DNA of 64,000 nt from Candidatus Dojkabacteria bacterium (lineage in GTDB: Bacteria > Patescibacteriota > Dojkabacteria > SC72). Shown here piece after piece: positions 1 through 64,000 of the stretch (its first letter is position 1; each line of letters opens with the position of its first letter). The translations under genes were made by a program, and so were the position numbers. The DNA is taken from positions 428,820 to 492,819 of the forward strand of contig JBMNHB010000001.1 in the NCBI GenBank assembly GCA_050950145.1, in the 5' to 3' direction. The notes beneath the pieces are model-generated. The model saw only the letters and a list, made by a program, of their open reading frames with translations, did no database searches and was not told where the DNA came from.

Positions 1-662
1 AAAGGAGTTACATTATCTCTGTGTGCAATCACTATGGTTCTCTTCCAGTCTGTACCTGCTGGGTAACAAGTCATTAAGGTAAGTGTATCTTGATCAGAGT
101 ACTTGTTTAGGTATTTTACTTCATCTCTGTTTACAATCTTTACTTCAGAAACAATATATTTGTAGATTATTCCATTGTAGCTGACAAATACCTCATCCCC
201 TTGTTCTAGTTCTGTAAGAAGATAGAAGTAGATATCATATTTTCTTCTTTCATAGAAGTTTACTGCTGAATGAGCAAAGAGAAATACATTACCTTGTTGG
301 TCTGGTGTGTTTGTTCCTTTTGCATGAGCTATACCTTTTTCTAATGCTGCAATGTATTCTTTTTCATTGGTAGGATTTATATCTTTGAGTACTGATGCTG
401 CAATTCTAATCTTAGGAATGTATAGTCCGAAGTTAGAATCAAGCATTACTGTATCAGTGTCTTTATTGATTTCTTTAGTAACTTGAGAAGAGTCATCAGT
501 TATCTCTATTCTTGTTTCTGCTACATAATTACGATTTGTGTAGTGAATATAGTACGACTTGAGGACAGGCCAATAGGTAATAACTAGGACAGTAAGGCCT
601 AGTAGGAGTAGTATTACTCCTACTAGAACCTTTTTGTTAATTCCTCTTTTGCTTTCTGACAT
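1..662 (-). CDS. Sortase-family transpeptidase, partial. The N-terminus lies in the window and the gene runs off the window start. It is not in the supplied ORF track because no stop codon falls inside the window.
   Basis: Manual reverse-strand translation from the ATG at 662..660 gives MSESKRGINKKVLVGVILLLLGLTVLVITYWPV..., an N-terminal TM anchor. Further on it has the conserved His (FLFAHSA), the TLxTC catalytic motif (LTLMTCYP) and a downstream Arg (IVIAHRD). The frame is open to position 1. It overlaps the 3' end of the giant surface-protein gene by 26 nt. Confidence 0.7.
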   Translation of the reverse strand, partial: MSESKRGINKKVLVGVILLLLGLTVLVITYWPVLKSYYIHYTNRNYVAETRIEITDDSSQVTKEINKDTDTVMLDSNFGLYIPKIRIAASVLKDINPTNEKEYIAALEKGIAHAKGTNTPDQQGNVFLFAHSAVNFYERRKYDIYFYLLTELEQGDEVFVSYNGIIYKYIVSEVKIVNRDEVKYLNKYSDQDTLTLMTCYPAGTDWKRTIVIAHRDNVTP

Positions 663-3600
663 AGTATGCAACTCCTCCAAGAACAACAATTGCTATAACC
701 CAGATATACCATTTACCTAAAACTTTCTTACCTGTTTCTTCTACATCTCCATCTGTTTTCTCCTCACTATCTTCTGTTTTTTCAACTTCTTGATCATCTA
801 CTTCTAAAACATCATCTTTCTCTCCTGCTACCTCTCCTTCATCTGTAGTATCTTTCTGGCCTGCAACCTCTCCACCTGTTGTTGTAGTGGTGGTAGTGGT
901 TGTTGCAGTAGGAGTACTTATTTTAGGTACTTCTATCACTTCAGGGTCTGATACTATGGTAGATACATTACCAAGCGCATCTACTGTTCTAAGAGCATAG
1001 TAGTATGTCTTTCCTGCTTCTGCTGTAGTATCTGTCCATGAATACTCTGTATTTGGGGATACAGGCATTGGATGAATCCTTGTACTTTCATTTGCAGTGT
1101 ATGATGGTTTATCAGATCTATGAATTTCAACTGTCTTTATTTTTGGATCATTTGGTGTCTTAAACTTTATCACATTACCTGCTTTAGAGTAGTCTATTAC
1201 AGGTGCTGGTTTTTCTAAATCTACAACAACTGTTACATCTGCTGATTTTTGCTCACCTGAAGTAGATTTTGCTACTACATAGAAAGTATATGTACCACTT
1301 GCGCTTACTGTTACTGGACAGTTACCTGTGTTTGCAGTGAATGTTGCAAATGGTGCAACTTCTGCATCTTTGTAACATTCTACTGTAATTGAATTGTTGT
1401 TAAGATCTAATGCTACAAATCCAACATTAAAGCTACTCTTGTTTGTTGGAGTTGCAGGTTGCATTATTCTTACTTTAATATCACTGTCTAATGCTAATAC
1501 TCTATTAGGAGTGAGTAGGGTTACAAATGATATTGCCATTAAACCTGTAAGAAGAGCATAGCTTAACTTCTTGAATGGTTTAAGGAGTAGGGTAATTGCA
1601 CCTAATATCATCATAATTAATGCACCTAATGTTAGATATGTACTTGCACCAGTTACTGGTAGAGTAATTGATGCACCTAATACTTCTCCTTCTTCTGTTT
1701 CAACTGGCTCTATGACTGTTACATCTGTTCCTACAAATGGTGTCTCTGGATCTACTGTAGAAGCACCTAGTACTTCACCGTCTATTAGTGATGTACCTGC
1801 TACCCATGCAATATCTGGATAGTTACCTGGATCTTGATCGAGAGAGATTTTAGTTTTGTATGTTAACACAACTTTATCTCCTTCTTTCATATCTCCAATA
1901 TTCCATTTTGCCTGACCTTTATCATCGTATATAGGTTCTGGTACTGAGATACCAACACCATTCTTTTGTGCTATCCATGAATCAAGGATATATTTGAATC
2001 CTGCTGGAGCAATGTCAGAAACTACTACATTATTTAGAACATATGTACCTTCTGATTCATCGCTTGGTGCTGTTACTGTAATTGTGTATGTAACAATATC
2101 ACCTGCTGATAATGCAACAACTGCATCATTGCTCTTTTCGATCTGTAGGATTGGATCAATTACTTTGTTGATACACTCAACTTCAAGAGTTTGATTACTT
2201 CCTAATATAACCTCTCCATCTAAGAGAACCCCTTCATCATTTACACATCCTCCGAAAGTGTATCCTTCTTTTGGTGTCTCTGTGAATGAATGAACACCTG
2301 GCTGTAATCCTTCAAATACTGCTGGTTGTTTACCATTTGATGTATCTGCAATTTGTTCTGTTACTTCACCTAAGACAACATCAAACAAATCATCTGAGAA
2401 TATATCCCCATCTACATCCTCTCCTTCACTATTTACTACATCCTTTGTAACTATTAATGTAGCTGGTAATTGTGCATTCTTACATACTACATTGTATGTC
2501 TCACCACTTCTTACTGAATAATTAGTAAATTCTTTCTTACTAATGAAGCATCCCAGAGTTGTATAATTCTCATCTTCTACTTCTGATATGGTATGTTTAC
2601 CATTTGCAACCTTGTATGTAGCTGTTGTTCCCTCTGCAATTGTTTGACCAGTACCCTCATCGTTGTTAAGAAGTGCTGTAAACTCGTGTGTATCTATCAT
2701 ATTCGTTTTTCCATCAACTCCAACAACATCTTTAGTTACATTAATTGTTGCATCTTTGAAGTTACCAAAGTTTACCAATACCCTAACATCCCCAGCTGCT
2801 ATTGTAATTGGAGCTGGATTAGCAGATGTTTGAGTCCAACCATCTTTCTGTACCTCACGAATTATATATGTTTCGCCTACTGGTAGGTTAGTAAACTCGT
2901 AGTATCCTAATATGTTTGTTATTGTAGATGGTTCTCCTACATCTAGAACACCATCATTATCCAAATCAATGAAGATTGTCCATCCTCTTAATGGTAATTC
3001 TGAGAATAGTGGTAACACATCCCACTTTCCATTACCATTTCTATCCTCATATTTGAAACCTGAGATACTACCTAATTTTTCATTAGTAAATGTACATGTT
3101 ACTGTTTCATTATCTCCAACCTTGATGTTTGCTGTATATCCATCTCTAACACTATCAGTATCATCACATACTAGAGATTTTAGATTCCAACCCTTTTCAA
3201 ATTGTTCTGTTACAGAGTAATCTCCTGGGATTACTACCTTTTCAATAGTTCCATTGTTACCAATTGTTCCAGTTAGCTCTCCTGTAAATGTAAACTTAGT
3301 CTTATCTCCTCTAGGTTCAACTAATTTCTTGATAATTATTTTACCGTGTGTACTTTTATTTGTGATTGTACATACCTTGTTATCACCAACATTTAGTGTA
3401 ACATTTCCATCTGAATCACAATCATCACTAAATGTTGCCACATATCCATCAAGATTATCTTCACTTACAGTGTAGTCACCTGCATTAAACTTATTAACTT
3501 CTCCACTAGTTACCTTATTACCTGAGACATAGAGAGTGAAGTCTGATACTTGCTTATCTCCATATGTTCCGTTATCAACAACTTTCTCTACAGTTAGTGT

Positions 3601-6600
3601 TGGTTGAATATCATTATTAACAATTGTACAAGTTACATTTTGTCCTTCTGGAAGTGTAAAGACGCCATCACTACCAAGAGAACATTCCAAACTATCCATC
3701 GTATATCCTGTACCTGCAACAGTTTCAGATAGTGTGTATTCCTTATTAACATCACCAAATACTGTTGCTGTGTAGGTTGTTGTATCACCTTCCTCAACAC
3801 CTGCGTCAAATTCTAATGTTGAGTCGGTTAGGGTGATATCAAAGTCATCTACTGTTGCTGTACCACCATGATCATTAATTACTTTCTTGATTACAGTAAT
3901 CTTAGACTGAGAGTCACTATTTGTAATTGTACAAGTCTTATTCTCACCTGAACTTAATGTAATCTTTCCATCTGCACTACAATCTCCACTCCAAGTTGAT
4001 GCTGTATATCCAGGTAACTGATCTTCTCTTACTGTATATTCAACTCCCGAGTTAACTTTGTGAGCCTTACCACTTGTTACTTCAGTATCTCCAATGTAGA
4101 GTTTAAAGTCTGCCACCTGTTTTAAGCCTCCATGATTGTTCTCAACTGTCTTCACAAGTGTAAGAGTTGGTTGTATCTCTGTATTCTTAATTGTACATAC
4201 AGTAGTCTGACCAACTTCAAGAGTTATCTGATTATTATCATCTACAACGATATCATTGGTACAATCCCAGTCACCTGCTTCATATCCTGAAATTCCTTCC
4301 TTAGCAATCTCACTTAATGTATATGTACCTGCTTTGAAGTTACCCCCACTCTTTACTCCACTATCACCAGAGATTGTTGTTGGACCTGTTGCTGTTAATG
4401 TCCAATCAGTAATTTGTGCATTACCACCATATTTATTGTCAACCTCTTTAACTAATTCTAATGATGGTGCAATGTCATCATTAGTTATTGTACAGGTTAC
4501 TCTTTGACCTTCTGTTAAAGAGAACTGATAACTACCAATAATCTTCCCTGTCTTATCATCTGTACAACTCCATTTTCCTTCCTTGTAACCAGGATGATCT
4601 ATCTCCTCCAACTCATATTTTGTATTAGATTTTACTTCTGGAGTAGCAAAATAAGTAGATGTATATTTTCCTATCTCTCCTGGCCATGTTTTAAATTTTA
4701 ATTCATCACCATTTAATTTAATTCCAAAATCATTTGCTGTTGCTGTTCCTCCGTTATCATTAACTACCCTCTTAATTACTGTTAGGGTTGGTGCTACATC
4801 ATCATTTGTAATTGTACAAACAGCTTCTTTTCCTTTTTCAACTATTATCTTGTCACAATTATCATATGTAGTAGCATATCCTCTTTGATTTGCCTCTGGC
4901 TCTATAATAGAGTAGGTACCTGTTGGGTATCTCTTATATATATTTTCACCTAATAGTGGATTTGTGGGATCTTGATCAAAACCAACACCTTTACTAGTAC
5001 CAATCTTAAATGAGAACTCTCTTGCCTCCAATTTACCACCATTATCATTAATAACTTCCTTTCTAACAATCAATGTGCCTGTATCTCTAGTATTAATAAA
5101 TCTACATAATATTTTATCTCCTGAGTTTATTGTTAACTTTGTACTCTCAGTTGGTTTCTCAAAGAATTTTACCCCGCCATTATCACACATCATTGATTTA
5201 ACAGTATAATCATCTTTCTGAATTTCAGAGATAGCATATGTACCTGGCATTATTTCCATAGGTTTTTCCTCTTTACCAAACATTTTGTATTCTTTATCAT
5301 CCAACATCCATGTCCAATCTGTTACATATCTATCATCTACTTCTCCATCACCATCTGTGTCTACAAATTTAATAACTTTAATGGTTGGTCTTTCAATATT
5401 GATAAAATCAACATTCTTTTTATCTTCTCCAGGAGAAAGTTTTATTGTCCAACTTGTACTTGTACCTGGTAAAACAATCCAACCAACCTTCATTACTTCA
5501 ACAACTGTATATTCACCTGGCTCTAATCCAGTAAATGAATATGAACCATCAAGAGCTGTTGTTGTATGTGGTTCTGTAGTTGTATCCAATTTTCCATCGC
5601 CATCTTTATCTATAAAGATTGTATATCCATATACAGGTTTTCTATCATTCGTTGTACTTGCTAATCCATCTAAATCATGAAGCTTACGACCTGAGATAGA
5701 TCCATATTTTGTATTTGTAAATGTACAAGTAACTGATTCTCCTGCACTTAATGAAATATTATCTATTGTTTTTCCATCCGTACAAGAGTATGTTGTTTTC
5801 CAATCACTATAATTATTCTCTGCAACTGCATATGTACCTGCTTTCAAACTAAATGTTTTACTTGGATCTTCTGTATCTGAGTTATCTACCAAATTAAATT
5901 GTTCATTAACTCCATTACCACCTGTCAAAGTAAATCCAAATGTATCGGTACCAAATGGTAATGCTTTCTTAACGATAGTTAATGAACCATCTTGTGTGTT
6001 AGTAATAGTACACTCCTTAGTCTCATTATTTGTAATTGTAATATTTGAACATGTATTACTTACTAAGCTCCAACCTGCTGGTAATGTTTCTGTAATATTG
6101 TATGTACCAGGCATTACATTGTATGTATGAGATTTGGTTGTTCTAATCTTCCCAATATTACTATTAGCCTCATACAAGAAAGTAGGGGAACCGTTTATCG
6201 AAGGAGTACCACTACCTGTTATTGTAAATTCAGTATTATCATTATTAGAAGCTGGACTTAGAACTTTCTTGACAGTTATCTGACCTTGTGGAATTATACA
6301 ATTATTATTGTATATCGCCTGTCCATACTCACTCCAGTTAAGACCTGTAAAGGGAATTCCATCATATGATGTGAATGGAGGAATAATATCTCCCCATTCT
6401 ACTGTTATACCTGGAAACCAAATATCACCAGTATGTCCTGCATGTCCATTTAAATTTCCAGATGCATCAGGTTCAATTACTTCATAAGGACTTGTATGAG
6501 ACTTAGTTCTATGACAAATCTTAATTGTAGGGATAATACCTTTATAGTTTGCAGGATCACTTGCTGATAAGTTATGAGATGATGTAACTGTACCAATGTT

Positions 6601-7560
6601 AGTATAGTTACCTGCAATAGCTGTAGCACTTCCTGTACAAGTCATATTTGTACCAGGTTCTAACTCTGTTCCTGGGCATGTTACTTGTACACCTTTGTCA
6701 TCTGTTACTGCAATGTTTGTTAACTTTACATTACCTGTATTTTGTACAATATATGTAAAGTTTACTGTATCTCCTGCATTTACTTGTACTGCTTCCCCAA
6801 GGGTGTTTGCATCTTGTCCATTTACTTCCTTAACAATTGAGATAGCTGGTCTTTCAACTAAGACAGAACTTAAACGACCTACTAAGTATGCAACATTATT
6901 TTTTTGCTCTTCTGTTACAAATCTATTGAGTGTATTACCTTTTGAATCTTGGAAACCATCTATTTTCAATGTATATTTCATATCTCCAATCGTATAGACC
7001 TGTTCACCATAACCACCATTAGGGAAGGTTATTATGTCATCACAAGGAGTGGTAGACTGTTGGTGTGCACCACAAGGACGTCTGTTTGGTGTTTCATCAA
7101 TATCAAAATCATAAGTAAATGTTGGTGATGGAGAAATTACAGGATTTGAGAAGTTTAATGTTACATTAAGTGTTGCACCATTAGCAGAAGTTCCTGACTG
7201 TGTTGCCCAGTTAAAATGAGTAAAATCACCGATAAGGAATGTCTCATTAGCATTAAAAGTTGTTTCTCCTTTACCATCAAATCTTAAACCACTCTTCTGA
7301 GATCCTACTGGTTTTCCCCATCTAATTTCTTTTGTATTCAAACCAGTTATATTACTACCTCCTGAGACACTTGTCCAAATACCACTAGTAGAAGAAATAG
7401 TATATGGCCCATCAGCAGCAGCTACAGGAGTAATCTCTCCTCCTATATCTCTCAACTGATCAATGGCTAAAAATGGTGGGGCAAAGTTATATCCTACTAA
7501 AAATAGGACTGTTGAAACCTTATACAAAGATTTCAAAAAAGATTTTTTGTTAAACTTCAT
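637..7560 (-). CDS. Giant (2307 aa) secreted cell-surface protein. It has many tandem beta-sandwich modules (DUF11/prealbumin-like modules ending ...VTCTITN, and SdrD/Cna-B-like DxDGDG calcium-binding modules). An internal LPVTG sorting signal lies about 340 aa before the C-terminus. Then come an FN3/Ig-like domain, a poly-Thr linker, an acidic stretch and a C-terminal TM anchor.
   Basis: The ORF is uninterrupted. It has an N-terminal signal peptide (MKFNKKSFLKSLYKVSTVLFLVGYNF), repeated CTITN/CTFTN-terminated modules, and DKDGDGKLD / DTDGDGEVDD / DLDNDGVLD motifs. LPVTG+hydrophobic+KPFKK sits at about aa 1967 (nt 1648..1662). The C-terminus reads TPTATTTTTTTTTGG ... WYIWVIAIVVLGGVAYYVRKQKRN. 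Confidence 0.8.
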   Translation of the reverse strand: MKFNKKSFLKSLYKVSTVLFLVGYNFAPPFLAIDQLRDIGGEITPVAAADGPYTISSTSGIWTSVSGGSNITGLNTKEIRWGKPVGSQKSGLRFDGKGETTFNANETFLIGDFTHFNWATQSGTSANGATLNVTLNFSNPVISPSPTFTYDFDIDETPNRRPCGAHQQSTTPCDDIITFPNGGYGEQVYTIGDMKYTLKIDGFQDSKGNTLNRFVTEEQKNNVAYLVGRLSSVLVERPAISIVKEVNGQDANTLGEAVQVNAGDTVNFTYIVQNTGNVKLTNIAVTDDKGVQVTCPGTELEPGTNMTCTGSATAIAGNYTNIGTVTSSHNLSASDPANYKGIIPTIKICHRTKSHTSPYEVIEPDASGNLNGHAGHTGDIWFPGITVEWGDIIPPFTSYDGIPFTGLNWSEYGQAIYNNNCIIPQGQITVKKVLSPASNNDNTEFTITGSGTPSINGSPTFLYEANSNIGKIRTTKSHTYNVMPGTYNITETLPAGWSLVSNTCSNITITNNETKECTITNTQDGSLTIVKKALPFGTDTFGFTLTGGNGVNEQFNLVDNSDTEDPSKTFSLKAGTYAVAENNYSDWKTTYSCTDGKTIDNISLSAGESVTCTFTNTKYGSISGRKLHDLDGLASTTNDRKPVYGYTIFIDKDGDGKLDTTTEPHTTTALDGSYSFTGLEPGEYTVVEVMKVGWIVLPGTSTSWTIKLSPGEDKKNVDFINIERPTIKVIKFVDTDGDGEVDDRYVTDWTWMLDDKEYKMFGKEEKPMEIMPGTYAISEIQKDDYTVKSMMCDNGGVKFFEKPTESTKLTINSGDKILCRFINTRDTGTLIVRKEVINDNGGKLEAREFSFKIGTSKGVGFDQDPTNPLLGENIYKRYPTGTYSIIEPEANQRGYATTYDNCDKIIVEKGKEAVCTITNDDVAPTLTVIKRVVNDNGGTATANDFGIKLNGDELKFKTWPGEIGKYTSTYFATPEVKSNTKYELEEIDHPGYKEGKWSCTDDKTGKIIGSYQFSLTEGQRVTCTITNDDIAPSLELVKEVDNKYGGNAQITDWTLTATGPTTISGDSGVKSGGNFKAGTYTLSEIAKEGISGYEAGDWDCTNDIVVDDNNQITLEVGQTTVCTIKNTEIQPTLTLVKTVENNHGGLKQVADFKLYIGDTEVTSGKAHKVNSGVEYTVREDQLPGYTASTWSGDCSADGKITLSSGENKTCTITNSDSQSKITVIKKVINDHGGTATVDDFDITLTDSTLEFDAGVEEGDTTTYTATVFGDVNKEYTLSETVAGTGYTMDSLECSLGSDGVFTLPEGQNVTCTIVNNDIQPTLTVEKVVDNGTYGDKQVSDFTLYVSGNKVTSGEVNKFNAGDYTVSEDNLDGYVATFSDDCDSDGNVTLNVGDNKVCTITNKSTHGKIIIKKLVEPRGDKTKFTFTGELTGTIGNNGTIEKVVIPGDYSVTEQFEKGWNLKSLVCDDTDSVRDGYTANIKVGDNETVTCTFTNEKLGSISGFKYEDRNGNGKWDVLPLFSELPLRGWTIFIDLDNDGVLDVGEPSTITNILGYYEFTNLPVGETYIIREVQKDGWTQTSANPAPITIAAGDVRVLVNFGNFKDATINVTKDVVGVDGKTNMIDTHEFTALLNNDEGTGQTIAEGTTATYKVANGKHTISEVEDENYTTLGCFISKKEFTNYSVRSGETYNVVCKNAQLPATLIVTKDVVNSEGEDVDGDIFSDDLFDVVLGEVTEQIADTSNGKQPAVFEGLQPGVHSFTETPKEGYTFGGCVNDEGVLLDGEVILGSNQTLEVECINKVIDPILQIEKSNDAVVALSAGDIVTYTITVTAPSDESEGTYVLNNVVVSDIAPAGFKYILDSWIAQKNGVGISVPEPIYDDKGQAKWNIGDMKEGDKVVLTYKTKISLDQDPGNYPDIAWVAGTSLIDGEVLGASTVDPETPFVGTDVTVIEPVETEEGEVLGASITLPVTGASTYLTLGALIMMILGAITLLLKPFKKLSYALLTGLMAISFVTLLTPNRVLALDSDIKVRIMQPATPTNKSSFNVGFVALDLNNNSITVECYKDAEVAPFATFTANTGNCPVTVSASGTYTFYVVAKSTSGEQKSADVTVVVDLEKPAPVIDYSKAGNVIKFKTPNDPKIKTVEIHRSDKPSYTANESTRIHPMPVSPNTEYSWTDTTAEAGKTYYYALRTVDALGNVSTIVSDPEVIEVPKISTPTATTTTTTTTTGGEVAGQKDTTDEGEVAGEKDDVLEVDDQEVEKTEDSEEKTDGDVEETGKKVLGKWYIWVIAIVVLGGVAYYVRKQKRN

Positions 7561-7665
7561 TAATTTGTAATTAAAAATTAATAAATAAAGTTATCATAAC
7601 CAAGTAGAGACAATACTCTACATATTTGGGATTATACCAAAAACCCTATAGATTTACAATACCCT

Positions 7666-8967
7666 GCATTAGATAAAAACTAGTGTTACCCAACAACACC
7701 CCGTTAGATAAAAATAGTGTTACCCAAATATACTCTGTAATTAAACTAAATACATCAGAGTATGCAAGACAATATTTTTACTAAAATGGCGGTAGTCAAA
7801 AGAAAAAAAGAATATCTAGAAACTAAAAAACGGGAAGAGAAAACTGAGATACTAGACTGGCTAGTCAAAGATACAAACAGGTCTAGGAAGTCACTCATTA
7901 GATCTCTGAACAATCCAAATATTACAGAGAGAAACATATCTGGAAGAGGTGGAAGGAAAAAGAAATATACTCCACAATCTAAAAACATCGTAAAAATGAT
8001 ATGGCAAGCAAATGATTGTATCTGTGCTGAGAGATTTCATGGTCAAATTGAAGAAACACTAAAAGATTTAAAACAAGCAAACAAACTAGAAGGATATATA
8101 GATAGCGACATTGAGTTGGTGAGGAAAATACCTCTAGGTACACTTAAACTCTTTGTTGCTAAGTTCCCTAAACCTAAAAGAGGAAGTATTAGTTCTTCGG
8201 GAAGTGTGAGAGCATTACAAAAACAAATACCTGTGAGAACTTACTTCTCTACTAACATTAAATCGGGCTTCTTTGGTGTTGACTTTGTTGATCATAATGG
8301 AGGAAATGCTACTGGTAAGTTTGCTAGAACATTGGTATTTACAGACCCTAAAACCACATGGATTGTGAGAAGTGCTTGTCTGGGAAAAGATAGCTTAGCT
8401 GTGGGGAATGCTTTTGAATTGAACAAAAAGAAAATACCATACACAATTGAAGGATTACACTCTGACAATGAACCTGCATTACTAACCTCTCTGCTCTCTT
8501 CTAAGGCTAAAGAAAACAATATATTCATTACTAGAAGCAGAAGTTACAAAAAAGAAGATAATGGACATACAGAACAGAAGAATGGAGACAAAGTGAGAGG
8601 TTTAGTGGGATACCGAAGATATGATACATTACAACATATTGATTTACTTAACAGGATATATGAGATTGATGACCAATTTCAAAATCATTTTGTGCCTTCT
8701 GTGAAATTGAAAGAAAAAGAATTTAATGACTTAGGTAGAGTAATTAAGAAGAAATATGATAGTCCTAAAAGTCCATATCAGAGGGTAATGGAAGAGAAGG
8801 ATATTGATATACAATTCAAGATGTCACTTGCGAGTAAACATTCTAAATTAAATAGGTTAGAATTGTTAGAGGAAAGAGATAAATTGTTAAGAAAGTTAAC
8901 TCGCTTAGGTAACACTATTTTTATCTAACGGGTTTGCATTCGGTAACATTTAGTTTTTATCTAACGG
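7666..8967 (+). mobile_element. Insertion sequence, about 1.3 kb, carrying one DDE (rve-superfamily) transposase gene and bounded by nested terminal inverted repeats.
   Basis: Inner inverted repeats are perfect 24-mers: 7701..7724 ccgttagataaaaatagtgttacc is the reverse complement of 8908..8931. Outer imperfect copies are at 7666..7690 and 8942..8967. The transposase stop codon lies inside the right inverted repeat. A possible TACCC flank occurs on both sides. Confidence 0.7.
7762..8928 (+). CDS. DDE transposase/integrase-core (rve) family protein of the insertion sequence. IS481/IS3-like, family not resolved.
   Basis: 388 aa. The D..D..E triad is spaced like retroviral-integrase-type transposases (VDFVDHNGG ... 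LHSDNEPAL ... NGHTEQKNGDKVRG). It has a basic N-terminal HTH-like region. Confidence 0.7.
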   Translation: MQDNIFTKMAVVKRKKEYLETKKREEKTEILDWLVKDTNRSRKSLIRSLNNPNITERNISGRGGRKKKYTPQSKNIVKMIWQANDCICAERFHGQIEETLKDLKQANKLEGYIDSDIELVRKIPLGTLKLFVAKFPKPKRGSISSSGSVRALQKQIPVRTYFSTNIKSGFFGVDFVDHNGGNATGKFARTLVFTDPKTTWIVRSACLGKDSLAVGNAFELNKKKIPYTIEGLHSDNEPALLTSLLSSKAKENNIFITRSRSYKKEDNGHTEQKNGDKVRGLVGYRRYDTLQHIDLLNRIYEIDDQFQNHFVPSVKLKEKEFNDLGRVIKKKYDSPKSPYQRVMEEKDIDIQFKMSLASKHSKLNRLELLEERDKLLRKLTRLGNTIFI

Positions 8968-9035
8968 TTACCCCCATATACACCCTCTACAAGTACCTTT
9001 TCATGACCCTAATTTAGTGATAGAATCACCCGCGT

Positions 9036-10946
9036 ATGTCAGAGAATATCAATGAACAAAACAACCTAAGAAACATCGCTATCATCGCACATGTAGACCA
9101 TGGCAAAACAACCTTGGTTGATGCCTTCATGAAGCAAACACACCTCTTTAGAGATAATCAAGAGGAGATGCAACAAACAAGAATACTAGACAAAGGAGAA
9201 CTAGAAAAAGAGAAAGGTATTACAATCAGTGCAAAGAACATCTCCATAGTATATAAAGGAGTAAAGATAAATATTATAGATACACCTGGACACTCCGACT
9301 TTGGTGGAGAGGTAGAAAGAACTCTTAATATGGCAGATAGTTGCCTTCTACTTGTAGATGCAAAAGAAGGAACTATGCCTCAAACAAAATTTGTTCTTAA
9401 AAAAGCACTTGAGCTAGGATTAAAGCCGGTAGTGATAATTAATAAGATAGATAGGAAGTTAGCTAACATTGAAAAAACAACATCTAAAATCAATGACCTC
9501 TTCCTTTCATTAGCTACTAAAGAAGAGCAACTAGACTTCCCAATATACTATGCTATCTCCAGAGAAGGAAAAGTCTTCAAAGAGATGCCAACTGGAGATT
9601 TAACAATACCAGAAACTACAAGTGGGGATCTAACTCCAATATTAGATGAGATAGTTACAAACCTTCCTGCACCAAGTGGAGATATTAACAAACCATTTCA
9701 GATGCAGATAACTAGTATTGAATATGATGAACATCTAGGAAGATACCTAATTGGTAAGATATCAAATGGGAAGGTAAAGGTAGGTGATCCAATTGTTCTT
9801 GTTTCTAACCAAGAAGATTTTGAAAAGAAACAAGGTAGAGTTAATGAGCTTTTTACTAAAGTTGGATTAGAATGGACTCCAATTCAAGAAGGAGGAGTAG
9901 GAGAGATTGTTGCAGTTACAGGTATTAACTCTACAGATATTGGTGCAACACTTTGTAGTGTTGATAATCCAGAGCCATTGCCTGATATTAAGATTACACC
10001 TCCAACAGTTAGAGTAAAGTTCTCTGCTAATACATCCCCATTTGTTGGAAAGGAAGGTAAGTTTGTTACTGCAAAACAACTACAACAGAGGTTAGACCAA
10101 GAAAAGAGATTGAATATTAGCTTGAAGATTGAGAGCAAGGGAGCAAATGCCCACTATGTTTCAGGGAGAGGAGAGTTACAACTTGCAATCTTGGTTGAAC
10201 AGTTAAGAAGAGAAGGATATGAGTTTGAATTAGGAAAACCAGAGGTAATCTTACAAAAGATTGACGGAGTAGAGTGTGAACCATTAGAGGAGTTAATTAT
10301 AGATGCCCCAGAAGAATACCTAAGTGCAATTACAGAAGAGGTTAGTGGAAGAAAAGGAAAGATGGTAAATATGGAAAATGAAGAGGGACAGAGTAGGTTT
10401 ACATACCATATCCTAACTAGAAATCTAATAGGTCTTCATAGGAACTTAATGACAGCAACAAAAGGAACTACCATTATTAACAGTGCTGTTTTAGAATATG
10501 TCCCTTATGAAAAAGGAGAAAACTTATACAGAAAAGGTGTAATCATATCATCAGAGACTGGAACAGCTCTTGCATATGCCCTTATGAGTGTTCAAGAGAG
10601 AGGTAGACTCTTCATTTCAGGTTCAACAAATGTATATGAAGGTATGATAATTGGTATTACTAATACAATGGAGGATGTAGAAGTAAATCCATGTAAAGAG
10701 AGACACAAAACAAATGTAAGAATGGCACATTCACAAGTCACAGAGATTGCTCTTAAAACACCAATCCTACTTACTATTGAATATGCACTGTCATTTATAA
10801 AGGATGATGAGTTGATAGAAGTAACACCTAAACATATACGACTTAGAAAGAAACTTCTTAAAAGCACAGAGAGAATATGGGCAAAGAGAAAGAATCTCAC
10901 CTTCTATGCAAAACAACAGCTTGAGAAACTGGAAGGCCAGGCCTAG
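9036..10946 (+). CDS. typA: Translational GTPase TypA/BipA.
   Basis: The N-terminus AIIAHVDHGKTTLVDAF carries G1 to G4 motifs (DTPGH, NKID). Length and domain order match BipA. Confidence 0.9.
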   Translation: MSENINEQNNLRNIAIIAHVDHGKTTLVDAFMKQTHLFRDNQEEMQQTRILDKGELEKEKGITISAKNISIVYKGVKINIIDTPGHSDFGGEVERTLNMADSCLLLVDAKEGTMPQTKFVLKKALELGLKPVVIINKIDRKLANIEKTTSKINDLFLSLATKEEQLDFPIYYAISREGKVFKEMPTGDLTIPETTSGDLTPILDEIVTNLPAPSGDINKPFQMQITSIEYDEHLGRYLIGKISNGKVKVGDPIVLVSNQEDFEKKQGRVNELFTKVGLEWTPIQEGGVGEIVAVTGINSTDIGATLCSVDNPEPLPDIKITPPTVRVKFSANTSPFVGKEGKFVTAKQLQQRLDQEKRLNISLKIESKGANAHYVSGRGELQLAILVEQLRREGYEFELGKPEVILQKIDGVECEPLEELIIDAPEEYLSAITEEVSGRKGKMVNMENEEGQSRFTYHILTRNLIGLHRNLMTATKGTTIINSAVLEYVPYEKGENLYRKGVIISSETGTALAYALMSVQERGRLFISGSTNVYEGMIIGITNTMEDVEVNPCKERHKTNVRMAHSQVTEIALKTPILLTIEYALSFIKDDELIEVTPKHIRLRKKLLKSTERIWAKRKNLTFYAKQQLEKLEGQA

Positions 10947-11136
10947 GCCTGCCCCTGATTCATAACTTTTTAATCTCACCAAAAGATTACCTACTACTAA
11001 GTAATTACCATATCCGATATCTCCCTAGACCAAAATTCCTACAAAATACAAGGGGTCTCTTTCCAGAAAGGCTCCTGTGGAAAGGGTTGGGAGATGATGA
11101 AATCTAGATTAACGTGGGGCAGACCTAGGTCAGACC
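10935..11136. repeat. About 202-bp miniature inverted-repeat (MITE/REP-pair-like) element, copy A.
   Basis: The left end GGCCAGGCCTAGGCCTGCCCC (10935..10955) overlaps the typA stop codon. The right end GGGGCAGACCTAGGTCAGACC (11116..11136) is its inverted counterpart. The same end motif flanks a 204-bp element at 43070..43273. Confidence 0.55.
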
Positions 11137-11205
11137 TTAAAGAAATTTGTATAAAAAAAAGAGAGGTATTTCTACCTCCCTTCCAATTTACAATGTACTT
11201 AGCTA

Positions 11206-11466
11206 TTAAAACTCTTTTTTCTCTTCTCTAGCCAATGAGACATTGACAGCTCTACCATCAATCTCTTGACCATTAAGAGCTTCCATTGCTTTCTGTGCTT
11301 CCTCTTCTGTGGACATTGTAACAAAGCCAAATCCCTTAGATCTGTTCTTCATTCTATCCATAATGACAACTGCTTCTTCAACAGTACCATGAGGAGCAAA
11401 TGCTTCCTTCAACTCTTCGTCTCTGACGTTCCAGCTGAGGTTGCCTACAAACAACTTTTTACCCAT
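11206..11466 (-). CDS. RRM-type RNA-binding protein (Rbp/glycine-rich RBP-like).
   Basis: RNP2 LFVGNL and RNP1 KGFGFVTM motifs; 86 aa. Confidence 0.85.
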   Translation of the reverse strand: MGKKLFVGNLSWNVRDEELKEAFAPHGTVEEAVVIMDRMKNRSKGFGFVTMSTEEEAQKAMEALNGQEIDGRAVNVSLAREEKKEF

Positions 11467-11615
11467 TTGTTTATAAATATAAAAAAATAAAATTCGCTAC
11501 ACCACAAAATATGGGAGATTACACTCTAAGCAGTCTATCACAGAAAGCTTCCATAGCTATTTATATTATACCACAAATCTTAGAGTCTAAGGAAGGGGTA
11601 TTGTATAATACAAGT

Positions 11616-12167
11616 ATGATACTAAAAAACCTTGTCATACACACATGTTGTGCAGATTGTCTTTTAAATGCTCTCTTAGATTTAAAGAGTAGGGGACTAA
11701 TTGATAAGGAAACGGAGATAACCTCCCTCTTTTACAATCCAAACATTCATCCAAGAACGGAATATTTAGAAAGATTAAATGCAGTAAAGAAGATATTTCC
11801 AGAACTAAAAGAGAAGTGGAATATTAAACTAGTTATTCCCAACTACTCACCAAAAGAATATTTAAGTAAAGTATTAGATAACAAGAAAAATAGATGTGCA
11901 ATCTGTTGGAACTTAAGATTAGAGAATCTATTCAACTATGCCAAGGAGAAGAAGATTAAGAATGTAACAACAACCTTACTTACTAGTCACTACCAAGAAA
12001 GAGATACTATTGTAAAAATAGCTAAAGATTTAAACAAGAAATACAATATCAATTTTATTGAAATTGATAATATTTCAAATAGAAAACATTCTGGTTTTTA
12101 CAAACAAAACTATTGTGGATGTTGCTTCTCATTAACTGAAAAGATGATATCATTTAGAAAGAATTAA
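11616..12167 (+). CDS. queH: Probable epoxyqueuosine reductase QueH (DUF208 family). The track ORF starts at 11511; the likely true start is the ATG at 11616.
   Basis: HTCCADC motif near the N-terminus, then YNPNIHP, CAICWN and NYCGCC cysteine motifs, as recalled for QueH. About 184 aa. Confidence 0.55.
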   Translation: MILKNLVIHTCCADCLLNALLDLKSRGLIDKETEITSLFYNPNIHPRTEYLERLNAVKKIFPELKEKWNIKLVIPNYSPKEYLSKVLDNKKNRCAICWNLRLENLFNYAKEKKIKNVTTTLLTSHYQERDTIVKIAKDLNKKYNINFIEIDNISNRKHSGFYKQNYCGCCFSLTEKMISFRKN

Positions 12168-12172
12168 AAAAT

Positions 12173-12301
12173 ATGAATACAAACTACATATTAATAATCT
12201 TACTATCCTTACCAATACTCCTTCTTGTACTATTTTTAATCTCAAAAATACTCCCAAAAGGTCAAGAAGATGATGAAACTAGAGAAGAGGATGAAGAGTA
12301 A
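12173..12301 (+). CDS. Possible small (42 aa) membrane protein with an acidic tail.
   Basis: MNTNYILIILLSLPILLLVLFLISKILPKGQEDDETREEDEE. One hydrophobic helix. No homology recognised. Confidence 0.25.
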   Translation: MNTNYILIILLSLPILLLVLFLISKILPKGQEDDETREEDEE

Positions 12302-12343
12302 GATTGTAAGAATTCTGTAAGAAGAAGCTGTATATATTAGAAC

Positions 12344-13015
12344 ATGAGAAGTAGGGATATTCTTATTATTGATGATTGTGCAAGCTTAGTCCATGTTCTC
12401 CAAAAGTTTTTTGAAAGTTTAAGTCTTACATCCGATTTTGCATATAATGGAAAGGAAGCATATAGAAAAATTAGAAACTATAGCTATTCCTTACTAATCT
12501 TAGATATAGGTTTGCCTGATATCAGTGGACACATACTACTAGAAAGAATTAGAGAAATATACGAAAAGAAACCAATTATAGTCATATCAAATGATGTTAG
12601 TATTAAAAATGAAATAGAGTCATACAGAAATGGAGCAAATATTTTTCATAAAAAACCTTTGGAATATGAACTTCTAGAAGTGCAAGTATTAAACTTTTTC
12701 TCTAAGAAATTCTATCCTAGAGCAATTCGTATAAAAGATTTAACACTCACAGAGGATAAGATAGTTACTAAAAAAGGAAAAGGAGAAATACATTTAACAA
12801 AAACAGAGTTCGGCCTTCTACTACTTCTTGCAAAAAACAGAGGTGTTATATTTAGTAGAGATAAAATTATCTCTATACTAGATGCATTAAATATAGATAA
12901 GAGTATTGGTTCTGTTGACACATTAGTATGTAGGCTAAGGAAAAAGTTAAATGCCTCAGATTGCAATAAATATATCGAAACTGTAGAGGGTTTAGGATAC
13001 AGAATACCCAAGTAA
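12344..13015 (+). CDS. OmpR/PhoB-family response regulator (receiver plus winged-helix domain). It is an orphan: no histidine kinase gene is adjacent.
   Basis: Receiver residues LIIDD ... LLILDIGLPD ... K. The C-terminal trans_reg_C-like part reads LTKTEFGLLLLL ... VDTLVCRLRKKL ... VEGLGYRI. Confidence 0.8.
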   Translation: MRSRDILIIDDCASLVHVLQKFFESLSLTSDFAYNGKEAYRKIRNYSYSLLILDIGLPDISGHILLERIREIYEKKPIIVISNDVSIKNEIESYRNGANIFHKKPLEYELLEVQVLNFFSKKFYPRAIRIKDLTLTEDKIVTKKGKGEIHLTKTEFGLLLLLAKNRGVIFSRDKIISILDALNIDKSIGSVDTLVCRLRKKLNASDCNKYIETVEGLGYRIPK

Positions 13016-13219
13016 CTTACAAAGTTTTTTCTCTACAATTTTAATATTGGATAAAAGATGCTTGTCTAATACCTTTGCTTCTTCTTTAGATAGCTTTACT
13101 CTCTTTTTAATGATATGACAACCTCTAATAACACTTACAGGAGTTGCAACATCAGATAGAAAATTTTTCATTATTATATTTTTACAAACCAACCTTACAA
13201 AATTCTTACAAAACTAATT

Positions 13220-13708
13220 ATGGTATACTTAATCATGGCAAAAGTTTTAAGAATACTTACAATTGAAGATAAAAAGGATGAAGAGATCTTAAGAAAAAAG
13301 AGCTTACCTGTAAAAGAGGAAGAGTTTAATACTAAAGAATTTAATGAATTTCTAAATAATCTTCTTGAAACAGCAAAACAGAGTAGTGAACCTGCAGGTG
13401 GTATTGCAGCAAATCAAGTAGGAGTAAACAAAAATGTATTCTACCTTCTTAACTACGATACTAATATCTGGGAGCTTTTTATAAATCCAATTGTAGAACC
13501 TGATGGCTTTACAAAAATGAGTATAGAAGAATCATGCTTAAGCGTTCCCAACAGAGAAGAGAAGGTTTTAAGATACAAAAAGATTAAAATTACATATCAA
13601 GATAGGGAAGGAAACAAACAAGTAAAAAAATATAGTGACTTAAATGCTATTACAATACAGCATGAGAAGGACCACCTTGATGGAATTTTATTTATAGATA
13701 GAATATAA
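13220..13708 (+). CDS. def: Peptide deformylase.
   Basis: All three motifs are present: GIAANQVG, ESCLSVP (EGCLS) and QHEKDHLDG (HExxH). Confidence 0.85.
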   Translation: MVYLIMAKVLRILTIEDKKDEEILRKKSLPVKEEEFNTKEFNEFLNNLLETAKQSSEPAGGIAANQVGVNKNVFYLLNYDTNIWELFINPIVEPDGFTKMSIEESCLSVPNREEKVLRYKKIKITYQDREGNKQVKKYSDLNAITIQHEKDHLDGILFIDRI

Positions 13709-13736
13709 CTTAGTTAACTTTATTAATCTGCCAAAA

Positions 13737-14822
13737 ATGAAATTAAGAACAATTACAATATCCCTTCTTATATTACTAATACTCACTCCTATGCAAGTAT
13801 TTGCCCAAGAAGAAGAGAAAAAAACTACCGATCCACTACAGCAACAACTTAATTTAGATATACCAAAAATCACTGATAATCCAAGTCTAATAATAAATTT
13901 CAATGATCCTTCAAAAGAGAAACAAGGAGTACAGTTAAGTGTTGACAAAAAAGGATTTGAAACAATTACAAGTCCCCACACTCTACCTGCATTAAGTATT
14001 GGAGATCACCTTTTAACTTTCAAGTTTACTGATGAATACGATGTAACACAAAGTATTGATAAAGAACTAATTGTAATTCCAAGAGCACCAGTACTTAATA
14101 CTCCACTAATACAACAAAATGAGATAACATTCTCTGGAACAGCACTAGCTGGTTCAGAAGTTACCATTATTATCAACTCTAACCAAAAAATGGTTACAAA
14201 ACTAGTTGAGGTAGATAATGATGGTGTATGGAATGTAAAATTAGATGAAAATCTTCCATCAGGCTTGTATACTTTCTCTGGTTTAACAAAAAAATATGGA
14301 TATGCAAGTGATTTAGCAGAACCAATAACACTAGATATCGACAGTAAAGGCTCAAAAGAAGTAATAACAACAACTACAACACCGATACACTTTGCTTTTA
14401 AAGACATGGACAGTGATAATATTCAAACATTAACAAATACAAATATTGATTTACTTGTTCTCTCTGTTGGACTTCTTTCAATAGGTTTGCTACTTGGTAT
14501 ATTATTCTCTTCTCTCTCTAAAAAGAAAAAAGAGGAGAAAGTGGTTAAAGAAGTTGCTAAAACTTTAGATAAGCCAATAGATGAAAAAGAGAAACCTATG
14601 ACATTACTTGAGAAGTTAAAAGAGAAAACTGTAAATATTGAAAACCCCATTCCAGAAAAGAATTCAAAAGAGGAAAAAACAAAAGAAGAGAAACCTGAGG
14701 AACCAAAAGAAAAGATTGTTACAAAAGTAGATTTCCTGAAGGGATTTAAAGAACACGACCCTGATGATGATAAGGGAAAAGAAAAGAAGGATTTGAAGAT
14801 ATCGCTTACTTCAAAAAAGTAA
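13737..14822 (+). CDS. Secreted, membrane-anchored hypothetical protein (signal peptide, Ig-like region, TM helix, Lys/Glu-rich tail).
   Basis: Signal peptide MKLRTITISLLILLILTPMQVFAQ. TM segment LLVLSVGLLSIGLLLGILF. The tail is K/E-rich. Confidence 0.55.
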   Translation: MKLRTITISLLILLILTPMQVFAQEEEKKTTDPLQQQLNLDIPKITDNPSLIINFNDPSKEKQGVQLSVDKKGFETITSPHTLPALSIGDHLLTFKFTDEYDVTQSIDKELIVIPRAPVLNTPLIQQNEITFSGTALAGSEVTIIINSNQKMVTKLVEVDNDGVWNVKLDENLPSGLYTFSGLTKKYGYASDLAEPITLDIDSKGSKEVITTTTTPIHFAFKDMDSDNIQTLTNTNIDLLVLSVGLLSIGLLLGILFSSLSKKKKEEKVVKEVAKTLDKPIDEKEKPMTLLEKLKEKTVNIENPIPEKNSKEEKTKEEKPEEPKEKIVTKVDFLKGFKEHDPDDDKGKEKKDLKISLTSKK

Positions 14823-14823
14823 A

Positions 14824-14906
14824 GCCAGGGTGGTGAAATGGCAGACACGCTACGTTCAGAACGTAGTCCTAGAAATAGGGTGGGGGTTCAACTCCCCCCT
14901 CTGGCA
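14824..14906 (+). tRNA. tRNA-Leu (anticodon CAG), class II with a long variable arm.
   Basis: Acceptor GCCAGGG/CTCTGGC. Anticodon stem-loop CTACG-TTCAGAA-CGTAG. T-arm GGGGG-TTCAACT-CCCCC. Discriminator A. 83 nt. Confidence 0.8.
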
Positions 14907-14912
14907 TATGAA

Positions 14913-16688
14913 TTATTTCCAATACCACTCTTCTATATTATGAAATCTTTCATAGGAATGAGAAACTGAATCAAGGTCTATACCAACTAAGTTGTCCCTA
15001 GTAATATATTCATATATAGGATTGTAGAGGAATATCGCTGGTGCATCAGCCATTAAATATTTCTGAAACAGGTGGTATTTCTGCTTTCGTATCTCTTTAT
15101 CCATAGTCTGCCTTCCTTCCTCAAGCAAAATATCTACCCTTCCATAATTGTATCCTGAAAGATTTAAATCTGGGAAATTCGCTTTTAATGAATGCCATAA
15201 GTTATACTGATCTGGATCCACACTAGTCTCTATTTCATACAACAAAAGTTCAAAATCCCTTGTTGAAATAACCTCTTGTGTTATCTGTGTGTAATCTAAC
15301 CTCTCTATCTTTAAAAACACCCCTTCTTCCTTATAATAATCAGCAAGAAGCGTAACTAATCTCTCATTAGACGGGGTTGATAGATAACTAATAGTAAATG
15401 TTAAAATCTCTCCCTGCTGATTTTCAAAATAACCACTATTAGGATTCTTCTTGTAACCAAGTTTTTCAAGCTTCTCAGTCGCTTTAGTAGGATCATATTT
15501 AAGGTAATCAACATCCTTATTATACGCCCAAGATGTTTCAGGTAATGGACCGTTTAGAACTCTACCTCCAACACCATACTCATCAATTAACTTCTCCTTA
15601 TTCAGTAAAAGCGTAAGTATAATCCTGATTTCTTTATCCTTTAATGAATCCTTCCTTGTATTAAAGAATATTAATTTCTCTCTGTCCTCTATAACCAGAT
15701 CATTTCTGACAAAACTATCATATTCTTCAATATAAGAAGTTATCATTCTATCCCAGGAGCCAATTGCATCCAAATTACCAGCTCTAAAAGCCATCTCTAA
15801 AGAATCCCAGTCAGGATACATCTTAAAAACAATATTCTTAATATGAGGTTCATATTTATCATAAGGATTATCAATTAAATATATAGAAGAACTATCCATT
15901 TTTACAAAACTATACTTTCCACTTCCAATCGGACTCTTTGTAAAAACATCAAAAGCCATCTTACTAATTTCAACTTCTTCTAAGTATTTACGAGGAACTA
16001 TATAAATGGACAGTGCTCTAAAAATAACAGGATTCTTCTCTTTAACTCTAAATTGAACAGTATTTTCATCCAGTTTAGTGACTTCCATATCTACAAAAGC
16101 AATACCAACAGAGTCAAAACCCGCTTCTTTAGAAAGTTTTATCGCTGTATCAAATGTAAATACCACATCATCAACAGTAACTTCACTGCCATCATGCCAA
16201 AAATGTCCCTCATCTATTTTAAATTCATAAACCAAACCATCTTCCTTACTCTCCCAATTCTTAGCAATACCAGGTGTAGCATTACCATCACTATCAATAT
16301 TAATAAATTTTTCAAAGATGAGACTATCTATAGATCTCTCAATATAGTTATTTGTTACATACAAAGGATTAAGAGAGTTAACTGTACCTACAACACCACC
16401 AACGAGAGAATCTTTCTTCTGATTACCCCTAACAATCTTTGTAAAAGTAACTGAATTTAAAAAGAGAATAATCAAGAGAGAAATCAAGCCAAAGACTAGA
16501 ATATAACTAATAGGAATAAGTTTCTTAAAAGAATTTACTAAAAACTCAGGATAATTCCAAAAAATATCCCTAAAATCAAAAGGTTTCTTTTCACTAACAG
16601 GAGAAGCCTTTACACTTAATTCCTCAAGGACGACTTTCATTAAAGAATCCTCTTTAGTGAGAACTTTAGCTTTTTTTGTTTTCTTCAT
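14913..16688 (-). CDS. Membrane-anchored family-5 (OppA/DppA-like) solute-binding protein.
   Basis: 591 aa. The N-terminal TM anchor is followed by a region whose size and composition fit SBP_bac_5 (recognition by general similarity only). Confidence 0.55.
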   Translation of the reverse strand: MKKTKKAKVLTKEDSLMKVVLEELSVKASPVSEKKPFDFRDIFWNYPEFLVNSFKKLIPISYILVFGLISLLIILFLNSVTFTKIVRGNQKKDSLVGGVVGTVNSLNPLYVTNNYIERSIDSLIFEKFINIDSDGNATPGIAKNWESKEDGLVYEFKIDEGHFWHDGSEVTVDDVVFTFDTAIKLSKEAGFDSVGIAFVDMEVTKLDENTVQFRVKEKNPVIFRALSIYIVPRKYLEEVEISKMAFDVFTKSPIGSGKYSFVKMDSSSIYLIDNPYDKYEPHIKNIVFKMYPDWDSLEMAFRAGNLDAIGSWDRMITSYIEEYDSFVRNDLVIEDREKLIFFNTRKDSLKDKEIRIILTLLLNKEKLIDEYGVGGRVLNGPLPETSWAYNKDVDYLKYDPTKATEKLEKLGYKKNPNSGYFENQQGEILTFTISYLSTPSNERLVTLLADYYKEEGVFLKIERLDYTQITQEVISTRDFELLLYEIETSVDPDQYNLWHSLKANFPDLNLSGYNYGRVDILLEEGRQTMDKEIRKQKYHLFQKYLMADAPAIFLYNPIYEYITRDNLVGIDLDSVSHSYERFHNIEEWYWK

Positions 16689-16696
16689 AAGACTAC

Positions 16697-16927
16697 TTAC
16701 TTAGAAGATAGTTTTAAAATAAATAGGGATAAGACAATCACTACTACAATTAATGCAATAGTAAAGTAGTAGAGGAACTTTTCTAAACCTCTTTTGGTTC
16801 TGAAAATCTCACCACCTCCACCAAACATTTGCCCTAATCCCTCAGCTCTATTTTGTAAGAGAATACTCACAACTAGTAAAGCACAAACTACTATCTGTGA
16901 TATTAATAATATTTTTGTAGTATCCAT
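16697..16927 (-). CDS. secG: Preprotein translocase subunit SecG.
   Basis: 76 aa with two TM helices and the LLQ...G.G..FGGGG...F..RG motif (ILLQNRAEGLGQMFGGGGEIFRTKRG). Confidence 0.65.
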   Translation of the reverse strand: MDTTKILLISQIVVCALLVVSILLQNRAEGLGQMFGGGGEIFRTKRGLEKFLYYFTIALIVVVIVLSLFILKLSSK

Positions 16928-16955
16928 AGATGGCTATTATACACTAAAAACAAAG

Positions 16956-17366
16956 TTATTGCTTCCTATCAAGCTCTTTATATATCGCAGTAACAAAAGA
17001 TGTAAGGAAAGAAACAACAATAATTGAAATAATAGGAGTTACTGTAAATTCATTAATCTGTAATGTTCCTAATTTTAATTCACTAAATAAAAACTCCTCT
17101 ATTGCGAAATCAACCATAAACATCTTTAAAATATAAAGAGTTCCACTAAGAACGATGGTTCCCATTAAAACATAGGTTATGAAATTACACTTAACTGTTA
17201 GAAAATTAAGAAAAGGACATACAACTAACAAAACAAGACCAACAATTAATAAGATAATGAACAGATATAAAAATGATACGGGAAGATGGATTGCTTCATT
17301 AAACAGACTAGCAAAAAAATGAAAGACAAGCATTCCAACTAAAGCTAACTTAACACCTTCTTTCAT
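16956..17366 (-). CDS. Hypothetical integral membrane protein (4 predicted TM helices).
   Basis: Hydrophobic 136-aa ORF. No recognisable motif. Confidence 0.45.
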   Translation of the reverse strand: MKEGVKLALVGMLVFHFFASLFNEAIHLPVSFLYLFIILLIVGLVLLVVCPFLNFLTVKCNFITYVLMGTIVLSGTLYILKMFMVDFAIEEFLFSELKLGTLQINEFTVTPIISIIVVSFLTSFVTAIYKELDRKQ

Positions 17367-17437
17367 AGACAGTTTTAATAAATCTTAACTACTAAAGAGG
17401 ATACAATGTTTTAACAAAAATTACAAAATCATATAGA

Positions 17438-18874
17438 ATGTTGTATACTAGAATACAATTTACTGCCCAAATGAATAGAATCGCAAAAACAAAAATAATC
17501 GCTACTATTGGCCCATCTACATGGGATAATCAAGTGTTAAGAAAAATGTTTGAATCAGGAATGCTACTTGCAAGAATCAATTCTTCATTTGCAGATTTTG
17601 CTGAGTTAGATAGAGTTTCAAAACAGATAAGGAATATCTCGCCCAGGATTGCAACTGTTTTAGATACTCAAGGTACTAAAATTCGAGTTACAGGTTTACA
17701 AAAAGATACGGAGATAAAAGAAACAGTAACACTTACATCAGCCAATACTCCAAACCCCAATATTATAAAAATAACATATCCTACACTACATAAAGATGTT
17801 ACTGTAGGAACAAAGATTCTTCTAGATGATGGGAACATCCAGTTAGTTGTTAGAGAGATAAAAGGGGAAAGTGTGGTATGTGATGTAATTCAGGAAGGTA
17901 TTCTTAAACCAAATAAGACTGTTAATATTCCTGATATCAATCTCCATTTTCCAGCACTTACAGATAAAGATAGACAAGATATAGAATATGCAAAAGAATT
18001 AGATTTTGACTTTGTTTGTGCTTCTTTTGCAAGAAATAGAGAAGACATTATTACAGTAAAAAAGATTTTAAAAGGAAGTAATGTAAAAGTAATTGCAAAG
18101 ATTGAAAATAGACAAGGAGTAGAGAATTTTGACGAGATTCTTGATGAGAGTGATGCAATTATGATTGCAAGAGGAGATATGGGGGTGGAGTTAGACTTAG
18201 AAGAAGTTCCTATTTTACAGAAACAGATGATTTTTAAATGTAGAATGGTTGGAAAACCAGTGATTGTAGCAACACAGATGCTTGAATCTATGAAAACTAA
18301 TAAACGACCAACAAGAGCAGAGGTCTCAGATGTTGCAAATGCAGTAATGGATGGTGCTGATTGTGTTATGCTTTCAGCAGAGACATCTACAGGAAAATAT
18401 CCTGTAGAAGCTGTGAAAATGATGAACAGAATAGCTCTAAGAACAGAAGAAATCATGAAATTATCACCTGTTCATGGAGAGACTGAAGCAGGAAAAGAGG
18501 TAGATGAATTTGGATTAACAGCATGTAAGTTTTCACAAGAGATTCATTACAATGCGATTCTAATTATCTCAGATATTAAAAGTGTAGTAGGTAGTGTTAG
18601 TAGACATAGACCAACTGTACCTATTTTTGTAGTAAGTTCTTCTATAGAGAATATCAGGCAAAATGCAATATATAGAGGCGTAAAAACACACTATATAAAA
18701 GAGTTATCTGATGACAGAGATAGAAATATTTTCTTAGCTGTAGAAAAGATTTATGGCAGTGGGGAGTTGGATTTATTGGATAAAATTGCTATTATTAGCG
18801 GTAGCTCAATCAAAAACAAAGAAACAGATAGTATATTAGAGATTGTTACCGTTAAAGATATACTAAATTCCTAG
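17438..18874 (+). CDS. pyk: Pyruvate kinase. The true start is probably the ATG at 17471.
   Basis: KTKIIATIGPST N-terminus. Motifs MIARGDMGVE and MLSAETSTGKYP. About 470 aa. Confidence 0.9.
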   Translation: MLYTRIQFTAQMNRIAKTKIIATIGPSTWDNQVLRKMFESGMLLARINSSFADFAELDRVSKQIRNISPRIATVLDTQGTKIRVTGLQKDTEIKETVTLTSANTPNPNIIKITYPTLHKDVTVGTKILLDDGNIQLVVREIKGESVVCDVIQEGILKPNKTVNIPDINLHFPALTDKDRQDIEYAKELDFDFVCASFARNREDIITVKKILKGSNVKVIAKIENRQGVENFDEILDESDAIMIARGDMGVELDLEEVPILQKQMIFKCRMVGKPVIVATQMLESMKTNKRPTRAEVSDVANAVMDGADCVMLSAETSTGKYPVEAVKMMNRIALRTEEIMKLSPVHGETEAGKEVDEFGLTACKFSQEIHYNAILIISDIKSVVGSVSRHRPTVPIFVVSSSIENIRQNAIYRGVKTHYIKELSDDRDRNIFLAVEKIYGSGELDLLDKIAIISGSSIKNKETDSILEIVTVKDILNS

Positions 18875-18947
18875 GGTGACGTAGCCAAGTTGGTTAAGGC
18901 CGCGGTCTGCAAAACCGCTACCACGGGTTCGAGTCCCGTCGTCACCT
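18875..18947 (+). tRNA. tRNA-Cys (anticodon GCA).
   Basis: Acceptor GGTGACG/CGTCACC. Anticodon arm GCGGT-CTGCAAA-ACCGC. T-arm ACGGG-TTCGAGT-CCCGT. It begins directly after the pyk stop codon. Confidence 0.8.
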
Positions 18948-18992
18948 CATTTTCAAAATCACTTATATTTGATAAAATACATATATTACTAA

Positions 18993-19076
18993 GCAGGAAT
19001 GGCGGAATAGGCAGACGCGCGGGACTTAAAATCCCGTTCTAGAAATAGAGTGAGAGTTCGATTCTCTCTTCCTGCA
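18993..19076 (+). tRNA. tRNA-Leu (anticodon TAA), class II with a long variable arm.
   Basis: Acceptor GCAGGAA/TTCCTGC. Anticodon arm CGGGA-CTTAAAA-TCCCG. T-arm GAGAG-TTCGATT-CTCTC. Confidence 0.8.
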
Positions 19077-19158
19077 TATCTTACCAATATCCAAACAAGG
19101 TGTTCGAAATATTCATTATCTGATAAAATAGGCATCTAAAAATCAACTAATAATAAAA

Positions 19159-19839
19159 ATGAACTTACAACTAACTAGTCCGTATATTAAATGCCCATAT
19201 GGTTGCCCATATTGTGTATCAGCTTTCGATGGAGAAAATCCCTACAACGATGATTTCTACAATAATAATACAGAGCTGTATTTAGAAAGATTAAACAAAG
19301 CTATAACAAATCATAATATATCTACTGTTGTCATAACTGGAATGACAGAACCAACATTGTTTCCTAACTTTATAAACAATGTCTTAAAAGTACTATCTAA
19401 CCATCAAAATTGTCAAGTAGAAATACAAACCGCTAATCTGAATTTCAAAGGTCTTCCTGAAATAGATGTAGTAGCATACTCTATGAGTAAAATTCCAACA
19501 AAACTCCCAGTTGCCAATTTTGGAATTACAAGATATACAATTATTTTAACAGATCAATTGTCATATGCCGATATCATAGAATTAAGAAAAAGAGTTGGAG
19601 ATGACAAACAGATTACAGTTAAGTATTTACAAAAAACATCAAATCACCATCCAAAGGTTGATGTGTATATAGAACAACACAGGAAAACTTTTTCAACTAT
19701 AGAAGCTAAAACATTAAGAGAGAAATATAATGTATGGGTTGATGAATCATGCATGGATAGTACAAACAGATATCTGGTATACAGAACAAATGGTAATTTA
19801 TATTCTACATGGGATTTTAACTCTCAGATAGAGATATAA
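19159..19839 (+). CDS. Small radical SAM enzyme, island member 1 (activase/QueE-sized, 226 aa).
   Basis: CPYGCPYC (Cx3Cx2C) at residues 12-19. VVITGMTEPT sits where the GGEP SAM-binding motif is expected. Confidence 0.6.
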   Translation: MNLQLTSPYIKCPYGCPYCVSAFDGENPYNDDFYNNNTELYLERLNKAITNHNISTVVITGMTEPTLFPNFINNVLKVLSNHQNCQVEIQTANLNFKGLPEIDVVAYSMSKIPTKLPVANFGITRYTIILTDQLSYADIIELRKRVGDDKQITVKYLQKTSNHHPKVDVYIEQHRKTFSTIEAKTLREKYNVWVDESCMDSTNRYLVYRTNGNLYSTWDFNSQIEI

Positions 19840-19907
19840 TCCATCATAAACACTCATTAGATTAAAGCACTTCATTTAGCTTCTGCTTTACAACCATTTC
19901 CATATGC

Positions 19908-19936
19908 TTGACAAGTTACCATAGTGGTGATATTAT
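19908..19936 (+). promoter_or_regulatory. Sigma70-type promoter for the radical SAM 2-3-4 plus kinase operon.
   Basis: TTGACA (19908..19913), 17-nt spacer, TATTAT (19931..19936). This sits about 40 nt upstream of the 19976 start codon. Confidence 0.4.
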
Positions 19937-19975
19937 CAAAATGTAAATAACACACATCTATATTAAAACAACACA

Positions 19976-20647
19976 ATGGAACTAATAAGAATATATATAA
20001 ATCTAACCAACAAGTGTAATGCGGATTGCGAATTTTGCTGCATGTGGTCCGAATCATCAAAAACCACTTTCATCTCATTTGATAAATTTAAAGAAATTAT
20101 AGACTCATATGATGATGACTTCGAACTTCAACTCGAAGGCGGAGAACCACTCCTACACAAAGACTTATATCTATTTATAGAATACGCTCAAAGTACAAAT
20201 AGATGTAAGAAAATAATCATAGTAACAAATGGCATATTACTTAAAAGACATATACATAGATTAGTTGAACTTCACAAATGGTACAAAACACCTGTTCTTA
20301 TAAAAATTAGTATCAACTATTGGTTATATAACATGAATAAGAATTGTATAGATGAGGCTAAAGATTTACACCTCTCTACTGAATTCATAAAAGACTTCAA
20401 CATTATTTTAAATGTAAGATTGAGAAAAAAAGATGATTGGTTAAAAAAATTAATAAAAGAAAAAGATTTAGAGAGGATATCAAATCTTTACTATCTACAA
20501 CGATATGGAAAATATGAAAACGAAAGTGAATATGATTTGCCTGTAATTGTCCAGAATGTTGATGATTGGTATATTTACTCCTGCGATGGTAAAAACTTTA
20601 AGCAAGATTTAATAGCAAGAAGTAATTATGAAAGGGGGTTAAAATAA
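19976..20647 (+). CDS. Small radical SAM enzyme, island member 2 (223 aa).
   Basis: NLTNKCNADCEFC (Cx3Cx2C). LEGGEPLL glycine-rich SAM motif. IVTNG and KISIN motifs. Its stop overlaps the next start (ATGA). Confidence 0.7.
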   Translation: MELIRIYINLTNKCNADCEFCCMWSESSKTTFISFDKFKEIIDSYDDDFELQLEGGEPLLHKDLYLFIEYAQSTNRCKKIIIVTNGILLKRHIHRLVELHKWYKTPVLIKISINYWLYNMNKNCIDEAKDLHLSTEFIKDFNIILNVRLRKKDDWLKKLIKEKDLERISNLYYLQRYGKYENESEYDLPVIVQNVDDWYIYSCDGKNFKQDLIARSNYERGLK

Positions 20648-21630
20648 TGAATACAATAAAATTTACACCAGCAAGTAATGAAAGAACTGAAACACACAAT
20701 ATAGAGGTTTATGACATCAAAGAGAAGATTTTTAATAAAAAGAAATACAGAGTATACGGGAATGCTTCCCTGACAATATATATAACTAACAAATGTAATG
20801 CTAATTGTCCTTTCTGTATGAATAAATACAAGGATAATTATCTCTACTCCAAAGAGATTAATAGCGATAAAGAATATATTGAAAGACTAGATTATGTATT
20901 AAACCAACTAAAAGATTTAAACCCAGCAATAGCTATAACTGGTGGAGAACCAACAAAAAGTTCAAAATTAGTACCAACCTTACAACTTATTAAAAGATAT
21001 GGATACAAATATAAAAGTTTCTCAACCAATGGTAGTGGCTTGCTAGATTTAGTTGACAACAAACCAATACTACAACATATGTTAGAAAACAATGTAGTTC
21101 AGAATATAAATATTAGTCGCATGCATTCAGATCAAAGAGTAAATTCAAAACTTATGATGACTCCATATGCGATCTCTAATGAAGATGTAAAAAGGATTGC
21201 AACATTCTGTAACATAAACGGGATGGGAGTTAGAATGGGATGTACTCTACAAAAGGGGGGAGTAACAAACTTAAAAGAAATACTAGATTATAGAGATTTC
21301 TATAAAAACCTCGGAGTTGAAACTACACTCTTTAGGGAGTTAGTCAACATTAAGAAATCTGCACCTAATTATGACAGTTATATGAACAAATTGGTTGACA
21401 TATCAGAAATAGTTAGAGAATTAAGAAAAAATCAAAAATTTAAACATATTAGAGATATGGAGGGACTCTATTACTCTGTACAAGTATTTTCTTATGAAGA
21501 TTCTATTGTCAAGTGTTATACAGAAAAAGATTATGATAATGACATTATAAGAGATTTCGTTTTCTATGCAGATGGACGTTTGATGGATACAGATTGGAAT
21601 AACAGGAGTAAGGTTTTATTAAATTATTAA
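20647..21630 (+). CDS. Radical SAM enzyme, island member 3 (327 aa). Viperin/MoaA-like core with no auxiliary-cluster cysteines.
   Basis: IYITNKCNANCPFC, ITGGEPT, FSTNGS and NISRMHSDQRVN sit at spacings like viperin (YHFTRQCNYKCGFC ... SGGEPF ... SNGS ... ISCDSFDEEVN). No SPASM/twitch CxxC clusters are present. Confidence 0.65.
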   Translation: MNTIKFTPASNERTETHNIEVYDIKEKIFNKKKYRVYGNASLTIYITNKCNANCPFCMNKYKDNYLYSKEINSDKEYIERLDYVLNQLKDLNPAIAITGGEPTKSSKLVPTLQLIKRYGYKYKSFSTNGSGLLDLVDNKPILQHMLENNVVQNINISRMHSDQRVNSKLMMTPYAISNEDVKRIATFCNINGMGVRMGCTLQKGGVTNLKEILDYRDFYKNLGVETTLFRELVNIKKSAPNYDSYMNKLVDISEIVRELRKNQKFKHIRDMEGLYYSVQVFSYEDSIVKCYTEKDYDNDIIRDFVFYADGRLMDTDWNNRSKVLLNY

Positions 21631-21640
21631 ATGTAAAAAC

Positions 21641-22666
21641 ATGTCAGAATTTGAAAAACTAAGATATACACGTCAAGCAAATTTTGACATAAATCAAAAG
21701 GAGCTTATAGATTTTGACTTTGATGGGTTAAAGAAAAAGGTCTACGGAAATTGTAATCTATCAATATTTGTTGATGATTTCTGTAATGCCGACTGTAAAT
21801 TCTGTGTAGCACAACTACGATATGAGAATGTGGCTAAAATCTATAAAAAAGAAACAATTAAGAATACTAATGAATACTACAAAAGGTTAGATAAAGTGCT
21901 AACAAAGTTAGAACCCCTTAATCTAAGTGTTTCATTAACTGGTGGAGAACCAACTGCATCACCTAAGTTACTAGGTATTCTAGAACTCTTAGAGAAACAT
22001 AATATGAGAAAAAGAACCATCACTACAAATGGAAGCTACCTATTACACAAGATAAATGGAGAAAGTATCCTTGATTTACTAATCAAATATAACTTTGATC
22101 ATTTGAATATTAGTAAAACACACTATGATGATAACATAAACAGGAAAATAATGAGATATAGAGAAGGGTATTGCTCTAATGAAGATTTAGCACGAATAAT
22201 ACTATATGCTTTGGAAAGAAAGTTAAGACCAAGACTAAGTTGTCTCTTGCTAAAAAGTGGGATCAGTACAATGCAAGATATAGAGAACTACATTCAATTC
22301 TATGAAAAACTTGGAATTGATAATGTCATCTTCAGAGAACTTATGGATTATGATGAAAAATCTATGTCGAATATCGAAAAAATGAAATATTGCAAAGAAA
22401 ACAAAGTAGTACTGAATAACATCTGGAAAGAAATTGATAAAAACCCCAAATTTGTACCTATCAAAAATATTTTAGGGTATTATTACTATGTAGAGATATA
22501 CCAATATAACAATGTAGTTGTATGCTCTGAATCTGCAGACCTAAAAAAGCTATATGCAGAGAAAGCTAAACATAAAGATAAAGTCTATGAAATGGTTTTC
22601 CACCCAAATGGAAATCTTAATGGTAGCTGGGTAGATAATGAAGATATTTTAATGAAATATGAATAA
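21641..22666 (+). CDS. Radical SAM enzyme, island member 4 (341 aa), a paralog of member 3.
   Basis: VDDFCNADCKFC, LTGGEPT, ITTNGS, NISKTHYDDNIN. It shares the N-terminal KKxVYGN.(S)L(T/S)I signature with the 20647 ORF. Confidence 0.65.
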   Translation: MSEFEKLRYTRQANFDINQKELIDFDFDGLKKKVYGNCNLSIFVDDFCNADCKFCVAQLRYENVAKIYKKETIKNTNEYYKRLDKVLTKLEPLNLSVSLTGGEPTASPKLLGILELLEKHNMRKRTITTNGSYLLHKINGESILDLLIKYNFDHLNISKTHYDDNINRKIMRYREGYCSNEDLARIILYALERKLRPRLSCLLLKSGISTMQDIENYIQFYEKLGIDNVIFRELMDYDEKSMSNIEKMKYCKENKVVLNNIWKEIDKNPKFVPIKNILGYYYYVEIYQYNNVVVCSESADLKKLYAEKAKHKDKVYEMVFHPNGNLNGSWVDNEDILMKYE

Positions 22667-23231
22667 AGAGAAAAAGAAAAAACATATTGTAATTGGAGGA
22701 GCTAGTAGATCAGGAAAAACTACCTTAGCTTCTATGATACGAAAAAAGAAACCCTACTACAATTACATTCCTATGGATAGTATAAAAAGAGGGATATTTA
22801 ATAATTTTGTCAAAAGTAATGGGAAAAGATGGCCTCAGGCAAGCCCTAAATTGGTAAAACTTATGAACACCATCATGGAATCAAACAACTCTAATATCAA
22901 CAAGCATTTTTACATATTTGATATCCCAATATTGTATCCTCGAGATGTTGTAAATCTAAACAATAAAGACGCTATAGTAATATTCTTTGGTTATCCCAAT
23001 ATAACCACAAAAAAGAAGATAAGATTAATTCAAAAACATGACTCTAAATGTTCTTGGTCCTATGGATTAAGTAAAGATAAGCTAAAAAAAATTGTAGTTT
23101 CAAACATTAAATTTAGCAAAGTTTTAGAAAAAGAGTGTAAAGATTTAAATATAGAATTTTTTGACACATCAAAAAACAGAGAAGTTATTTTAAAAAAGGC
23201 ATTAAAATATCTAGAGGCACAAACCCTATAG
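22659..23231 (+). CDS. P-loop NTPase, probably a small-molecule/nucleotide kinase (AAA_33-like), translationally coupled to radical SAM 4.
   Basis: Walker A GGASRSGKTT. 190 aa. Its start overlaps the preceding stop codon. Confidence 0.55.
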   Translation: MNKEKKKKHIVIGGASRSGKTTLASMIRKKKPYYNYIPMDSIKRGIFNNFVKSNGKRWPQASPKLVKLMNTIMESNNSNINKHFYIFDIPILYPRDVVNLNNKDAIVIFFGYPNITTKKKIRLIQKHDSKCSWSYGLSKDKLKKIVVSNIKFSKVLEKECKDLNIEFFDTSKNREVILKKALKYLEAQTL

Positions 23232-23248
23232 TACATATAGTGAGTTTC

Positions 23249-23293
23249 TGATATAATGCATGTGTAAATATATCACTTAGTGAATTTACACAT
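23249..23293 (+). promoter_or_regulatory. Extended -10 promoter plus a 9-bp inverted-repeat operator candidate upstream of pncB.
   Basis: TGaTATAAT (23249..23257). Inverted repeat TGTGTAAAT (23261..23269) / ATTTACACA (23285..23293) with 15-nt spacing. The AAAGGAG RBS follows, then the ATG at 23362. Confidence 0.35.
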
Positions 23294-23361
23294 CGTTCCT
23301 TATTGTTCTTTAAAAATCAAAAAAATTTATAGAAATAGTCAAGTAGTAAAGGAGAAAAACA

Positions 23362-24807
23362 ATGAATAAAGTTATAGACTTTTATGAGCTAACAATGGCT
23401 CAGGTTGATTACTTTCACGGCTTCAAAAACCTATGGCAATGCTTTGATGTCTATTTCAGAAATGATAGACGAGAAGAAGCAGAACAGAAGGGGTACTCTA
23501 TAAGTGCAGGTTTAAATGAAATCATCGATTACATTCAGAACCTGTCATTCTCTAAGGAAGAAATAGACTACCTGAGCAAGAATAGTGACTTGAAAAAAGA
23601 GTTCTTAGAATATTTAAGAACATTCAAGTTTACTGGAGATGTGTATGCCATTCCAGATGGTACACCCATTTTCCCGAACGAGCCTGTAATAACAGTATGG
23701 GCTCCAGCAATTGAAGCGAAAATCATTGAGACAGACATATTGAATCGCTTCAATCATGGGTCAATGATTGCTACCAAGGCAAAAAGAATTGTCCATGCCG
23801 CAGCAGGAAGATCAGTAATGGAGTTCGGAGCTCGAAGAGCACAAGGACTAACAGCAGCTATAAACGGCGCGAAATATGCTTACATGGCAGGGTGCGCTGG
23901 CACATCGTGCTATGGAACAGGGCTAGAATACAATGTTCCACTACTTGGAACTATGGCACATAGTCTCGTAACCCAATTTGATACTGAATATGAAGCTTTC
24001 ATTGCATATGCAAGAGAGTTTCCACACAATACTGTGCTACTCGTGGATACATACGACACACTAAGAAGTGGAGTACCTAATGCTATAAGAGTAGCAAAGG
24101 AATATCTTGAACCTCTAGGTCAAAGATTGAAGGGTATTCGTTTGGATAGTGGGGACTTAGCCTACCTTGCCAAGCAAGCAAGAAAAATGCTTGATGAGGC
24201 AGGATTACAAGACTGCAAAATTGTAGCATCCAATTCCTTGGATGAGTACACTATCCAAAGTCTGCTTGCACAGGGAGCGCCCATCGATTCCTTTGGAGTT
24301 GGTGAAAACCTCATCACTTCAAAAAGGACCCCTGTTTTTGGAGGTGTCTACAAGCTTGCTGCAATAAAGAAGGGTCGTTCAATCATTCCTACAATCAAAG
24401 TGAGCGAAGACAATACAAAGACTACCACACCAGGGTTTAAGAAGGTATATCGTTTCTACGATGAGGATACTGGCTTTGCTCTTGGCGACTTAGTTGCCTT
24501 AGCAGATGAGGTAATTCCTACCGACCAGTATAGGTTAGTAGACCATAACCATCCTTGGAAATACAAAGATCTGTCGAATTATGTATTGAAAGAACTTCAA
24601 GTTCCAATTTTCCAAAAGGGAAAGTTGGTTTACAATGTCCCATCACTCGAAGAGAGCCAGGATTATTGTTCAAGAGAATTTCAAACTCTCTATCCAGAAG
24701 TCATACGTTTAGACAATCCGCATGGCTACTACGTTGACCTTTCTGTCAAACTGGCAGATATGAGGAATCGAATGATCTTTGAACAAAGAGGCGTTCAATA
24801 CTGCTAA
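23362..24807 (+). CDS. pncB: Nicotinate phosphoribosyltransferase.
   Basis: N-terminus MNKVIDFYELTMAQVDYFHG. NAPRTase family length and architecture (481 aa). Confidence 0.85.
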   Translation: MNKVIDFYELTMAQVDYFHGFKNLWQCFDVYFRNDRREEAEQKGYSISAGLNEIIDYIQNLSFSKEEIDYLSKNSDLKKEFLEYLRTFKFTGDVYAIPDGTPIFPNEPVITVWAPAIEAKIIETDILNRFNHGSMIATKAKRIVHAAAGRSVMEFGARRAQGLTAAINGAKYAYMAGCAGTSCYGTGLEYNVPLLGTMAHSLVTQFDTEYEAFIAYAREFPHNTVLLVDTYDTLRSGVPNAIRVAKEYLEPLGQRLKGIRLDSGDLAYLAKQARKMLDEAGLQDCKIVASNSLDEYTIQSLLAQGAPIDSFGVGENLITSKRTPVFGGVYKLAAIKKGRSIIPTIKVSEDNTKTTTPGFKKVYRFYDEDTGFALGDLVALADEVIPTDQYRLVDHNHPWKYKDLSNYVLKELQVPIFQKGKLVYNVPSLEESQDYCSREFQTLYPEVIRLDNPHGYYVDLSVKLADMRNRMIFEQRGVQYC

Positions 24808-24825
24808 ACAATAAGGAACGGAAAA

Positions 24826-24901
24826 GCACCACAAGAGGTAAGATATATGTACAACAATGTACACTCTAATATCTTAAACCAACCTCAAGTGGTGCTTTTT
24901 T
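24826..24901 (+). terminator. Candidate intrinsic terminator after pncB (long stem, large loop with an inner palindrome, then a T-run).
   Basis: GCACCACAAGAGGT (24826..24839) pairs with ACCTCAAGTGGTGC (24882..24895) with 2 mismatches. TTTTTT follows at 24896..24901. Confidence 0.35.
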
Positions 24902-24921
24902 CATAAATAAAGGTATGCCCC

Positions 24922-24950
24922 TTGACAAACAACCCTGTTCTTACTATAAT
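24922..24950 (+). promoter_or_regulatory. Perfect-consensus sigma70 promoter for pncA-nadE-nadD-nrtR.
   Basis: TTGACA (24922..24927), 17-nt spacer, TATAAT (24945..24950). An AT-rich palindrome TTAATAT...ATATTAA (24951..24982) lies between the -10 and the ATG at 24984. Confidence 0.5.
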
Positions 24951-24983
24951 GTTAATATCAATATAAATTAATATTAATATATA

Positions 24984-25604
24984 ATGAAAAACAAAGAAAC
25001 AAAACTGCTCATTGTTGTGGATATGGTTAATGGTTTTGTAAAAGAAGGTGCACTTGCAGATCCCAAGATTGCAAAAATAGTACCTGAAATTACAAGACTC
25101 ATTGAACAAACAATAGATGAAGGCAATCGTGTTGTATTTGTTAAAGACACACACCATGAAAACAGTAAGGAGTTTGAGTCTTTTCCTCCACACTGTATCA
25201 AAGGTACTTCAGAAGCAGAACTTATCGATGAATTTAAACTATATGAAGAGTTAGACTTAGCAACCTCATATGAAAAGAACTCAACAAGTACTATGTTTGC
25301 AAAAGGATTCCTTAAAGATTTAGAAGAGATGGAGGAGCTAAATGAAGTTGTAATCACTGGCTGCTGCACAGATATCTGTATTACAAATCTAGCAATTCCT
25401 CTTAAGAACTACCTTAATGAAAACGACAAGGATGTAAGAGTCATTGTTCCAGAAAATGCTGTAGATACATATGATAGTGAGTGGCATAACAGAGATGAGT
25501 GGAATCTAATGGGATTAGCAATGATGAAACAGGCTGGAGTAGAAGTGCTCAAGGAATACAAAGCAGAGACAGATATTCATCACGAATGGAAAACTATTAG
25601 CTAA
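24984..25604 (+). CDS. pncA: Nicotinamidase (isochorismatase family).
   Basis: The catalytic triad context is present: VVDMVNGF (Asp), K, and ITGCCTDICI (Cys). 206 aa. Confidence 0.8.
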   Translation: MKNKETKLLIVVDMVNGFVKEGALADPKIAKIVPEITRLIEQTIDEGNRVVFVKDTHHENSKEFESFPPHCIKGTSEAELIDEFKLYEELDLATSYEKNSTSTMFAKGFLKDLEEMEELNEVVITGCCTDICITNLAIPLKNYLNENDKDVRVIVPENAVDTYDSEWHNRDEWNLMGLAMMKQAGVEVLKEYKAETDIHHEWKTIS

Positions 25605-25625
25605 TTAAGCTTATAACCGAAAACA

Positions 25626-26384
25626 ATGAAGGATTTTAATGCAGAGAAAGAAACTAAAAACATAGTAGGATTCATAAAAGAACATTACAAAAAGAATAAT
25701 CTTGGTGGAGTTGTCATTGGAGTTAGTGGAGGAAAAGATAGTGGAATAGTACTAGGACTTCTTGTTAAAGCACTTGGAAAGGAAAATGTTGTTGCTGTAT
25801 GGATGCCTTGTCACTCTAAAGATCAAGATATGAAAGATGCTCAAGAAGTTACTGACTACTATGGTGTAGATTTACTCTCCTTTGACCTTACAAAAACATA
25901 TGATGTCTTTAAAAAGGAAGTAGAGAAGGTAATAGGGGAAGATGAAAAATATATGCTTAATGCAGATATCAATGTAAAACCACGAATGAGAATGACTACC
26001 CTTTACTACATTGCTGCATATATGACTGCTAAAACTGGAAAACAATATATTGTTGCAGGAACATCAAACAAGTGTGAGATATTCATCGGTTATTTTACCA
26101 AATGGGGTGATGGTGCAAGTGATATAGCAACAATTGCAGACTACACAGTAGAGGAAGTAATAAGGATTGGAGAGTATCTAAAAGTACCAAAGTCTTGTCT
26201 TTACAAAACTCCAGATGATGGACTCTCAGGATTAACAGATGAAGAAAAATTGGGAGTGAACTATAACGAGGTTATGAAGTATATGAAAGACCCTCAAAAA
26301 GTATCAAAAGAAGCTAGGGAGAAAATTAAAAAAATGCATGAGAGTTCTCAACATAAATTTAGCATACCAACATATAGAAGATAA
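25626..26384 (+). CDS. nadE: NH3-dependent NAD+ synthetase.
   Basis: PP-loop GVSGGKDSG. About 250 aa. Its stop overlaps the nadD start (TAATG). Confidence 0.9.
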   Translation: MKDFNAEKETKNIVGFIKEHYKKNNLGGVVIGVSGGKDSGIVLGLLVKALGKENVVAVWMPCHSKDQDMKDAQEVTDYYGVDLLSFDLTKTYDVFKKEVEKVIGEDEKYMLNADINVKPRMRMTTLYYIAAYMTAKTGKQYIVAGTSNKCEIFIGYFTKWGDGASDIATIADYTVEEVIRIGEYLKVPKSCLYKTPDDGLSGLTDEEKLGVNYNEVMKYMKDPQKVSKEAREKIKKMHESSQHKFSIPTYRR

Positions 26385-27010
26385 TGAGAATTGGAATATT
26401 TGGAGGGTCGTTTAATCCTCCACACAAAGGACATTATAAAATTGCTACAAATCTCATTAAAAATGGATATGTAGATAGAGTGATTTTTGTACCAACAGGT
26501 AAAGAATATCCAAAAGATGATTTAGTTGAAGACAAGCACAGGTTAAAAATGTTGAAGATTATGACAAGTCAAGATTCTAAGTTGGATGTCTCAGATTTTG
26601 AACAGAAAGCAGAGAGAGTATATACATATCAAACATTAGATTTCTTTCAAAAAAAGTATCCCAAAAACAATATATATTTCATATGTGGAAGTGATAATTT
26701 AGAATATTTTACCACATGGAAAAACTGGGAATATATACTTACTAATTACAAACTTTTAGTGCATATAAGAAGAATATTCTCATACCCTCAAGACTTAGAA
26801 AAATATAAAAAGAATGTAATATTTTTACAAAGAAGATATAATGTGTCCTCTACAGTTATTAGAGAGCTATTAAGAGATAAAAAGGATAGAAAATGCCTAA
26901 CAAGATTTTTAGATCCAAATGTATTAAAATATATTGAAAGGAAACATTTATATGAAAGAAACAAAGTATCATTCGGAAGAAGAGTTCTTACAACATTACA
27001 ATCCCAATGA
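26384..27010 (+). CDS. nadD: Nicotinate-nucleotide adenylyltransferase.
   Basis: GIFGGSFNPPHKGH (the (H/T)xGH motif) at the N-terminus. The C-terminal part contains the SxT-type motif. Confidence 0.85.
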   Translation: MRIGIFGGSFNPPHKGHYKIATNLIKNGYVDRVIFVPTGKEYPKDDLVEDKHRLKMLKIMTSQDSKLDVSDFEQKAERVYTYQTLDFFQKKYPKNNIYFICGSDNLEYFTTWKNWEYILTNYKLLVHIRRIFSYPQDLEKYKKNVIFLQRRYNVSSTVIRELLRDKKDRKCLTRFLDPNVLKYIERKHLYERNKVSFGRRVLTTLQSQ

Positions 27011-27791
27011 CTACGAAAGATTATCTGCGACAGTAGACATTTTAATTTTTAGTGTCTCGGATACTTTTACTGATAATTATAGAAAAACAAATAAGAAAAA
27101 CTTTAGTATTTTGCTCGTAAAGAGAAAGACTTATCCATTCAAAGACAAGTGGTGTTTACCAGGAGGGTTTGTTGATGTAAAAGAAACAATTGATGATGCT
27201 GCCAAGAAAGTACTCGCCAATGAAACAAATCTTCATAACATCTATATAGAACAACTATATACAATGGGTGAAGTTGATAGGGATCCAAGAATGAGAGTAA
27301 TTAGTATTTCGTATATGGCTTTAATAGATAAAAATCTTTTAGAAGATAAACTTCCCAAAAATGCAGATTGGTTTGATATTTCATTAAACGAAAATGAAGA
27401 ACAGATAGATGTTGAGTTAAAAGGAAAGAATGAGAAAATTAATTTTTCAGTGAAAAAAGAGTTAATAGAAAAAACTACAATGAAGTACCGATACAATGTT
27501 GTACAAAACGATAAGATTGCATTTGATCATCCAGTAGTAATTGCAATAGGAGTTGAAAGATTAAAGAATAAAATAGAATATACAGATATTGTATTTAATA
27601 TGATGCCAAAACTATTTACTTTAGGAGAATTACAAAAAGTATATGAGGTTATTCTAGATAAGAAACTATTAGCTCCAGCATTCAGAAGGATTATTAAGAA
27701 TAAAGTAGTTAAGACCAATAATATGAAAACAGGTGCAGGACATAGACCATCAGTACTATACAGGCACAAAAATATAAGAACTAGATATTAG
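26934..27791 (+). CDS. nrtR: Nudix-domain protein with a C-terminal winged-helix domain, a probable NrtR-type NAD-metabolism regulator. The start is uncertain because it overlaps nadD.
   Basis: A degenerate Nudix box GGFVDVKETIDDAAKKVLANETNL. The C-terminal FTLGELQKVYEVILDKKLLAPAFRRII resembles the NrtR wHTH signature (FTLSELQ.VYE.ILG...NFRRK). It is encoded in an NAD salvage operon. Confidence 0.55.
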   Translation: MKGNIYMKETKYHSEEEFLQHYNPNDYERLSATVDILIFSVSDTFTDNYRKTNKKNFSILLVKRKTYPFKDKWCLPGGFVDVKETIDDAAKKVLANETNLHNIYIEQLYTMGEVDRDPRMRVISISYMALIDKNLLEDKLPKNADWFDISLNENEEQIDVELKGKNEKINFSVKKELIEKTTMKYRYNVVQNDKIAFDHPVVIAIGVERLKNKIEYTDIVFNMMPKLFTLGELQKVYEVILDKKLLAPAFRRIIKNKVVKTNNMKTGAGHRPSVLYRHKNIRTRY

Positions 27792-27796
27792 TCTTA

Positions 27797-28030
27797 TCAC
27801 TCCGCATCATTAAACTTATCAGGATTATTATTCCCACACTTAGGACATACCTTTAGTGTTACAGCTCCCTCATAAAGATAACCACACATCATGCACTTCC
27901 ATCTTAACCACATACTATCCAAATCTTCTCTCTCTGGATTAGGATTAAGCTTGTCATATTCCACAGGGGTCAAATTTGGTTGACTTGGCTGTAGTGGATT
28001 ACTTTGATCATTATTTAATATATCCTCCAT
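27797..28030 (-). CDS. Small zinc-ribbon / rubredoxin-like protein (CxxC-x12-CxxC).
   Basis: WKCMMCGYLYEG ... VCPKCG. 77 aa with a polar N-terminal extension. Confidence 0.5.
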   Translation of the reverse strand: MEDILNNDQSNPLQPSQPNLTPVEYDKLNPNPEREDLDSMWLRWKCMMCGYLYEGAVTLKVCPKCGNNNPDKFNDAE

Positions 28031-28649
28031 CTTTTATCCTTTCTAAAATTAAATCAAAAGTCTCTTTTGCATTTAATTCAGAACTATCTAATACAATATC
28101 ATTATACAATTCCTGCTTACCATACTCCACATCATACAATTCCTTATACCTCCGTCCATCCTTTACCCTTCTCCTTGTTAAATTAAAAGAATTTACAATG
28201 TAAAACCATATCTTTCTCAAACCTCTAAGATTCTCCTGTTTACCTGCTAATCTTTTTACTCTTACATGAAGAGAAGAATCTAACCAAATCTTTACAGTAC
28301 AAGGTATATTTTCTTTAGAAGACAATGCTCCAAAAACCTTACTTTCAATCAAAACATTTCCCTTTTTCGCTCTTTCAATTAAAAATTCATCAACTTTTCT
28401 ATCTAGTTCAAAAAACTTCTCCTTTTTCTCCTTACTGTAAAAATCATCAAGACTGTCATAGCCCAAATCTTTTACAAACTCTCTGAATATTCCTCCAGCA
28501 TACACTCGCTCAAGATTAAAATGTTCAGCTAACATTTTTGCAATAGTGGAAGACCCACTACTTCCGGGCCCTCCAACAACTATAACTAAACTATTTTCTT
28601 TTTTATTATTCATATTTATTACTATATATAGTATATTAATAGCAGGCAT
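28011..28649 (-). CDS. cmk: Cytidylate kinase, short archaeal/type-2-like. The start is probably the internal ATG at about 28613.
   Basis: P-loop VVGGPGSSGSST; LAEHF..ERVYAGGIFRE; IWLDSSLHVRVKR. The overall match is to archaeal-type CMP kinases. Confidence 0.65.
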   Translation of the reverse strand: MPAINILYIVINMNNKKENSLVIVVGGPGSSGSSTIAKMLAEHFNLERVYAGGIFREFVKDLGYDSLDDFYSKEKKEKFFELDRKVDEFLIERAKKGNVLIESKVFGALSSKENIPCTVKIWLDSSLHVRVKRLAGKQENLRGLRKIWFYIVNSFNLTRRRVKDGRRYKELYDVEYGKQELYNDIVLDSSELNAKETFDLILERIKDGGYIK

Positions 28650-29849
28650 ATGTCTAGAAACAAACCAACAAAAAAGACAAATTTATTCAACAAGAAATAT
28701 ATCCCAGACAAACTGATCCTTTATTTCGTGATCTTTATGGCTATCTTTGGAGCAATTATGATTTTTGATGCAAGTGTGTACAAAGCTAACGAGGAATTTG
28801 GAGATCCTTTCCATTTTCTAAAACTACAAATTGTATGGATACTTGCAGGAGCTTTAATTGCTACAATTATATATTTCTGGGATTATAGGAAATTACTGAA
28901 AGCCTCAGTTCCTATTTTAGTGATAATTATTATCTTACTAATCTTAGTATTAATATTAGGAGAAGATATTAATGGGGCAAAGCGATGGTTTGCCATAGGA
29001 CCACTTCCACCGATTCAACCAGCAGAACTTGCTAAGGTTGGAATTGTTCTCTATCTCTCTAGCTGGATGAGTACTAATAAATATTTTCAAGATAGTACTA
29101 AAGTTGAATTAAAAGGCTCTTTTCTTAAAGCTTTTCTTGGTTTTGGTGCTATAGTAGGAATTGTAGCTTTACTAATCATTCTTGAACCTGATCTAGGTAC
29201 TACTATGATTGTTGGCTTGACAGCTTTTGCTATGTTTCTTTTAGCTAAAGGTGGTTGGGATCATACAAAATATACTCTTGGCAGTCTATTACTTCTCGGT
29301 GTTCCACTAGTAGCTATTGCAACAATACTAGCACCATACAGATTGGGAAGAATGAGAACATACCTAGATTTACTTCTAACAGGTGAAATATCCGATCCAA
29401 GAGGAGATGGATATCAAATTCAACAAATCTTAATTGGTATAGGATCAGGAGGATTCTTAGGAAAAGGTTTTGGACAATCAAGACAAAGATATGGATATTT
29501 AGTAGAAAACACAGCATTCACAGACTCAATTTATGCAATTATCTTAGAGGAACTAGGTTTTCTAGGAGGAACTATACTTGTTATAGCATGGCTCGTATTC
29601 CTTTGGAGAGGTTTTAAGATAGCGAACAATGCTCCTGACAAACAGGGGAAATTATTAGCAACAGGAATAACTGTTTGGTTAACACTTCAAGCTTTACTAA
29701 ACATGGGAGCAAATACTGGATTAATTCCATTAACTGGTATCCCAGCACCATTACTTAGCTATGGTGGTTCAAGTACAATTGTTACTTTCATAGGAATTGG
29801 TATACTACTTAATATAAGTAAGTACTCCACAAACGAAAATGGAAGATAA
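28650..29849 (+). CDS. ftsW: SEDS-family peptidoglycan glycosyltransferase FtsW/RodA.
   Basis: 10-TM protein with IQPAELAKVG, DSIYAIILEELGF and PLTGIPAPLLSYGGSS motifs. Confidence 0.85.
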   Translation: MSRNKPTKKTNLFNKKYIPDKLILYFVIFMAIFGAIMIFDASVYKANEEFGDPFHFLKLQIVWILAGALIATIIYFWDYRKLLKASVPILVIIIILLILVLILGEDINGAKRWFAIGPLPPIQPAELAKVGIVLYLSSWMSTNKYFQDSTKVELKGSFLKAFLGFGAIVGIVALLIILEPDLGTTMIVGLTAFAMFLLAKGGWDHTKYTLGSLLLLGVPLVAIATILAPYRLGRMRTYLDLLLTGEISDPRGDGYQIQQILIGIGSGGFLGKGFGQSRQRYGYLVENTAFTDSIYAIILEELGFLGGTILVIAWLVFLWRGFKIANNAPDKQGKLLATGITVWLTLQALLNMGANTGLIPLTGIPAPLLSYGGSSTIVTFIGIGILLNISKYSTNENGR

Positions 29850-31011
29850 AGAAATATTAAAAAAGAAAATAATCGTAACAGGAGGAGGATCTGGGGGACA
29901 TATCTCTAGTGCAAAAGCAATAATTGATGCTCTTAATGAAAAGTTCATACTAAATGATAATAATTTTCTCTATGTAGGTAGTGATTTAGGAAGAGAGAAA
30001 GAGAAACCAGGTTCCTCAATGGAAATGAAAATATTTAAAGATGAATGGTTTAATCAAAAATATATTAGGGGTGGGAAACTACAGAGAAGATTTAGTATTA
30101 GAGCTGTTCTCATACTACTTAGAACGATTTTAAGTTTCTTTGATTCTTTTATGATAATAAGAGAATTTAAACCAGATATTGTAATATCAACAGGTGGGTT
30201 TGTCTCAGTACCTGTTTGTTCTATGGCAAAGATATATAAAACAAAAATTTATCTTCATGAACAAACAGCAACAGTAGGATTATCAAACAAGATAGTTGCC
30301 AAATTTGCTGAGAAAATATTTATAGCATATCCTTCTTCAGCTAAGTACTTTCCAAAAGAAAAAGTTATACACTCAGGGAACCTTGTAAGAAAAGAAGTTT
30401 TTGAAAATACGGGTAAGGGAGGTATTACAGAATCTGTAAAAAAAATGATAATACACCAAGAAGATTTACCAATAATATATGTATCAGGAGGAAGTTTTGG
30501 TTCACATATAATTAACAATGTGATTAAGGAATCTCTGTTACTACTACTTCAAGACTATCAATTAATTCTACAAACAGGAGATAACAAATCCACTAATGAC
30601 TTTCAGCTTTTATCTTTAGAGAGAGATAAATTGACCAATGAATTAAAAGAAAGACTTATTGTTACAAAATATATTGGTAATGAAGAGATTGGTTTTGTAC
30701 TAAATAATGCAGATCTTTTCATTGGAAGAGCAGGAGCAAATACTGTTTACGAACTTGGATTACTCAGAATACCTTCAATATTAATTCCTATTCCTTGGGT
30801 AACACATAATGAACAGATGGAGAATGCAAAAGTTTTAGAGAGTATAGGCCTTGCAAAAATAATTAACGAAGGAGAACTGACTTCAGAGAAGTTACAAGTA
30901 ACACTAAGACTTTTCTCTAAAGAAAAGATAGTGGTAAACGAACAGAAAGCAGATGAAATATTTATAAAAGATGCTGCTACTAAGATAATTAAAAATATTA
31001 ATTTTAATTAA
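29839..31011 (+). CDS. murG: Lipid II synthase MurG (UDP-GlcNAc transferase).
   Basis: IIVTGGGSGGHISSA N-terminal G-loop. GT28 architecture. It lies in the dcw context. Confidence 0.85.
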   Translation: MEDKEILKKKIIVTGGGSGGHISSAKAIIDALNEKFILNDNNFLYVGSDLGREKEKPGSSMEMKIFKDEWFNQKYIRGGKLQRRFSIRAVLILLRTILSFFDSFMIIREFKPDIVISTGGFVSVPVCSMAKIYKTKIYLHEQTATVGLSNKIVAKFAEKIFIAYPSSAKYFPKEKVIHSGNLVRKEVFENTGKGGITESVKKMIIHQEDLPIIYVSGGSFGSHIINNVIKESLLLLLQDYQLILQTGDNKSTNDFQLLSLERDKLTNELKERLIVTKYIGNEEIGFVLNNADLFIGRAGANTVYELGLLRIPSILIPIPWVTHNEQMENAKVLESIGLAKIINEGELTSEKLQVTLRLFSKEKIVVNEQKADEIFIKDAATKIIKNINFN

Positions 31012-31028
31012 GTTTAGTATTCTTAAAA

Positions 31029-32324
31029 ATGTCTGATTTAGTAGTAAGAGGTGGAAATGTTCTTTCAGGAGATATAACACCAGCAGGAAATAAGAACTCT
31101 GCATTACCTATCCTTTGTGCATCTTTGCTTACAGATGAGGATGTCATTATAAAAAACTTCCCTGATCTTACCGATGTTCAAAAACTTATTGATTTAATGA
31201 TATCAATGGGTTCTAAAGTAGAGTGGGATAAAGAGAGAAATATTCTTAAGATTAATAACTCTGAATTTAAGGACGATTTGGGTGAGAATGGATTTCCAAT
31301 GGGGATGAGGGGAGCAATTCTTTTACTTGGACCACTTGTTACTAGAATGAAGTACATTGAAGTTAAAAAAGAGGTAGGTGGTTGTGCACTCGGTATTAGA
31401 GAGTTAGATCCACATCTAGAAGTCCTACAAGGATTAGGTGTTAAGGTGATTGATACTAAAGATTTGCTTAAAATAGATAGCTCAAACGGACTAACTGCTG
31501 GACATCTTTGGCAGGACTATATGAGTGTAACAACTACAGAAAACTTCGCAATGGCAGCATCTAAAGCAAAAGGTACTTCCTCTATGACCAATGCCGCTTC
31601 TGAACCGCACGTACAAGACTTATGTAACTTCTTAATCTCAATGGGTGCAAAAATAGAAGGTGTTGGAACTTCAACCTTGACAATTACCGGAGTAGATAAT
31701 CTTCATGGTACAGAATTCGCTATTTCCTCAGACCACCATGAAATCACAACCTTGCTTGCGCTAGGTGCAATGACAGGTGGTGAGATTAGAGTTAATAATG
31801 CAGAACCAGAATTCTTCCCATTGATAGTAAAAACATTTAAGAAATTCGGAGTAGATGTAGAGTATGAGGGAGACACAGCAATTGTAAGGGCTAGAGAAGA
31901 ACTAATAATCCAAGAGCCTTACACTAAAAATATGTTACAAAAAGTTGAAGCTGCTCCATGGCCATATTTCCCTGCAGATTTAATTCAGTTAATGATTGCA
32001 CTAGCTGTTAAATCAAAAGGTAATATTATGTTCTGGAACAAACTCTATGAAGGAGGATTCTTCTGGATTCCAGAGATGATAAAGTTCGGAGCACATATTG
32101 TAATGTGTGACCCACATAGAATTATTGTATTTGGAGATAAACCACTACAACCAGCAACAGTTGATAGTCCAAACATTATAAGAGCAACAGTAGCACTAAT
32201 GATGGTTGCACTTACAATAAAAGGAGAAAGTGTCATTAAAAATGCAGATTCTATTAAAAGGGCACATCCAAACTTTGTAGAGAATCTACAAAAATTAGGT
32301 GCAGATATATCTTGGATTGACTAA
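31029..32324 (+). CDS. murA: UDP-N-acetylglucosamine 1-carboxyvinyltransferase.
   Basis: MSDLVVRGGNVLSGDITPAGNKNSALPIL and the active-site Cys region VGGCALGIRELDPH. 431 aa. Confidence 0.9.
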   Translation: MSDLVVRGGNVLSGDITPAGNKNSALPILCASLLTDEDVIIKNFPDLTDVQKLIDLMISMGSKVEWDKERNILKINNSEFKDDLGENGFPMGMRGAILLLGPLVTRMKYIEVKKEVGGCALGIRELDPHLEVLQGLGVKVIDTKDLLKIDSSNGLTAGHLWQDYMSVTTTENFAMAASKAKGTSSMTNAASEPHVQDLCNFLISMGAKIEGVGTSTLTITGVDNLHGTEFAISSDHHEITTLLALGAMTGGEIRVNNAEPEFFPLIVKTFKKFGVDVEYEGDTAIVRAREELIIQEPYTKNMLQKVEAAPWPYFPADLIQLMIALAVKSKGNIMFWNKLYEGGFFWIPEMIKFGAHIVMCDPHRIIVFGDKPLQPATVDSPNIIRATVALMMVALTIKGESVIKNADSIKRAHPNFVENLQKLGADISWID

Positions 32325-32325
32325 G

Positions 32326-33705
32326 CTATAAAGTCCCTAGCTTTTTAAGAAAATCTGGAATCTGATAAAGGCCAAGGGAGTGACTTCCCTTCAGAAGTAT
32401 TGCAACTTTCTTATCCTTTAATCCTTGTAATTTTGTATTAAGTAGGGCTGCCACTTCATCTGCCGATTCTATCTTTTCACCAACACCAAAATCATCAATA
32501 TTCTCTCCAACATAATAAACTTCATTAAAGTTACATTCTTTAACTAATTTCCCTATCTCTACATGCCTCTCCTTTGAGACACTACCTAATTCTTTCATAT
32601 CACCTAATATAGCAATAGTATAGAAATCTTTCCCAAATATTTTCATAAAGGTCTCAATAGACATCTTCATTGAGGTTGGATTCGCATTGTATGCATCATT
32701 AATAATTGTTACATTATCATATTCAAGCTTTTGAAACCTACCATCTTGCCCTTCATACTGTTTAATACTCTTCACACAATTATCTATACTTACTCCTAAC
32801 TCATTAGCAACTATAATTGCTGCCATGGCATCACAAACAAAACCTTCTCCATATACACTCAAATCAACAGGTACTACATTATCATCATAGTATCTGAATT
32901 TGAAATGAGTTCCCTCCTTATTAACAGAAATATCAAAAATTTGGAATGTAGCTCCTTCTGTCTGACCAAATGTAATTAAGCTAGAATTTTTGTTGTAATT
33001 CTCAGCAATATGAACAAGCCTTTCATCATCAATGTTTAAAATTAAAGGTTTACCAGTTCGTTCCATATAGTCCGCAAGATCTTTTTTCTCTTGGAAAATT
33101 TCATTAATAGAACCTAATTTCTCTGCATGAACATCTCCTACATTAAGTAGAATTCCATAATCAGGATCTACAGAGTTAACATGCCATGCAATTTCTCCCT
33201 TTCTATCCATTCCACACTCCAAAACAATTACATCCTCGTTATTATACTGACCAAGAAGGACTGCATTTCCCCATACCGTATTATACCTATCAGCAGATAG
33301 TACTTTCATATAGTTCTCAAGAATTGTAACAAGCATCTTTTTTGTTGTTGTCTTCCCCGTACTACCTGTGATTGCAATTACTGGCTTCCTGATATATCCA
33401 ATAGAGTAGTTTAGAACCTTCATAAGACCTTCTTCAATGCTATCAACAATAATTACTGGTTTTGTAACTCCCTCTAAGAAAGATTGTTTTTTATTTTCAC
33501 ATAAAGATACAGAGCAACCAGCATCTAAGGACTGCGCAATGAAGGCATGTCCATCAAACCTTTCACCTACAATTGGAATATACAAGTCATCAGGATTTAC
33601 CTGTCTAGAATCATGAGTAAAACCTGTGAAAAAAGCATTCTCATCATAGTTTCTAAATCCAAACTCTGGGAACCTTTCCTTTATATCTCTTAAAAAAATC
33701 TTCAT
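32326..33705 (-). CDS. murF: Mur ligase, most likely UDP-MurNAc-tripeptide--D-Ala-D-Ala ligase (MurF).
   Basis: MurF-type N-terminus (DSRQV..DDLYIPIVGERFDGHAF). ATP P-loop ITGSTGKTTTK. 459 aa. Confidence 0.75.
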   Translation of the reverse strand: MKIFLRDIKERFPEFGFRNYDENAFFTGFTHDSRQVNPDDLYIPIVGERFDGHAFIAQSLDAGCSVSLCENKKQSFLEGVTKPVIIVDSIEEGLMKVLNYSIGYIRKPVIAITGSTGKTTTKKMLVTILENYMKVLSADRYNTVWGNAVLLGQYNNEDVIVLECGMDRKGEIAWHVNSVDPDYGILLNVGDVHAEKLGSINEIFQEKKDLADYMERTGKPLILNIDDERLVHIAENYNKNSSLITFGQTEGATFQIFDISVNKEGTHFKFRYYDDNVVPVDLSVYGEGFVCDAMAAIIVANELGVSIDNCVKSIKQYEGQDGRFQKLEYDNVTIINDAYNANPTSMKMSIETFMKIFGKDFYTIAILGDMKELGSVSKERHVEIGKLVKECNFNEVYYVGENIDDFGVGEKIESADEVAALLNTKLQGLKDKKVAILLKGSHSLGLYQIPDFLKKLGTL

Positions 33706-33778
33706 AGCAGTACATCTCTAAGTTTATCCTTAACATAATATATTGGTTCTGTGGTTATTTATCAAGTCCACCACCTTT

Positions 33779-34290
33779 AGGGTCTGTCCCAGATCTGTCC
33801 CCTGTTTTCCATACCTTTCTGCCTGTTTATCAAGGTTTGTTGGTTTGGGTACTTCTAATTTCGGCTTACAAAAATCATTCGTAATACGACGCTTCGGATT
33901 AGGAAACGATTATACAACAAGAAAAATAAAGAAAATCGTCCTAAGGGTCTATCCCAGATCTGTCCCCTGTTTTCCAAACCTTTCTGCCTACCTATCAAGG
34001 TTTCTTGGTTTGGATACTTCTGATTTCGGCTTACAAAAATCATTCGTAATACGACGCTTCGGATTAGGAAACGATTATACAACAAGAAAAATAAAGAAAA
34101 TCGTCCTAAGGGTCTGTCCCAGATCTGTCCCCTGTTTTCCATACCTTTCTGCCTGTTTATCAAGGTTTGTTGGTTTGGGTACTTCTAATTTCGGCTTACA
34201 AAAATCATTCGTAATACGACGCTTCGGATTAGGAAACGGTTATACAACAAGAAAAACAAAGATCTGTTCTAGATCTGTCCCTCCAGCTAT
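33779..34290. repeat. Tandem repeat, 165-bp unit x about 3.1 copies, in the murF/mraZ divergent intergenic region.
   Basis: Units start at 33779, 33944 and 34109 (AGGGTCTGTCCCAGATCTGTCCCC...). Copies 1 and 3 are nearly identical and copy 2 carries about 10 substitutions. A truncated fourth copy is at about 34259. The plus and minus ORFs called over it are repeat artefacts. Confidence 0.9.
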
Positions 34291-34399
34291 CGGTTGAAAA
34301 GGTAGACGAGATAGGGAGGAGGTATATATGGAAAAAGCCTGCGCTTTTGGATTAGTTCTTGGCCTAGAGTGTTATATCTTGGCCTGTAATATTTTTCTC

Positions 34400-34472
34400 T
34401 TGACGTGTACAACAGATACGGGATATATTAGTGGCAAGAAGTGGTAGAAAGTGGTGAAATATGATATAGTGG
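34400..34472 (+). promoter_or_regulatory. mraZ (Pmra) promoter overlapped by an array of MraZ-box direct repeats.
   Basis: TTGACG (34400..34405), 17-nt spacer, ATATAT (34423..34428). AGTGG occurs at 34430, 34440 and 34450, an exact 10-bp phase, with a fourth at 34468. The mraZ ATG is at 34478. Confidence 0.6.
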
Positions 34473-34477
34473 AAAAT

Positions 34478-34921
34478 ATGATAATCGGAGAATACAAAAG
34501 TAAAATAGGAGAAAAGAAAAGAGTATCACTTCCAACAAAGTTTAGGGAAGAGATTGGTGAAGATTTAATTCTCACCAGAGGATATGAAGAAGCCCTAATC
34601 CTTGTAAATAAGAAAATGTGGAAAAATGTAGCAAAAGAAGTAATAAATGGCTCTTTTACAAATAAAAATATTAGAGATACAAGTAGATTCTTAGTAGGAA
34701 GTGCAAAAGAAATTGAAATGGATGGACAAGGAAGATTTGTAATCCCCCAAGCTCTTTTTGATCATGCAGGTTTAGGAGATGAAATTGTATTTATAGGACT
34801 TGTTAACTGGATTGAGATTTGGGATGCAAAGAAATGGGCAGAAAGAGTAGAGTACCTACAAAAACATGGAGATGAAATAGCTCAAGAGATAGGTAAAATG
34901 TCAGAACAAAAGAATGGATAA
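34478..34921 (+). CDS. mraZ: Transcriptional regulator MraZ. The track ORF starts at the GTG at 34451; the conserved N-terminus begins at the ATG at 34478.
   Basis: MIIGEYKSKIGEKKRVSLPTKFRE and a second half-domain DGQGRFVIPQALFDHAGL (duplicated SpoVT/AbrB-like). Next gene is rsmH. Confidence 0.85.
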   Translation: MIIGEYKSKIGEKKRVSLPTKFREEIGEDLILTRGYEEALILVNKKMWKNVAKEVINGSFTNKNIRDTSRFLVGSAKEIEMDGQGRFVIPQALFDHAGLGDEIVFIGLVNWIEIWDAKKWAERVEYLQKHGDEIAQEIGKMSEQKNG

Positions 34922-35810
34922 GATTCATATTCCAGTACTTCTTAATGAAGTTATAGATTCTTTAGCAATCAAGGAAGATGGTTTCTACATTGATGGGACA
35001 CTTGGTGATGGAGGACATAGTTTTGAGATTCTCAAAAGGCTCTCACCCCAAGGATTCCTTATCAGCATAGACCAAGATCAACATGCAATTGATTTTGTCA
35101 AAGAGTACTACAAAGAATCAATTCCTGATAACTGGATAATCATTAAGTCAAACTTTTCCAAGATAGATAAAGTTGTAAAAGAATTTGGAAAAGGTAGACA
35201 ACCAGACGGGATATTACTTGACATTGGCCTTTCTTCAAGACAACTAGAAGAATCTCACAATAGAGGATTTAGCTATCAAGAAGAAAATGAACCTTTAGAT
35301 ATGAGAATGGATGAAACATTAGGAGTAACAGCAAAAGATTTACTAAGTGCACTCTCAGAGAAAGAACTAGCTAGAATTTTCTGGACATATGGTGAAGAAA
35401 GATATTCACAAAGAATCGCAAAAGAAATTAAAAAGAACATCTCTAATATTAATACCGTTGGAGATCTTACAAGACTTATCTACAAAGCAGTACCGGCTGC
35501 AGATAAATCTATTACTAAGAACCCTTCTCGCAGGGTCTTTCAGGCCCTGCGAATCGTGGTAAATGACGAGCTGGGTAGCTTAGAGAAAGCGTTAGATAAA
35601 TCTTTTGAGATCTTAAACAAGAATGGAAGACTCTCAGTAATAACATTCCATTCATTAGAAGATCGCATCGTTAAAAACTTTAATTTAGAAAAATCGGGAA
35701 GCGGAGAAGGGAGTTTGCTGTTTTCAAAACACATTGCCCCAACCGATGAAGAGAAAATTTCAAATCCTCGCTCCGCTTCTGCCAAGTTAAGAACATTAAT
35801 TAAAAATTAG
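34914..35810 (+). CDS. rsmH: 16S rRNA m4C1402 methyltransferase RsmH (MraW).
   Basis: HIPVLLNEVIDSL ... DGTLGDGGHS. About 300 aa, downstream of mraZ. Confidence 0.9.
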   Translation: MDKIHIPVLLNEVIDSLAIKEDGFYIDGTLGDGGHSFEILKRLSPQGFLISIDQDQHAIDFVKEYYKESIPDNWIIIKSNFSKIDKVVKEFGKGRQPDGILLDIGLSSRQLEESHNRGFSYQEENEPLDMRMDETLGVTAKDLLSALSEKELARIFWTYGEERYSQRIAKEIKKNISNINTVGDLTRLIYKAVPAADKSITKNPSRRVFQALRIVVNDELGSLEKALDKSFEILNKNGRLSVITFHSLEDRIVKNFNLEKSGSGEGSLLFSKHIAPTDEEKISNPRSASAKLRTLIKN

Positions 35811-35822
35811 GTGGTTTAAATA

Positions 35823-36128
35823 GTGAAAATTATAAACAAAGCAACTCAAAACATAGCAGGAAGTATTTTCGTATTAGCTACAATAGCCTTTGTTGTATGC
35901 CAATTAGTCATCAACTCAATACTTGCTCCTCTAGGTAAAGAACTACAGAGCCTTAATCAAGAAAAAAACTACTTAATTGAGGAGAATAGAGGAATGGAAG
36001 AAGAGATGGCAAAAAGCAATTCAATAACAGTTATTCAAAAATTAGCAGATAAATCTTTAGCTCTCTCTCCCACAAATGATAAAACTGTAGTATACATCCA
36101 AGAAGAGTCTATTGTTGCTAACAAATAG
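35823..36128 (+). CDS. ftsL: Probable cell division protein FtsL (small bitopic coiled-coil protein).
   Basis: 101 aa, single TM, then a coiled-coil. Located between rsmH and ftsI. Confidence 0.5.
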   Translation: MKIINKATQNIAGSIFVLATIAFVVCQLVINSILAPLGKELQSLNQEKNYLIEENRGMEEEMAKSNSITVIQKLADKSLALSPTNDKTVVYIQEESIVANK

Positions 36129-36130
36129 TC

Positions 36131-37972
36131 ATGGCAAGTTTAACACATCTTCACAAAGCAAATTTAGGCACAAGGTCAAGAAAGAAATCAGATAATAAAG
36201 GGAAAAAGAAAAAAACTAATAACTCTTGGCTTCTGTACGTAATTACATTTTTTGCATTCATTGTTATCTTTCAATCATTTAGATGGCAAATTCTCCACGC
36301 AGATAAATTCAAAGACCTCTCAGAGGAACAATACAAATCAACACAAATCTCTATTGCTCCAAGAGGAAAAATAACAGCTGCAGATGGTACAGTATTAGCA
36401 GTTGATGAACCTGTATGGAATATCTACGCAACACTTAGTAACAACAAAGAAGAAAGAGACAAATTCTTTAATGATAAAGACAAATTTGTATCTGAGGTCT
36501 CTGGTATCTTAGGTATTAAAAGAGAAGAGATAGAATCAAAGTTAACTGATGATTTTGTATACGCACCTCTGAAAAAAGAAGTTTCAACAGAGAAGAAGAA
36601 AGCACTTGAAAGTGCAGAGATATTTGGACCAGGTACAAGAGGCTTTGGATTACATTTTGAAAAAGAAGAGAAAAGAATCTATCCAAATGACACACTAGCT
36701 GCACATGTATTAGGCTTCATAGGAAGAGATAGCGAAGGAAAGTCAGTAGGACAATATGGTATACAAGGATATTACTTTGGAGATATAAATGGAAGATTTG
36801 GATACTCATACGAAGAGAAAGACTCTTACGGTAATGTTATCTTAACATCAGAATACCAACCTGTTCTCCCAAGAGAAGGGAAAGATTTCAAACTAACAAT
36901 ACAACCTAACTTACAAAGTAAAGTTGAAAAAATCTTAGAAGAAGGAGTAAAAAGCACACGTGCAAAGAGTGGGAGTGTAATTATAATGGATCCTAAAACA
37001 GGAGCTATATTAGTTATGGCAAACTTTCCAACATACTCACCAGAAGAATACTGGAAAGCGCCAGAAACATCTGTTTTGAAAAACAAATCAATAACCGACG
37101 TTTATGAATATGGGTCTATCCAAAAACCTCTCACAGTAGCAATAGCATTAGATGAAAAAATAATAGATAAAGATTTTAAATGTCACGATAAAACTGGATA
37201 TTTAGACCTATACCAAGCAACTGGATATGCTGATCTAAAAGGAGCTAAGGTGTATACATGGAACAAAAAAGCTGCAGGAATACTAGATATCGCTGAAATA
37301 TTTAAAACATCAAACAATCCATGCACTGCTCAAATAGCTCTAAAGGTGAACGCCCAAGAGTACTATTCTAAGCTACAAGAATTCGGTTTAGGTAAATTTA
37401 TCGGTATAGGTTTACAAGATGAATCTTCCAACTACTTAAAACCTTTTGACTATTGGACAAAATTGGATGTAATAACCTCAGCATATGGACAAGGTATATC
37501 TGCAACAGCTCTACAAGCAATCTCCGCATTTAGTGTTTTTGCTAATAATGGTGTAAGAATGAGACCATACATAATAGAAGAGATAAAGGATGAGAATGAA
37601 ATAATTAAGATAAAACCACAAGTACTTTCACAACCCATCACAAAAGAAAGTGCACATATAGTACGAGATGCTCTCAATACAGCAGTACTGAGAGGATCAC
37701 TAGGTGGATTAGTAAAGGAATTAAAAAACTATCCTGTCGCAGTAAAAACAGGAACTGCACAGATTGCAAAGAAAGATGAGGCCGGATATAAGAGTGACTA
37801 TACAAATGACACAGTAGTAGGTTTTGCCCCCCTTGATAATCCAAAAATGATAATGTTGATAAGATTAGAAGAACCTCAAACAGCAGGATTCTCATCTTTA
37901 ACAACAGCACCTATATGGGAGGAACTTTTCTTAGCAATCGCAGACGACCTAGGAATTAAGAGAAAAAACTGA
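36131..37972 (+). CDS. ftsI: Class B penicillin-binding protein (FtsI/PBP2-type transpeptidase).
   Basis: N-terminal TM anchor. SxxK (GSIQKPLT), SxN (TSNNPCT) and KTGT (VKTGTAQ) motifs. It terminates at TGA. Confidence 0.85.
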   Translation: MASLTHLHKANLGTRSRKKSDNKGKKKKTNNSWLLYVITFFAFIVIFQSFRWQILHADKFKDLSEEQYKSTQISIAPRGKITAADGTVLAVDEPVWNIYATLSNNKEERDKFFNDKDKFVSEVSGILGIKREEIESKLTDDFVYAPLKKEVSTEKKKALESAEIFGPGTRGFGLHFEKEEKRIYPNDTLAAHVLGFIGRDSEGKSVGQYGIQGYYFGDINGRFGYSYEEKDSYGNVILTSEYQPVLPREGKDFKLTIQPNLQSKVEKILEEGVKSTRAKSGSVIIMDPKTGAILVMANFPTYSPEEYWKAPETSVLKNKSITDVYEYGSIQKPLTVAIALDEKIIDKDFKCHDKTGYLDLYQATGYADLKGAKVYTWNKKAAGILDIAEIFKTSNNPCTAQIALKVNAQEYYSKLQEFGLGKFIGIGLQDESSNYLKPFDYWTKLDVITSAYGQGISATALQAISAFSVFANNGVRMRPYIIEEIKDENEIIKIKPQVLSQPITKESAHIVRDALNTAVLRGSLGGLVKELKNYPVAVKTGTAQIAKKDEAGYKSDYTNDTVVGFAPLDNPKMIMLIRLEEPQTAGFSSLTTAPIWEELFLAIADDLGIKRKN

Positions 37973-38005
37973 GATAATAGAAAAATAAATTATTTTCTAC
38001 CACAT

Positions 38006-39034
38006 ATGACAGAAATATTAAAAAAGAGTATAGAATTGCTTTTCATCTCCACATTAGTATCTGTTGTCTTTGCACCAATAATGATCTCTTTCCTTTATAA
38101 ATTCAATCAAGTTAGTGGAATTAAAAAGTCAAAAATAGGAGGAGGAGAAGGTGACAACACTCTTTTTATGAAAATTATGAAAACTGCAACTACTAATGGA
38201 ACTCCAAATATGGGAGGATTAATGATTCTAGTAATCGTTCCAACATTAGTCCTACTTTTTGTACCAATAACAGAGGTTGTAAAAGTATTCTTAATAGGAT
38301 TCGTCCTCTTTGGAGTGTGGGGATTAATAGATGTTGCTGTCTTTACAAACGGATTTAAAAATAATGAAAAAATGAAGGCATTTCAAGAAACTTTTGAATG
38401 GAGACTTGGAAAACTACTCTTTTCAATTGTATTAAATATCGGCGTAATGTCACTTCTACAAAAAACAGGAGCTATACAAGAAATTAATATTGTTAACGGC
38501 TTTGCTATTAACTTCACACCAATAATTGCTGCCTTAAGTGGAGTAGTAGGACAGTTTGCTATATATTCAGCAGAATTAACAGATGGTGCAGATGGTTTGA
38601 TGATAGGTATAATGATGATTATTACTATTACTTTCTTTTTCCTCCTAACCATCCAACAAAAATACGAATTTTTACCAATTTTAGCAATACTTCTTGGAGT
38701 AGAAATTATTGATCTTTACTTTAATATCCCTCCAGCAAGATTTTGGAATGGAGGACCAGGAGCTATGCCTCTTGGCTTTACAATGTTCTTCCTTGCTATT
38801 GTAACTAATAATTTACTACCATACTTCTTCATGTCATCAATAACCTGGTTAATCATGCTTTCCAGCCTTATACAAATAGTTAGTATGAAATTTTTTAATA
38901 GGAGAGTGTTTAAAATTGCTCCAATACACCATCATTTCCAGGCAAATGGATGGCCACAATATAAAGTAGTTATGAGATTCTGGTTATTTACACTAGCAGT
39001 CTGTATACTAGGTTTCTACATAGGAATACTTTAA
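38006..39034 (+). CDS. mraY: Phospho-N-acetylmuramoyl-pentapeptide transferase.
   Basis: TPNMGGLM, AELTDGADGLMIG and APIHHHFQ motifs. Multi-TM. Confidence 0.85.
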   Translation: MTEILKKSIELLFISTLVSVVFAPIMISFLYKFNQVSGIKKSKIGGGEGDNTLFMKIMKTATTNGTPNMGGLMILVIVPTLVLLFVPITEVVKVFLIGFVLFGVWGLIDVAVFTNGFKNNEKMKAFQETFEWRLGKLLFSIVLNIGVMSLLQKTGAIQEINIVNGFAINFTPIIAALSGVVGQFAIYSAELTDGADGLMIGIMMIITITFFFLLTIQQKYEFLPILAILLGVEIIDLYFNIPPARFWNGGPGAMPLGFTMFFLAIVTNNLLPYFFMSSITWLIMLSSLIQIVSMKFFNRRVFKIAPIHHHFQANGWPQYKVVMRFWLFTLAVCILGFYIGIL

Positions 39035-39041
39035 GAAGGTT

Positions 39042-39752
39042 CTATTTACACTCTACTGTACCTTTGCTACAACTACATAACTGTCCTGACTCGGAATCAC
39101 TAAAAACATCATCCTCACCAAACAACACTCCGTTATATAGACACGCTTCAAGATCTATCTTCTTTCCTTCTTCATTCTTGTAATACACAGAATAACTATC
39201 TTCTTTTTCAACTTCAAATGGTTTTACTATAAATGTATTTGATACTAAACAATTTTGTGTATGTACAGATTCTTCAAAAGCACTCATTGTTGAAAAAGTA
39301 ATTTCCTGTGGACCAGATTCATAATATGCTACCTGACTTGGAGCCACTAAATCCTTACTACACCAAACTTCTCTTTCAATCACCACTTTTAATTCATTAT
39401 CCATCTCCGAAATATCAACTACTTTTACTTTACTAAAATCAGGTTTTGAAGAAACTAGAGTATTTAAGAAGGAATAGGAAAATTCTAAGTTATCTGTTCT
39501 AAAGGAGGAAACAAGTAAAGAATCATCATTTGCATCCTTCTCACAAACCATAATACCATCTTTTGTACAAACACAAGGAGAGTTTGTTTCTTTATCAAGA
39601 ACTGTCTCACCATGAGATACAATCTCCCCATTATATTCACATACATCCGTTTTCGCTGACTCAATAAGTTTGTATACAACAACACCTATTGATAATAGGA
39701 ACAAAAAAACCGTAATTATTAACAACCAATTCGTATTTCTCTTTTTTACCAT
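39042..39752 (-). CDS. Hypothetical membrane-anchored extracytoplasmic Cys-rich protein.
   Basis: N-terminal TM anchor. Cys clusters near both ends (CEYNGE..SPCVCTKDGIMVCEKD and GQLCSCSKGTVECK). Confidence 0.45.
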   Translation of the reverse strand: MVKKRNTNWLLIITVFLFLLSIGVVVYKLIESAKTDVCEYNGEIVSHGETVLDKETNSPCVCTKDGIMVCEKDANDDSLLVSSFRTDNLEFSYSFLNTLVSSKPDFSKVKVVDISEMDNELKVVIEREVWCSKDLVAPSQVAYYESGPQEITFSTMSAFEESVHTQNCLVSNTFIVKPFEVEKEDSYSVYYKNEEGKKIDLEACLYNGVLFGEDDVFSDSESGQLCSCSKGTVECK

Positions 39753-39810
39753 TGCTGTATGATTTTACCATATAACACCAAGAATTGTGTAGTTTGTGAT
39801 AAAATGAAAT

Positions 39811-40698
39811 ATGCATGACTCACATATTCACATGGCCATGGAGCCATTAAAAAGTAATGTATACGAGATAGTAAAGACTTTTCTTGATGAAGGTGGAAAA
39901 TATATTCTTACTCAAGGAACAGATATTGCAGATTTTAATGACAATTTTGAAGTAGCTAAAGTTGCAAACATGATAAAGGACAATTGTATGCAAGTAGCTA
40001 TTGGTTTACATCCAATATATTTTGAAGAGATTACTCTACAAAGAGGTATAACTGAAGATATATTTGAGAAATCACAGAAAGAGATAGAGAAATTTCTAGA
40101 GATTTTTAACAAAAAGAAGAAAGAGATAAGTGCAATAGGGGAATGTGGTTTAGATTACTATCAATTTACACTAAACCAAACATATACAGAAGACATAAAA
40201 GAGCAACTAAAAGAAATCCAAAAGATTATGTTAAGAAAGGAGATTCAATTAGCGATAGAGAACTCGTTACCACTAAGCATTCATGCAAGAGATCCTATGG
40301 GTGAGCATGAATGTATGAATGATACAATTAGAATAATTGCAGAAGAGGGGAAAGGTTTAGTAAAAGGATCTTTCCATAGTTTTACAGGAACTATTGAACA
40401 GCTACAACAAGTGCTAGATTTAGGTTTCCATGTTGGATTTAATGCAATAATTACATACAAAAGTGGGGAGAATGTAAGAGAAGTTCTAAAAAACACACCA
40501 ATTGAAAGAATACTCTTTGAAACAGATGGACCATTCCTTCCTCCTCAATCTGTAAGGAAGAATAACAAGATAAAGCAGAAGTTTGCACAACCAAAAGATA
40601 TTAGAGAAATAATGCAAGTAGCAACTGAAATCAAAAACATAAGTATGGATGAACTAGAAAGAGTCACTGATGAAAGTTACCAATCTCTCTTTATCTAA
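39811..40698 (+). CDS. tatD: TatD-family metal-dependent hydrolase/DNase.
   Basis: HDSHIHM, ECGLDYY, SIHARD, FHSFTG and ETDGPFLPP motifs. Confidence 0.85.
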   Translation: MHDSHIHMAMEPLKSNVYEIVKTFLDEGGKYILTQGTDIADFNDNFEVAKVANMIKDNCMQVAIGLHPIYFEEITLQRGITEDIFEKSQKEIEKFLEIFNKKKKEISAIGECGLDYYQFTLNQTYTEDIKEQLKEIQKIMLRKEIQLAIENSLPLSIHARDPMGEHECMNDTIRIIAEEGKGLVKGSFHSFTGTIEQLQQVLDLGFHVGFNAIITYKSGENVREVLKNTPIERILFETDGPFLPPQSVRKNNKIKQKFAQPKDIREIMQVATEIKNISMDELERVTDESYQSLFI

Positions 40699-41371
40699 AC
40701 ACACACACAAATTCACCATGTGGATTCTCATCAAATTTTCTTTCTTCTAGTTGTTCTAAAACATCTGATATCTTTCCACTAAAACTTTCTTCTCTCATCT
40801 TTGATATATCTTTTGCTAAATACACATCCATGTCTCTAAACTCATTCAATATTAATCTCAAAAGCCTTGTTAACCTCTGTGGAGATTCATAAATCACAAT
40901 TGTATTTTCTAGATTCACATATTGTTCTAATAGCTTCTTTCTCCTTTCATCACTCTTTGGCAAAAAACCTAAAAATACAAACCTATCTGTTGGTAAACCA
41001 CTAACAGAAAGAGCAGCAATTACAGCAGATGCACCTGGTATTGAAATTACTTCATAACCTTTCTCTCTTAAATCTCTAACCAACTTAAAACCTGGATCAG
41101 AGATTAGGGGAGTACCAGCATCAGAAATCAGTGCTAAATCTAAACCCATATCCAACTTCTCCAAAACCTTACCTATCATCCTCTCATGGTTTTGATCTCT
41201 GTATGAAATCAACTGTGTCTCTATCTCATACCTATCAAGAAGTTTCTTACTCTCTCTTGTATCTTCAGAAAGAACAAATGCAACACTCTTTAATACCTCA
41301 ATTGCTCTAAGAGTCATATCAGATAAATTACCAATTGGTGTAGCAACTATATATAGTTTTCCTTTTTGCAT
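40691..41371 (-). CDS. rsmI: 16S rRNA 2'-O-methyltransferase RsmI (tetrapyrrole-methylase fold).
   Basis: GKLYIVATPIGNLSDMTLRAIEVLK ... EDTR N-terminus. 226 aa. Confidence 0.85.
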   Translation of the reverse strand: MQKGKLYIVATPIGNLSDMTLRAIEVLKSVAFVLSEDTRESKKLLDRYEIETQLISYRDQNHERMIGKVLEKLDMGLDLALISDAGTPLISDPGFKLVRDLREKGYEVISIPGASAVIAALSVSGLPTDRFVFLGFLPKSDERRKKLLEQYVNLENTIVIYESPQRLTRLLRLILNEFRDMDVYLAKDISKMREESFSGKISDVLEQLEERKFDENPHGEFVCVFR

Positions 41372-41374
41372 TTC

Positions 41375-42061
41375 TTAATCTTCTAATTTTAATATCTTCT
41401 CTAAAACTAATTCTTCAGAAATATCCTTTGAATCAAGAGCATCTTTAACATCATACTCTCCAATCTCACTTCTTCTTAATTCTACAGCTGTTGCAAAAGT
41501 ACCAAGACACTTACCTAAATCATCAATCAATGTTCTTACATATGTTCCTGAAGAACACTCTATTTCAAAACTTACAAATGGCCAATCATATTTAACTATT
41601 TCAAAACTATGAATATTTACCAGCTTTGGTTTAATTTCAACTTCTTTCCCTTCTCTTGCTAGTTCATATGCTTTCTTTCCTTTAATCTTTACAGCAGAGT
41701 AGGCTGGTGGTGTTTGCTCTATCTCTCCCAAAAAGTTCTTCCCTATCTCTTTAATTATCTTTTCTTTAGAAATCTTTTCTACATTTTCTGAAATATTAAT
41801 CTTCTCACCTGTACTATCCTGTGTATCTGTTGCATATCCAAATTCTGTTTTAACTAAATATTTTTTCTTCAATTGCAAAATACTAGTCATTCTCTTAGTA
41901 GCTTTTCCTAAAAGAATAATTAGCAGACCAGTAGCAAATGGATCAAGAGTTCCTGCATGACCTATCTTCTGTTTCTTTGGTAAAACTTTCTTTAGTTTTC
42001 TAATCACATCATATGATGTAATATCTCTCTGCTTGTCTATTAGTAAAATTCCGTCTATCAT
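41375..42061 (-). CDS. truB: tRNA pseudouridine-55 synthase TruB. The track ORF extends to 42151; the likely start is the internal Met at 42061.
   Basis: GILLIDKQRDITSYDV ... GHAGTLDPFATGLLIILLGKATK, and a C-terminal PUA-like region. Confidence 0.85.
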   Translation of the reverse strand: MIDGILLIDKQRDITSYDVIRKLKKVLPKKQKIGHAGTLDPFATGLLIILLGKATKRMTSILQLKKKYLVKTEFGYATDTQDSTGEKINISENVEKISKEKIIKEIGKNFLGEIEQTPPAYSAVKIKGKKAYELAREGKEVEIKPKLVNIHSFEIVKYDWPFVSFEIECSSGTYVRTLIDDLGKCLGTFATAVELRRSEIGEYDVKDALDSKDISEELVLEKILKLED

Positions 42062-42092
42062 ATATCTAATTATATATGATTCTACTACAAAC

Positions 42093-42626
42093 ATGTTAAA
42101 TGGGATAACAATAGGGATTATAATTACTGCTGTATTATTTTTTGGTGGCATTATTCTAACAGTTTTGATTAATGCTTTACTTGCTCCAACAGTTAAAACT
42201 CCACAAAAGGTAATCTCTGAAATTCTTGACCTTATGAATCTAAAAAAGAAGGATATATTCTTAGATTTAGGTTGTGGAGATGGTAGGGTGGTATTAGAAG
42301 TATATAGATATGCTAAGTGTAAGTGTTTTGGATATGATATTTCACCAATTATGATAATACTTGCTAGAACAAGAAGAATTTTAAGTTTTCCTATGTCAAA
42401 GGATATTGTATTTGATGCTGATAATGTGTTTAGTGTTGATTTGAAAGATATTACAAAGATATATTGTTATCTTGATCAGAAGAGTATGAATGCTTTAAAA
42501 AAGAAATTTACTCCTTTTATTAAGAATGGAGGAGTAGTATATAGTTATAGATATGGTATTAAGGGTATGAAAGGTGAGAGGAAGATTAAACTAAGTAATG
42601 ATGAGTATTTGTATATTTATAGTTAA
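42093..42626 (+). CDS. Class I SAM-dependent methyltransferase with an N-terminal TM helix. Substrate unknown; start uncertain (the track ORF begins at 42033).
   Basis: Motif I DLGCGDGRV. Acidic motif II FGYDIS. Confidence 0.55.
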   Translation: MLNGITIGIIITAVLFFGGIILTVLINALLAPTVKTPQKVISEILDLMNLKKKDIFLDLGCGDGRVVLEVYRYAKCKCFGYDISPIMIILARTRRILSFPMSKDIVFDADNVFSVDLKDITKIYCYLDQKSMNALKKKFTPFIKNGGVVYSYRYGIKGMKGERKIKLSNDEYLYIYS

Positions 42627-42721
42627 AGGATTTTAAAGGGGAGTAAAAAAACATAGGTTGAGAGCATTTAGCTACACCAAGTTACTCCCCCTCAAGGGTT
42701 CTACTAAAATACAAAACATCT

Positions 42722-42901
42722 TTACTTTATTAGCCCCAACACAAGGGCTAAAAAAACAATAATTAAAATTACGGCACCAAAAGCGCCGTAATTGGCGACT
42801 GATTGAGATTGTTCTTTTGGAACAATCCCTTTTCTGCCTAGGGCTCTTGCCCCGGCATACAATAACAAAAAAATCAATACACTTATCAATAATTTTTCCA
42901 T
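42722..42901 (-). CDS. Possible small (59 aa) two-helix membrane protein with a good RBS. It is below the 60-aa track cutoff.
   Basis: GGAGATaaaaaATG. Protein MEKLLISVLIFLLLYAGARALGRKGIVPKEQSQSVANYGAFGAVILIIVFLALVLGLIK. The overlapping 120-aa track ORF (42672..43034) has junk-like Cys/Arg-rich composition. Confidence 0.3.
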   Translation of the reverse strand: MEKLLISVLIFLLLYAGARALGRKGIVPKEQSQSVANYGAFGAVILIIVFLALVLGLIK

Positions 42902-43069
42902 TTTTTATCTCCTCTCTTTTTTTAGTAAAACCCAATATATCCTCTAAAACAGATAGAGAACATATTGGGTTTACCAAACAGAAAAGTATGTAGAACCTTT
43001 TTAAAGAGCAGAAAGTAGCATAATGCATACCCACTTATATTATACTATAAGCCACTCAAAACCTCAACA

Positions 43070-43273
43070 GGTCTGACCTAGGTCTGCCCCCAGTTAAGAA
43101 AAATTTAATCTCAAGGATTATGCACTTCACAAAAGGTCTCATAACCCTCGGCATTGGTAGTATATACGAGTTACAAGTACAGACACAGGGACAGACACCT
43201 CAAAAGGGTATATCAGAAACAAAGATTTGAGCCTTCAAAAAGTTATGAACGAAGGTCAGACCTAGGTCAGGCC
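43070..43273. repeat. About 204-bp miniature inverted-repeat (MITE/REP-pair-like) element, copy B.
   Basis: Left end GGTCTGACCTAGGTCTGCCCCC (43070..43091). Right end GGTCAGACCTAGGTCAGGCC (43254..43273). Same termini and size as the 10935..11136 element. The internal sequences share a TTTAATCTCA block near the left end. Confidence 0.5.
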
Positions 43274-43291
43274 TATGTAGTATAATCAGGT

Positions 43292-44497
43292 ATGAGTAAC
43301 GAACCACTAGCATCAAAGTATAGACCTAAAACTCTTGAAGAGTTTGTAGGACAAGAACACCTAGTAGGAAAGAACGGTCCAATAAGGAAGTTTTTGGAAA
43401 CAGGAAATATCCCATCTATGATATTCTGGGGTCCACCAGGTACAGGTAAAACAACCTTAGCATACATCCTTTCTTTAAATCTCTACTATGATTTTCACAA
43501 AATGCAGGCTGTAAATAGTGGAAAGGAACATCTAAGGAAAATTATTAAAATAGCAATCGGTAATCAACAGTATGGTAAGAAAACAATCCTCTTTCTAGAT
43601 GAAATACACAGATGGAACAAAGCACAACAAGACACACTCTTACCATATGTAGAGAAAGGAATCATTACACTAATTGGTGCAACTACAGAAAACCCATCAT
43701 TTACTGTAATATCTGCACTTCTTTCTAGAACAAAAGTATTTGTATTCAAACAACAAACAGAAGAAGATATATACAGTCTCCTAAAGCGAATATCAAAAGA
43801 AGAATATCCTGATATTAAAATATCAAAGAAAGTATTAAAACAGATGGCTAATCTCTCAAATGGAGATATTAGATCTGCACTAAATATACTGGAAATGAGT
43901 TCTACACTAGCAAATGCAACAGATGGAGAGAAGAAAGAGATAACTACAGACATATTAACAACAACAGTACAAAAGCCAGTATATTATGACAAAACAGGGG
44001 AAGAACACTACAACATTATCTCCGCCATACACAAATCAATGAGGTCATCTAATCCTGATGCTGCTTGTTACTGGACAGGAAGGATGTTAGCAGGAGGAGA
44101 AGACCCACTGTACATCGCAAGAAGAATGCTAAGGTTTGCAAGTGAAGATATCGGTAATGCAGACCCACAAGCTGTCATATTAGCCAATGCAGTATATGAG
44201 GCTTGTCAGAAGATTGGTATGCCTGAGTGTGAAGTATTCCTTATGCAATTAGCAATATATCTCTCCAATGCACCTAAAGATAATACAGCATACAGAGTAG
44301 AGGGTGAGGTAAAGATGGATATTGAGAAGTATGGTAATCTTCCAGTACCCATGAATATACGAAATGCCCCTACAAAATTAATGAAAGAAATAGGGTATGG
44401 TAAAGGCTATGAATATGACCATGACTTACCAAGTAAGAAGTCAGATCAACAATGTATGCCAGATAAATTAAAGAACAGGAAATATATTAAGAAATAG
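43292..44497 (+). CDS. rarA: Replication-associated recombination protein A (RarA/MgsA AAA+ ATPase).
   Basis: KYRPKTLEEFVGQEHL ... MIFWGPPGTGKTTLA. A C-terminal MgsA-specific region is present. Confidence 0.9.
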   Translation: MSNEPLASKYRPKTLEEFVGQEHLVGKNGPIRKFLETGNIPSMIFWGPPGTGKTTLAYILSLNLYYDFHKMQAVNSGKEHLRKIIKIAIGNQQYGKKTILFLDEIHRWNKAQQDTLLPYVEKGIITLIGATTENPSFTVISALLSRTKVFVFKQQTEEDIYSLLKRISKEEYPDIKISKKVLKQMANLSNGDIRSALNILEMSSTLANATDGEKKEITTDILTTTVQKPVYYDKTGEEHYNIISAIHKSMRSSNPDAACYWTGRMLAGGEDPLYIARRMLRFASEDIGNADPQAVILANAVYEACQKIGMPECEVFLMQLAIYLSNAPKDNTAYRVEGEVKMDIEKYGNLPVPMNIRNAPTKLMKEIGYGKGYEYDHDLPSKKSDQQCMPDKLKNRKYIKK

Positions 44498-44586
44498 GAA
44501 TGTTTATTGCATCATCAATCTTTTAATTGTATAATTCTCATATAAACTCCCCAACATATATTATTTTGATGATCTAATAATATAAT

Positions 44587-46164
44587 ATGGAAGTTCCGGA
44601 GTTTGAACAAGAAAAAAACACCCCTTACTATAAAGATGAAGAGATTCTAGCTTCCACTGAAAAGAATGTTGACCCTCAAAAGATATATTATAATATACTT
44701 TCTCAGATTTCAGAGAAGATAGATTCAATAGAAACTCACATTAAGAAAGTATCAGTATTTCCGAAGGATAAGGATGATAATGATAATACTGATTATAATT
44801 TGGAAGGTTTTAGAGATGATGAAGAAGTAGTTAGTATTGCTATTGAAAATAACGGTTATGCTTTAAAGTTTGCTTCTGAGAGAATAAGGAGTATAAAAAG
44901 AGTCGTAACAAAAGCAGTTGAAAACTATGGCTATGCTTTAAGATATGTTTCTAACAAACTAAAAGCTGATAAAGATACTGTCTTTGCTGCAGTTGAAAGT
45001 ATTGGTAAAGCATTAAAATTCGCCTCAGGAGAACTACAAGATGATAAAGATATTGTCTTAGCAGCAGTTAAAAAGGATGGTTTAGCTTTAGAATTTGCTT
45101 CAAAAGATTTCCATGACGATGAGGAAGTCGTTACTACTGCTATTAATAATAATGGTTATGCTTTAAAGTTTGCTTCAGAAAGATTAAGAAATAACAGAGA
45201 AATAGTTCTAAAGGCTGTTAGAAGTAATGGCTATGCTTTAAAGTTTGCTTCAGAAGAACTACAAAACGATAAATATGTTGTCCTAACAGCAGTTGAAAGA
45301 AATAATGAAGCTTTAAGATTTGCTTCAAAAGAATTACAAGCTGACAAAGATATTATCCTAGCTGCAGTTAAAAATGATGGCTTTGTTTTAGAATTTGCTT
45401 CAAAAGAATTACAAGCTGATAAAGATGTTGTTTTAATAGCAGTTAGAAATGATGGTTATGCTTTAAGATTTGCTTCAGAAGAACTACAAAACAATAGAAA
45501 TGTTGTCCTAACAACAGTTGGAAAGAATGGTTTAGCTTTAGAGTTTGCTTCAGAAGAACTACAAAATGACAAAGATGTTGTTCTGACAGCAGTTAAAAAT
45601 GATGGTTATGCACTATATTATGCTTCGGAAGAACTGCAAAATGACAAAGATGTTGTCCTTGTAGCAGTTGGAAAAGATGGTGAAGCTTTAGAGTTTGCTT
45701 CAAAGAGACTTCGTAATGATGAAGATGTAGTTATGAGAGCTATTGAGAATAACGGTAATGCTTTAAGATTTGCTTCAGAGAGATTGAGAAATAATAAAGA
45801 GATAACTCTAAAGGCTGTTAGAAAATATGGTCCTGTTTTAGCATATCTTTCCGAACAATTAAGAGATGATAAAGAGATTGTCATGGAAGCAATTAAAAGC
45901 TATGGCTATGTTCTACACTTTGCCTCAGAGCGACTAAGAAATAATAGAGAGATAGCTCTAAGTGCGGTTAAGAGGGATGCTAGAAACTTCAGAAATCTTT
46001 CAGCAGAGTTTAGAAATGACAGAGAATTAGCTATAATTGCAGTTAAAGGCGATGCAATGAATCTAGAATTTGTTTCGGATAAACTAAAACATGACAGGCT
46101 AATAGTCATAGCAGCAGTCAACAATAATGGTTATACATTAAAGTTTACTCCCACATTATTCTAA
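44587..46164 (+). CDS. Tandem-repeat protein with about 17 copies of a 25-aa (75-bp) repeat (DUF4116-like, as recalled).
   Basis: The unit ALxFASEELQNDKDVVLxAVKNDGY recurs from residue 85 or so to the C-terminus. The N-terminus is acidic and non-repetitive. Confidence 0.7.
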   Translation: MEVPEFEQEKNTPYYKDEEILASTEKNVDPQKIYYNILSQISEKIDSIETHIKKVSVFPKDKDDNDNTDYNLEGFRDDEEVVSIAIENNGYALKFASERIRSIKRVVTKAVENYGYALRYVSNKLKADKDTVFAAVESIGKALKFASGELQDDKDIVLAAVKKDGLALEFASKDFHDDEEVVTTAINNNGYALKFASERLRNNREIVLKAVRSNGYALKFASEELQNDKYVVLTAVERNNEALRFASKELQADKDIILAAVKNDGFVLEFASKELQADKDVVLIAVRNDGYALRFASEELQNNRNVVLTTVGKNGLALEFASEELQNDKDVVLTAVKNDGYALYYASEELQNDKDVVLVAVGKDGEALEFASKRLRNDEDVVMRAIENNGNALRFASERLRNNKEITLKAVRKYGPVLAYLSEQLRDDKEIVMEAIKSYGYVLHFASERLRNNREIALSAVKRDARNFRNLSAEFRNDRELAIIAVKGDAMNLEFVSDKLKHDRLIVIAAVNNNGYTLKFTPTLF

Positions 46165-46294
46165 AAATATCCAGAGAACTGAAAGATACTACAATTTTAC
46201 TAAGAATCTCATTAAAACTAATGAAGATAGAATTCACACAATTAGTAGTTAAGAACATATAGCTAAATCCACCAAATACATATATAATCAAGAT

Positions 46295-47524
46295 ATGAAA
46301 GTTAAAAAAGATTTAGAAATAATTGAAAGGATACTAAACAAAGGAGTAGAACAAATACTCCCTTCAAAAGAAGCTCTCAAAGAAAAGCTTCTCTCAGGTA
46401 AAAGATTAACAATATACCAAGGCTTTGATCCAACAGCACCAACTCTACACATTGGTCACACAGTTGGAATGAGAAAGCTAGAAGATTTTAGGAAACTAGG
46501 ACACAAAGTAATCTTCCTCATTGGTGACTTTACAGCAAGAATAGGGGACCCATCAGATAAAAAGGATGCAAGAGCATCTGCAAGAAAAGTGTTAACCAAA
46601 GAACAGATTGCAGACAATCTAAAAAACTATGTAGAACAAGCATCACACATCATTGATATAGACAACAAAGAGAATCCTGTTGAGATTAAGTACAACAGTG
46701 AATGGCTTGATAAATTAACCTTTGCAGAAATAATTGAATTAGCATCAGAATTCACAGTACAACAAATGCTAAAGAGAAGTATGTTCCAAGAAAGATTAAA
46801 AGAAGACAAACCAATATACCTAAACGAATTCCTCTATCCACTAATGCAAGGATATGACTCTGTCATGATGGAAGTTGATGTAGAGGTAGGTGGAAATGAC
46901 CAACTCTTTAATATGTTAGCAGGAAGAGACATGGTATTTAACCACTTAAACAAAGAAAAAATAGTCGTTGCAGGAAAACTCTTAGAAGCAGCAGGTGGAG
47001 AAAAAATGGGTAAATCTGAGGGTAATATGGTAAGACTAGACGATAGTGCAGAAGACATCTACGGAAAAATCATGTCTTTTGATGATGAAAAGATATTAAT
47101 CGGTTTTGAGATTCTTACAAACGCAACACTTCCTGAATACGAAGAATACAAAAAGAGATTAGAAAGTGGTGAAAACCCCATGATTCTTAAAAAAGAACTA
47201 GCATACAGAGTTACAAAAGAATTAAAAACAGAAGAGAAGGCAGAAAATGCACAAAAGGTTTTTGAATCTGTATTTCAAAAGAAAGATGTTGAAGGAGAAA
47301 TACCAACAATACAAATCAAAGAAAACAAACTACCTCTAAATGACTTACTTGTACAAATTGATTTTGCAAAAAGCAAAAGTGATGCAAAAAGATTAGTAGA
47401 ACAAGGAGCAGTAAAAATTAACGATGAGAAAAAGACTACCTACAACGAAGAGATAACTATCACAGACTCTCCTCTAACCCTTAAGGTAGGTAAGCATATT
47501 ACAAATATAACAATTCAAAAATAA
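46295..47524 (+). CDS. tyrS: Tyrosyl-tRNA synthetase with a C-terminal S4 domain.
   Basis: HIGH region PTAPTLHIGHTVG. KMSKS region KMGKSEGN. S4-like C-terminus. Confidence 0.9.
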   Translation: MKVKKDLEIIERILNKGVEQILPSKEALKEKLLSGKRLTIYQGFDPTAPTLHIGHTVGMRKLEDFRKLGHKVIFLIGDFTARIGDPSDKKDARASARKVLTKEQIADNLKNYVEQASHIIDIDNKENPVEIKYNSEWLDKLTFAEIIELASEFTVQQMLKRSMFQERLKEDKPIYLNEFLYPLMQGYDSVMMEVDVEVGGNDQLFNMLAGRDMVFNHLNKEKIVVAGKLLEAAGGEKMGKSEGNMVRLDDSAEDIYGKIMSFDDEKILIGFEILTNATLPEYEEYKKRLESGENPMILKKELAYRVTKELKTEEKAENAQKVFESVFQKKDVEGEIPTIQIKENKLPLNDLLVQIDFAKSKSDAKRLVEQGAVKINDEKKTTYNEEITITDSPLTLKVGKHITNITIQK

Positions 47525-48987
47525 TGGAAACAGAAGCACCAACAGGTGTACTAAAAAACAGGATATACTCCCTTGTACCTAAATCCTTCACTGGAGACTT
47601 AAAGAAAGCTATTGCTTACGCAGAAGAGAAATACAAGAACTCATACAGGTACAACAATGAACCGATGATTAATCACACACTCAGAATTGCCATATCACTT
47701 CTAGAAGAAGGGTTAGACCTAAACACTACATTTGCCACACTCTTCCATGAAATGACATTAGATGAAAAAACAAGAAAAGAAATTACTAAAGAGTTTGGAG
47801 TAGATGTATTAAATATACTTGATGGTATTACAAAGATTAGAAGGGGAACTAATAGTGAAGATACAAATCCTGAGATAATCATTAAATATATCTTAAACAG
47901 TTCAAAAGACCTCAGACCAGTCTACCTAAAAATATATGACACCTTACACGATGTCCTTTCATTTGATGAAATCCCCGAAAACGAGAAAAAAAGTAAGCTT
48001 TACAAAGCAATTAACATATATGCAAAACTTGCAGAATACCTTCATTTAGAAAAACTAAGAGCTCAACTAGAAGAAATATCATTTAAGTATTATCTACCTC
48101 TTGAATATCAAAGTATTACAAACAAGATGGGCATATTAGGTATATCCCCTGAGTTACAAAAGAGATATGAGGAAGTTATTAAAGAGTGCATAAAGGAATC
48201 CAAGGTAAAACCAGAGATACAGGGTAGAATTAAAAATAAGTACAGTATTTACAAGAAGTTAAAGAAATATGAAAAGGAATGGATTGATCCAAATATTAGA
48301 AGATTAGATGATTTAATTGCTTTTAGAATTATGGCTTCCAATGAAGACTCTTGCTATCTAGTCATTGAGAAACTAATGGATAAAGGAGAGATAAATGAAG
48401 AGAGATATGATGACTACATATCCAATCCAAAACCAAATGGATACAGGGCTGTACAATTTCCAATTAGATTCCCTGAGATTTCGGATATGTTTGTAGAAAT
48501 ACAGATTCTTACAGAAGAGATGTATTACGAAAATACTTTTGGTAAAGCCTCCCACATTGCATACAAAGCTAGTAAATCTAGATTTGCTAAACCTACTAAC
48601 AAATACGATTGGGTTAAAGATATACAAGATGAGATTACTCAAAGCAGAAAAGAGACAAGAACTACAAAGAGTTACCCAATTAAATGTAACATCTTTGAAG
48701 ATGAGGTTTTTCCTTTTACTCCTAAAGGTAAAATTATTCCATTAAACAAAGGAGATACTGTCTTAGATTTTGCTTTCAAGTTACATACTGATATTGGAAA
48801 TAGTATGGAATCAGCAAAGGTTAATGGTAAACCTGCAAAGTTAGGACAAGAGTTAGAAACAGGAGATGTAGTTGAGATAAGGGTGGATAAAAACAAGACA
48901 CATCAGAAAGATGCAACTTTGGAATATGCCAATTCTCCTACAACTAAGAACAAAATTAGAAAGAATTTGAAAATAGGGGTTAAATAA
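47524..48987 (+). CDS. RelA/SpoT-homolog (p)ppGpp synthetase (HD-like domain, Rel synthetase domain, TGS). No ACT domain. The HD motif is degenerate (HE).
   Basis: HTLRIAISLLEEG...LFHEMTLDE (HD-domain position reads His-Glu). Synthetase motif GRIKNKYSIYKKL...DLIAFRIM. TGS region FPFTPKGKIIPLNKGDTVLDFAFKLHTDIGN. Confidence 0.75.
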   Translation: METEAPTGVLKNRIYSLVPKSFTGDLKKAIAYAEEKYKNSYRYNNEPMINHTLRIAISLLEEGLDLNTTFATLFHEMTLDEKTRKEITKEFGVDVLNILDGITKIRRGTNSEDTNPEIIIKYILNSSKDLRPVYLKIYDTLHDVLSFDEIPENEKKSKLYKAINIYAKLAEYLHLEKLRAQLEEISFKYYLPLEYQSITNKMGILGISPELQKRYEEVIKECIKESKVKPEIQGRIKNKYSIYKKLKKYEKEWIDPNIRRLDDLIAFRIMASNEDSCYLVIEKLMDKGEINEERYDDYISNPKPNGYRAVQFPIRFPEISDMFVEIQILTEEMYYENTFGKASHIAYKASKSRFAKPTNKYDWVKDIQDEITQSRKETRTTKSYPIKCNIFEDEVFPFTPKGKIIPLNKGDTVLDFAFKLHTDIGNSMESAKVNGKPAKLGQELETGDVVEIRVDKNKTHQKDATLEYANSPTTKNKIRKNLKIGVK

Positions 48988-48996
48988 AGAAATAGA

Positions 48997-49052
48997 AGGG
49001 TTGTGTGATTTTCAATACTAATGTAGAGAAGATCCACACAACCCTTTCTTTT
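48997..49052. terminator. Bidirectional intrinsic terminator between the convergent Rel-homolog and SPFH genes.
   Basis: AGGGTTGTGTG (48997..49007) pairs with CACACAACCCT (49035..49045). T-runs follow on both strands. Confidence 0.45.
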
Positions 49053-49071
49053 AACTTACTTCAAATCAATT

Positions 49072-50289
49072 TCACTGAGGGGATATTAAAATCCCACCAT
49101 TAACACCACTAAATTGTGGCAAAACACCATTCCATTGCATTAACTTAATATACTCTATTAAGTTTGGAGTCAATCCAATTGCAATGAGTTCATTTGCCTG
49201 TGCTCTCGCTTTTGCTTCCTGCGCAATTCTATACGCTTCTGCATCAGCACGAACCCTGACTTCTTCGGCTTGCTGCCTCGCAGTATAAAGTGCAGCATCA
49301 GCAATAGCCTCTTGCTCTGCACGTGTAGCAGCAGCTCTAGCCTCTGCTTGACTAATTGCTACTCTTTTTTGACCATCAGCCTCTACAACTGCTTGCTCAG
49401 CAAGAGCCTTCTCAACATCAATATATTTCTCAGCAACTAAAGCCGTCTGCGCAGCCACCATTTCTTCATTAAGCTGAATTTCATAATCCCCCTTAATGCC
49501 AAGAGTTGGCTTTCTAAAACCAAAGAAGACTAACTCTAAACCTGCCTCTTGCATTTTGGAGCTTAATTCTTCCTCAACAGTTGCATCAACATTATCTACC
49601 TCAAGATAGATTTGTTTTGCAGTGAAGTCTTTTAACTTCTGCCGCACAATAATTCTAGTTGTGGCCTGTACTGCTTTCTCTACAGCCTCATCAAGAGAAC
49701 CAAAATTTTCGTAAATATGAATTACCTTTTCAGGAATGATTTGCCCAATAACGGTATAAGTTACAGAAACTTGGACATTGTCCAATGTAACTAACGATGC
49801 TGGGTGTTCTATATAGTCATCAGTAGCTGTTTCCATGTAACTCTCAATCATAGTTGAATACGTCCACTGTTTTTTACTAAAAACAACGACTCTATCAACA
49901 TATGGAATAAGAACACGCAAGCCAGGATTACCAATCTCTATCGCCTTACCCAATCTAGTTACCACACCGACTTCTGTTTGATCAATAGTGACAAACCCAC
50001 CAATGACAAACTGAAGTGTAATAAAGAGAATAGGAAGAAGTACAGCAACCAATATCCTAATTTTCTTATATTTCTCTTTTTCCAAATCGGTGTCTCTCAT
50101 ATCAGGACCAAATCTCCAAAACAATACCCATCCGATGCCAATAAAGACAACTAGCGTTACCAGAAACCATATTGGATGGCTTCCTAGAGTTCTAGTTCTA
50201 TCCACTTCACCAACGGAACTACATCCGCTCAAGAGTAATGAGAGAACTAAAACAGATAGCACAAAAATCAGAGAAATTTTCCTTTTCAT
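49072..50289 (-). CDS. SPFH/band-7 (stomatin/HflK-like) lipoprotein with an Ala/Glu-rich coiled-coil C-terminus.
   Basis: Lipobox LLLSGCSS. The SPFH core reads QTEVGVVTRLGKAIEIGNPGLRVLIPYVDRVVVF. The C-terminus has an AEARAAATRAEQEAIADAA-type repeat. Confidence 0.8.
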   Translation of the reverse strand: MKRKISLIFVLSVLVLSLLLSGCSSVGEVDRTRTLGSHPIWFLVTLVVFIGIGWVLFWRFGPDMRDTDLEKEKYKKIRILVAVLLPILFITLQFVIGGFVTIDQTEVGVVTRLGKAIEIGNPGLRVLIPYVDRVVVFSKKQWTYSTMIESYMETATDDYIEHPASLVTLDNVQVSVTYTVIGQIIPEKVIHIYENFGSLDEAVEKAVQATTRIIVRQKLKDFTAKQIYLEVDNVDATVEEELSSKMQEAGLELVFFGFRKPTLGIKGDYEIQLNEEMVAAQTALVAEKYIDVEKALAEQAVVEADGQKRVAISQAEARAAATRAEQEAIADAALYTARQQAEEVRVRADAEAYRIAQEAKARAQANELIAIGLTPNLIEYIKLMQWNGVLPQFSGVNGGILISPQ

Positions 50290-50583
50290 TATCCTTTCCT
50301 TTCATTAATGAATTCCAACTAAAATGTTTTTGAAGTAAGTTGTTCAAGATCATCAATTTCATTGAATTGACAGATAAATTATACCACAAAAGACCTATAG
50401 TGTCAATGTTTCTACATAGCCTTATTTCCAAAATTATTCAAAAAGAGATAGAATAGAATATGGCAAAAATAAAGAAAAAAACAAAAAAGAATGTAAGAAC
50501 TATCTTAAACATAATATTAATAGTCGTTATGCTTGCTGGTATTCTACTACCAATGATTTTGGTTCTTACAACTCTCTAAAAAG

Positions 50584-52587
50584 ATGTTAACTAAGAACAC
50601 ACCAATATCAGAATTAAAAGGCATTGGACCTAGGTCCTTACCTCTGTATGAAAACTTAGGAATATACACTGTTAAAGATCTTCTCTTTCACATACCTTTC
50701 AGATATCAAGACACATCTGAAATTATCTCAATCAAAGAATTCAAAGAGAGAGGAGAAGGAACATTTCTTGCAGAGATTGAAGATGTAAAAACCACATACT
50801 TTAGGAAAAAGATAACAACTGTAAAAGTAAAAGATGATACAGGAACCCTTAGACTTGTCTACTTCAACCAAGCATATCTTTCTAAAACATTAAAAAAAGG
50901 AGACATATATCTCTTTGATGCTAAGATTACAGAAAAAAATGGTAGAAAGAATATTTACAATCCTAAATTTGAACAATTCAAAGAAAAGAAAGAAGATCAG
51001 TTACATGTTGGAAAAATAGTAGGAGTGTATCCAGAAACAAAAGGATTAACATCTGCAATGCTAAGACGAAAGATTGCAGACTTTCAAGATGATATACCAG
51101 AGATACTAGATGACCCTTTAGAGGGATATATTAAAAAAAGCAACCTGAAGTTGCCCTTCATTTCTAAAGCTATTGAAAAAATCCACTTCCCAAAAAGCCA
51201 AGGAGATATTGAAAAAGCACAAGAAAGATTATCTTTTGACGAAATGTTAAGAATTGCAATTAAGATTGAGAAAGAAAGAGCTAATACAAAAAAAGAAAAA
51301 GCACATGATATCCCTTTAGACAGTAAAACTGTAAATACCTTTATCAAATCACTCCCTTACAAATTAACAGATGATCAAAACAAAGCAATTCAAGAGATTC
51401 TAGAAGATTGTAATAGTAAAAAGCCAATGAACAGACTTCTAAATGGTGATGTAGGAAGTGGAAAAACAATTGTAGCAGCAGTAGCAATATTAAATTGTAT
51501 TAAAAATGGATTCTCTTCAATTCTTCTAGCCCCAACAACTGTACTTGCTAAACAACATTTTGAAACATTTAGTAAACTTTTTAAAGATTTAAATATTGAC
51601 ATTGAACTCTGTATCTCAACAGAAAAGAACATATCGGATGCAGATAACAAGTTAATAATCGGTACACATGCAATTCTATATGATATGACTCTTCCTAAAG
51701 ATTTGAACCTTGTGATAATTGATGAACAACATAGATTTGGAGTAGAACAGAGAGAATACTTCAGAGAGAAAGGAAAATATTCTCCCCATTATCTTACTAT
51801 GACTGCAACACCAATTCCTCGTAGCTTAACAGAAATCTTCTTTGGTGGACTAGATGTATCCGAAATTAGAGAAAAACCAAAAGGAAGAATTGAAGTTAAA
51901 ACATATTTTACCCCTGCTAAAAAGAGACTAGAGTGTTTTGAGTGGATTAAGGAGAAGATAGTTGCAAGCAAAAGACAGGATCAGGCCTTTGTCATATATC
52001 CACTCATAGAAGAAACTGAAAAATCTACAAGGAAATCCATTCTAAATGAATATGAGACATTAACAGAGATTTTCAAGGGATTAACTGTGAAGTATCTACA
52101 TGGGAAATTAAAAGAGAAAGAGAAGAATAAGCTACTTGAAGAGTTTAGAGATAAAAAGATAGATGTATTAATCTCTACAACTGTAATTGAGGTTGGAATT
52201 GATATCCCAGATGCAACAATTATGGTAATTGAAGATGCAGAAAGATTTGGTCTTGCACAATTACATCAATTAAGGGGAAGGGTGGGCAGAAGTGATAAAG
52301 AATCATATTGTTTTGTAATACCAAGCACTTCTGTTGAAAGAAAATCTCCAGCAGAGGAAAGATTGTTGTATTTTGCAAGACATAGTTCAGGGTTTGAAGT
52401 TGCAGAGTTTGATTTACAAAGTAGAGGACCTGGAGAAGTATATGGTGTAAGACAATCAGGTATTCCAATTTTTAAGGTTGCAAGTATCTATGATACAGAA
52501 CTTCTTAAGAAAGCAAGATTGTTTGCGAAAAAGTTAATAAAAGAAGATAATGACTTGGAATATATTTTAGATAATCTTTTTAGATAA
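50584..52587 (+). CDS. recG: ATP-dependent DNA helicase RecG.
   Basis: A wedge/OB N-terminal region. Helicase motifs GDVGSGKT, DEQHRFGV and QLRGRVGR. Confidence 0.9.
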   Translation: MLTKNTPISELKGIGPRSLPLYENLGIYTVKDLLFHIPFRYQDTSEIISIKEFKERGEGTFLAEIEDVKTTYFRKKITTVKVKDDTGTLRLVYFNQAYLSKTLKKGDIYLFDAKITEKNGRKNIYNPKFEQFKEKKEDQLHVGKIVGVYPETKGLTSAMLRRKIADFQDDIPEILDDPLEGYIKKSNLKLPFISKAIEKIHFPKSQGDIEKAQERLSFDEMLRIAIKIEKERANTKKEKAHDIPLDSKTVNTFIKSLPYKLTDDQNKAIQEILEDCNSKKPMNRLLNGDVGSGKTIVAAVAILNCIKNGFSSILLAPTTVLAKQHFETFSKLFKDLNIDIELCISTEKNISDADNKLIIGTHAILYDMTLPKDLNLVIIDEQHRFGVEQREYFREKGKYSPHYLTMTATPIPRSLTEIFFGGLDVSEIREKPKGRIEVKTYFTPAKKRLECFEWIKEKIVASKRQDQAFVIYPLIEETEKSTRKSILNEYETLTEIFKGLTVKYLHGKLKEKEKNKLLEEFRDKKIDVLISTTVIEVGIDIPDATIMVIEDAERFGLAQLHQLRGRVGRSDKESYCFVIPSTSVERKSPAEERLLYFARHSSGFEVAEFDLQSRGPGEVYGVRQSGIPIFKVASIYDTELLKKARLFAKKLIKEDNDLEYILDNLFR

Positions 52588-53036
52588 TGGAGATACATAT
52601 TGTACTTGATAATATTCGTTCTGTTTTTAATGTTGGTAGTATTTTTAGATCTGCTGATGGAGCAGGGAGTGTTAAAAAGATATATCTTTGTGGTATGACA
52701 GCAGATATTGACAATCCTAAACTAGAGAAGACTGCACTTGGTGCAATAGATATGGTTCCTTCTCAACATTATGATACTACACAAGAGGCTTTGGAAGAGA
52801 TTAGAGCACAGAATATTCCAATATATTCAGTAGAGTTAACAGATGATGCAGAGGATTTTCAAAAGGTAAAGTATCCTAAGAAACTAGCATTGGTATTTGG
52901 TCATGAGAAGATGGGAGTAGGCGAAGATATTTTAAAAGATTCAGACAAAAAAATTTTTGTTCCTATGAGAGGTAAGAAAGAGTCCTTAAATGTCGCTAAC
53001 TGTGCAACTACTGTTTTGTATGAGATAACCAAATAA
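52587..53036 (+). CDS. SpoU/TrmL-family RNA 2'-O-methyltransferase.
   Basis: 149 aa SPOUT fold: HIVLDNIRSVFNVGSIFRSADGAG ... LVFGHEKMGV ... SLNVANCATTVLYEI. Confidence 0.8.
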   Translation: MEIHIVLDNIRSVFNVGSIFRSADGAGSVKKIYLCGMTADIDNPKLEKTALGAIDMVPSQHYDTTQEALEEIRAQNIPIYSVELTDDAEDFQKVKYPKKLALVFGHEKMGVGEDILKDSDKKIFVPMRGKKESLNVANCATTVLYEITK

Positions 53037-53057
53037 CAGACCTGATATAATAGACAT

Positions 53058-53801
53058 ATGAGTTTAAAACACGATTCATTTAAAAAAATAAGAAAAGAGA
53101 AAAACAAATGGAGATTAGATACCCCTGAGGATTTCATAGAGATGGAAGATGCATTTCTTAAAGAAAGACTTATGAGTAAAGAACCTACCATTACAACTAC
53201 TGTTAGAATTACAGGCGGTAAAGCTAGAAACTTTACTCTTGAAGTACCTAAAGCTACAAGACCAATGACAGATAGAATGAAAGTTAGAGTCTTTGATATT
53301 CTCAGAGAAGATATTGTAAATAAAGACATTCTCGATCTCTACGCAGGAGCTGGTTCTTTTGGATTAGAAGCTCTCTCAAGAGGAGCAAAGAGTGCAACAT
53401 TTGTAGATGCATCAAAAAATGCAAATATTGTTCTTAAAAAGAATGTTGCACATACTGGTTTTCTTGTTGAATCTGAGATTGTCAAAGAAAAGGTTGAGGA
53501 ATATCTTTTTAGAATGACAAACAAAGAGAAAGAGGAGTTTCAAACCTTTGACATTATCTTCATGGACCCTCCATACAAACTTTTTAATACCAAGAAAACA
53601 TTTAAGATGGAACAAATTATCAACATGGCTTCTGAACTACTACCTGGAGTACGAAATCCACAGATAAAGAAATGGAAAGGAGCATTAATACTTAAACATC
53701 CTAAAAGGTATGATTTAGAGAAGATTGATATTAAACATTTAAGATTAGTTGAGAGTATTAATCTTGGTTTGAATGTAATTTCTTTCTTTATTGTTAAATA
53801 A
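53058..53801 (+). CDS. rsmD: 16S rRNA m2G966 methyltransferase RsmD family. It has an N-terminal extension, so the true start may be internal at about 53172.
   Basis: ITGGKARNF...TRPMTDRMKVRVFDIL...LDLYAGAGSFGLEALSRGA...FMDPPY. Confidence 0.75.
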   Translation: MSLKHDSFKKIRKEKNKWRLDTPEDFIEMEDAFLKERLMSKEPTITTTVRITGGKARNFTLEVPKATRPMTDRMKVRVFDILREDIVNKDILDLYAGAGSFGLEALSRGAKSATFVDASKNANIVLKKNVAHTGFLVESEIVKEKVEEYLFRMTNKEKEEFQTFDIIFMDPPYKLFNTKKTFKMEQIINMASELLPGVRNPQIKKWKGALILKHPKRYDLEKIDIKHLRLVESINLGLNVISFFIVK

Positions 53802-54057
53802 AGAAGTAAAATAGCTTCCCCATAGTAAGATTAAAAAACCTTAAATTTGACCTTTTAATCCTCTACCGATAAGGATAAATCTACAGACCAGGTCTGTAAT
53901 CTAGTTGCAAAATTGAGATTAAAAATATAAAATACATCTGTGTACAAAATATACGGTATAAACAAATCAAAACTAAACAGAATAGTTTTTACAACACACA
54001 ACTTTTAATGTGTGTTATTTCCAATCCACACATATTTCTTAATTAATATTTTTATTT

Positions 54058-55857
54058 TTGTATATGGAAAATGAAGAACAACAACAAGTAGAACTGTTAG
54101 AAGAGATAAGGCACTCAGCATCACATGTCTTAGCACAAGCAGTTCTTAAACTTCATCCAGATGCTAAGTTAGGAATTGGTCCTGTAATTGATAACGGTTT
54201 CTACTATGACTTTGAATTTAGTGAACCTATTGAAGAAGAAGATCTCAAACCTATTGAGAAAGAGATGAAGAAGATTATTAAACAAGGTCTTCCAATAACT
54301 CAGGTAATGATGAAAAGAGAAGATGCAATAGAGTATTACAAAAAAACAGATCAGATATATAAGCTGGAGTTAATTGATGAAATAGAGGGAAAAGAATTAA
54401 GCTTCTTTATCACAGGAGAAAATGAATTTGCAGATCTTTGTAGAGGACCTCATGTTGCATCTACTAAGGATATCGGAGCAGTTAAATTAACAAAAACTGC
54501 TGGAGCATATTGGAGAGGAGATGAAACCAAGAAGATGTTAACAAGAATATATGGAACCGCTTTTGAAACTGAGAATGAATTAAATACTTTTCTTAAGAAT
54601 CAAGAAGAAATTGAAAACAGAAATCATAGAAAAATTGGCAAACAGTTGGAGTTGTTTGCAATAATGCCTGAGATAGGACAAGGGTTACCTGTTTGGTTAC
54701 CAAGAGGATATACAATAAGGAGAATCTTAGAAGATTACATGTTAGACCTTGAAAGAAATGCTGGATATCAACATATTTTAACACCACATATCAATAGATC
54801 TGTCCTCTTTGAAACATCTGGTCACTTAAGTTTCTACAAAGAATCTATGTATCCTCCAATGCAGGTTGAGGATGAAACTTACTACCTTAAACCTATGAAC
54901 TGTCCAGCAGGAATGATGGTTTACAATTTAAGCCCTAAAAGCTATCGAGATTTACCATATAAATTAGGTGAATTTGGAACAGTTTATAGATACGAAAAAA
55001 GTGGTGAATTACAAGGAATGCAAAGAGTCAGAGGGTTTACACAGAATGATGCACACATTTTCTGTACTCCAGAACAACTTGAAAGTTCAATAAATGAAGT
55101 ATTAGATCTTCTAGCTATATTCTACAAAGATATTGGATTTACGAAATACAAATTTAGATTATCACTTTCAGACAGAGAAGCTAACCCTAAAAAATATGCT
55201 GGTGATATTGAAAGATGGAGACAAGCAGAAGAAACTCTAAGGAAAGTTTTAGTGGATAGGGGAGAAGAGTTTGAAGAGATGCCAGGAGATGCAGCATTTT
55301 ACGGCCCCAAAATTGACATCCAAGCAGTTAATGTATTTGGGAAAGAAGATTCTGTCTCCACAATTCAGCTAGATTTTAATCTTCCAGAGAAGTTCAACAT
55401 CAAATACATAGATCAAGATGGAAGTGAACAAGAACCTTTTGTTATTCACAGAGCATTAATTGGATCATTTGAAAGATTTTTTGCATTTTTAATAGAGACT
55501 CACGGTGGAGACTTCCCTCTCTGGTTTACTCCAGAACAGGTATATGTAATTCCAATATCAGATAAACACCATGACTATGCTAAACAGGTTTATGAAGAAT
55601 TATACAATGTTGGATTAAGAGTAAAACTCGATGATAGAGCAAAGAGTATGCAATCAAGAATTAGAGATGCAGAGAAGATGAAAATACCTTACATTGTAGT
55701 CGTAGGGGACAAAGAGATAGAAACAGAAACTATCTCTGTAAGAACAAGAAAGAATAAGAGCGAAGGTTTGATGAAAGTTCAAGAATTTATAGATAATCTT
55801 AAGGAAGAGATAAGGACAAAAGAACCTTTTACTCCTCCTATAGAAGAAAATAATTAA
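54058..55857 (+). CDS. thrS: Threonyl-tRNA synthetase (N2 editing, class II catalytic and anticodon-binding domains; no N-terminal TGS domain).
   Basis: RHSASHVLAQAV editing motif. Class II motifs. First gene of the thrS-infC-rpmI-rplT-pheST cluster. Confidence 0.9.
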   Translation: MYMENEEQQQVELLEEIRHSASHVLAQAVLKLHPDAKLGIGPVIDNGFYYDFEFSEPIEEEDLKPIEKEMKKIIKQGLPITQVMMKREDAIEYYKKTDQIYKLELIDEIEGKELSFFITGENEFADLCRGPHVASTKDIGAVKLTKTAGAYWRGDETKKMLTRIYGTAFETENELNTFLKNQEEIENRNHRKIGKQLELFAIMPEIGQGLPVWLPRGYTIRRILEDYMLDLERNAGYQHILTPHINRSVLFETSGHLSFYKESMYPPMQVEDETYYLKPMNCPAGMMVYNLSPKSYRDLPYKLGEFGTVYRYEKSGELQGMQRVRGFTQNDAHIFCTPEQLESSINEVLDLLAIFYKDIGFTKYKFRLSLSDREANPKKYAGDIERWRQAEETLRKVLVDRGEEFEEMPGDAAFYGPKIDIQAVNVFGKEDSVSTIQLDFNLPEKFNIKYIDQDGSEQEPFVIHRALIGSFERFFAFLIETHGGDFPLWFTPEQVYVIPISDKHHDYAKQVYEELYNVGLRVKLDDRAKSMQSRIRDAEKMKIPYIVVVGDKEIETETISVRTRKNKSEGLMKVQEFIDNLKEEIRTKEPFTPPIEENN

Positions 55858-55877
55858 TTTTTTAATAAAAATAAACA

Positions 55878-56459
55878 ATGGCTTTTGATAAGCAAGAAGA
55901 GTTAAGGAAGAAGTATGGTCCTAGGAGAAATGAATATATTAGGGTAGAGGAAGTACAGTTAATAGATCAAGAAGGAAATAATGTAGGAGTAGTAAAGACC
56001 TACAAAGCCCTAGAAATGGCAAAAGAGGCAGGGCTAGATCTTGTAGAGGTTGGTCCAAATGTTAGACCCCCTGTTTGTAAAATCATGGACTATGCAAAAT
56101 ACACATACTTGCAAAGTAAGAAGAGTAGGATGAACAAAAAGGGGAAAACGAGAGATGTGAAAGAATTTAAGTTCTCTCCTGTAATAGATAAAGCTGATTC
56201 AGAACATAGGATAAATAGAGCATTAGAATATTTAGAAAAAGGATATCCCGTAAGGTTAACTATGTTTAGAAAAGGAAGACAATCTAAAGAACAAGCCAAA
56301 GAAGTTTTTGATGAAATATTGACTAATTTCACGGATTATAGTAGCATTGAACCCAATCCTATATCAGAAGGTAATAATATTTTTGTAACATTTAGGCCAA
56401 ATGGCAAGACAAAGAACAAACAAAACAGCAAAGAAAAGAGTGAGGATATCAAATCCTAG
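55878..56459 (+). CDS. infC: Translation initiation factor IF-3 with a Lys-rich C-terminal tail.
   Basis: IRVEEVQLIDQEGNNVGVV...ALEMAKEAGLDLVEVGPNVRPPVCKIMDY. Confidence 0.85.
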   Translation: MAFDKQEELRKKYGPRRNEYIRVEEVQLIDQEGNNVGVVKTYKALEMAKEAGLDLVEVGPNVRPPVCKIMDYAKYTYLQSKKSRMNKKGKTRDVKEFKFSPVIDKADSEHRINRALEYLEKGYPVRLTMFRKGRQSKEQAKEVFDEILTNFTDYSSIEPNPISEGNNIFVTFRPNGKTKNKQNSKEKSEDIKS

Positions 56460-56613
56460 AGGACATAAAAAGGGTGTTCTTAGATATAAACAGAGTCACC
56501 AAGGTCACTTGAAGACAAAGAGATCAACTAGATCCAAGAGAAGACAGAGCGATAGTAAGAGAGTTGATAAGAATATTAGTAAAAGGATGATTGCAAAGAT
56601 TGTTAATATTTAG
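56401..56613 (+). CDS. rpmI: Ribosomal protein L35. It overlaps the infC 3' end by 59 nt in a different frame.
   Basis: MARQRTNKTAKKRVRI... The basic composition and AKKR motif match L35, and it sits in the conserved infC-rpmI-rplT position. Confidence 0.6.
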   Translation: MARQRTNKTAKKRVRISNPRGHKKGVLRYKQSHQGHLKTKRSTRSKRRQSDSKRVDKNISKRMIAKIVNI

Positions 56614-56624
56614 TAGCTATAAAA

Positions 56625-56963
56625 ATGAGAGTTAAGACTGGAATAACAAGAAAAAGAAGACATGATAAAATCCTTAAGAAAACTAAGGGTTATAGAATGA
56701 CTAAAAATAGACTCTACAAAGTTGCTCATGAGGCATATATGCATGCAGGACAATATGCATATGACCACAGACAAAAAAGAGGAGCACAGATGAGAAGGGT
56801 TTGGATTGCAAAGATTAATGCTGCATGTAAGAATAACAATATCCAATACAAAGATTTAATTGCAGGTCTTAAGAAGAATAAGATTGAATTAAACAGAATG
56901 GTACTAGCAGATATTGCAGTTAACAATCCTGAAGTATTTACAGTAATAGTAAAATCACTTTAG
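56625..56963 (+). CDS. rplT: Ribosomal protein L20.
   Basis: MRVKTGITRKRRHDKILKKTKGYR... Confidence 0.9.
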   Translation: MRVKTGITRKRRHDKILKKTKGYRMTKNRLYKVAHEAYMHAGQYAYDHRQKRGAQMRRVWIAKINAACKNNNIQYKDLIAGLKKNKIELNRMVLADIAVNNPEVFTVIVKSL

Positions 56964-56984
56964 AGTCTTTTAAAATTGATCTTA

Positions 56985-57016
56985 AAGGACTCTTAATCTA
57001 AAAGAGTCCTTTTTTA
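56985..57016 (+). terminator. Intrinsic terminator after rplT.
   Basis: AAGGACTCTT pairs with AAGAGTCCTT across a 7-nt loop, followed by TTTTTT. Confidence 0.7.
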
Positions 57017-57043
57017 TTATCCCCCAATGTTATATACTAAACT

Positions 57044-58081
57044 ATGGAACTAAAAAACAAAAATCTTCAAAAAATATACACCTCTTTAGAAAAAGATAAA
57101 GAAACACTCTCATCTGAAGAGTTAAAAAAGAAATATCTATCTAAAGAAGGATTATTAACAAAAGCCTTTAGTGAAATATCAAAAATAGCACAGAAAGAGA
57201 GAGCTCTATATGGGCAAGAAGCAAACAAACTCAAATCATACATTAATGAACTGATAGAAAGTAAAACAAATTTTACAAATGCATATTCCTCAAAAGAGAG
57301 AATTGATCCAACAGCACCTTTTGATATCAATACAAAGATAGAAGATAGACCTCAGTTCTTAGATACAAAAGGCACACAACACCCACTAACAAAAGATATA
57401 GAAACATTTGTAGATATATTTAAAGGTATGGGTTTTGACGTTTTAGAAAGTAGACAACTTGATGATGATTATCACATGTTTGAATCTCTAAACTTCCCTG
57501 TAGGACATCCAGCAAGAGATATGTATGATACTTTCTGGACAGAAGATGGTCTAGTATTACCAGCACACACCTCTACAATGCAAAATAGGGCTATGAAGAT
57601 GTTTGGACCTCCTCCAATTGCAGTTGTATTACCTGGTAGATGCTTTAGAAATGAAGCTACAGATGCAAGTCATGAACATACATTCCATCAAATAGAGGGA
57701 ATATATGTAGACGAAAATGTTTCTTTAGGAAATATGATAGCTACTATTAAAGAATTCTTACAAAGATATCTTGAAACAGATTTAGAAGTAAGAATACAGC
57801 CATCATTCTTTCCATTTACTGAACCAGATTGTGAGTTTGTGATTAGCTGTCCTTTCTGTAAAAAAGTGGGGTGTTCTACATGTGGAAATTCTGGATGGAT
57901 AGAACTAATGGGATGTGGAATGATACACCCAAATGTTTTAAGGCAAGCTGATATAGACCCAAACAAGTATTCAGGATTTGCATGGGGATTTGGAGTTGAC
58001 AGATTAACTATGATTAAAATGGGAATAAATGATATTAGATACCTAAGAGATTCTAACCTTAACTTCTTAAGACAATTCTAA
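57044..58081 (+). CDS. pheS: Phenylalanyl-tRNA synthetase alpha subunit.
   Basis: Class II motifs including HPARDMYDTFW and FPFTEPD. Confidence 0.9.
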   Translation: MELKNKNLQKIYTSLEKDKETLSSEELKKKYLSKEGLLTKAFSEISKIAQKERALYGQEANKLKSYINELIESKTNFTNAYSSKERIDPTAPFDINTKIEDRPQFLDTKGTQHPLTKDIETFVDIFKGMGFDVLESRQLDDDYHMFESLNFPVGHPARDMYDTFWTEDGLVLPAHTSTMQNRAMKMFGPPPIAVVLPGRCFRNEATDASHEHTFHQIEGIYVDENVSLGNMIATIKEFLQRYLETDLEVRIQPSFFPFTEPDCEFVISCPFCKKVGCSTCGNSGWIELMGCGMIHPNVLRQADIDPNKYSGFAWGFGVDRLTMIKMGINDIRYLRDSNLNFLRQF

Positions 58082-60564
58082 TGAGAGTAACAACAGAACT
58101 ACTAAAAACAATTGGGAATATTACAGTAGAAAGTACAGAAATTGAAAAACTTTTAAAAGAGCATATTGCCAATGTTGAGTACTCTCACAATATTGGTGAG
58201 GATTACAAAGGAATTATAGTTGCAGAGATAGTTGAAAAAGAAGATCATCCAGATGCTGATAAATTAGGAATTTATCAAGTATTCACAGGGAAAGAGAGAG
58301 TTCAAGTTGTAGCAGGTGATAAGACATTAGAGATAGGGGATAAGGTAGCATACATACCACCTGGTTCAATTGTTCCAACAACAATATACACAGAAGAGAA
58401 GCCAATTATTATTGAATCCGTAAAGTTAAGAGGAGTTCAATCAAATGGAATGTTGGGATCTGAAAAAGAATTAAATCTTGGACCAGATCATGAATATGTA
58501 ATGAGACTCTCAGAAGATGCTAACCCTGGCACTTCATTTGCTAATTACTTCATTTTCAATGACATCGCTATTGAGATAGAAAATAAAGGATTAACAAACA
58601 GAGGAGATCTATTTGGATTAGTAGGTATTGCAAGAGAACTTACAGCTATTACTGGTAATAAATTTGAAAATCCTTCATGGTATACAGACAAGAAAAAAAA
58701 TCTTAAACCTGAAGAAAATTGTTTAAATATTCAGGTAGTTAATGATGCAGAAGCCCTATGTCCAAGATATGTAGCAGTAGCTATGGATCATGTAGTTGTC
58801 GGACCATCACCAATCTGGTTACAGTCAGCTTTACTAAGGCTAGATATTAAGCCTATCAATAATATCATTGATATCACAAACTATATTTCAGCTCTCTTCG
58901 GACAACCATTACATGCATTTGATTATGACAAAATTATAAAAATAGATCCTGCTCCAGATAATAAAGTAACTATAAATGTAAGAATGGCTAGACAAGGTGA
59001 AAAAATACTAGGACTAGACCATAAAACTCACGAGCTAAATGACAGAACTATTGTAATTGCAGATAATAACCATCCAATTGCAATTGCTGGCATTATTGGA
59101 GGACAAGATACTTCTGTAGATGAAAATAGTAAAAGAATTATCTTTGAATCAGCGAACTTTGATAAGAATAGTATAAGAAGAACATCTATGGAGTTAGGTA
59201 TCTCTACTGATGCTTCTACAAAATTCAAACATTCTCTTGATCCAGAGGCTTGTGTCCCTGCTATTCTAAGAGCAGTAGAACTAGCAAAAGAAATAGCAGA
59301 AGGAAAAGTAGCATCAGAGATTATAGATATATACGAAGAACCATATGAAGAAAAAATTGTAACTGTTGATATAGAAAGATTAAATACACATACCGGATTA
59401 GACTTAAGTAAGGAAGTCATGTCTACAATCTTAACAAACTTAGGATATAAAATAACTTCATCTGATAACTCCTTTATAACTGTTGTAGTACCTAGCTGGA
59501 GAAGAGATGTACAGATACCTGAAGATATTCATGAAGACATAGCAAGAATATATGGATACAATAATATAGAAGTAGAATTACCTAGAAGACCAATTACATC
59601 ATTAAAAGATAATAAGATATTTGATCTTAAAAAAGATATAAGAAAACAAGCATCTGCTTTAGGATTAAATGAAATTTTAACTTACAGCTTTACAAGTTTA
59701 GATAATTTCAAGAAGTCTTCTTTAGATGCAGACTTAGCATACAAAGTGAAAAATGCTCTTTCACCAGAATTATCTTTAATGAGAGTATCTCTACTACAAT
59801 CCATTTTCCAAAAAGTAAAAGAGAATAAAGAGAAAGGATTTAATAAATTTGGTCTATTTGAAATAAATATTCCACATATTAACACATATATTGGTGAAGA
59901 CTCCCTTCCAAAAGAAGATTGGCATTTTTCAGCTGTAATAATTGATTCAACAATATCAAATTTACAATCTTCGTACTATTTCGCCAAAAAATATACAGAA
60001 AAAATCCTATCTACTAGAAATGTAAAGGCTGACTTTGTACTTGTTGCTGATTCTTTAGAACAAGATTTAGACGAAGATATTAAAGCTATTCTAAATATTT
60101 TTGATCCTAATGTTTCTGCTTTGTGTATTGTTGATAAAAAAGTAATAGGTATTCTTGGAGAGATAAAAAACAATATTAAAGAAAACTACAAATTACCTGA
60201 ATATTCGTGTTGCATAGATATAAATCTTAATAAATTACTAGAAATTGAAACAACAAAGAAAGAATTTAGGGACATCCCAATATATCCCACTTATTCTGTA
60301 GACTTCTGTTTTGAAACTGATATGAATGTTACATATGGAGATATGGAAAAGGAACTAGATAAAATAATAAATAGTAATGACAGTTGGGGTAGAGTAGAAG
60401 GTCTAGATATTTATCAAGATAAAAAAGATAAAGAAAGAAAAAGAACTACTTTTAGAGTCATTGGGAGCAACTACAAGAAAACAGTAACAAATAAGGATAT
60501 AAAAGCAATCATAGATAAAATAGAAAAGAAGTTTAAAGAGAAATTTGAGGCAAAAATAATATAA
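58081..60564 (+). CDS. pheT: Phenylalanyl-tRNA synthetase beta subunit.
   Basis: 827 aa. N-terminal tRNA-binding (EMAP-like) domain GIIVAEIVEKEDHPDADKLGIYQV. B3/4 and B5 regions. Its start overlaps the pheS stop. Confidence 0.9.
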   Translation: MRVTTELLKTIGNITVESTEIEKLLKEHIANVEYSHNIGEDYKGIIVAEIVEKEDHPDADKLGIYQVFTGKERVQVVAGDKTLEIGDKVAYIPPGSIVPTTIYTEEKPIIIESVKLRGVQSNGMLGSEKELNLGPDHEYVMRLSEDANPGTSFANYFIFNDIAIEIENKGLTNRGDLFGLVGIARELTAITGNKFENPSWYTDKKKNLKPEENCLNIQVVNDAEALCPRYVAVAMDHVVVGPSPIWLQSALLRLDIKPINNIIDITNYISALFGQPLHAFDYDKIIKIDPAPDNKVTINVRMARQGEKILGLDHKTHELNDRTIVIADNNHPIAIAGIIGGQDTSVDENSKRIIFESANFDKNSIRRTSMELGISTDASTKFKHSLDPEACVPAILRAVELAKEIAEGKVASEIIDIYEEPYEEKIVTVDIERLNTHTGLDLSKEVMSTILTNLGYKITSSDNSFITVVVPSWRRDVQIPEDIHEDIARIYGYNNIEVELPRRPITSLKDNKIFDLKKDIRKQASALGLNEILTYSFTSLDNFKKSSLDADLAYKVKNALSPELSLMRVSLLQSIFQKVKENKEKGFNKFGLFEINIPHINTYIGEDSLPKEDWHFSAVIIDSTISNLQSSYYFAKKYTEKILSTRNVKADFVLVADSLEQDLDEDIKAILNIFDPNVSALCIVDKKVIGILGEIKNNIKENYKLPEYSCCIDINLNKLLEIETTKKEFRDIPIYPTYSVDFCFETDMNVTYGDMEKELDKIINSNDSWGRVEGLDIYQDKKDKERKRTTFRVIGSNYKKTVTNKDIKAIIDKIEKKFKEKFEAKII

Positions 60565-60565
60565 C

Positions 60566-63556
60566 TTACTGGATAGTTACTGTAATAATATTACTAACAA
60601 TATCATTCCCATTTGAAGATTGAGCAGAGGCAGATATTGTTGCTTGTCCTAACGATGTATCGGGAGGGATAGTTGCAACCCACACACCAGGACTTTCAAG
60701 AACACCGTTAACGTCCTTAGAGTTCACCTTAAATATTACACTCCCTGTAATACTACCAGTAACTTTCGCTTTCATCTGTGTTGTACCTCTTGTTACATTT
60801 GCACCATTTTCTGGAGATATAATAGAAATAGTAGCAATAACACCCGTAACTGTTACAGATACACTATTGCTGTGACTTTTTCCAGCAGAATCTTTTGCTG
60901 TAATAATAATATTCAAAGTTGGTGCAGTATTTGGTACTGAATAATTAATCACAAAAGTCCCATCGGCATTAACAGTTGGAATACCAACTCCAGGTACATT
61001 ACTACCATTTACTTTAACAGTAAATGAAGTTAAAGCTCCAGCAAAACGAACAGATCCTGCTATTTCTAAGTTTTTTCCTGATTCAACTTTCTGACCATTT
61101 GTTGGTCTGACAATATCAACAACAGGAGCATTACCAGGACCAAGTGGCAATGGACAAAGCTCTGTCTTCGGCTCCTCAAAAATATAAGAGCCTGAATCTA
61201 AGAGATGAGATCTATAAGCATCTACCTGATTAGGATTTTCTAATTTTGTAGTGAGAAGAATCTTAGGAGACGTCAAACCAAAAAGTTTTGCTGCATCTAA
61301 ATTAGTAGGAATAGCATCATTAGCAGTACAAACCTCTATCGTCTTTCTTGCATCTACCTGTGGAGCCCTACCAGCGATATATATTGATGCTTCTTTATTA
61401 CACTCAACTTCATCAGTAGGAGACCCTCCTGTATCAGTACACACAGAAGTTGTCATAATCCCAGCAGGTCTATTAAAATTAAACTCATTATATTTATCTA
61501 TTACCCTTCTAAAGAATGAATTAGTTATATCCAAAGAAACAGTAGAGGACCAACCACCAGGCATAACCTCATTGTTATTATTTCCATTCCAAACTCCAAC
61601 TACCAAACTCTGATTATACTGAAATGCTAATAAATCTTTAGGACCATCTGTGGTCCCTGTTTTTCCACAAAGTTTGTTCCTTCCAATATAGAATGATCTA
61701 TTCGCATACCTATCATTAAACCCATTCAAATCACAAATCATCCAGTTGACAACATACGCTTCTTTCTCATCTATAACCCTTTGTCCCTCGGACTCCTTAG
61801 CTTCTTTTAGTACTTTTCCTTTAGAATCCTCAACCTTTAATATCGCAGTACTTTCATGTCTAATACCACTATTTGCCAGTGTTGCATAAGCATTAGTTAA
61901 ATCTAACATCCTCATCTCTGCAGAACCAAGTCCAAGGCTCAAACCATAACTAGACTTACTTTCAATCCCCTGTATTCCAAGTTTCTGCATTAACTGAAGA
62001 TAATTATCAATCCCACCAACCTGTAGAGTATATACAGTAGGAATATTCCTAGAAAGGACCAAAGCTTTCCTCGCTGTTATCAACCCGTTGTACCTTCCAT
62101 CCCAGTTCTTAGGTTTATAGTTGCCAAAAGAGATACTATCAATATCTGGTGTTACCAACCAAGGACCATAACCCTGACTAATCATATTAAGATAAACAAA
62201 TGGTTTAACAGAAGAACCAGTTTGTCTCATACTAGTTGTAATATTTACATTCCCATCAATTCTTGGGTCTTCAATATTCCAATAATCAACAGAACCTACC
62301 ATTGCTAGAATCTGCCCATTCTTAGGATTCATAACAATCATTGCACCATTATTAACATTATGCCTTTTGTTGTCTGCAACACCCCTGATAATCTCCTCTT
62401 CTGCAATACCCTGTAAAGTAGGATCTAAAGTCGTTGTAACCTTAAGACCACCTCTTTGTACAACATCAACACCAAATTCTTCTTCTAACAATCCTTTGAC
62501 ATAGAAAACAAAATGTGGAGACTTAATATCTATTCTACTACTTTTGTATACTAATTCTTCATCCCTTGCAGCTTCAATATCCTCTTTAGAAACACCAAAA
62601 ATTCTCTGTTTCTGTTCTAATTGATCCAATACATAGTTCTGTCTGACCTTAGCCATTTCAGGCATGGCACCAAATATCGGAGCATAGTTACTAGGACTCT
62701 GAATTAAACCTGCAATTAAAGCACTCTCTGCTAATGTCAATTCACTTACATCTTTTCCAAAATATGAATTAGCAGCTGCTTGGAATCCATAATTTACACC
62801 TCCTAAGAAGACCTCATTCATATACATCTGTAAGATTTCATCCTTAGTAAATGTTTGCTCAACCTGCATTGTTATTAATGCTTCTTTAATCTTTCTAGAA
62901 AGAGTCCTTTCATACGCCTCTTTACCAAGAATATCTTCCAGCAATGTTGTTTTAACTAATTGTTGTGTAAGAGTACTTCCTCCTCTTACAACCTTTCCAC
63001 CTTTTAGATTCTGGAAAAAAGCTTTCATAATACCAAAGTAATCTAAGCCTTTATGTTGGTAAAATTCTGCATCCTCTGCTGCCAACAAAGCTTTCTTTGT
63101 ATGCTCAGGAACTTTATCCAACGGTATAAACTCCCTATTCTCATCCCCATAAACAGTGTAAAGAAGATTTCCATTTCTATCCAAAATTTGCGTACTTTGA
63201 TCTGACGACCTTTCAACTAACTGATCTGGAGAAGGAAGAGCATCACCAATCTTCTTCAAATATGCACCTAAAACTATCAAACCAACACACCCTATGAAAA
63301 ACCCAACACCCAAAACAATATATAATACTTTCTTTATCCTCTTCTTGAATTCTGGATTCTTACCACCTTTTTTATCTTTCCTAGATGACTTAGTACTACC
63401 AATACGATTGGAAGAATATTTCTTTACATTCTTGTATGTATTAAATCCAAAACTTGGAATTGATTTACCTAAGTTTCTTACAGTTTTTCTCCTTCTAGGA
63501 GAGAAACTACTTTTCTTAGAATTAGAAAATCCTACACTATATTTCATACAATACAT
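60566..63556 (-). CDS. Class A penicillin-binding protein (GT51 transglycosylase plus transpeptidase) with a C-terminal Ig-like extension of about 230 aa.
   Basis: N-terminal TM anchor. GT51 motifs EDAEFYQHKGLD, RGGSTLTQQLVK and ESALIAGL (motif 3). TPase motifs SSVKPF (SxxK), LSRNIPT (SxN) and GKTGTTDG (KTG). The C-terminal region looks Big-like (TAPTLNIIITAKDSAG...). Confidence 0.85.
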   Translation of the reverse strand: MYCMKYSVGFSNSKKSSFSPRRRKTVRNLGKSIPSFGFNTYKNVKKYSSNRIGSTKSSRKDKKGGKNPEFKKRIKKVLYIVLGVGFFIGCVGLIVLGAYLKKIGDALPSPDQLVERSSDQSTQILDRNGNLLYTVYGDENREFIPLDKVPEHTKKALLAAEDAEFYQHKGLDYFGIMKAFFQNLKGGKVVRGGSTLTQQLVKTTLLEDILGKEAYERTLSRKIKEALITMQVEQTFTKDEILQMYMNEVFLGGVNYGFQAAANSYFGKDVSELTLAESALIAGLIQSPSNYAPIFGAMPEMAKVRQNYVLDQLEQKQRIFGVSKEDIEAARDEELVYKSSRIDIKSPHFVFYVKGLLEEEFGVDVVQRGGLKVTTTLDPTLQGIAEEEIIRGVADNKRHNVNNGAMIVMNPKNGQILAMVGSVDYWNIEDPRIDGNVNITTSMRQTGSSVKPFVYLNMISQGYGPWLVTPDIDSISFGNYKPKNWDGRYNGLITARKALVLSRNIPTVYTLQVGGIDNYLQLMQKLGIQGIESKSSYGLSLGLGSAEMRMLDLTNAYATLANSGIRHESTAILKVEDSKGKVLKEAKESEGQRVIDEKEAYVVNWMICDLNGFNDRYANRSFYIGRNKLCGKTGTTDGPKDLLAFQYNQSLVVGVWNGNNNNEVMPGGWSSTVSLDITNSFFRRVIDKYNEFNFNRPAGIMTTSVCTDTGGSPTDEVECNKEASIYIAGRAPQVDARKTIEVCTANDAIPTNLDAAKLFGLTSPKILLTTKLENPNQVDAYRSHLLDSGSYIFEEPKTELCPLPLGPGNAPVVDIVRPTNGQKVESGKNLEIAGSVRFAGALTSFTVKVNGSNVPGVGIPTVNADGTFVINYSVPNTAPTLNIIITAKDSAGKSHSNSVSVTVTGVIATISIISPENGANVTRGTTQMKAKVTGSITGSVIFKVNSKDVNGVLESPGVWVATIPPDTSLGQATISASAQSSNGNDIVSNIITVTIQ

Positions 63557-63699
63557 TATGCCCCTTTTTGTATGTAAATTTCAAGGCCAACCTGGTCTGT
63601 AAAGTTATACTTTTGTAGAAAGAGTTTTTTAATGTTTTGTTACGATTAGTTAATTTACTACAAGATAATATATGTTTTTTCAATATGGTATAATTCACT

Positions 63700-64000
63700 A
63701 TGCAAGACAAAATGAAACCACAAACATTAAAAGGATTTTACGATTACTTTGCGGATGATATGAATATCCGTAACTTCCTCAGGGATACTTTTCGCAATTT
63801 AGCCGAAAAATATGGTTTTGAACCATTAGAAACACCAGCTTTAGAGTATTCAGAATTAATTCTTGGACAGAGTGGGGCAGAGGCAGAGAAACTTTACTAC
63901 AAATTTCAAGATAACGGAGGTAGGAATGTAATGCTTAAATACGAATTAATGATTCCAATGTGTAGAGCTGTCGCAGAGAATATTAATAATATACCGATGC
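63700..64000 (+). CDS. hisS: Histidyl-tRNA synthetase, N-terminal fragment that continues beyond the window.
   Basis: MQDKMKPQTLKGFYDYFADDM...GFEPLETPALEYSELI...MLKYELMIPMCRAV (class IIa HisS motif 1 region). Confidence 0.7.
   Translation, partial: MQDKMKPQTLKGFYDYFADDMNIRNFLRDTFRNLAEKYGFEPLETPALEYSELILGQSGAEAEKLYYKFQDNGGRNVMLKYELMIPMCRAVAENINNIPM

Follow-up and report, generated by a model that had tools for sequence, protein, structure and literature searches.

The closest precedent for the locus described here is the layout of the streptococcal zinc metalloproteases (the IgA1 protease along with ZmpB, ZmpC and ZmpD), which carry a signal peptide, an atypical N-terminal LPXTG motif, two transmembrane (TM) segments and a second signal-peptidase site (PMC3518915). 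Citing Bender & Weiser 2006, PMC3518915 proposes for the second TM segment of the Zmp proteins the role of a second signal peptide. Our study revealed the same layout in a giant surface protein from a CPR bacterium (Dojkabacteria) that is uncultured and ultra-small; the protein is encoded in a window of 64,000 nucleotides, by which we mean the whole stretch of DNA that was analysed. The first-pass annotation had called internal processing of a polyprotein by a sortase unusual; an LPXTG motif that precedes a TM hairpin and a further signal-peptidase site is, in any case, not without precedent. The likeness is architectural only, and homology with the Zmp proteins was rejected, as the giant protein has no M26 zinc metalloprotease domain (HExxH...E) by Pfam; a Pfam scan of the whole protein matched no peptidase family. 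The Zmp proteins come from Bacillota and the giant protein from Patescibacteria. In the former a short part precedes LPXTG and the large functional domain follows the hairpin, whereas here an adhesin of approximately 1,930 aa comes before it and a membrane-anchored module of 284 aa after it. The C-terminal part of the Zmp proteins lacks a C-terminal TM segment, their genes have no dedicated adjacent sortase and a two-gene split state has not been described for them, while the cassette studied here has a terminal TM segment in its module, its own sortase, and relatives in the split state.

Parts of this design recur in other systems. In the proteobacterial 'marine' sortase system, as set out in the TIGRFAMs descriptions of D. 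Haft, a class GN sortase (TIGR03784) has a single target beside it, along with an OmpA-like accessory protein. The present cassette is similar in that one sortase, one target and a third, non-catalytic, envelope-associated protein are conserved together, but the third member is an unrelated protein of Ig/FN3 domains, stalk and TM segment, and the sortase scores 31.6 bits against TIGR03784 (cut-off 158). We know of no fusion of target and accessory protein in the 'marine' system. Sortase-assembled pili share with this locus the SpaA/CnaB-like prealbumin-fold domains, the E-box-like motifs and class C enzymes as the nearest solved sortases; they differ in that here there is no YPK lysine, no evident sortase lid or C-terminal sortase TM segment, and just one substrate, 2,307 aa in length. 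The structural polyproteins of flaviviruses and hepaciviruses contain internal signal peptides that are cut by host signal peptidase, and they likewise combine a stop-transfer helix, a re-initiating signal sequence and a signal-peptidase site to give separate products, either membrane-bound or exported, from one ORF. However, they are processed at the eukaryotic ER with no transpeptidase, whereas here a sortase would make one of the two cuts and would also ligate its product to the wall.

The giant ORF (637..7560, stop TAA; all features given here lie on the minus strand) encodes 2307 aa, and a 19-residue Kyte–Doolittle scan of the whole protein found four hydrophobic segments: an N-terminal signal peptide, TM1, TM2 and TM3. 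The Sec signal peptide, MKFNKKSFLKSLYKVSTVLFLVGYNFAPPFLA, was placed by this hydrophobicity scan at aa 1–32 (7465..7560, end approximate). It is followed by a Choice-of-anchor K domain (aa 57–226, 6883..7392; NCBIfam NF038131, E 9.9e-32, 110 bits) and a fibrillar stalk (aa 238–1924, 1789..6849), in which Pfam recognized DUF7507, prealbumin-like repeats of the SpaA, SpaA_2, SpaA_4 and SdrD_B families, and DUF11. The SpaA_2 match covers five stretches (E 8e-76), SpaA_4 and DUF7507 were matched in addition, and the DUF11 match lies at aa 1805–1924. E-box-like motifs (Y.L.E...GY) occur in the stalk at aa 982, 1175, 1275 and 1363, and no YPK pilin motif is present in the giant protein or its module. 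A motif scan found two GEVLGAS motifs just N-terminal of LPVTG (aa 1928–1934 and 1958–1964, 1669..1779), and among fused relatives 83 of 103 carry G[EQDSN]VxG no more than 20 aa ahead of LPxTG.

The protein is named 'THxN family PEP-CTERM' by NCBI. The N-terminal domain does match the THxN and choice-of-anchor K models (NF038125, 92 bits with a cut-off of 85; NF038131, 110 bits), and the misleading name arises from the latter match. A PEP-CTERM identity was rejected: the profile match ends at position 219 of 246, the C-terminus WYIWVIAIVVLGGVAYYVRKQKRN has no PEP motif, and LPVTG is present instead.

LPVTG (aa 1967–1971, 1648..1662) is the sole LPxTG in the protein and is internal to the ORF. 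It leads into the sorting-signal helix TM1, ASTYLTLGALIMMILGAITLLL (aa 1972–1993, 1582..1647; predicted out-to-in, KD maximum 2.32, AlphaFold2 helix at model residues 22–43), and then into a basic loop, KPFKK (aa 1994–1998, 1567..1581), predicted to be cytoplasmic. A chance LPVTG is excluded, because only about 0.03 random LPxTG motifs would be expected in a protein of such size and because motif, TM segment and basic loop are kept in 97 of 105 fused relatives. The canonical sorting signal that was noticed at first sight is thus present in its full make-up (LPVTG, 22-aa helix, K-rich KPFKK tail), and the likeness to Gram-positive systems extends to a sortase with TLxTC, His and Arg and to genes for peptidoglycan precursors. 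Canonical signals, however, lie at the extreme C-terminus and are processed by housekeeping sortases. Here the sortase falls in no curated class and, as in all close orthologs, the reading frame continues, with 336 residues C-terminal of LPVTG (some 340 had been claimed) and 309 C-terminal of KPFKK, which doubles as sorting-signal tail and n-region of an internal signal peptide.

From KPFKK the frame runs without a stop into TM2, LSYALLTGLMAISFVTLLTPNRVLA (aa 1999–2023, 1492..1566), which has Pro at −6 and VLA at −3 to −1. This segment had been likened to a signal peptide, and aa 1994–2023 indeed have the make-up of a Sec-type one (KPFKK, LSYALLTGLMAISFVTLL, TPNR and VLA in order), with a signal peptidase I site predicted from the sequence between A2023 and L2024 (VLA before it, LD after it). 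Family-wide, the signal-peptide statistics of the internal segment agree with those of the stand-alone homologs, in which this segment serves as the N-terminal signal peptide, and one such homolog (P0010) begins with a signal peptide equivalent to TM2. The inter-TM loop has a family-wide median of 4 K/R and about 0.17 D/E, a helix breaker lies at −4 to −7 in 83 of 106 fused relatives, and small residues are found at −3 and −1. The site, of A-x-A type, is kept equally well in the two forms, with Ala at −1 in 39 of 40 stand-alone relatives and in 105 of 106 fused ones, the latter figure being somewhat circular because the cleavage-site picker favoured Ala at this position. TM1 is more conserved than TM2, which diverges fast, as signal peptides do. 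AlphaFold2 placed helices on both, with a short loop between them, at low confidence (hairpin pLDDT about 45–62). Cleavage by signal peptidase I of this internal segment after a TM hairpin would be plausible.

The remainder of the protein forms a module. Its conserved two-domain Ig/FN3 region (aa 2024–2214, 919..1491; alignment, AlphaFold2 and Foldseek) contains an invariant Cys pair, C2061 and C2080. A Thr-rich run (aa 2215–2230) and an acidic stalk (aa 2231–2283), together at 712..918 and predicted to be disordered, carry two GEVAG motifs (aa 2230 and 2242), and the protein ends with TM3 (aa 2284–2301), a basic tail RKQKRN and the TAA stop (637..711), predicted to anchor the module in the membrane. 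The Ig/FN3 region, Thr run, acidic stretch and terminal TM segment had been recognized in the first-pass annotation, except that it described a single FN3/Ig-like domain where AlphaFold2 gave two beta-sandwich domains (14 strands, pLDDT 90.4), with a disordered stalk and the TM3 helix C-terminal of them. Foldseek matched the module to tandem FN3/Ig structures, with a probability of 1.0 to gp130, fibronectin and the Ig domains of phage lambda J, at whole-model TM scores of only 0.3–0.4. The module sequence had no match in Pfam, NCBIfam or PDB, and because there was no significant Pfam fn3 match the modelled structure assigns it to FN3/Ig at the level of the fold only. With no matching Pfam or NCBIfam family, this Ig/FN3 membrane module would be previously undescribed. 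A profile search with it found 369 clusters at E<1e-30. The density of GEVxG-type motifs is 0.89 per 100 aa in the stalks, and in the bodies of the proteins it is 0.025 per 100 aa. Our best guess is that the module has no catalytic activity and assists a dedicated sortase–adhesin pair as a partner that spans the wall or as a docking element.

The edge of the window truncates the sortase gene (1..662, ATG at nt 662), of which 220 aa are encoded within the window. It is a member of the sortase family by PF04203 (E 8.7e-25, 87.3 bits with a cut-off of 26.6) and TIGR01076 (63 bits with a cut-off of 39.35) and contains the catalytic motifs FAHS, TLMTC and IAHR. Its ATG lies 26 nt before the end of the giant ORF, in agreement with the overlap reported earlier, with a GGAGGA ribosome-binding site inside that ORF; an identical 26-nt overlap was seen in the orthologous contigs L001 and L002, and the sortase lies directly downstream, usually overlapping, in 25 of 28 informative GTDB genome loci. 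All curated class models tried (C, D, E, F and GN; NCBIfam) scored below their cut-offs. Assignment to the pilus class, C, was rejected, as NF033745 gave 70.6 bits against a cut-off of 160 and full-length orthologs have no C-terminal TM segment. Among solved structures, its closest relatives are class C enzymes of the pilus type (best PDB matches only at E 5e-10), and the nucleophile could therefore be other than lipid II. The window does encode peptidoglycan synthesis, as had been stated (FtsW/RodA, MurG, MurA, Mur ligase, PBP2, an MraY-like GT4 and PBP1a), and no further LPxTG substrates were found in its 64 kb.

Comparison with relatives identified the locus as a three-part cassette of Patescibacteria, consisting of adhesin, module and sortase, in which the first two genes have been repeatedly fused or split. 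This follows from the occurrence of the module in both states, from the ending of the separate adhesins in LPxTG, TM segment, basic tail and stop, and from the sortase next door. Among the best matches, 105 had an internal sorting signal ahead of the module and about 41 were stand-alone; a first count, over the best 147 single-stretch matches, gave 103 and 44. Stand-alone modules are approximately 320 aa long and begin with a signal peptide of their own. In each of the five stand-alone loci that were examined (L003, L025, L029, L033 and L035), the module gene overlaps or abuts an upstream adhesin gene that has the ending described above. A neighbour-joining tree required at least 18 changes between fused and split states, compared to about 36 for shuffled states. 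In the 105 fused relatives, the motif that stood at the expected distance in the junction was LPxTG in 97, LAxTG in 3 and MPSTG in 1, while 4 had no recognizable sortase motif; X varied freely, and the flanks diverged to about 20 % identity. The conservation of LPVTG, on which the first-pass annotation had staked its reading, therefore holds at the level of LPxTG.

The same comparison bears on whether the fusion is an artefact, be it an indel from sequencing or assembly, an overlooked stop, or a pseudogene-like accident that befell this genome recently. Frameshifts in the gene do occur on one related contig (P0004, P0011) and on three Logan contigs (L004–L006), but they lie off the junction or within an error-ridden contig. 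The close orthologs (P0002, P0005, P0008, P0009, L001, L002 and L007–L020) all read through as a single ORF, and the pattern that would have told against a genuine fusion, a stop directly after the KPFKK tail, was not seen among them. Two-gene calls in P0001, P0003 and P0006 proved to be artefacts of N runs or contig ends. Moreover, the same in-frame junction recurs across independent projects, in more than 100 distinct clusters (50 % identity) and in some 22 species-representative genomes, the exact 2307-aa protein has been deposited in NCBI from a 748-kb contig, and dN/dS at the junction was 0.11–0.33 (78 codons, 15 pairwise comparisons), indicating purifying selection. An artefact is refuted for practical purposes, and we give it next to no credence. 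Gene fusion and polyprotein processing had been posed as alternatives. The fusion stands as an evolutionary event, because distant relatives keep two overlapping genes; the either/or does not, as both appear to hold, the cleavage being predicted from sequence.

Since more than 100 related protein families have this in-frame layout of sorting signal, second signal peptide and membrane protein, processing by the adjacent sortase probably turns a single translation product into two surface proteins. The explanation that we favour, with somewhat better than even confidence, is that of a fused three-part cassette whose precursor would be cut by sortase and signal peptidase I, leaving the adhesin linked to the wall and the module anchored in the membrane; the fused form retains all the features of both signals and should be cut by both enzymes. 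We infer every step of this pathway, and every post-translational event in it, from sequence. The N-terminal signal peptide would direct Sec export of about 1,930 aa of Ig-like stalk until TM1 stopped transfer, leaving KPFKK in the cytoplasm. TM2 would then re-insert N-in/C-out and restart export of the module, which TM3 would anchor, so that the precursor would be a three-TM protein with a TM1–TM2 hairpin. Signal peptidase I would cut after VLA, between A2023 and L2024, and free the module, and the translationally coupled sortase would cut between Thr and Gly of LPVTG and transfer the adhesin to lipid II or peptidoglycan, which lie within the biosynthetic capacity of the genome. What stays in the membrane would be a hairpin peptide of 53 aa with two TM segments. 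Fusion and the 26-nt sortase overlap would couple substrate, module and enzyme both in their synthesis and in their insertion into the membrane, and the many interconversions between fused and split states would be explained, because the end products would equal those of separate, overlapping genes.

The hairpin might instead be a central membrane anchor between two ectodomains, with LPxTG an uncut relic and the sortase serving other substrates. The architecture can exist without cleavage, as the four fused relatives that lack a sortase motif retain hairpin and module. A relic would be expected to decay, however, yet LPxTG is kept in 97 of 105 fused clusters despite a free X and strongly diverged flanks. 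In addition, the sortase is translationally coupled to the giant ORF, with synteny kept in 25 of 28 loci, the first protein of split-state relatives ends exactly like a canonical sortase substrate, and the 64-kb window offers no other LPxTG substrate; we regard this reading as unlikely. It is a little less probable again that the sortase cuts LPVTG while the internal signal peptide stays uncut, leaving a remnant of TM1, TM2, module and TM3 that starts at G1971. Internal hydrophobic segments after a TM segment are often uncleaved signal anchors, and TM1 identity in close pairs (0.61, null 0.12) is unusually high for a sorting-signal helix and hints at a lasting role. This is countered by a c-region as strict as that of the stand-alone proteins (breaker in 83 of 106, small −3 and −1, Ala at −1 in 105 of 106) and by TM2 evolving as fast as a signal peptide.

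A bolder alternative is sortase-mediated protein splicing, in which LPxT would be ligated to the module and not to peptidoglycan, through a lysine side chain, as happens when pili are assembled, or through the N-terminus made by signal peptidase, with the hairpin excised and the covalent conjugate held in the membrane by TM3. The dedicated cassette, with the module always between substrate and sortase, would suit such a reaction, as would the class C pilus polymerases nearest to the sortase among solved structures, a substrate of pilin-like SpaA domains, and a GEVxG motif common to the pre-LPxTG region and the module stalk. However, no lysine is invariant among 153 modules, the best candidate, K2125, being a Lys in 86 % of them and an Arg in 13 %; the position that follows the predicted signal-peptidase cut is variable (most often Ala, at 37 %, followed by L, G, S, V and E); the giant protein and module lack YPK; and the sortase falls short of class C in both its score and its missing C-terminal TM segment. 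We consider ligation to the module quite improbable, and return to the double cut by sortase and signal peptidase I as the preferred reading.

It is possible, though on balance doubtful, that across a large part of Patescibacteria sortase is a polyprotein-processing enzyme. A giant host-attachment adhesin, its Ig/FN3 module and its sortase would then form one translationally linked unit, the junction of LPxTG, TM hairpin and signal peptide would be a dedicated breakpoint at which sortase cuts on one side and signal peptidase on the other, and the module would be a new, obligatory sortase accessory factor. By means of its GEVxG motifs the module stalk might dock the enzyme in imitation of the segment ahead of LPxTG, or it might reach across the wall; in the boldest form of this reading, the hairpin would be spliced out, with the module as covalent acceptor. 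A Met is found near the start of the internal signal peptide in about half of the fused relatives; the n-region in the lineage of the window has no such Met, and in the Met-bearing relatives the module may be made by independent internal initiation.

The ORF at 637..7560 on the minus strand encodes a 2307-aa protein in which the sortase signal lies internally. The protein starts with a Sec-type signal peptide and a choice-of-anchor K domain (NF038131, E 1e-31), followed by approximately 1700 aa of DUF7507, SpaA-like prealbumin-fold and DUF11 domains, which is how a fibrillar adhesin is built. The first-pass annotation had described an LPVTG sorting signal, in-frame continuation through a signal-peptide-like segment and a terminal membrane anchor, and all of these were present. 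The sole LPxTG of the protein (LPVTG, aa 1967–1971, nt 1648..1662, minus strand) is directly followed by a 22-residue hydrophobic helix (TM1) and KPFKK, which runs without a stop codon into LSYALLTGLMAISFVTLLTPNRVLA. This stretch (TM2) looks like a signal peptide, with a basic n-region, an h-region, Pro at −6 and V-L-A at −3 to −1. The 191 aa after TM2 gave a confident AlphaFold2 model (pLDDT 90.4) of two β-sandwich domains, where one had been noted earlier, and tandem FN3/Ig structures in the PDB match this model. A Thr run, an acidic stalk predicted to be disordered, a third TM helix (TM3) and RKQKRN complete this C-terminal module. A hydropathy scan found exactly four hydrophobic segments in the 2307 aa.

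An identical protein from a 748-kb Dojkabacteria contig has been deposited at NCBI (MGI6484431.1) as a ‘THxN family PEP-CTERM protein’, a name matched only by the N-terminal choice-of-anchor K/THxN domain. A PEP-CTERM/exosortase reading was rejected, as no PEP-CTERM signal was present, and the name is an annotation error that conceals the sortase signal. On the plus strand the giant gene (window 2000..6000) showed a strongly negative GC skew (−0.2 to −0.33); its coding strand, the minus strand, is G-rich, in keeping with repeats rich in Gly, Glu, Asp and Val.

Read-through at the junction (LPVTG-TM1-KPFKK-TM2) might be ascribed to an assembly or frameshift artefact. The C-terminal 357 aa of the giant protein, used as a query, retrieved relatives in Candidatus Dojkabacteria, and all homologs covering the junction, namely P0002, P0005, P0008 (44 % identity) and P0009, read through it in one frame, so that such an artefact was rejected. 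Three further homologs (P0001, P0003 and P0006) seemed to be separate genes of 318–324 aa starting ‘MMILG...’, at a Met inside TM1, but runs of N or contig ends had broken the gene call and they were rejected as true separate genes; on the contigs of these homologs, L001 (51 kb) and L002 (33 kb), runs of N alone interrupt the upstream part and the junction itself is continuous. Across 78 junction codons in six gap-free Dojkabacteria orthologs dN/dS was 0.11–0.33, and the junction is therefore translated and under purifying selection. We regard it as close to certain that the fusion is real and conserved.

A shared 1-nt deletion (TTGGGAAGT to TTGGAAGT) was seen in three independent Logan assemblies (L004:1950-2160, L005:2690-2900 and the same sequence in L006), where it frameshifts the giant adhesin gene approximately 150 codons before the LPxTG, outside the junction; it may be a genuine mutation of that population, either inactivating or phase-variable. 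On the ENA contig of homologs P0011 and P0004 (37.6 kb), frameshifts break the ortholog into several ORFs, and P0004 ends in ‘KQMEM’, the +1 frame of ‘KTDGDVEE’, which suggests an error-prone assembly and no biological split.

The module proved to be widespread. A profile from a module alignment covering both domains (A1) was scored against 1.84 billion representative proteins and gave 3022 matches at E≤1e-3, with 369 at E<1e-30. Among the best 147 single-stretch matches, 103 were long proteins (up to 2831 aa) with the module approximately 90–120 aa from the C-terminus, and 44 were proteins of approximately 320 aa in which it begins near residue 24. The sorting motif was conserved in the fused form: LPxTG was kept in 97 of 105 fused representatives, with LAxTG in three, MPSTG in one and none of these in four, X being A, S, N, G, R, K, V, D, Q or E, among others. 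In fused relatives LPxTG precedes the predicted cleavage site by approximately 52 residues; a TM segment, a basic loop (median of four K/R, with D/E nearly absent) and the second hydrophobic segment come after the motif. Many Parcubacteria-like fused members (P0054, P0102, P0124, P0082, P0091 and others) carry (K-T)n or ‘TDTKTKTKTK’ tracts directly before VLGA-LPxTG, and three of the four LPxTG-less relatives belong to this group, reading ‘...VLGAATGT...’ as though LP had been deleted.

In stand-alone modules the equivalent of TM2 serves as a genuine N-terminal signal peptide. At all five stand-alone loci examined (L003, L025, L029, L033 and L035) the upstream gene ends like a textbook sortase substrate, e.g. 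in ...LPQTGADIKWIIAASLLLTFGVTTFALGIKIRRKYE before the stop codon, which the module gene overlaps or abuts. Ala occupied position −1 in 105/106 fused and 39/40 stand-alone proteins and the small-x-Ala site was equally kept, with a site picker that favoured Ala. Of 106 fused relatives, 58 have a Met near the internal signal peptide, which was not counted as evidence of internal initiation because Met is abundant in TM regions. Fused and split states were interspersed on a neighbour-joining tree of 153 modules (at least 18 changes, against approximately 36 with shuffled states), and the two have therefore interconverted repeatedly; one indel at the stop/start overlap would suffice for such a switch. 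Midpoint rooting gave a fused root, too weak a signal to order fusion and fission. Among species-representative genomes, hosts were Dojkabacteria/WS6, Roizmanbacteria, Moraniibacteria, WWE3 and other Patescibacteria. Some cassette-bearing bins were labelled Gammaproteobacteria or Pseudomonadales (L026, L029, L032, L035 and L036) or Saccharibacteria (L011, L016 and others), which are probably automatic mis-assignments of Patescibacteria bins.

The sortase gene noted at the 3′ end of the giant gene starts at nt 662 (minus strand), 26 nt before the stop codon of the giant ORF, is preceded by a GGAGGA ribosome-binding site and is truncated at the window edge after 220 aa (PF04203, E 8.7e-25; TLMTC, His and Arg all present). 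A sortase ORF lies directly downstream of the module, mostly overlapping it, in 25 of the 28 informative loci from species-representative genomes. No other LPxTG-type substrate was found within the 64-kb window, which, as had been observed, does encode peptidoglycan synthesis (FtsW/RodA, MurG, MurA, a Mur ligase, PBP2, an MraY-like enzyme and PBP1a).

Gene fusion and a processed polyprotein had been offered as alternatives. This interpretation is supported, with both holding together: the split-state relatives point to an evolutionary gene fusion, and we consider it probable that its product is cut by both sortase and signal peptidase. The post-translational steps, all of which we infer from sequence, would begin with TM1 acting as a stop-transfer segment, the basic loop remaining cytoplasmic by the positive-inside rule and TM2 restarting export to give a hairpin; AlphaFold2 placed helices on TM1 and TM2 with a five-residue loop between them, at low confidence. 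Signal peptidase I would cut after VLA, so that the module starts LDSDIKVR, and sortase would cut LPVT|G and pass the adhesin of approximately 1930 aa, ending ...GEVLGASITLPVT, to lipid II/peptidoglycan, with a 53-aa hairpin peptide staying in the membrane. On the simplest reading, fused and split forms would yield identical mature products, and the fusion and the 26-nt overlap would couple adhesin, module and enzyme in their synthesis and insertion. In close pairs, identity was 0.34 for TM2, 0.61 for TM1 and 0.68 for the module, against a composition-only null of approximately 0.11. TM2 diverges as fast as is usual for signal peptides, and the conservation of TM1 hints at a specific partner, perhaps the sortase TM.

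Other fates for the cleaved adhesin were weighed. A module lysine could act as covalent acceptor, in a pilin-like isopeptide, but this has no support: even the best candidate, K2125, is replaced by Arg in 13 % of the family (Lys in 86 %), and all other lysines fall below 85 %. Attack by the module's new N-terminus is likewise unsupported, as the +1 residue after the signal peptidase site is variable. Pilus polymerization would agree with the SpaA-type domains and with class C enzymes being the closest solved sortases (E 5e-10); however, unlike pilus loci, the sortase scored below the class C model cut-off, its full-length orthologs have no C-terminal TM and the substrate lacks the YPK pilin motif. 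Transfer of the adhesin to peptidoglycan is our preferred reading. The locus also resembles dedicated sortase cassettes in having an accessory protein alongside.

The module itself had no significant match in Pfam, NCBIfam or PDB sequences by profile search, and Foldseek of its model against the PDB returned generic FN3/Ig tandems only. Its conserved residues are structural, comprising an invariant Cys pair and an FN3-type YYYA.R..D..GN.S motif. At aa 2181 (window approximately 1018..1020, minus strand) 88 % of the family has a Cys, which is probably paired in a second disulfide with another Cys close to where the FN3 domain begins; in the Dojkabacteria clade of the window this position is Ala and the partner Cys is missing too.

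Exactly four copies of the motif G[EQD]VxG are present in the giant protein, all encoded on the minus strand: as GEVLGAS just before LPVTG (aa 1928 and 1958; window 1765..1779 and 1675..1689) and as GEVAG in the module stalk (aa 2230 and 2242; window 859..873 and 823..837). It lies within 20 aa upstream of LPxTG in 83 of 103 fused proteins and is approximately 36-fold enriched in stalks versus adhesin bodies. Both sites should lie inside the wall layer or close to the active site of the sortase, and we speculate that the motif may be a wall-spanning or sortase-docking element.

A single published precedent for the junction layout was found, the Zmp proteins, in which the second TM was proposed to be a second signal peptide (PMC3518915). 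In contrast to Zmp, the anchored N-terminal part is here the giant one, the C-terminal part has a membrane anchor of its own, a dedicated sortase is encoded by an overlapping gene, relatives show a two-gene state, the protease domain is absent and the taxon is different. Sortase is widespread in CPR and nearly universal in Microgenomates (PMC6744442). No description of the fused LPxTG/module architecture in CPR was found in the literature; it occurs widely, lacks annotation and goes together with a module family not described before, in a bacterial radiation of which little is understood. To our knowledge, sortase biology in CPR is unstudied.

A C-terminal sorting signal is part of the definition of a sortase substrate and is what prediction software looks for. 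At least 100 divergent protein clusters from uncultured ultra-small bacteria depart from this rule in one consistent way, and annotation pipelines overlook or misname such proteins, as with the ‘PEP-CTERM protein’ label. If the processing model is true, sortase gains a polyprotein-splitting role, a new module family is linked to sortase function in CPR and the giant adhesins are candidate parts of the apparatus by which episymbiotic CPR cells attach to hosts. The repeated switching between fused and split states is a natural experiment, indicating that the tail of a sorting signal can be combined with the n-region of a signal peptide to give a functional TM hairpin, a point of use for sortase-based protein engineering.

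Two other genes of the window are of note. A 388-aa ORF (7762..8928, plus strand) with a very basic N-terminal part has no Pfam match at E≤1e-5, and its ‘LHSDNEPA’ stretch recalls DDE/rve integrase cores. It looks like an insertion, because the BipA gene directly adjoins the giant gene in L001, and is possibly a mobile-element gene. At 44587..46164 (plus strand) lies a 525-aa protein of approximately ten DUF4116 repeats (E 1.4e-161).

Follow-up and report, generated by a model that had tools for sequence, protein, structure and literature searches.

Systems of REP sequences and RAYT transposases have been studied mainly in Proteobacteria. In E. coli and Pseudomonas, REPIN or BIME doublets and the RAYT (TnpA_REP) together make up the 'REPtron' (PMC3116915, PMC3479197, PMC5581495). 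TIRtrons are based on RAYT-like genes (TIRYT) with long terminal inverted repeats (TIRs) (Di Nocera et al. 2013, PMC3733652). They correspond to subclass 2.1 of Quentin et al. 2018 (PMC6006769), for which a C-terminal HTH extension has been described.

Here, a stretch of 64,000 nt from a Candidatus Dojkabacteria bacterium (referred to as the window) was analyzed, in which two loci, elements A and B, are bounded by inverted palindromes with a CCTAGG core. A preliminary description had read them as non-autonomous miniature inverted-repeat elements or paired REP-like sequences, and this reading is supported by the dispersal of the family, an empty site, and a matching transposase. The units are a dispersed, non-coding repeat family in Dojkabacteria, i.e. 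CPR bacteria with tiny genomes. As their ends also bracket the gene of a REP-type tyrosine transposase, they would represent a new case of an already known type of mobile repeat. With a probability of roughly 0.8, A and B are non-autonomous members of the repeat family of a RAYT/TIRYT-type HUH Y1 transposase.

Structure and gene context of elements A and B

Both loci were found as previously claimed, each being 1 nt wider per side (Table 1). In each unit, ~44-nt ends in inverted orientation enclose a non-coding core of ~115 nt. An end starts on its outer side with an imperfect palindrome of 22 nt, AGGYCTGRCCTAGGTCTGCCCC, and continues with nnGTTMAKA...TTTTAAT. The inverted repetition at the element ends (~38-45 nt) is longer than had been noticed before. 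The 22-mer GGGGCAGACCTAGGTCAGACCT occurs with 0 mismatches in the right end of A (plus strand) and in the left end of B (minus strand), confirming the reported 22-nt identity between the former and the reverse complement of the latter; the right end of B differs by 3 mismatches. No match to this 22-mer was obtained in any of 100 shuffles. In total, four copies of the 22-nt palindrome are present in the window (0 expected). A fifth GACCTAGGTC, at 50627, lies within the recG coding sequence and is a chance occurrence.

Table 1. Positions of the two elements, their ends, and related sites within the window.
Feature	Position	Strand	Length	Remarks
Element A	10934-11137		204 bp	probable non-autonomous doublet, subfamily famA
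Left inverted end of A	10934-10977	+		22-nt imperfect palindrome 10934-10955 (AGGCCAGGCCTAGGCCTGCCCC), then TGATTCATAACTTTTTAAT
Right inverted end of A	11094-11137	-		22-mer at 11116-11137, exact
Element B	43069-43274		206 bp	probable non-autonomous doublet, subfamily famB
Left inverted end of B	43069-43112	+		22-mer at 43069-43090; preceded by flank CAAC 43065-43068
Right inverted end of B	43231-43274	-		22-mer at 43253-43274, variant AGGCCTGACCTAGGTCTGACCT on the minus strand
Unoccupied site	53038-53043		6 nt	remnant AGACCT, between spoU (stop ends 53036) and rsmD (start 53058)
Perfect palindrome CAGACCAGGTCTG	53884-53896		13 nt	conserved at the same site in L006 and L037

Similarity between A and B is limited to the ends. 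Their cores represent two subfamilies (famA and famB), each of which is found at several unrelated sites. Concerning two interior blocks described as shared, TTTAATCTCA is indeed common to both elements, but AAGGTCTC is exact in B only, A having GGGGTCTC instead. Degenerate solo copies of the palindrome had been listed as well. One of them corresponds to CAGACCAGGTCTG, although not at the position given for it (53878-53893); the other (63587-63599) needs 2 mismatches. Such solo palindromes were not above chance (at least two hits at 2 mismatches in 15 of 100 shuffles). The copy of CAGACCAGGTCTG may be the relic of a single end and would at most be a candidate member of the family.

Within the 22-nt palindrome, the mismatches at positions 6/17 and 4/19 are conserved. 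Instead of GTAG (or GT[AG]G), which is absent from the consensus of 38 ends, the inner side has a conserved GTT (positions 25-27), and CA(A/C)C is conserved on one of the outer flanks. Conservation is highest in the ends (93%), followed by the subterminal region (81%) and the core (74%); the core, which contains indels of 1-2 nt, is unlikely to be coding. The palindromes are GC-rich compared with the 33% GC genome. For a lone 22-mer hairpin, the predicted stability is low (-1.9 to -5.3 kcal/mol) and not better than for shuffled sequences, and the predicted fold of the unit contains a terminal stem of 18-20 bp only. RNAalifold, applied to 30 famB copies, detected no structure outside this stem (covariation term -0.84), and covariation did not separate one 22-mer hairpin from two 11-mer hairpins. 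A search of the whole window against Rfam at the gathering threshold returned three tRNAs only, and a terminator scan gave none within the elements, whose hairpins lack a following T-run.

Both elements had been placed between convergent or terminating genes. This is correct for A, which sits between the convergent genes typA (plus strand) and one for an RRM protein (minus strand), but B occupies a divergent gap, immediately upstream of the rarA/mgsA promoter. In the left end of A, CCTAGG is centered on TAG (10944-10946), the stop codon of typA, and this end gives typA its last three codons and the stop: TypA terminates in ...LEGQA*, compared with ...LEG* in the element-free relative L091. The right end of B stops 6 nt short of the rarA TATAAT box (43281-43286), the ATG of rarA being located at 43292. 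Stop codons are also provided by element ends to spoU in relatives, and element ends adjoin -10 boxes of downstream genes. The visible practical effect of the units is, accordingly, that they alter gene ends and sit against promoters. They are also candidates for breaking assemblies; no contig break at a unit was seen.

Dispersal, flanking sequences, and same-site replacement

To follow the family beyond the window, genome and metagenome collections were scanned for the motif. In genomes, it was present in 31 low-GC loci, all of them from Dojkabacteria or 'Saccharibacteria' MAGs, in addition to 13 high-GC chance hits. At least 120 metagenomic stretches contained the motif; the scan of viral contigs yielded no hits. 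The related contigs, when pooled (814 kb), comprised 194 end sites and 84 pairs, with 63 of the pairs spanning 201-209 bp and 10 spanning 548-556 bp. In these small genomes, there is about one repeat unit per 20 kb.

The preliminary description had considered that these might be the only occurrences, with interiors that cannot be aligned. Instead, full-length paralogues with 82-90% identity are found at unrelated sites. Over its full length, A is 87% identical to a copy in L019 and 82% identical to one in L015, the flanks being unrelated. For B, a copy at a different site in L006 is about 90% identical, and L012 contains the orthologous copy. Subfamily famA comprises 6 members at 4 sites; famB has 30 members at about 13 sites. 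Copies at orthologous sites persist in genomes whose flanks are only 77-95% identical, and cores cluster by site (86% identity for same-site pairs versus 72% for different-site pairs). As most copies occupy the same sites in relatives and cluster by site, transposition is rare or ancient. Host function could be what maintains the copies.

Target-site duplications, which the preliminary description had proposed to look for, were absent at about 26 sites, whatever their length. A tetranucleotide bias was evident on one side of the units. Among unique end flanks (n = 52), CAAC was found nine times and CACC four times, compared with 0.21 and 0.13 expected (p = 1e-12 and 9e-6, respectively), and about half of the sites have either CAAC or CACC on one flank. 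Element A has no CA(A/C)C on either flank. In 12 of 13 cases, the base at position 25 of the end corresponds to the flank, being G next to CAAC and A next to CACC.

An empty site was also detected, and it lies in the window itself: between spoU and rsmD (Table 1), where only a short remnant is left, eight related contigs carry a copy of 205-208 bp and one a 549-bp version bearing the transposase gene. Every related contig recovered for this site is filled, whereas the copy is lost or absent in the window. This was the only clean empty site among all fetched loci. A 9-bp direct repeat, CAGRCCTGA, at the junction of the spoU site was considered as a target duplication and rejected, since other copies do not have it; it is explained by the palindromic ends together with two flank bases that match by chance.

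Several sites differ in their contents. At the spoU/rsmD site, L037 has the transposase gene and L006 a non-coding famB core, with the same ends and the same flanks. A second site, for which L007 and L108 were compared, likewise has the transposase gene swapped for a famB core between the same ends and flanks, and at the rarA site L017 carries a different core at the same position. These same-site swaps would suggest end-directed replacement of whole units, via the RAYT or recombination. The 44-nt ends might thus constitute fixed docking sites with exchangeable contents, and the link between CA(A/C)C and position 25 might be a guide-like target rule; we regard this proposal as a whole as rather doubtful. 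To our knowledge, a rule of this kind has not been defined for any REPIN.

A Y1/HUH transposase gene between matching ends

It had been suggested to look for a transposase with matching terminal repeats, and such a gene exists on the same contig. A tblastn search of the window with the transposase as query was negative; therefore, the gene lies outside the 64 kb. An intact transposase unit is located 4.3 kb past the right end of the window (68273-68829 in extended coordinates, with the gene at 68337-68792). Here L178, which overlaps window positions 58337-64000 at 100% identity, shows the gene between mutS and ppdK, with AGGTCTGACCTAGGTCTGCCCC on both sides. Both 22-mers around the gene are identical to the right-end 22-mer of A.

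All eight distinct units of ~550 bp encode a HUH/Y1 transposase of ~151 aa (truncated in one case), and in each of them, including the one in the window's own genome, the gene is flanked on both sides by inverted repeat copies. One transposase copy was seen per genome fragment, compared with many non-coding units. Relatives whose flanks are at least 81% identical share the mutS-ppdK location; in more distant species (JAGPFQ01 and DHUO01) the transposase unit is found elsewhere. Small and ~550-bp units resemble each other over about 44 nt at each end only. We also considered that the ~205-bp cores might be internally deleted transposase genes, and rejected this explanation because there is no similarity further than about 44 nt from either end.

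The protein matches the Pfam family Y1_Tnp with 35-47 bits (cut-off 23). Its best NCBIfam match is REP_Tyr_transpos, with 42 bits, i.e. below the equivalog cut-off of 80. Residues H62, H64, and Y123 show no or almost no variation. Since single-sequence phmmer against PDB produced spurious ankyrin matches only, a profile search was needed. Its best match was 4ER8 (TnpA_REP of E. coli; E = 3.4e-6) over the full length, while TnpA of ISDra2 (0.006) was matched around the HUH motif only. An AlphaFold2 model (pLDDT 91) shows no HTH extension: the core fold is followed only by a short helix and strand at the C-terminus. In a Foldseek search with this model, 4ER8 was again the top match (TM 0.73 versus about 0.56 for IS608 and ISDra2). 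Judged by sequence profile and predicted fold, the protein is closest to E. coli TnpA_REP. Many of its homologues are named RayT at JGI, and annotation pipelines already use this name for homologues in these genomes.

Possible origin of the units and their significance

Compared with the REPtron, several features are shared: (i) a transposase of the TnpA_REP type, according to profile and fold; (ii) inverted short imperfect palindromes on both sides of its gene, with the same palindrome dispersed intergenically as inverted doublets; and (iii) one transposase gene seen alongside many non-coding doublets, whose copies appear to be mostly vertically inherited. Unlike in the REPtron, a GTAG tag is missing, conservation covers a 44-nt end and not just the hairpin, the transposase unit is at different sites in more distant species, and the host, a CPR bacterium, has a very small genome. 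In place of the short spacer of a REPIN, the units have a ~115-nt core conserved within subfamilies and therefore do not fold into one long hairpin. The TIRtron resembles the present family in having a RAYT-like gene between long TIRs (~44 nt here) that are not GTAG REPs, in the self-complementary ('double palindromic') tract of these TIRs, and in being a moderately abundant family organized as dimers. However, the TIRtron motif GGGGWSAS (PMC3733652) is not matched, as GGGGCAGAC fits only with a one-base insertion (GGGG-C-AGAC), and the protein of 151 aa does not have the C-terminal HTH extension of subclass 2.1.

A and B are best read as elements of the REP-doublet or TIRtron type, and we infer that a RAYT-like transposase serves and mobilizes them. 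By analogy with E. coli TnpA_REP and with TnpA of IS200/IS605, the enzyme would bind the imperfect hairpin on single-stranded DNA, and its tyrosine would cut beside it. The doublet would then be moved or copied to sites 3′ of CA(A/C)C, with no duplication of the target, and copies would persist and be inherited mostly vertically, similar to REPIN populations. Against a classical REP or REPIN stand the missing GTAG tag, the weak lone hairpin, the long conserved core, and a terminal stem of only ~20 bp.

Possibly, the units are instead retained by the host as cis elements (stabilizers of mRNA 3′ ends, insulators separating the end of one gene from the promoter of the next, or protein-binding sites), with selection on host function keeping the ends and with a merely historical link to the transposase. 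The persistence of copies at orthologous sites despite diverged flanks, their clustering by site, the stronger conservation of ends than core, and the stereotyped positions over stop codons and against TATAAT boxes are all in line with such a role. But in all genomes examined, the transposase gene lies between these same ends, no terminator or T-run accompanies the hairpins, conserved RNA structure does not extend beyond the terminal stem, and one window copy was lost with no visible replacement. We therefore consider a purely host-retained origin a possibility of limited weight; selection on host function is compatible with the transposase-served reading. That the two loci are palindromic terminators independent of each other, or that they belong to a family of genes for structured small RNAs, might be suspected from GC-rich palindromes at gene ends in a 33% GC genome, but is highly improbable, given that dispersed copies are similar over the full length of the unit, T-tracts and Rfam matches are lacking, RNAalifold recovers just the terminal stem, and the core indels argue against coding.

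The remaining explanations invoke other kinds of transposase. An ordinary insertion sequence of the IS200/IS605 family with PATE-like miniature derivatives, rather than a RAYT/REP system, would account for the HUH/Y1 catalytic core (the Pfam family is described as 'Transposase IS200 like'), the absence of target-site duplications, the one-sided tetranucleotide CA(A/C)C, comparable with TTAC of IS608, and the different chromosomal sites of the transposase unit in more distant species. It is nevertheless unlikely, because the ends of IS200/IS605 elements are not inverted repeats and their transposase is multi-copy, whereas the present ends are mutual inverted repeats over about 44 nt and one transposase copy per genome fragment accompanies many non-coding units; in addition, profile and fold are nearer to TnpA_REP than to TnpA of IS608, ISDra2, or IS200. 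Classical MITEs such as Correia/NEMIS, RUP, ERIC, and Nezha are likewise non-coding, 100-300 bp long, bounded by TIRs, and situated beside genes, whose ends they may overlap. The size of about 200 bp and the intergenic location would suit a MITE derived from a DDE-transposase insertion sequence, and the window includes an IS-like ORF with 53-nt inverted repeats (unit 7675-8957). However, those MITEs are DDE-mobilized and create target-site duplications, of which there are none here; the inverted repeats of the 7675-8957 unit are unrelated to the CCTAGG ends, and matching ends were found around the Y1 transposase gene only, making a tyrosine HUH nuclease the partner. Such an origin seems extremely remote.

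A literature search retrieved no paper linking RAYTs or REPINs with CPR bacteria. The family described here provides a compact and clean RAYT-like case in genomes well under 1 Mb, with one small transposase and at least two core subfamilies, and it adds an observed loss and same-site replacements. Through the CA(A/C)C flank, it offers a tractable system for studying how RAYTs choose their targets, and with it one can test whether streamlined genomes tolerate such repeats or benefit from them.

Elements A and B and their ends

The two non-coding units noted in the preliminary description, elements A and B, were found where described, each unit extending one base further on either side than first given. 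Their inverted ends were likewise present, but the similarity was not limited to 20-22 nt and continued over ~38-45 nt per end. The 22-mer GGGGCAGACCTAGGTCAGACCT, said to be common to the right end of A and the left end of B, was detected at both places with 0 mismatches, i.e. at 11116-11137 (plus strand) and 43069-43090 (minus strand), and with three mismatches at 43253-43274; 100 shuffles gave no match at all. Read from the outside inward, the consensus of 38 ends was AGGYCTGRCCTAGGTCTGCCCC nn GTTMAKA ... TTTTAAT. For the outer 22 nt there are two possible readings: an imperfect palindrome centred on CCTAGG, with conserved mismatches at positions 6/17 and 4/19, or a tandem pair of 11-mers (AGGTCWGACCT), each palindromic by itself.

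Coordinates of the elements, the transposase gene with its ends, and the empty site (extended: window numbering continued past 64000)
Feature	Position	Length	Remarks
Element A	10934-11137	204 bp	sequence read directly
Element B	43069-43274	206 bp	sequence read directly
Transposase gene (locus L178)	extended 68337-68792		between mutS and ppdK
Ends flanking the transposase gene	extended 68273 and 68829		AGGTCTGACCTAGGTCTGCCCC on both sides
Empty site, spoU/rsmD gap	remnant 53038-53043		...AAATAAC-AGACCT-GATATAAT

The TAG inside CCTAGG of element A is the typA stop codon (10944-10946), and the last three codons of typA are derived from the element (TypA ending in LEGQA, compared with LEG in an element-free relative). 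The TATAAT box of rarA begins 6 nt past the end of element B. In both rarA and rsmD this box lies only 5-6 nt upstream of the ATG (43281-43292 and 53046-53060), which suggests leaderless transcripts; repeat ends occupy the position expected of a -35 region. At the element B site, the left flank was 73% and the right flank 92% identical to locus L017, and L017 lacks a 430-bp segment of window 42638-43064 (containing ORF 42672-43034) beside this site. Element B may mark a recombination boundary.

A function as RNA or terminator was not indicated. Rfam returned no match over the elements, RNAalifold supported the terminal stem and nothing else, and lone 22-mer hairpins were predicted to be no more stable than shuffles. 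No T-tracts followed these hairpins, and a terminator scan found none inside the elements.

A dispersed family with a partner transposase

Exact protein matches traced the window to JGI metagenome 3300060679 (contigs Ga0591961_007586 and Ga0591961_000846). Scanning one genome per species for the motif AGGYCWGRCCTAGGYCTGMCC yielded 44 stretches. A low GC content (32-41%) was seen in 31 of these, every one belonging to a MAG of Candidatus Dojkabacteria or 'Saccharibacteria'; the other 13, of high GC content, were single chance matches. At least 120 stretches were found in metagenomes and none in the viral contigs scanned. The closest relative was CAYPAR01 (flanking genes ~93% identical). Among the matches listed, 104 low-GC loci (814 kb, partly redundant) contained 194 end sites forming 84 pairs less than 700 bp apart, with 63 pairs spanning 201-209 bp, 10 spanning 548-556 bp, and a few spanning 85-87 or 164-181 bp.

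The proposal of dispersed units was borne out by paralogues at unrelated sites. Element A was 87% and 82% identical over its full length to copies with unrelated flanks in L019 and L015, respectively, and element B was ~90% identical to a copy at another site in L006. Clustering of the cores alone separated a B subfamily (n = 30, ~13 distinct sites) from an A subfamily (n = 6, four sites) and smaller groups; A and B therefore have only their ends in common. Within the B subfamily, the 22-mers had the highest mean pairwise identity (93%), followed by the subterminal 22 nt (81%) and the core (74%). Certain copies directly adjoin a tRNA gene at its 3′ end (L056 3091-3298 and L044 6488-6692; flank ...GGTTCGATTCC...).

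All eight distinct ~550-bp units carried a gene for a protein of ~151-158 aa, truncated in one case. The protein matched Y1_Tnp (Pfam) above threshold, and its best NCBIfam match was REP_Tyr_transpos, yet under the equivalog cut-off. A profile of 29 sequences matched E. coli TnpA_REP (4ER8) over the full length (E = 3.4e-6), compared with 0.006 for ISDra2 TnpA, where the match was confined to the surroundings of the HUH motif. An AlphaFold2 model (pLDDT 91) likewise gave 4ER8 as top Foldseek match (TM 0.73, 147 columns), while TM values against the IS608, ISDra2, and IS200 transposases were ~0.56. Residues H62, H64, and Y123 (Y..NP) were invariant or nearly so. Homologues number thousands; many bear the JGI name 'REP element-mobilizing transposase RayT', and some the NCBI name 'transposase [Candidatus Dojkabacteria]'.

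Within the 64-kb window this gene was not found. The window's own contig encodes a member of the transposase cluster (P0122), and L178, which overlaps window 58337-64000 with 100% identity, carries the gene between ends that are the exact 22-mer of the A right end and B left end. The search for a transposase with matching ends led to a Y1 transposase gene on the same contig. Similarity between small and gene-bearing units was restricted to ~44 nt per end, which rules out that the small-unit cores are deleted transposase genes.

Insertion sites and turnover

No target-site duplications, which the preliminary description had proposed to look for, were detected at any site. Among 52 unique end flanks, the outer four bases read toward the element were CAAC in nine and CACC in four (expected 0.21 and 0.13), mostly on a single side of the element. 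In 12 of 13 cases, position 25 of the adjacent end was G beside a CAAC flank and A beside a CACC flank (Fisher p = 0.007, a test weakened by shared descent); these pairs show no Watson-Crick complementarity.

Among the loci compared, the spoU/rsmD site of the window was the sole empty site. At this point, eight related contigs carry a 205-208-bp unit and one carries a 549-bp gene-bearing unit. As the site is occupied in nearer relatives as well as in more distant ones, loss in the window's lineage would be the simplest reading of the sequences. Deletion between the near-identical junction strings CAG(G/A)CCTGA would yield the observed empty site. Core identity was 86% for same-site pairs and 72% for different-site pairs, and copies grouped mostly by site, not by genome, which points to old, vertically inherited insertions. 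Exceptions were two sites where a gene-bearing unit in one species has, between the same flanks in relatives, a non-coding unit of the B subfamily as its counterpart (L037 vs L006; L007 vs L108), and the rarA site, where L017 has a different core.

Other repeats and relation to known systems

The degenerate single palindromes previously taken as solo copies (53878-53893 and ~63583-63598) did not exceed chance as members of the family, at least two such matches occurring in 15 of 100 shuffles. A match to GACCTAGGTC at 50627 is internal to recG and was dismissed as chance. A perfect 13-nt palindrome, CAGACC(A/T)GGTCTG, lies upstream of thrS (53884-53896) and is kept in three genomes, including L006 and L037; L042 has ~345 bp extra with an ORF in its place. 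The IS-like unit 7675-8957 was rejected as a relative of A and B, its inverted repeats being unrelated to the CCTAGG ends. These 53-nt repeats (7675-7727 and 8905-8957) bracket ORF 7762-8928 (388 aa; no Pfam match, weak IS481-transposase match, E = 0.044). A JGI contig begins inside the unit, at window 8888, suggesting a multi-copy, assembly-breaking insertion sequence. Further repeats comprise (i) a 525-aa protein of ~ten DUF4116 repeats (44587-46164; 75-nt period in the coding DNA); (ii) three tandem 165-bp repeats, 93-95% identical, at 33779-34273 within ORF 33743-34297; and (iii) a 2307-aa ORF (637-7560, minus strand) with internal repeats every ~260-325 nt.

A single transposase gene between inverted copies of a palindromic repeat, which also occurs as dispersed doublets, defines the REPtron/REPIN-RAYT scheme (PMC3116915, PMC5581495), and the Dojkabacteria family matches this arrangement. 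It differs in lacking GTAG, in its 44-nt conserved end, and in a long subfamily-specific core where REPINs have a short spacer. In these three respects, TIRtrons, in which RAYT-like (TIRYT) genes lie between long, partly self-complementary TIRs that form moderate-size dimer families (PMC3733652, PMC6006769), are the nearer match, although the exact GGGGWSAS motif and the C-terminal HTH domain of the protein are absent here. More distant Dojkabacteria contain ~87-bp short-spacer doublets of a related palindrome (L025 6097-6183, L026 7700-7787, L035 2378-2463, L043 3251-3337), which look closer to classical REPINs. The literature searched contained no paper linking RAYTs with CPR bacteria.

The dispersed family and the transposase with the same ends support the original MITE-like or paired REP-like interpretation. 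Given the REPtron likeness with its departures, and the partly shared TIRYT traits, the repeats are of the RAYT/TIRYT-associated kind and not strict REPINs. TnpA_REP-type enzymes bind the REP hairpin with its 5′ tetranucleotide and cut single-stranded DNA (PMC3479197). Judging by its homology and by the flanking bases, the tyrosine transposase would act on the family's ends in single-stranded DNA, and insertion would occur 3′ of CA(A/C)C without target duplication.

Follow-up and report, generated by a model that had tools for sequence, protein, structure and literature searches.

In the analysed window, a stretch of 64,000 nucleotides from a Candidatus Dojkabacteria bacterium (a tiny CPR organism), the region downstream of the tRNA-Leu(taa) gene forms an island of ~8.7 kb that varies between strains and is exchanged horizontally. 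The island contains a self-contained Preiss-Handler operon (PncB, PncA, NadE, NadD and the regulator NrtR) and two radical-SAM modules. Tentatively, we read it as carrying a mobile radical-SAM branch linked to the metabolism of pyridine nucleotides (NAD); the chemistry, including the class of substrate and the direction of the pathway, is entirely our inference. The gene content, the island status, the mosaic of recent transfer, the distribution of the families and a recurrent operonic linkage to NAD genes were observed directly.

Four radical-SAM genes (226, 223, 327 and 341 aa; A to D below) and the gene of a P-loop kinase of 190 aa (K) lie directly 3' of a tRNA-Cys/tRNA-Leu(taa) pair, all on the forward strand, as described in the first-pass annotation (Table 1). 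The translations contain the motifs CPYGCPYC and TGMTEP in A226, CNADCEFC and EGGEP in B223, CNANCPFC and TGGEP in C327, and CNADCKFC and TGGEP in D341. The Pfam domain PF04055 is matched by B, C and D (E-values 1e-11, 1e-9 and 2e-13), and A226 does not reach the cutoff (25.3 bits, E 2e-5; cutoff 29.5). Positions C12/C16/C19 and C198 are invariant in the A226 family alignment, and this family aligns end to end, over the full length, with the D family (hhalign 95 %). The invariant residues of the B family are C14/C18/C21, QxEGGEP and NVR. C327 is a full-length paralogue of D341 (34 % identity, E 1e-50). K190 carries GASRSGKTT as its Walker A motif and matches P-loop kinases only weakly. Genes B and C overlap by 1 nt (TAATG), C and D are separated by 10 nt, and D and K overlap by 8 nt (ATGAATAA). 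The same arrangement is observed in three independent assemblies (L001-L003), and thus it is not an assembly artefact. The near-consensus promoter reported earlier is part of the cassette and precedes the start codon of B by 40 nt. It has 11 of 12 matches; promoter-like sequences as a class show no enrichment here. The products of pncA, nadE, nadD and nrtR, as assigned in L001/L002, belong to the Pfam families Isochorismatase, NAD_synthase, CTP_transf_like and NUDIX with WHD_NrtR, respectively.

Table 1. Features of the island and its boundary (positions in the window)
Feature	Positions	Strand	Basis
tRNA-Cys(gca)	18875-18948	+	ARAGORN, Rfam
tRNA-Leu(taa)	18993-19076	+	ARAGORN, Rfam
Strain-variable island, ~8.7 kb: A, B-C-D-K, pncB, pncA, nadE, nadD, nrtR	19081-27793	+	Comparison with relatives
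A226, compact D-like radical-SAM enzyme, independent module	19159-19839	+	ORF, family alignment, hhalign
B-C-D-K cassette, 3.4 kb, an insertion in comparison with L241, flanked by A and pncB	19833-23259	+	blastn
Sigma-70-like promoter, TTGACA-17-TATTAT, extended TG	19908-19936	+	11/12 matches
B223, small radical-SAM enzyme, universal D partner	19976-20647	+	ORF, neighbourhood, invariant residues
C327, full-length D paralogue	20647-21630	+	ORF, identity to D
D341, MoaA/viperin-fold radical-SAM enzyme, single cluster, C-terminal HPNGNLNGSW	21641-22666	+	ORF, fold comparison
K190, novel small P-loop kinase, small-molecule or nucleoside kinase fold	22659-23231	+	ORF, fold comparison
Candidate NrtR operator, perfect palindrome TGTAAAT-N14-ATTTACA upstream of pncB	23263-23290	.	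Motif scan
pncB, nicotinate phosphoribosyltransferase	23362-24807	+	Pfam NAPRTase_N/NAPRTase_C
pncA, nadE, nadD, nrtR	24984-27791	+	Pfam, identical genes in L001/L002

The island starts approximately 4 nt past the 3' end of the tRNA-Leu gene. It is missing from L158, L159, L161 and L234, whose pyruvate kinase (Pyk) is 91-97 % identical to that of the window, and also from L163-L167 (Pyk 61-62 % identical). At all these empty sites the same tRNA pair is followed directly by the right-flank genes. The island is present in L004 (Pyk 73 %). The empty sites in close relatives bear out the proposal that the tRNA pair is a variable insertion site, and mobility of the block is supported. Neither an integrase nor an att-type repeat was found at the island, so that its description as a classic one is not supported. 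Nor does the block end at a housekeeping NAD operon, as had been thought: the close relatives lack the whole segment from A to NrtR, hence the island includes the NAD genes. Elsewhere, in other lineages and phages alike, the NAD operon is the recurrent partner of the radical-SAM genes.

The four enzymes and the kinase had been regarded as one pathway. However, L241 and L242 have A and the NAD genes at the island without B-C-D-K, at a uniform level of ~70 % amino acid identity to the window in the flanks and the island alike, and the part of the window unmatched in L241 coincides with the cassette. Thus A226 is a module of its own and B-C-D-K is another. The B+D pair is the universal, conserved core of the cassette. 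C is lineage-restricted, occurring only in a clade of Firmicutes and Dojkabacteria and on some contigs of jumbo phages, and K is confined to a subclade. The region is a mosaic of recent transfer, in which B-C-D-K and pncB were transferred together. The window and L004 are 92-100 % identical at the nucleotide level over positions 19949-24948, as against about 69 % in the flanks and 62-70 % in pncA; at the protein level the identity is 98 % for PncB and 51 % for PncA. The GC3 of pncB is atypical, 0.37 versus about 0.20 in core genes. The candidate NrtR operator is the sole site without mismatches in the window and is kept in both L241 and L004.

The B+D family is rare (127 of ~185,000 species) but common in large phages, and the pair circulates mainly on these and other mobile elements. 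B adjoins D in nearly all of 80 genome loci and in most viral loci. The pair was found beside Preiss-Handler NAD genes in at least six independent gene orders, including those of unrelated gut bacteria and a phage: PncA-PncB-NUDIX-NadE-NadD-B-C-D-K-ARH-PncC-DUF5662-NadK-NrtR (L006), Prs-NadD-B-C-D-K-...-PncC-NadK (L005, L008, L012, L019), B-C-D-PncA-PncB-NUDIX-NadE-NadD-NadK-NrtR (L024), NrtR-B-C-D (L030), NrtR-PncA-B-D with overlapping genes (L037), B-D adjoining PncB-PncA-NUDIX (L039), and PncB-B-D-rSAM-NadE-(weak nicotinamidase, possibly PncA)-NadD-NrtR in phage L138. The A-like family is also rare (10 clusters); its members occur in NAD operons or in regions resembling mobile elements, and it is independently NAD-linked: L238-240 have the order PncA-PncB-NUDIX-NadE-...-Prs-A-NadD-x-NrtR-NadK, in which A is translationally coupled to both of its neighbours, and L251 has A-NadD. 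As rough controls, NAD genes were observed at none of 66 Pyk-anchored gut loci (L172-L237) and, as a single weak match, among ~44 loci L040-L083, mainly from Proteobacteria and Myxococcota. We found no literature linking radical-SAM enzymes to PncA, PncB or NrtR, and the linkage of B+D and of A to NAD genes seems to have no published precedent. On the other hand, NAD genes are missing from the surrounding ±8 kb at most B+D occurrences, including those in ~150-kb gut phages, Clostridia and Sorangium/Betaproteobacteria/DPANN loci, and the general function of the family may not be NAD-specific. Some seemingly independent architectures may represent one ancestral insertion followed by rearrangement, as the NAD-linked Bacilli loci are mutually related. 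Other recurrent partners are a Methyltransf_24 enzyme, a PNK-type phosphatase, a PD-(D/E)XK nuclease, and a set formed by a MoxR-type AAA protein (PF07726), a vWA-like DxSGS protein and an AMP-ligase, which precedes B-D in Proteobacteria, Planctomycetota and Helarchaeota; in Obscuribacterales B-D likewise follows the MoxR-type AAA (PF07726) and vWA-like DxSGS genes. These non-NAD partners count against the NAD reading.

None of the four radical-SAM proteins reached the cutoff of the curated MoaA, QueE, viperin, NrdG or SPASM families, and among the Pfam, NCBIfam and PADLOC profiles no characterised radical-SAM family fits them. There is very little chance that they are housekeeping enzymes (MoaA, QueE, NrdG/PflA or MiaB-type) syntenic throughout the lineage, or that they form a cluster for RiPP maturation. 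Public annotations do name D 'molybdenum cofactor biosynthesis enzyme MoaA' or 'cyclic pyranopterin phosphate synthase', and weak NCBIfam matches exist. However, the scores are 46-50 for MoaA (cutoff 284), 25 for QueE (cutoff 206) and 20-39 for NrdG (cutoff 131), the genes are absent from close relatives, and the family is rare as noted above. The family alignments of A, B and D have no conserved auxiliary cysteines, confirming that SPASM/twitch clusters are absent; also absent, again as first described, are the partners MoaC and QueC/QueD, as is NrdD. No transporter and, among ORFs of at least 50 aa, no evident precursor peptide were seen. With sub-cutoff scores and empty sites in relatives, this explanation was rejected.

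In the NAD reading, the radical-SAM enzymes and K190 would perform a radical transformation of a pyridine- or ribose-containing metabolite of the NAD pathway, possibly a nucleoside or nucleotide of the nicotinate type, or one of its precursors or degradation products. The module would serve NAD salvage or reconstitution as an accessory branch. Small-genome cells would express it together with the NAD operon, and phages and mobile elements would carry it to maintain or remodel the NAD pool while infection proceeds. The presence of these genes beside NAD-salvage genes in unrelated gut bacteria and phages suggests such a step. Fold comparison is consistent with it: D is nearest to the nucleotide-acting MoaA and viperin, and also to the nucleoside-sugar enzymes BlsE and DesII, and the fold of K190 is that of a small-molecule kinase, NRK1 being one of its three best matches, which are nearly tied. 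The nucleotide or small-molecule role proposed initially thus stays plausible. Against the NAD reading, the NAD operon of L241 is a working unit without B-C-D-K, and the candidate operator is upstream of pncB, not at the cassette promoter.

Somewhat doubtful is the possibility that B-(C)-D and the kinase are the effector of a conflict system, making a modified nucleotide (a viperin-like ddh-nucleotide or an NAD/NaMN analogue) used by cells against phages, or by phages and mobile elements against host immunity. NAD genes would be adjacent because NAD is the battlefield or the substrate source, and PncB would build the nucleotide, like the PRTase in Ophion. The patchy, transfer-driven distribution, the abundance in phages and the presence in regions resembling mobile elements fit this model, as do the serine recombinase adjoining B-C-D in L247, A-like genes among PemK/MazE/PcfJ genes, and the recently exchanged unit shared with L004, B-C-D-K-PncB. 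The combination of radical-SAM enzymes with a kinase parallels pVip-kinase systems, Ophion (radical-SAM, PHP and PRTase) is a validated defence system, and the loci with MoxR-AAA, vWA-like and AMP-ligase genes resemble vWA-MoxR conflict systems with a radical-SAM effector (PMC7159879). However, the genes are co-directional inside housekeeping NAD operons of reduced genomes, which is awkward for a generator of toxic analogues, and the island of the window has no known defence genes. A DefenseFinder-style defence assignment is not supported: the only PADLOC matches are generic pVip models aligned to the N-terminal core (40-52 bits), the model NF038283 gives 44 bits (cutoff 180), and no PADLOC model covers the MoxR/vWA partners. 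Since phages themselves carry B-D, a simple antiviral role is unlikely.

It is improbable that these are phage-derived enzymes of DNA, RNA or tRNA modification or repair with incidental NAD adjacency. A PD-(D/E)XK nuclease is encoded near phage B-D and is fused to D in L090, although this fusion could be a single frameshift, as in L087 there is a 4-nt overlap between the two genes. Phage neighbours include a C5-DNA methylase, helicases, RNA ligase and TROVE/Ro60 with vWA; a PNK 3'-phosphatase directly follows D in many ~150-kb phages; ASCH and ParB-methyltransferase genes occur in Muribaculaceae prophage-like loci, and many basic residues are conserved in D. However, early and auxiliary phage regions are dense in nucleic-acid enzymes anyway, no nucleic-acid-binding domain is present, the fold neighbours of D act on small nucleotides, and the repeated operonic coupling to PncA/PncB/NadD/Prs is left unexplained. 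Less probable still is a role in maturing a cofactor or metallocentre, such as a cofactor derived from NaAD in the manner of the nickel-pincer nucleotide, by a set of several radical-SAM enzymes and an NTPase similar to HydE/G/F. Each cluster has three to four radical-SAM genes (one of them MTTase-like in L008, and v30 in phages), the block directly follows the gene for the NaAD-forming NadD in Bacilli loci, and MoxR/vWA proteins are typical of metal-centre insertion. However, the neighbourhood offers no candidate for a client enzyme (LarA, for instance), carriage by many phages is hard to explain, and K190 is of the P-loop kinase type and not a GTPase.

Several known systems are related to the proposed NAD-coupled branch. 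The pVip systems with nucleotide kinases have one radical-SAM enzyme instead of two or three cooperating ones; the score here is 44 bits against a threshold of 180, in the N-terminal core only, and B-D systems differ in their distinctive C-terminal NGNLNGSW hairpin domain, abundance in phages and embedding in NAD operons. Unlike MoaA, the GTP 3',8-cyclase, the enzymes have no auxiliary [4Fe-4S] cysteines, score 46 bits against 284, are not accompanied by MoaC or other Moco genes, and are absent from close relatives. By description, the B-D loci with MoxR-type AAA and vWA-like DxSGS genes resemble the ternary vWA-MoxR conflict systems whose effector is a radical-SAM enzyme (Kaur et al. 2020, PMC7159879), but MoxR and vWA genes are missing from the window and no peptide effector was seen. 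Ophion of Gammaproteobacteria, with the single radical-SAM enzyme OpnA, a PHP phosphatase and a PRTase, is likewise similar by description, as it combines a distinct viperin-related radical-SAM enzyme, a phosphoribosyltransferase and a phosphate-handling enzyme; its PRTase is of type I and not an NAPRTase, and it has a phosphatase in place of the kinase. The phage NAD+ reconstitution pathways NARP1/2/3 are mobile sets of NAD-rebuilding genes (PMC13464706). Phage L138, with PncB, NadE, NadD, NrtR and a probable PncA next to B-D, resembles both these pathways and NrtR-regulated Preiss-Handler operons. None of the described NARP pathways has a radical-SAM enzyme, whereas here the deamido (nicotinate) route is accompanied by three to four of them and a novel kinase.

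The tRNA-Cys/tRNA-Leu pair of the Candidatus Dojkabacteria (CPR/Patescibacteria) contig is followed by four radical SAM (rSAM) genes, A226, B223, C327 and D341 (here A to D), and a P-loop kinase gene, K190 (K). The positions of these five ORFs in the first-pass annotation agree exactly with our ORF calls, all on the plus strand and 3' of both tRNAs. The N-terminal CX3CX2C and (G)GEP-type motifs that it had described are present in all four rSAM translations. The Pfam model PF04055 matches B, C and D significantly, and A is slightly under the threshold; in the A family the cysteines are invariant, and it aligns end to end with the D family (hhalign 95 %). B and C are joined by TAATG, C and D are separated by a 10-nt gap, and D and K overlap by 8 nt. 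The promoter proposed upstream of B was recovered as a promoter-like site. Three independent assemblies show an identical arrangement. The left end of the window contains a very large ORF.

Features of the window (positions in window coordinates)
Feature	Position	Strand	Description
Large ORF	637-7560	-	2307 aa
tRNA-Cys(gca)	18875-18948		upstream of the five ORFs
tRNA-Leu(taa)	18993-19076		upstream of the five ORFs
A226	19159-19839	+	rSAM ORF
Cassette promoter	19908-19936		11/12 match, extended −10
B223	19976-20647	+	rSAM ORF
C327	20647-21630	+	rSAM ORF
D341	21641-22666	+	rSAM ORF
K190	22659-23231	+	kinase ORF
Candidate NrtR operator	23263-23290		upstream of pncB; perfect palindrome TGTAAAT-N14-ATTTACA
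pncB	23362-24807		GC 0.41, GC3 0.37
Hairpin region	24822-24950		3' of pncB; 18-nt arms, 89 % complementary, T-run
pncA promoter	24922-24950		ahead of pncA; perfect 12/12 sigma-70 consensus

The site was compared between genomes using the upstream pyruvate kinase gene (Pyk) as an anchor. It holds a mobile, strain-variable island consisting of a complete nicotinate-route NAD operon and two uncharacterised rSAM modules. The operon encodes PncA, PncB, NadD, NadE and the NUDIX-wHTH regulator NrtR, as identified by Pfam on the identical genes of two of the assemblies (L001, L002). Empty sites were found in L158, L159, L161 and L234 (Pyk 91-97 % identical) and in L163-L167 (Pyk 61-62 %), with the order Pyk-tRNA-Cys-tRNA-Leu(taa)-[0 or ~330 bp]-small minus-strand gene-AAA_17 gene-FtsW-MurG; the occupied sites are the window, L004 and L241/L242. 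Since tRNA-Leu leads to the right-flank genes in the empty-site relatives, these lack the region ~19081-27793 including the NAD operon. The NAD operon, previously taken for a housekeeping boundary of the block, is missing too in close relatives and hence is island cargo: a seemingly 'housekeeping' operon of a CPR genome is strain-variable. The suggestion of a tRNA-associated island is thus borne out by presence/absence polymorphism at the tRNA site, but no integrase ORF was observed in 19081-27793, and no tRNA-derived, att-like repeat was found at the right junction. A riboswitch search of the island yielded the two tRNAs as the sole matches.

At the same tRNA-Leu(taa) site, island-free Dojkabacteria carry a different insert of ~330 bp (L159:8000-8345; also L161:~5900-6245). 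It opens with the promoter-like sequence TTGACA-N17-TATGAT, and as RNA its folding is far above that of shuffled sequences (z = -6.9), with no Rfam match. This insert is a candidate structured small RNA.

The cassette B-C-D-K, together with pncB, has been transferred recently. The complete island also occupies this site in a second species, L004 (Pyk 73 %, flanks ~69 % nucleotide identity). Here B, C, D, K and pncB (19949-24948) are 92-100 % identical to the window at the nucleotide level, whereas identity is 86 % in A, 62-70 % in pncA, and 56-90 % in nadE, nadD and nrtR. This mosaic points to recent horizontal exchange of B-C-D-K-pncB. In a third Dojkabacteria-type genome (L241/L242) the order is Pyk-tRNAs-A-PncB-PncA-NadE-NadD-NrtR, B-C-D-K is missing, and in the alignment window positions 19833-23259 form an insertion of 3.4 kb that separates A from pncB. 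Identity of L241 to the window is uniformly ~70 % in flanks and island genes alike, and thus the island with A and the NAD genes is older. The four rSAM genes are therefore not the single block of the first-pass annotation, as A forms one module and B-C-D-K another. Composition gives a mixed picture: GC is 0.29 in the cassette and 0.33 in the window, GC3 of B to K is 0.25-0.27 as compared to 0.18-0.21 in core genes, and pncB is atypical, standing apart from Pyk, FtsW and MurG, whose GC3 is ~0.18-0.21.

The tract 92-100 % identical to L004 has its right end in the region containing the hairpin 3' of pncB and the pncA promoter. The candidate NrtR operator lies just 3' of an extended −10 (TGATATAAT) and is kept in L241 and L004; the palindrome has no second copy in the 64-kb window, and none was found at the cassette promoter. 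The idea of an operator common to pncB and the promoter between A and B was not supported.

C and D are paralogues over their full length (34 % identity, E 1e-50), and the N-terminal core is the only part common to B and D. The adjacent B+D pair is the invariant unit among 80 genome and 73 viral loci; C is limited to a Firmicutes/Dojkabacteria clade and some jumbo-phage contigs, and K to a Bacilli/Dojkabacteria subclade. No relatives of K190 were found in viral contigs, and outside Dojkabacteria A is absent from all these D-anchored loci. The alignment of closer relatives of D (55–72 % identical) has a mean column identity of 69 %. Kinship of A226 with two further rSAM families, v30 of phage contigs and c58 of Bacilli loci, was rejected, the families being unrelated.

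The B+D core is mainly phage-borne. In viral contigs relatives of D are common (115 relatives); many of these contigs are ~150-kb gut phages, and some are up to 440 kb. Among species representatives, only 127 of ~185,000 have a D relative, with a scattered distribution: Dojkabacteria, gut MAGs of Bacilli, Clostridia and Bacteroidales, DPANN and Asgard archaea, Cyanobacteria, Sorangium, Enhygromyxa, Betaproteobacteria and Planctomycetota. Among GenBank phages, B-D occurs in only one metagenomic record, Dulem virus 40, annotated as 'Fe-S oxidoreductase' and 'molybdenum cofactor biosynthesis enzyme'. One D homologue is credited to Acetivibrio alkalicellulosi (VLTH01000002.1, L017); this record is flagged UNVERIFIED_CONTAM, and thus its organism assignment is untrustworthy. 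Four Muribaculaceae MAG loci (L020, L023, L027, L031) contain a lone D-like gene in a prophage-like context of ASCH, ParB-N/methyltransferase, SNF2 helicase and small HTH proteins. The same context is found in viral contigs L121, L123-L125, L128 and L151, and therefore these 'genome' matches are probably prophages. Identity of the 'Paludibacteraceae' contig L018 with megaphage L130 was rejected, as blastn gave no match.

D-like rSAM genes occur repeatedly in operonic association with PncA, PncB, NadD, NadE, Prs and NrtR genes, inside or adjoining clusters for Preiss-Handler (nicotinate-route) salvage and its regulator NrtR, in many gene orders. A Bacilli cluster (L006) has PncA-PncB-NUDIX-NadE-NadD-B-C-D-K-ADP-ribosylglycohydrolase-PncC-DUF5662-NadK-NrtR, and four loci (L005, L008, L012, L019) have Prs-NadD-B-C-D-K-(rSAM)-PncC-NadK. 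The order is B-C-D-PncA-PncB-NUDIX-NadE-NadD-NadK-NrtR in Erysipelotrichaceae (L024), NrtR-B-C-D in Lachnospiraceae (L030), and NrtR-PncA-B-D with overlapping genes in Johnsonella (L037); in Ruminococcus (L039) B-D adjoins PncB-PncA-NUDIX. A 164-kb phage contig (L138) has PncB-B-D-rSAM-NadE(Gln)-[305 aa, weak nicotinamidase]-NadD-NrtR, which is about the same gene content as in the island. The idea that this contig has no nicotinamidase and that its rSAMs are hence the nicotinate source was dropped, as the 305-aa gene weakly matches three nicotinamidases. The A family independently shows the same linkage: three loci (L238-240) have PncA-PncB-NUDIX-NadE-…-Prs-A-NadD-x-NrtR-NadK, where the A-like gene (31 % identical) lies between Prs and NadD with translational coupling on both sides, and L251 has A-NadD. 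As a rough control, NAD genes were observed in 0 of 66 Pyk-anchored gut loci (L172-L237), and only one weak NAD match in ~44 loci, mainly of Proteobacteria and Myxococcota (L040-L083).

Both rSAM families have two kinds of surroundings, NAD operons on the one hand and phage or mobile-element regions on the other: B-C-D adjoins a serine recombinase in L247, and A-like genes are also found among PemK/MazE/PcfJ genes. A DUF5662 gene lies in the L006 cluster (10892-11428) and near a viral A-like rSAM (L252:9290-9853); DUF5662 may be another uncharacterised family of NAD-related phage/host biology. An MTTase-like rSAM (UPF0004 + rSAM) follows K in Bacilli (L008:9596-10639; also L005). The v30 rSAM, weakly RlmN/Cfr-like, adjoins B-D or distant D-like genes in phage contigs (L138:9027-10055 and 3695-4591(-); L152:6774-7559).

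Housekeeping function, cofactor maturation, RiPP maturation and nucleic-acid modification are the less likely explanations. No standard family fits: profile searches of Pfam, NCBIfam, PADLOC and PHROGs yield generic rSAM or P-loop matches only, all curated rSAM matches are N-terminal, and every curated score is far under its cutoff. MoaA (TIGR02666, cutoff 284 bits) gives 50.5 for B, 43.0 for C and 46.2 for D. MoaA is a GTP 3',8-cyclase with a C-terminal auxiliary [4Fe-4S] cluster that is held by three conserved cysteines and binds GTP. This triad is absent from alignment A1, where C48/C52/C55 and C201 are the only invariant cysteines, and neither the island nor 156 related loci contain MoaC or other Moco genes. 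QueE (TIGR03365, 206) gives 24.7 bits for A, and the island contains no que genes (QueC, QueD and FolE partners were sought); NrdG/PflA (TIGR02495, 131) gives 20-39 bits, with no NrdD or PFL glycyl-radical partner nearby. RiPP maturase models reach 27-35 bits against cutoffs of 300-850; neither a small conserved ORF nor a transporter was seen among island ORFs of at least 50 aa, and, in line with the earlier claim, the A, B, C and D families have no conserved SPASM/twitch-type auxiliary cysteine cluster. PDB sequence searches returned only generic matches for D ("Radical SAM domain protein", 6y1x; GDGT-MAS) and the P-loop alone for K190, and PHROGs only generic rSAM families.

Our preferred, tentative reading is that the rSAM enzymes, together with K190, form an accessory branch of salvage or reconstitution, whose substrate would be a pyridine or ribose metabolite of the NAD pathway. 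More speculative is the broader proposal that the D-like clade (D, C, A) and B catalyse a new radical reaction of pyridine-nucleotide metabolism, a phage-disseminated 'radical-SAM NAD reconstitution/protection pathway'. One possibility is rSAM-dependent making or rescue of the nicotinate/NaMN moiety; another would be an NAD analogue that resists or inhibits NADases. Under this proposal, the contest over NAD would be fought with B and the D-like enzymes by CPR bacteria, gut Firmicutes and large phages alike. Phages and bacteria compete centrally for the supply of NAD, on which the ultra-small, host-dependent CPR bacteria also critically depend. rSAM chemistry is not currently known from any step in the synthesis, salvage or reconstitution of NAD. 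Our literature search found no paper tying rSAM enzymes to NrtR, PncA, PncB or NAD biosynthesis, and no rSAM in the described phage NAD-reconstitution pathways.

The main rival, which we consider less probable, is a conflict role in which the genes would produce nucleotide analogues: PncB would build the nucleotide and K190 phosphorylate it, in analogy to pVip-kinase systems and Ophion (rSAM+PHP+PRTase). Viperin and pVip make ddh-NTP from an NTP. The viperin model (NF038283, cutoff 180 bits) gives 38 for B, 35 for C and 44 for D, in the N-terminal half only, and the PADLOC pVip models give partial N-terminal matches of 36-52 bits. Outside NAD clusters the neighbours vary. A Methyltransf_24 gene comes after B-D in Myxococcota, DPANN and a cyanobacterial MAG; in Clostridia the pair occurs with a 650-aa protein having a C-terminal D-like domain. 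In phages of ~150 kb the gene after D encodes a PNK-type 3'-phosphatase, and elsewhere a PD-(D/E)XK nuclease, separate and overlapping in L087 (10170-12638), L089 and L122 and fused to D in a 683-aa protein of a viral contig (L090:~8001-10050). The neighbouring helicase of L087 contains a Hint plus LAGLIDADG intein.

The contested metabolite is NAD in the NAD-accessory reading as well as in the conflict rival. The initial finding is real and extends beyond an isolated 'four rSAM + kinase' block. It is bounded and organised otherwise than first described: selection acts on the NAD-centred island as a unit, and the conserved core is the phage-disseminated B+D pair. Two uncharacterised rSAM families that recur with Preiss-Handler genes and share their transcription units would add an enzymatic branch to a textbook pathway or, alternatively, reveal an NAD-based counter-defence strategy. 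The B+D pair is a small, well-defined and highly conserved target for enzymology, with an obvious panel of candidate substrates.

By gene content, the island differs from the Ophion set OpnA/OpnB/OpnC in that it contains no PHP gene and its PRTase is the NAPRTase. In Proteobacteria, Planctomycetota, Obscuribacterales and Helarchaeota, B-D is preceded by a MoxR-type AAA protein, two unknown proteins, one of them bearing a DxSGS motif of vWA type, and a PaaK-like AMP-ligase. PADLOC models did not match these MoxR/vWA/AMP-ligase partners, nor the Methyltransf_24, 650-aa, PNK or PD-(D/E)XK ones. The MoxR/vWA-like/AMP-ligase-B-D loci are reminiscent of the vWA-MoxR conflict systems whose effector is an rSAM protein (PMC7159879).
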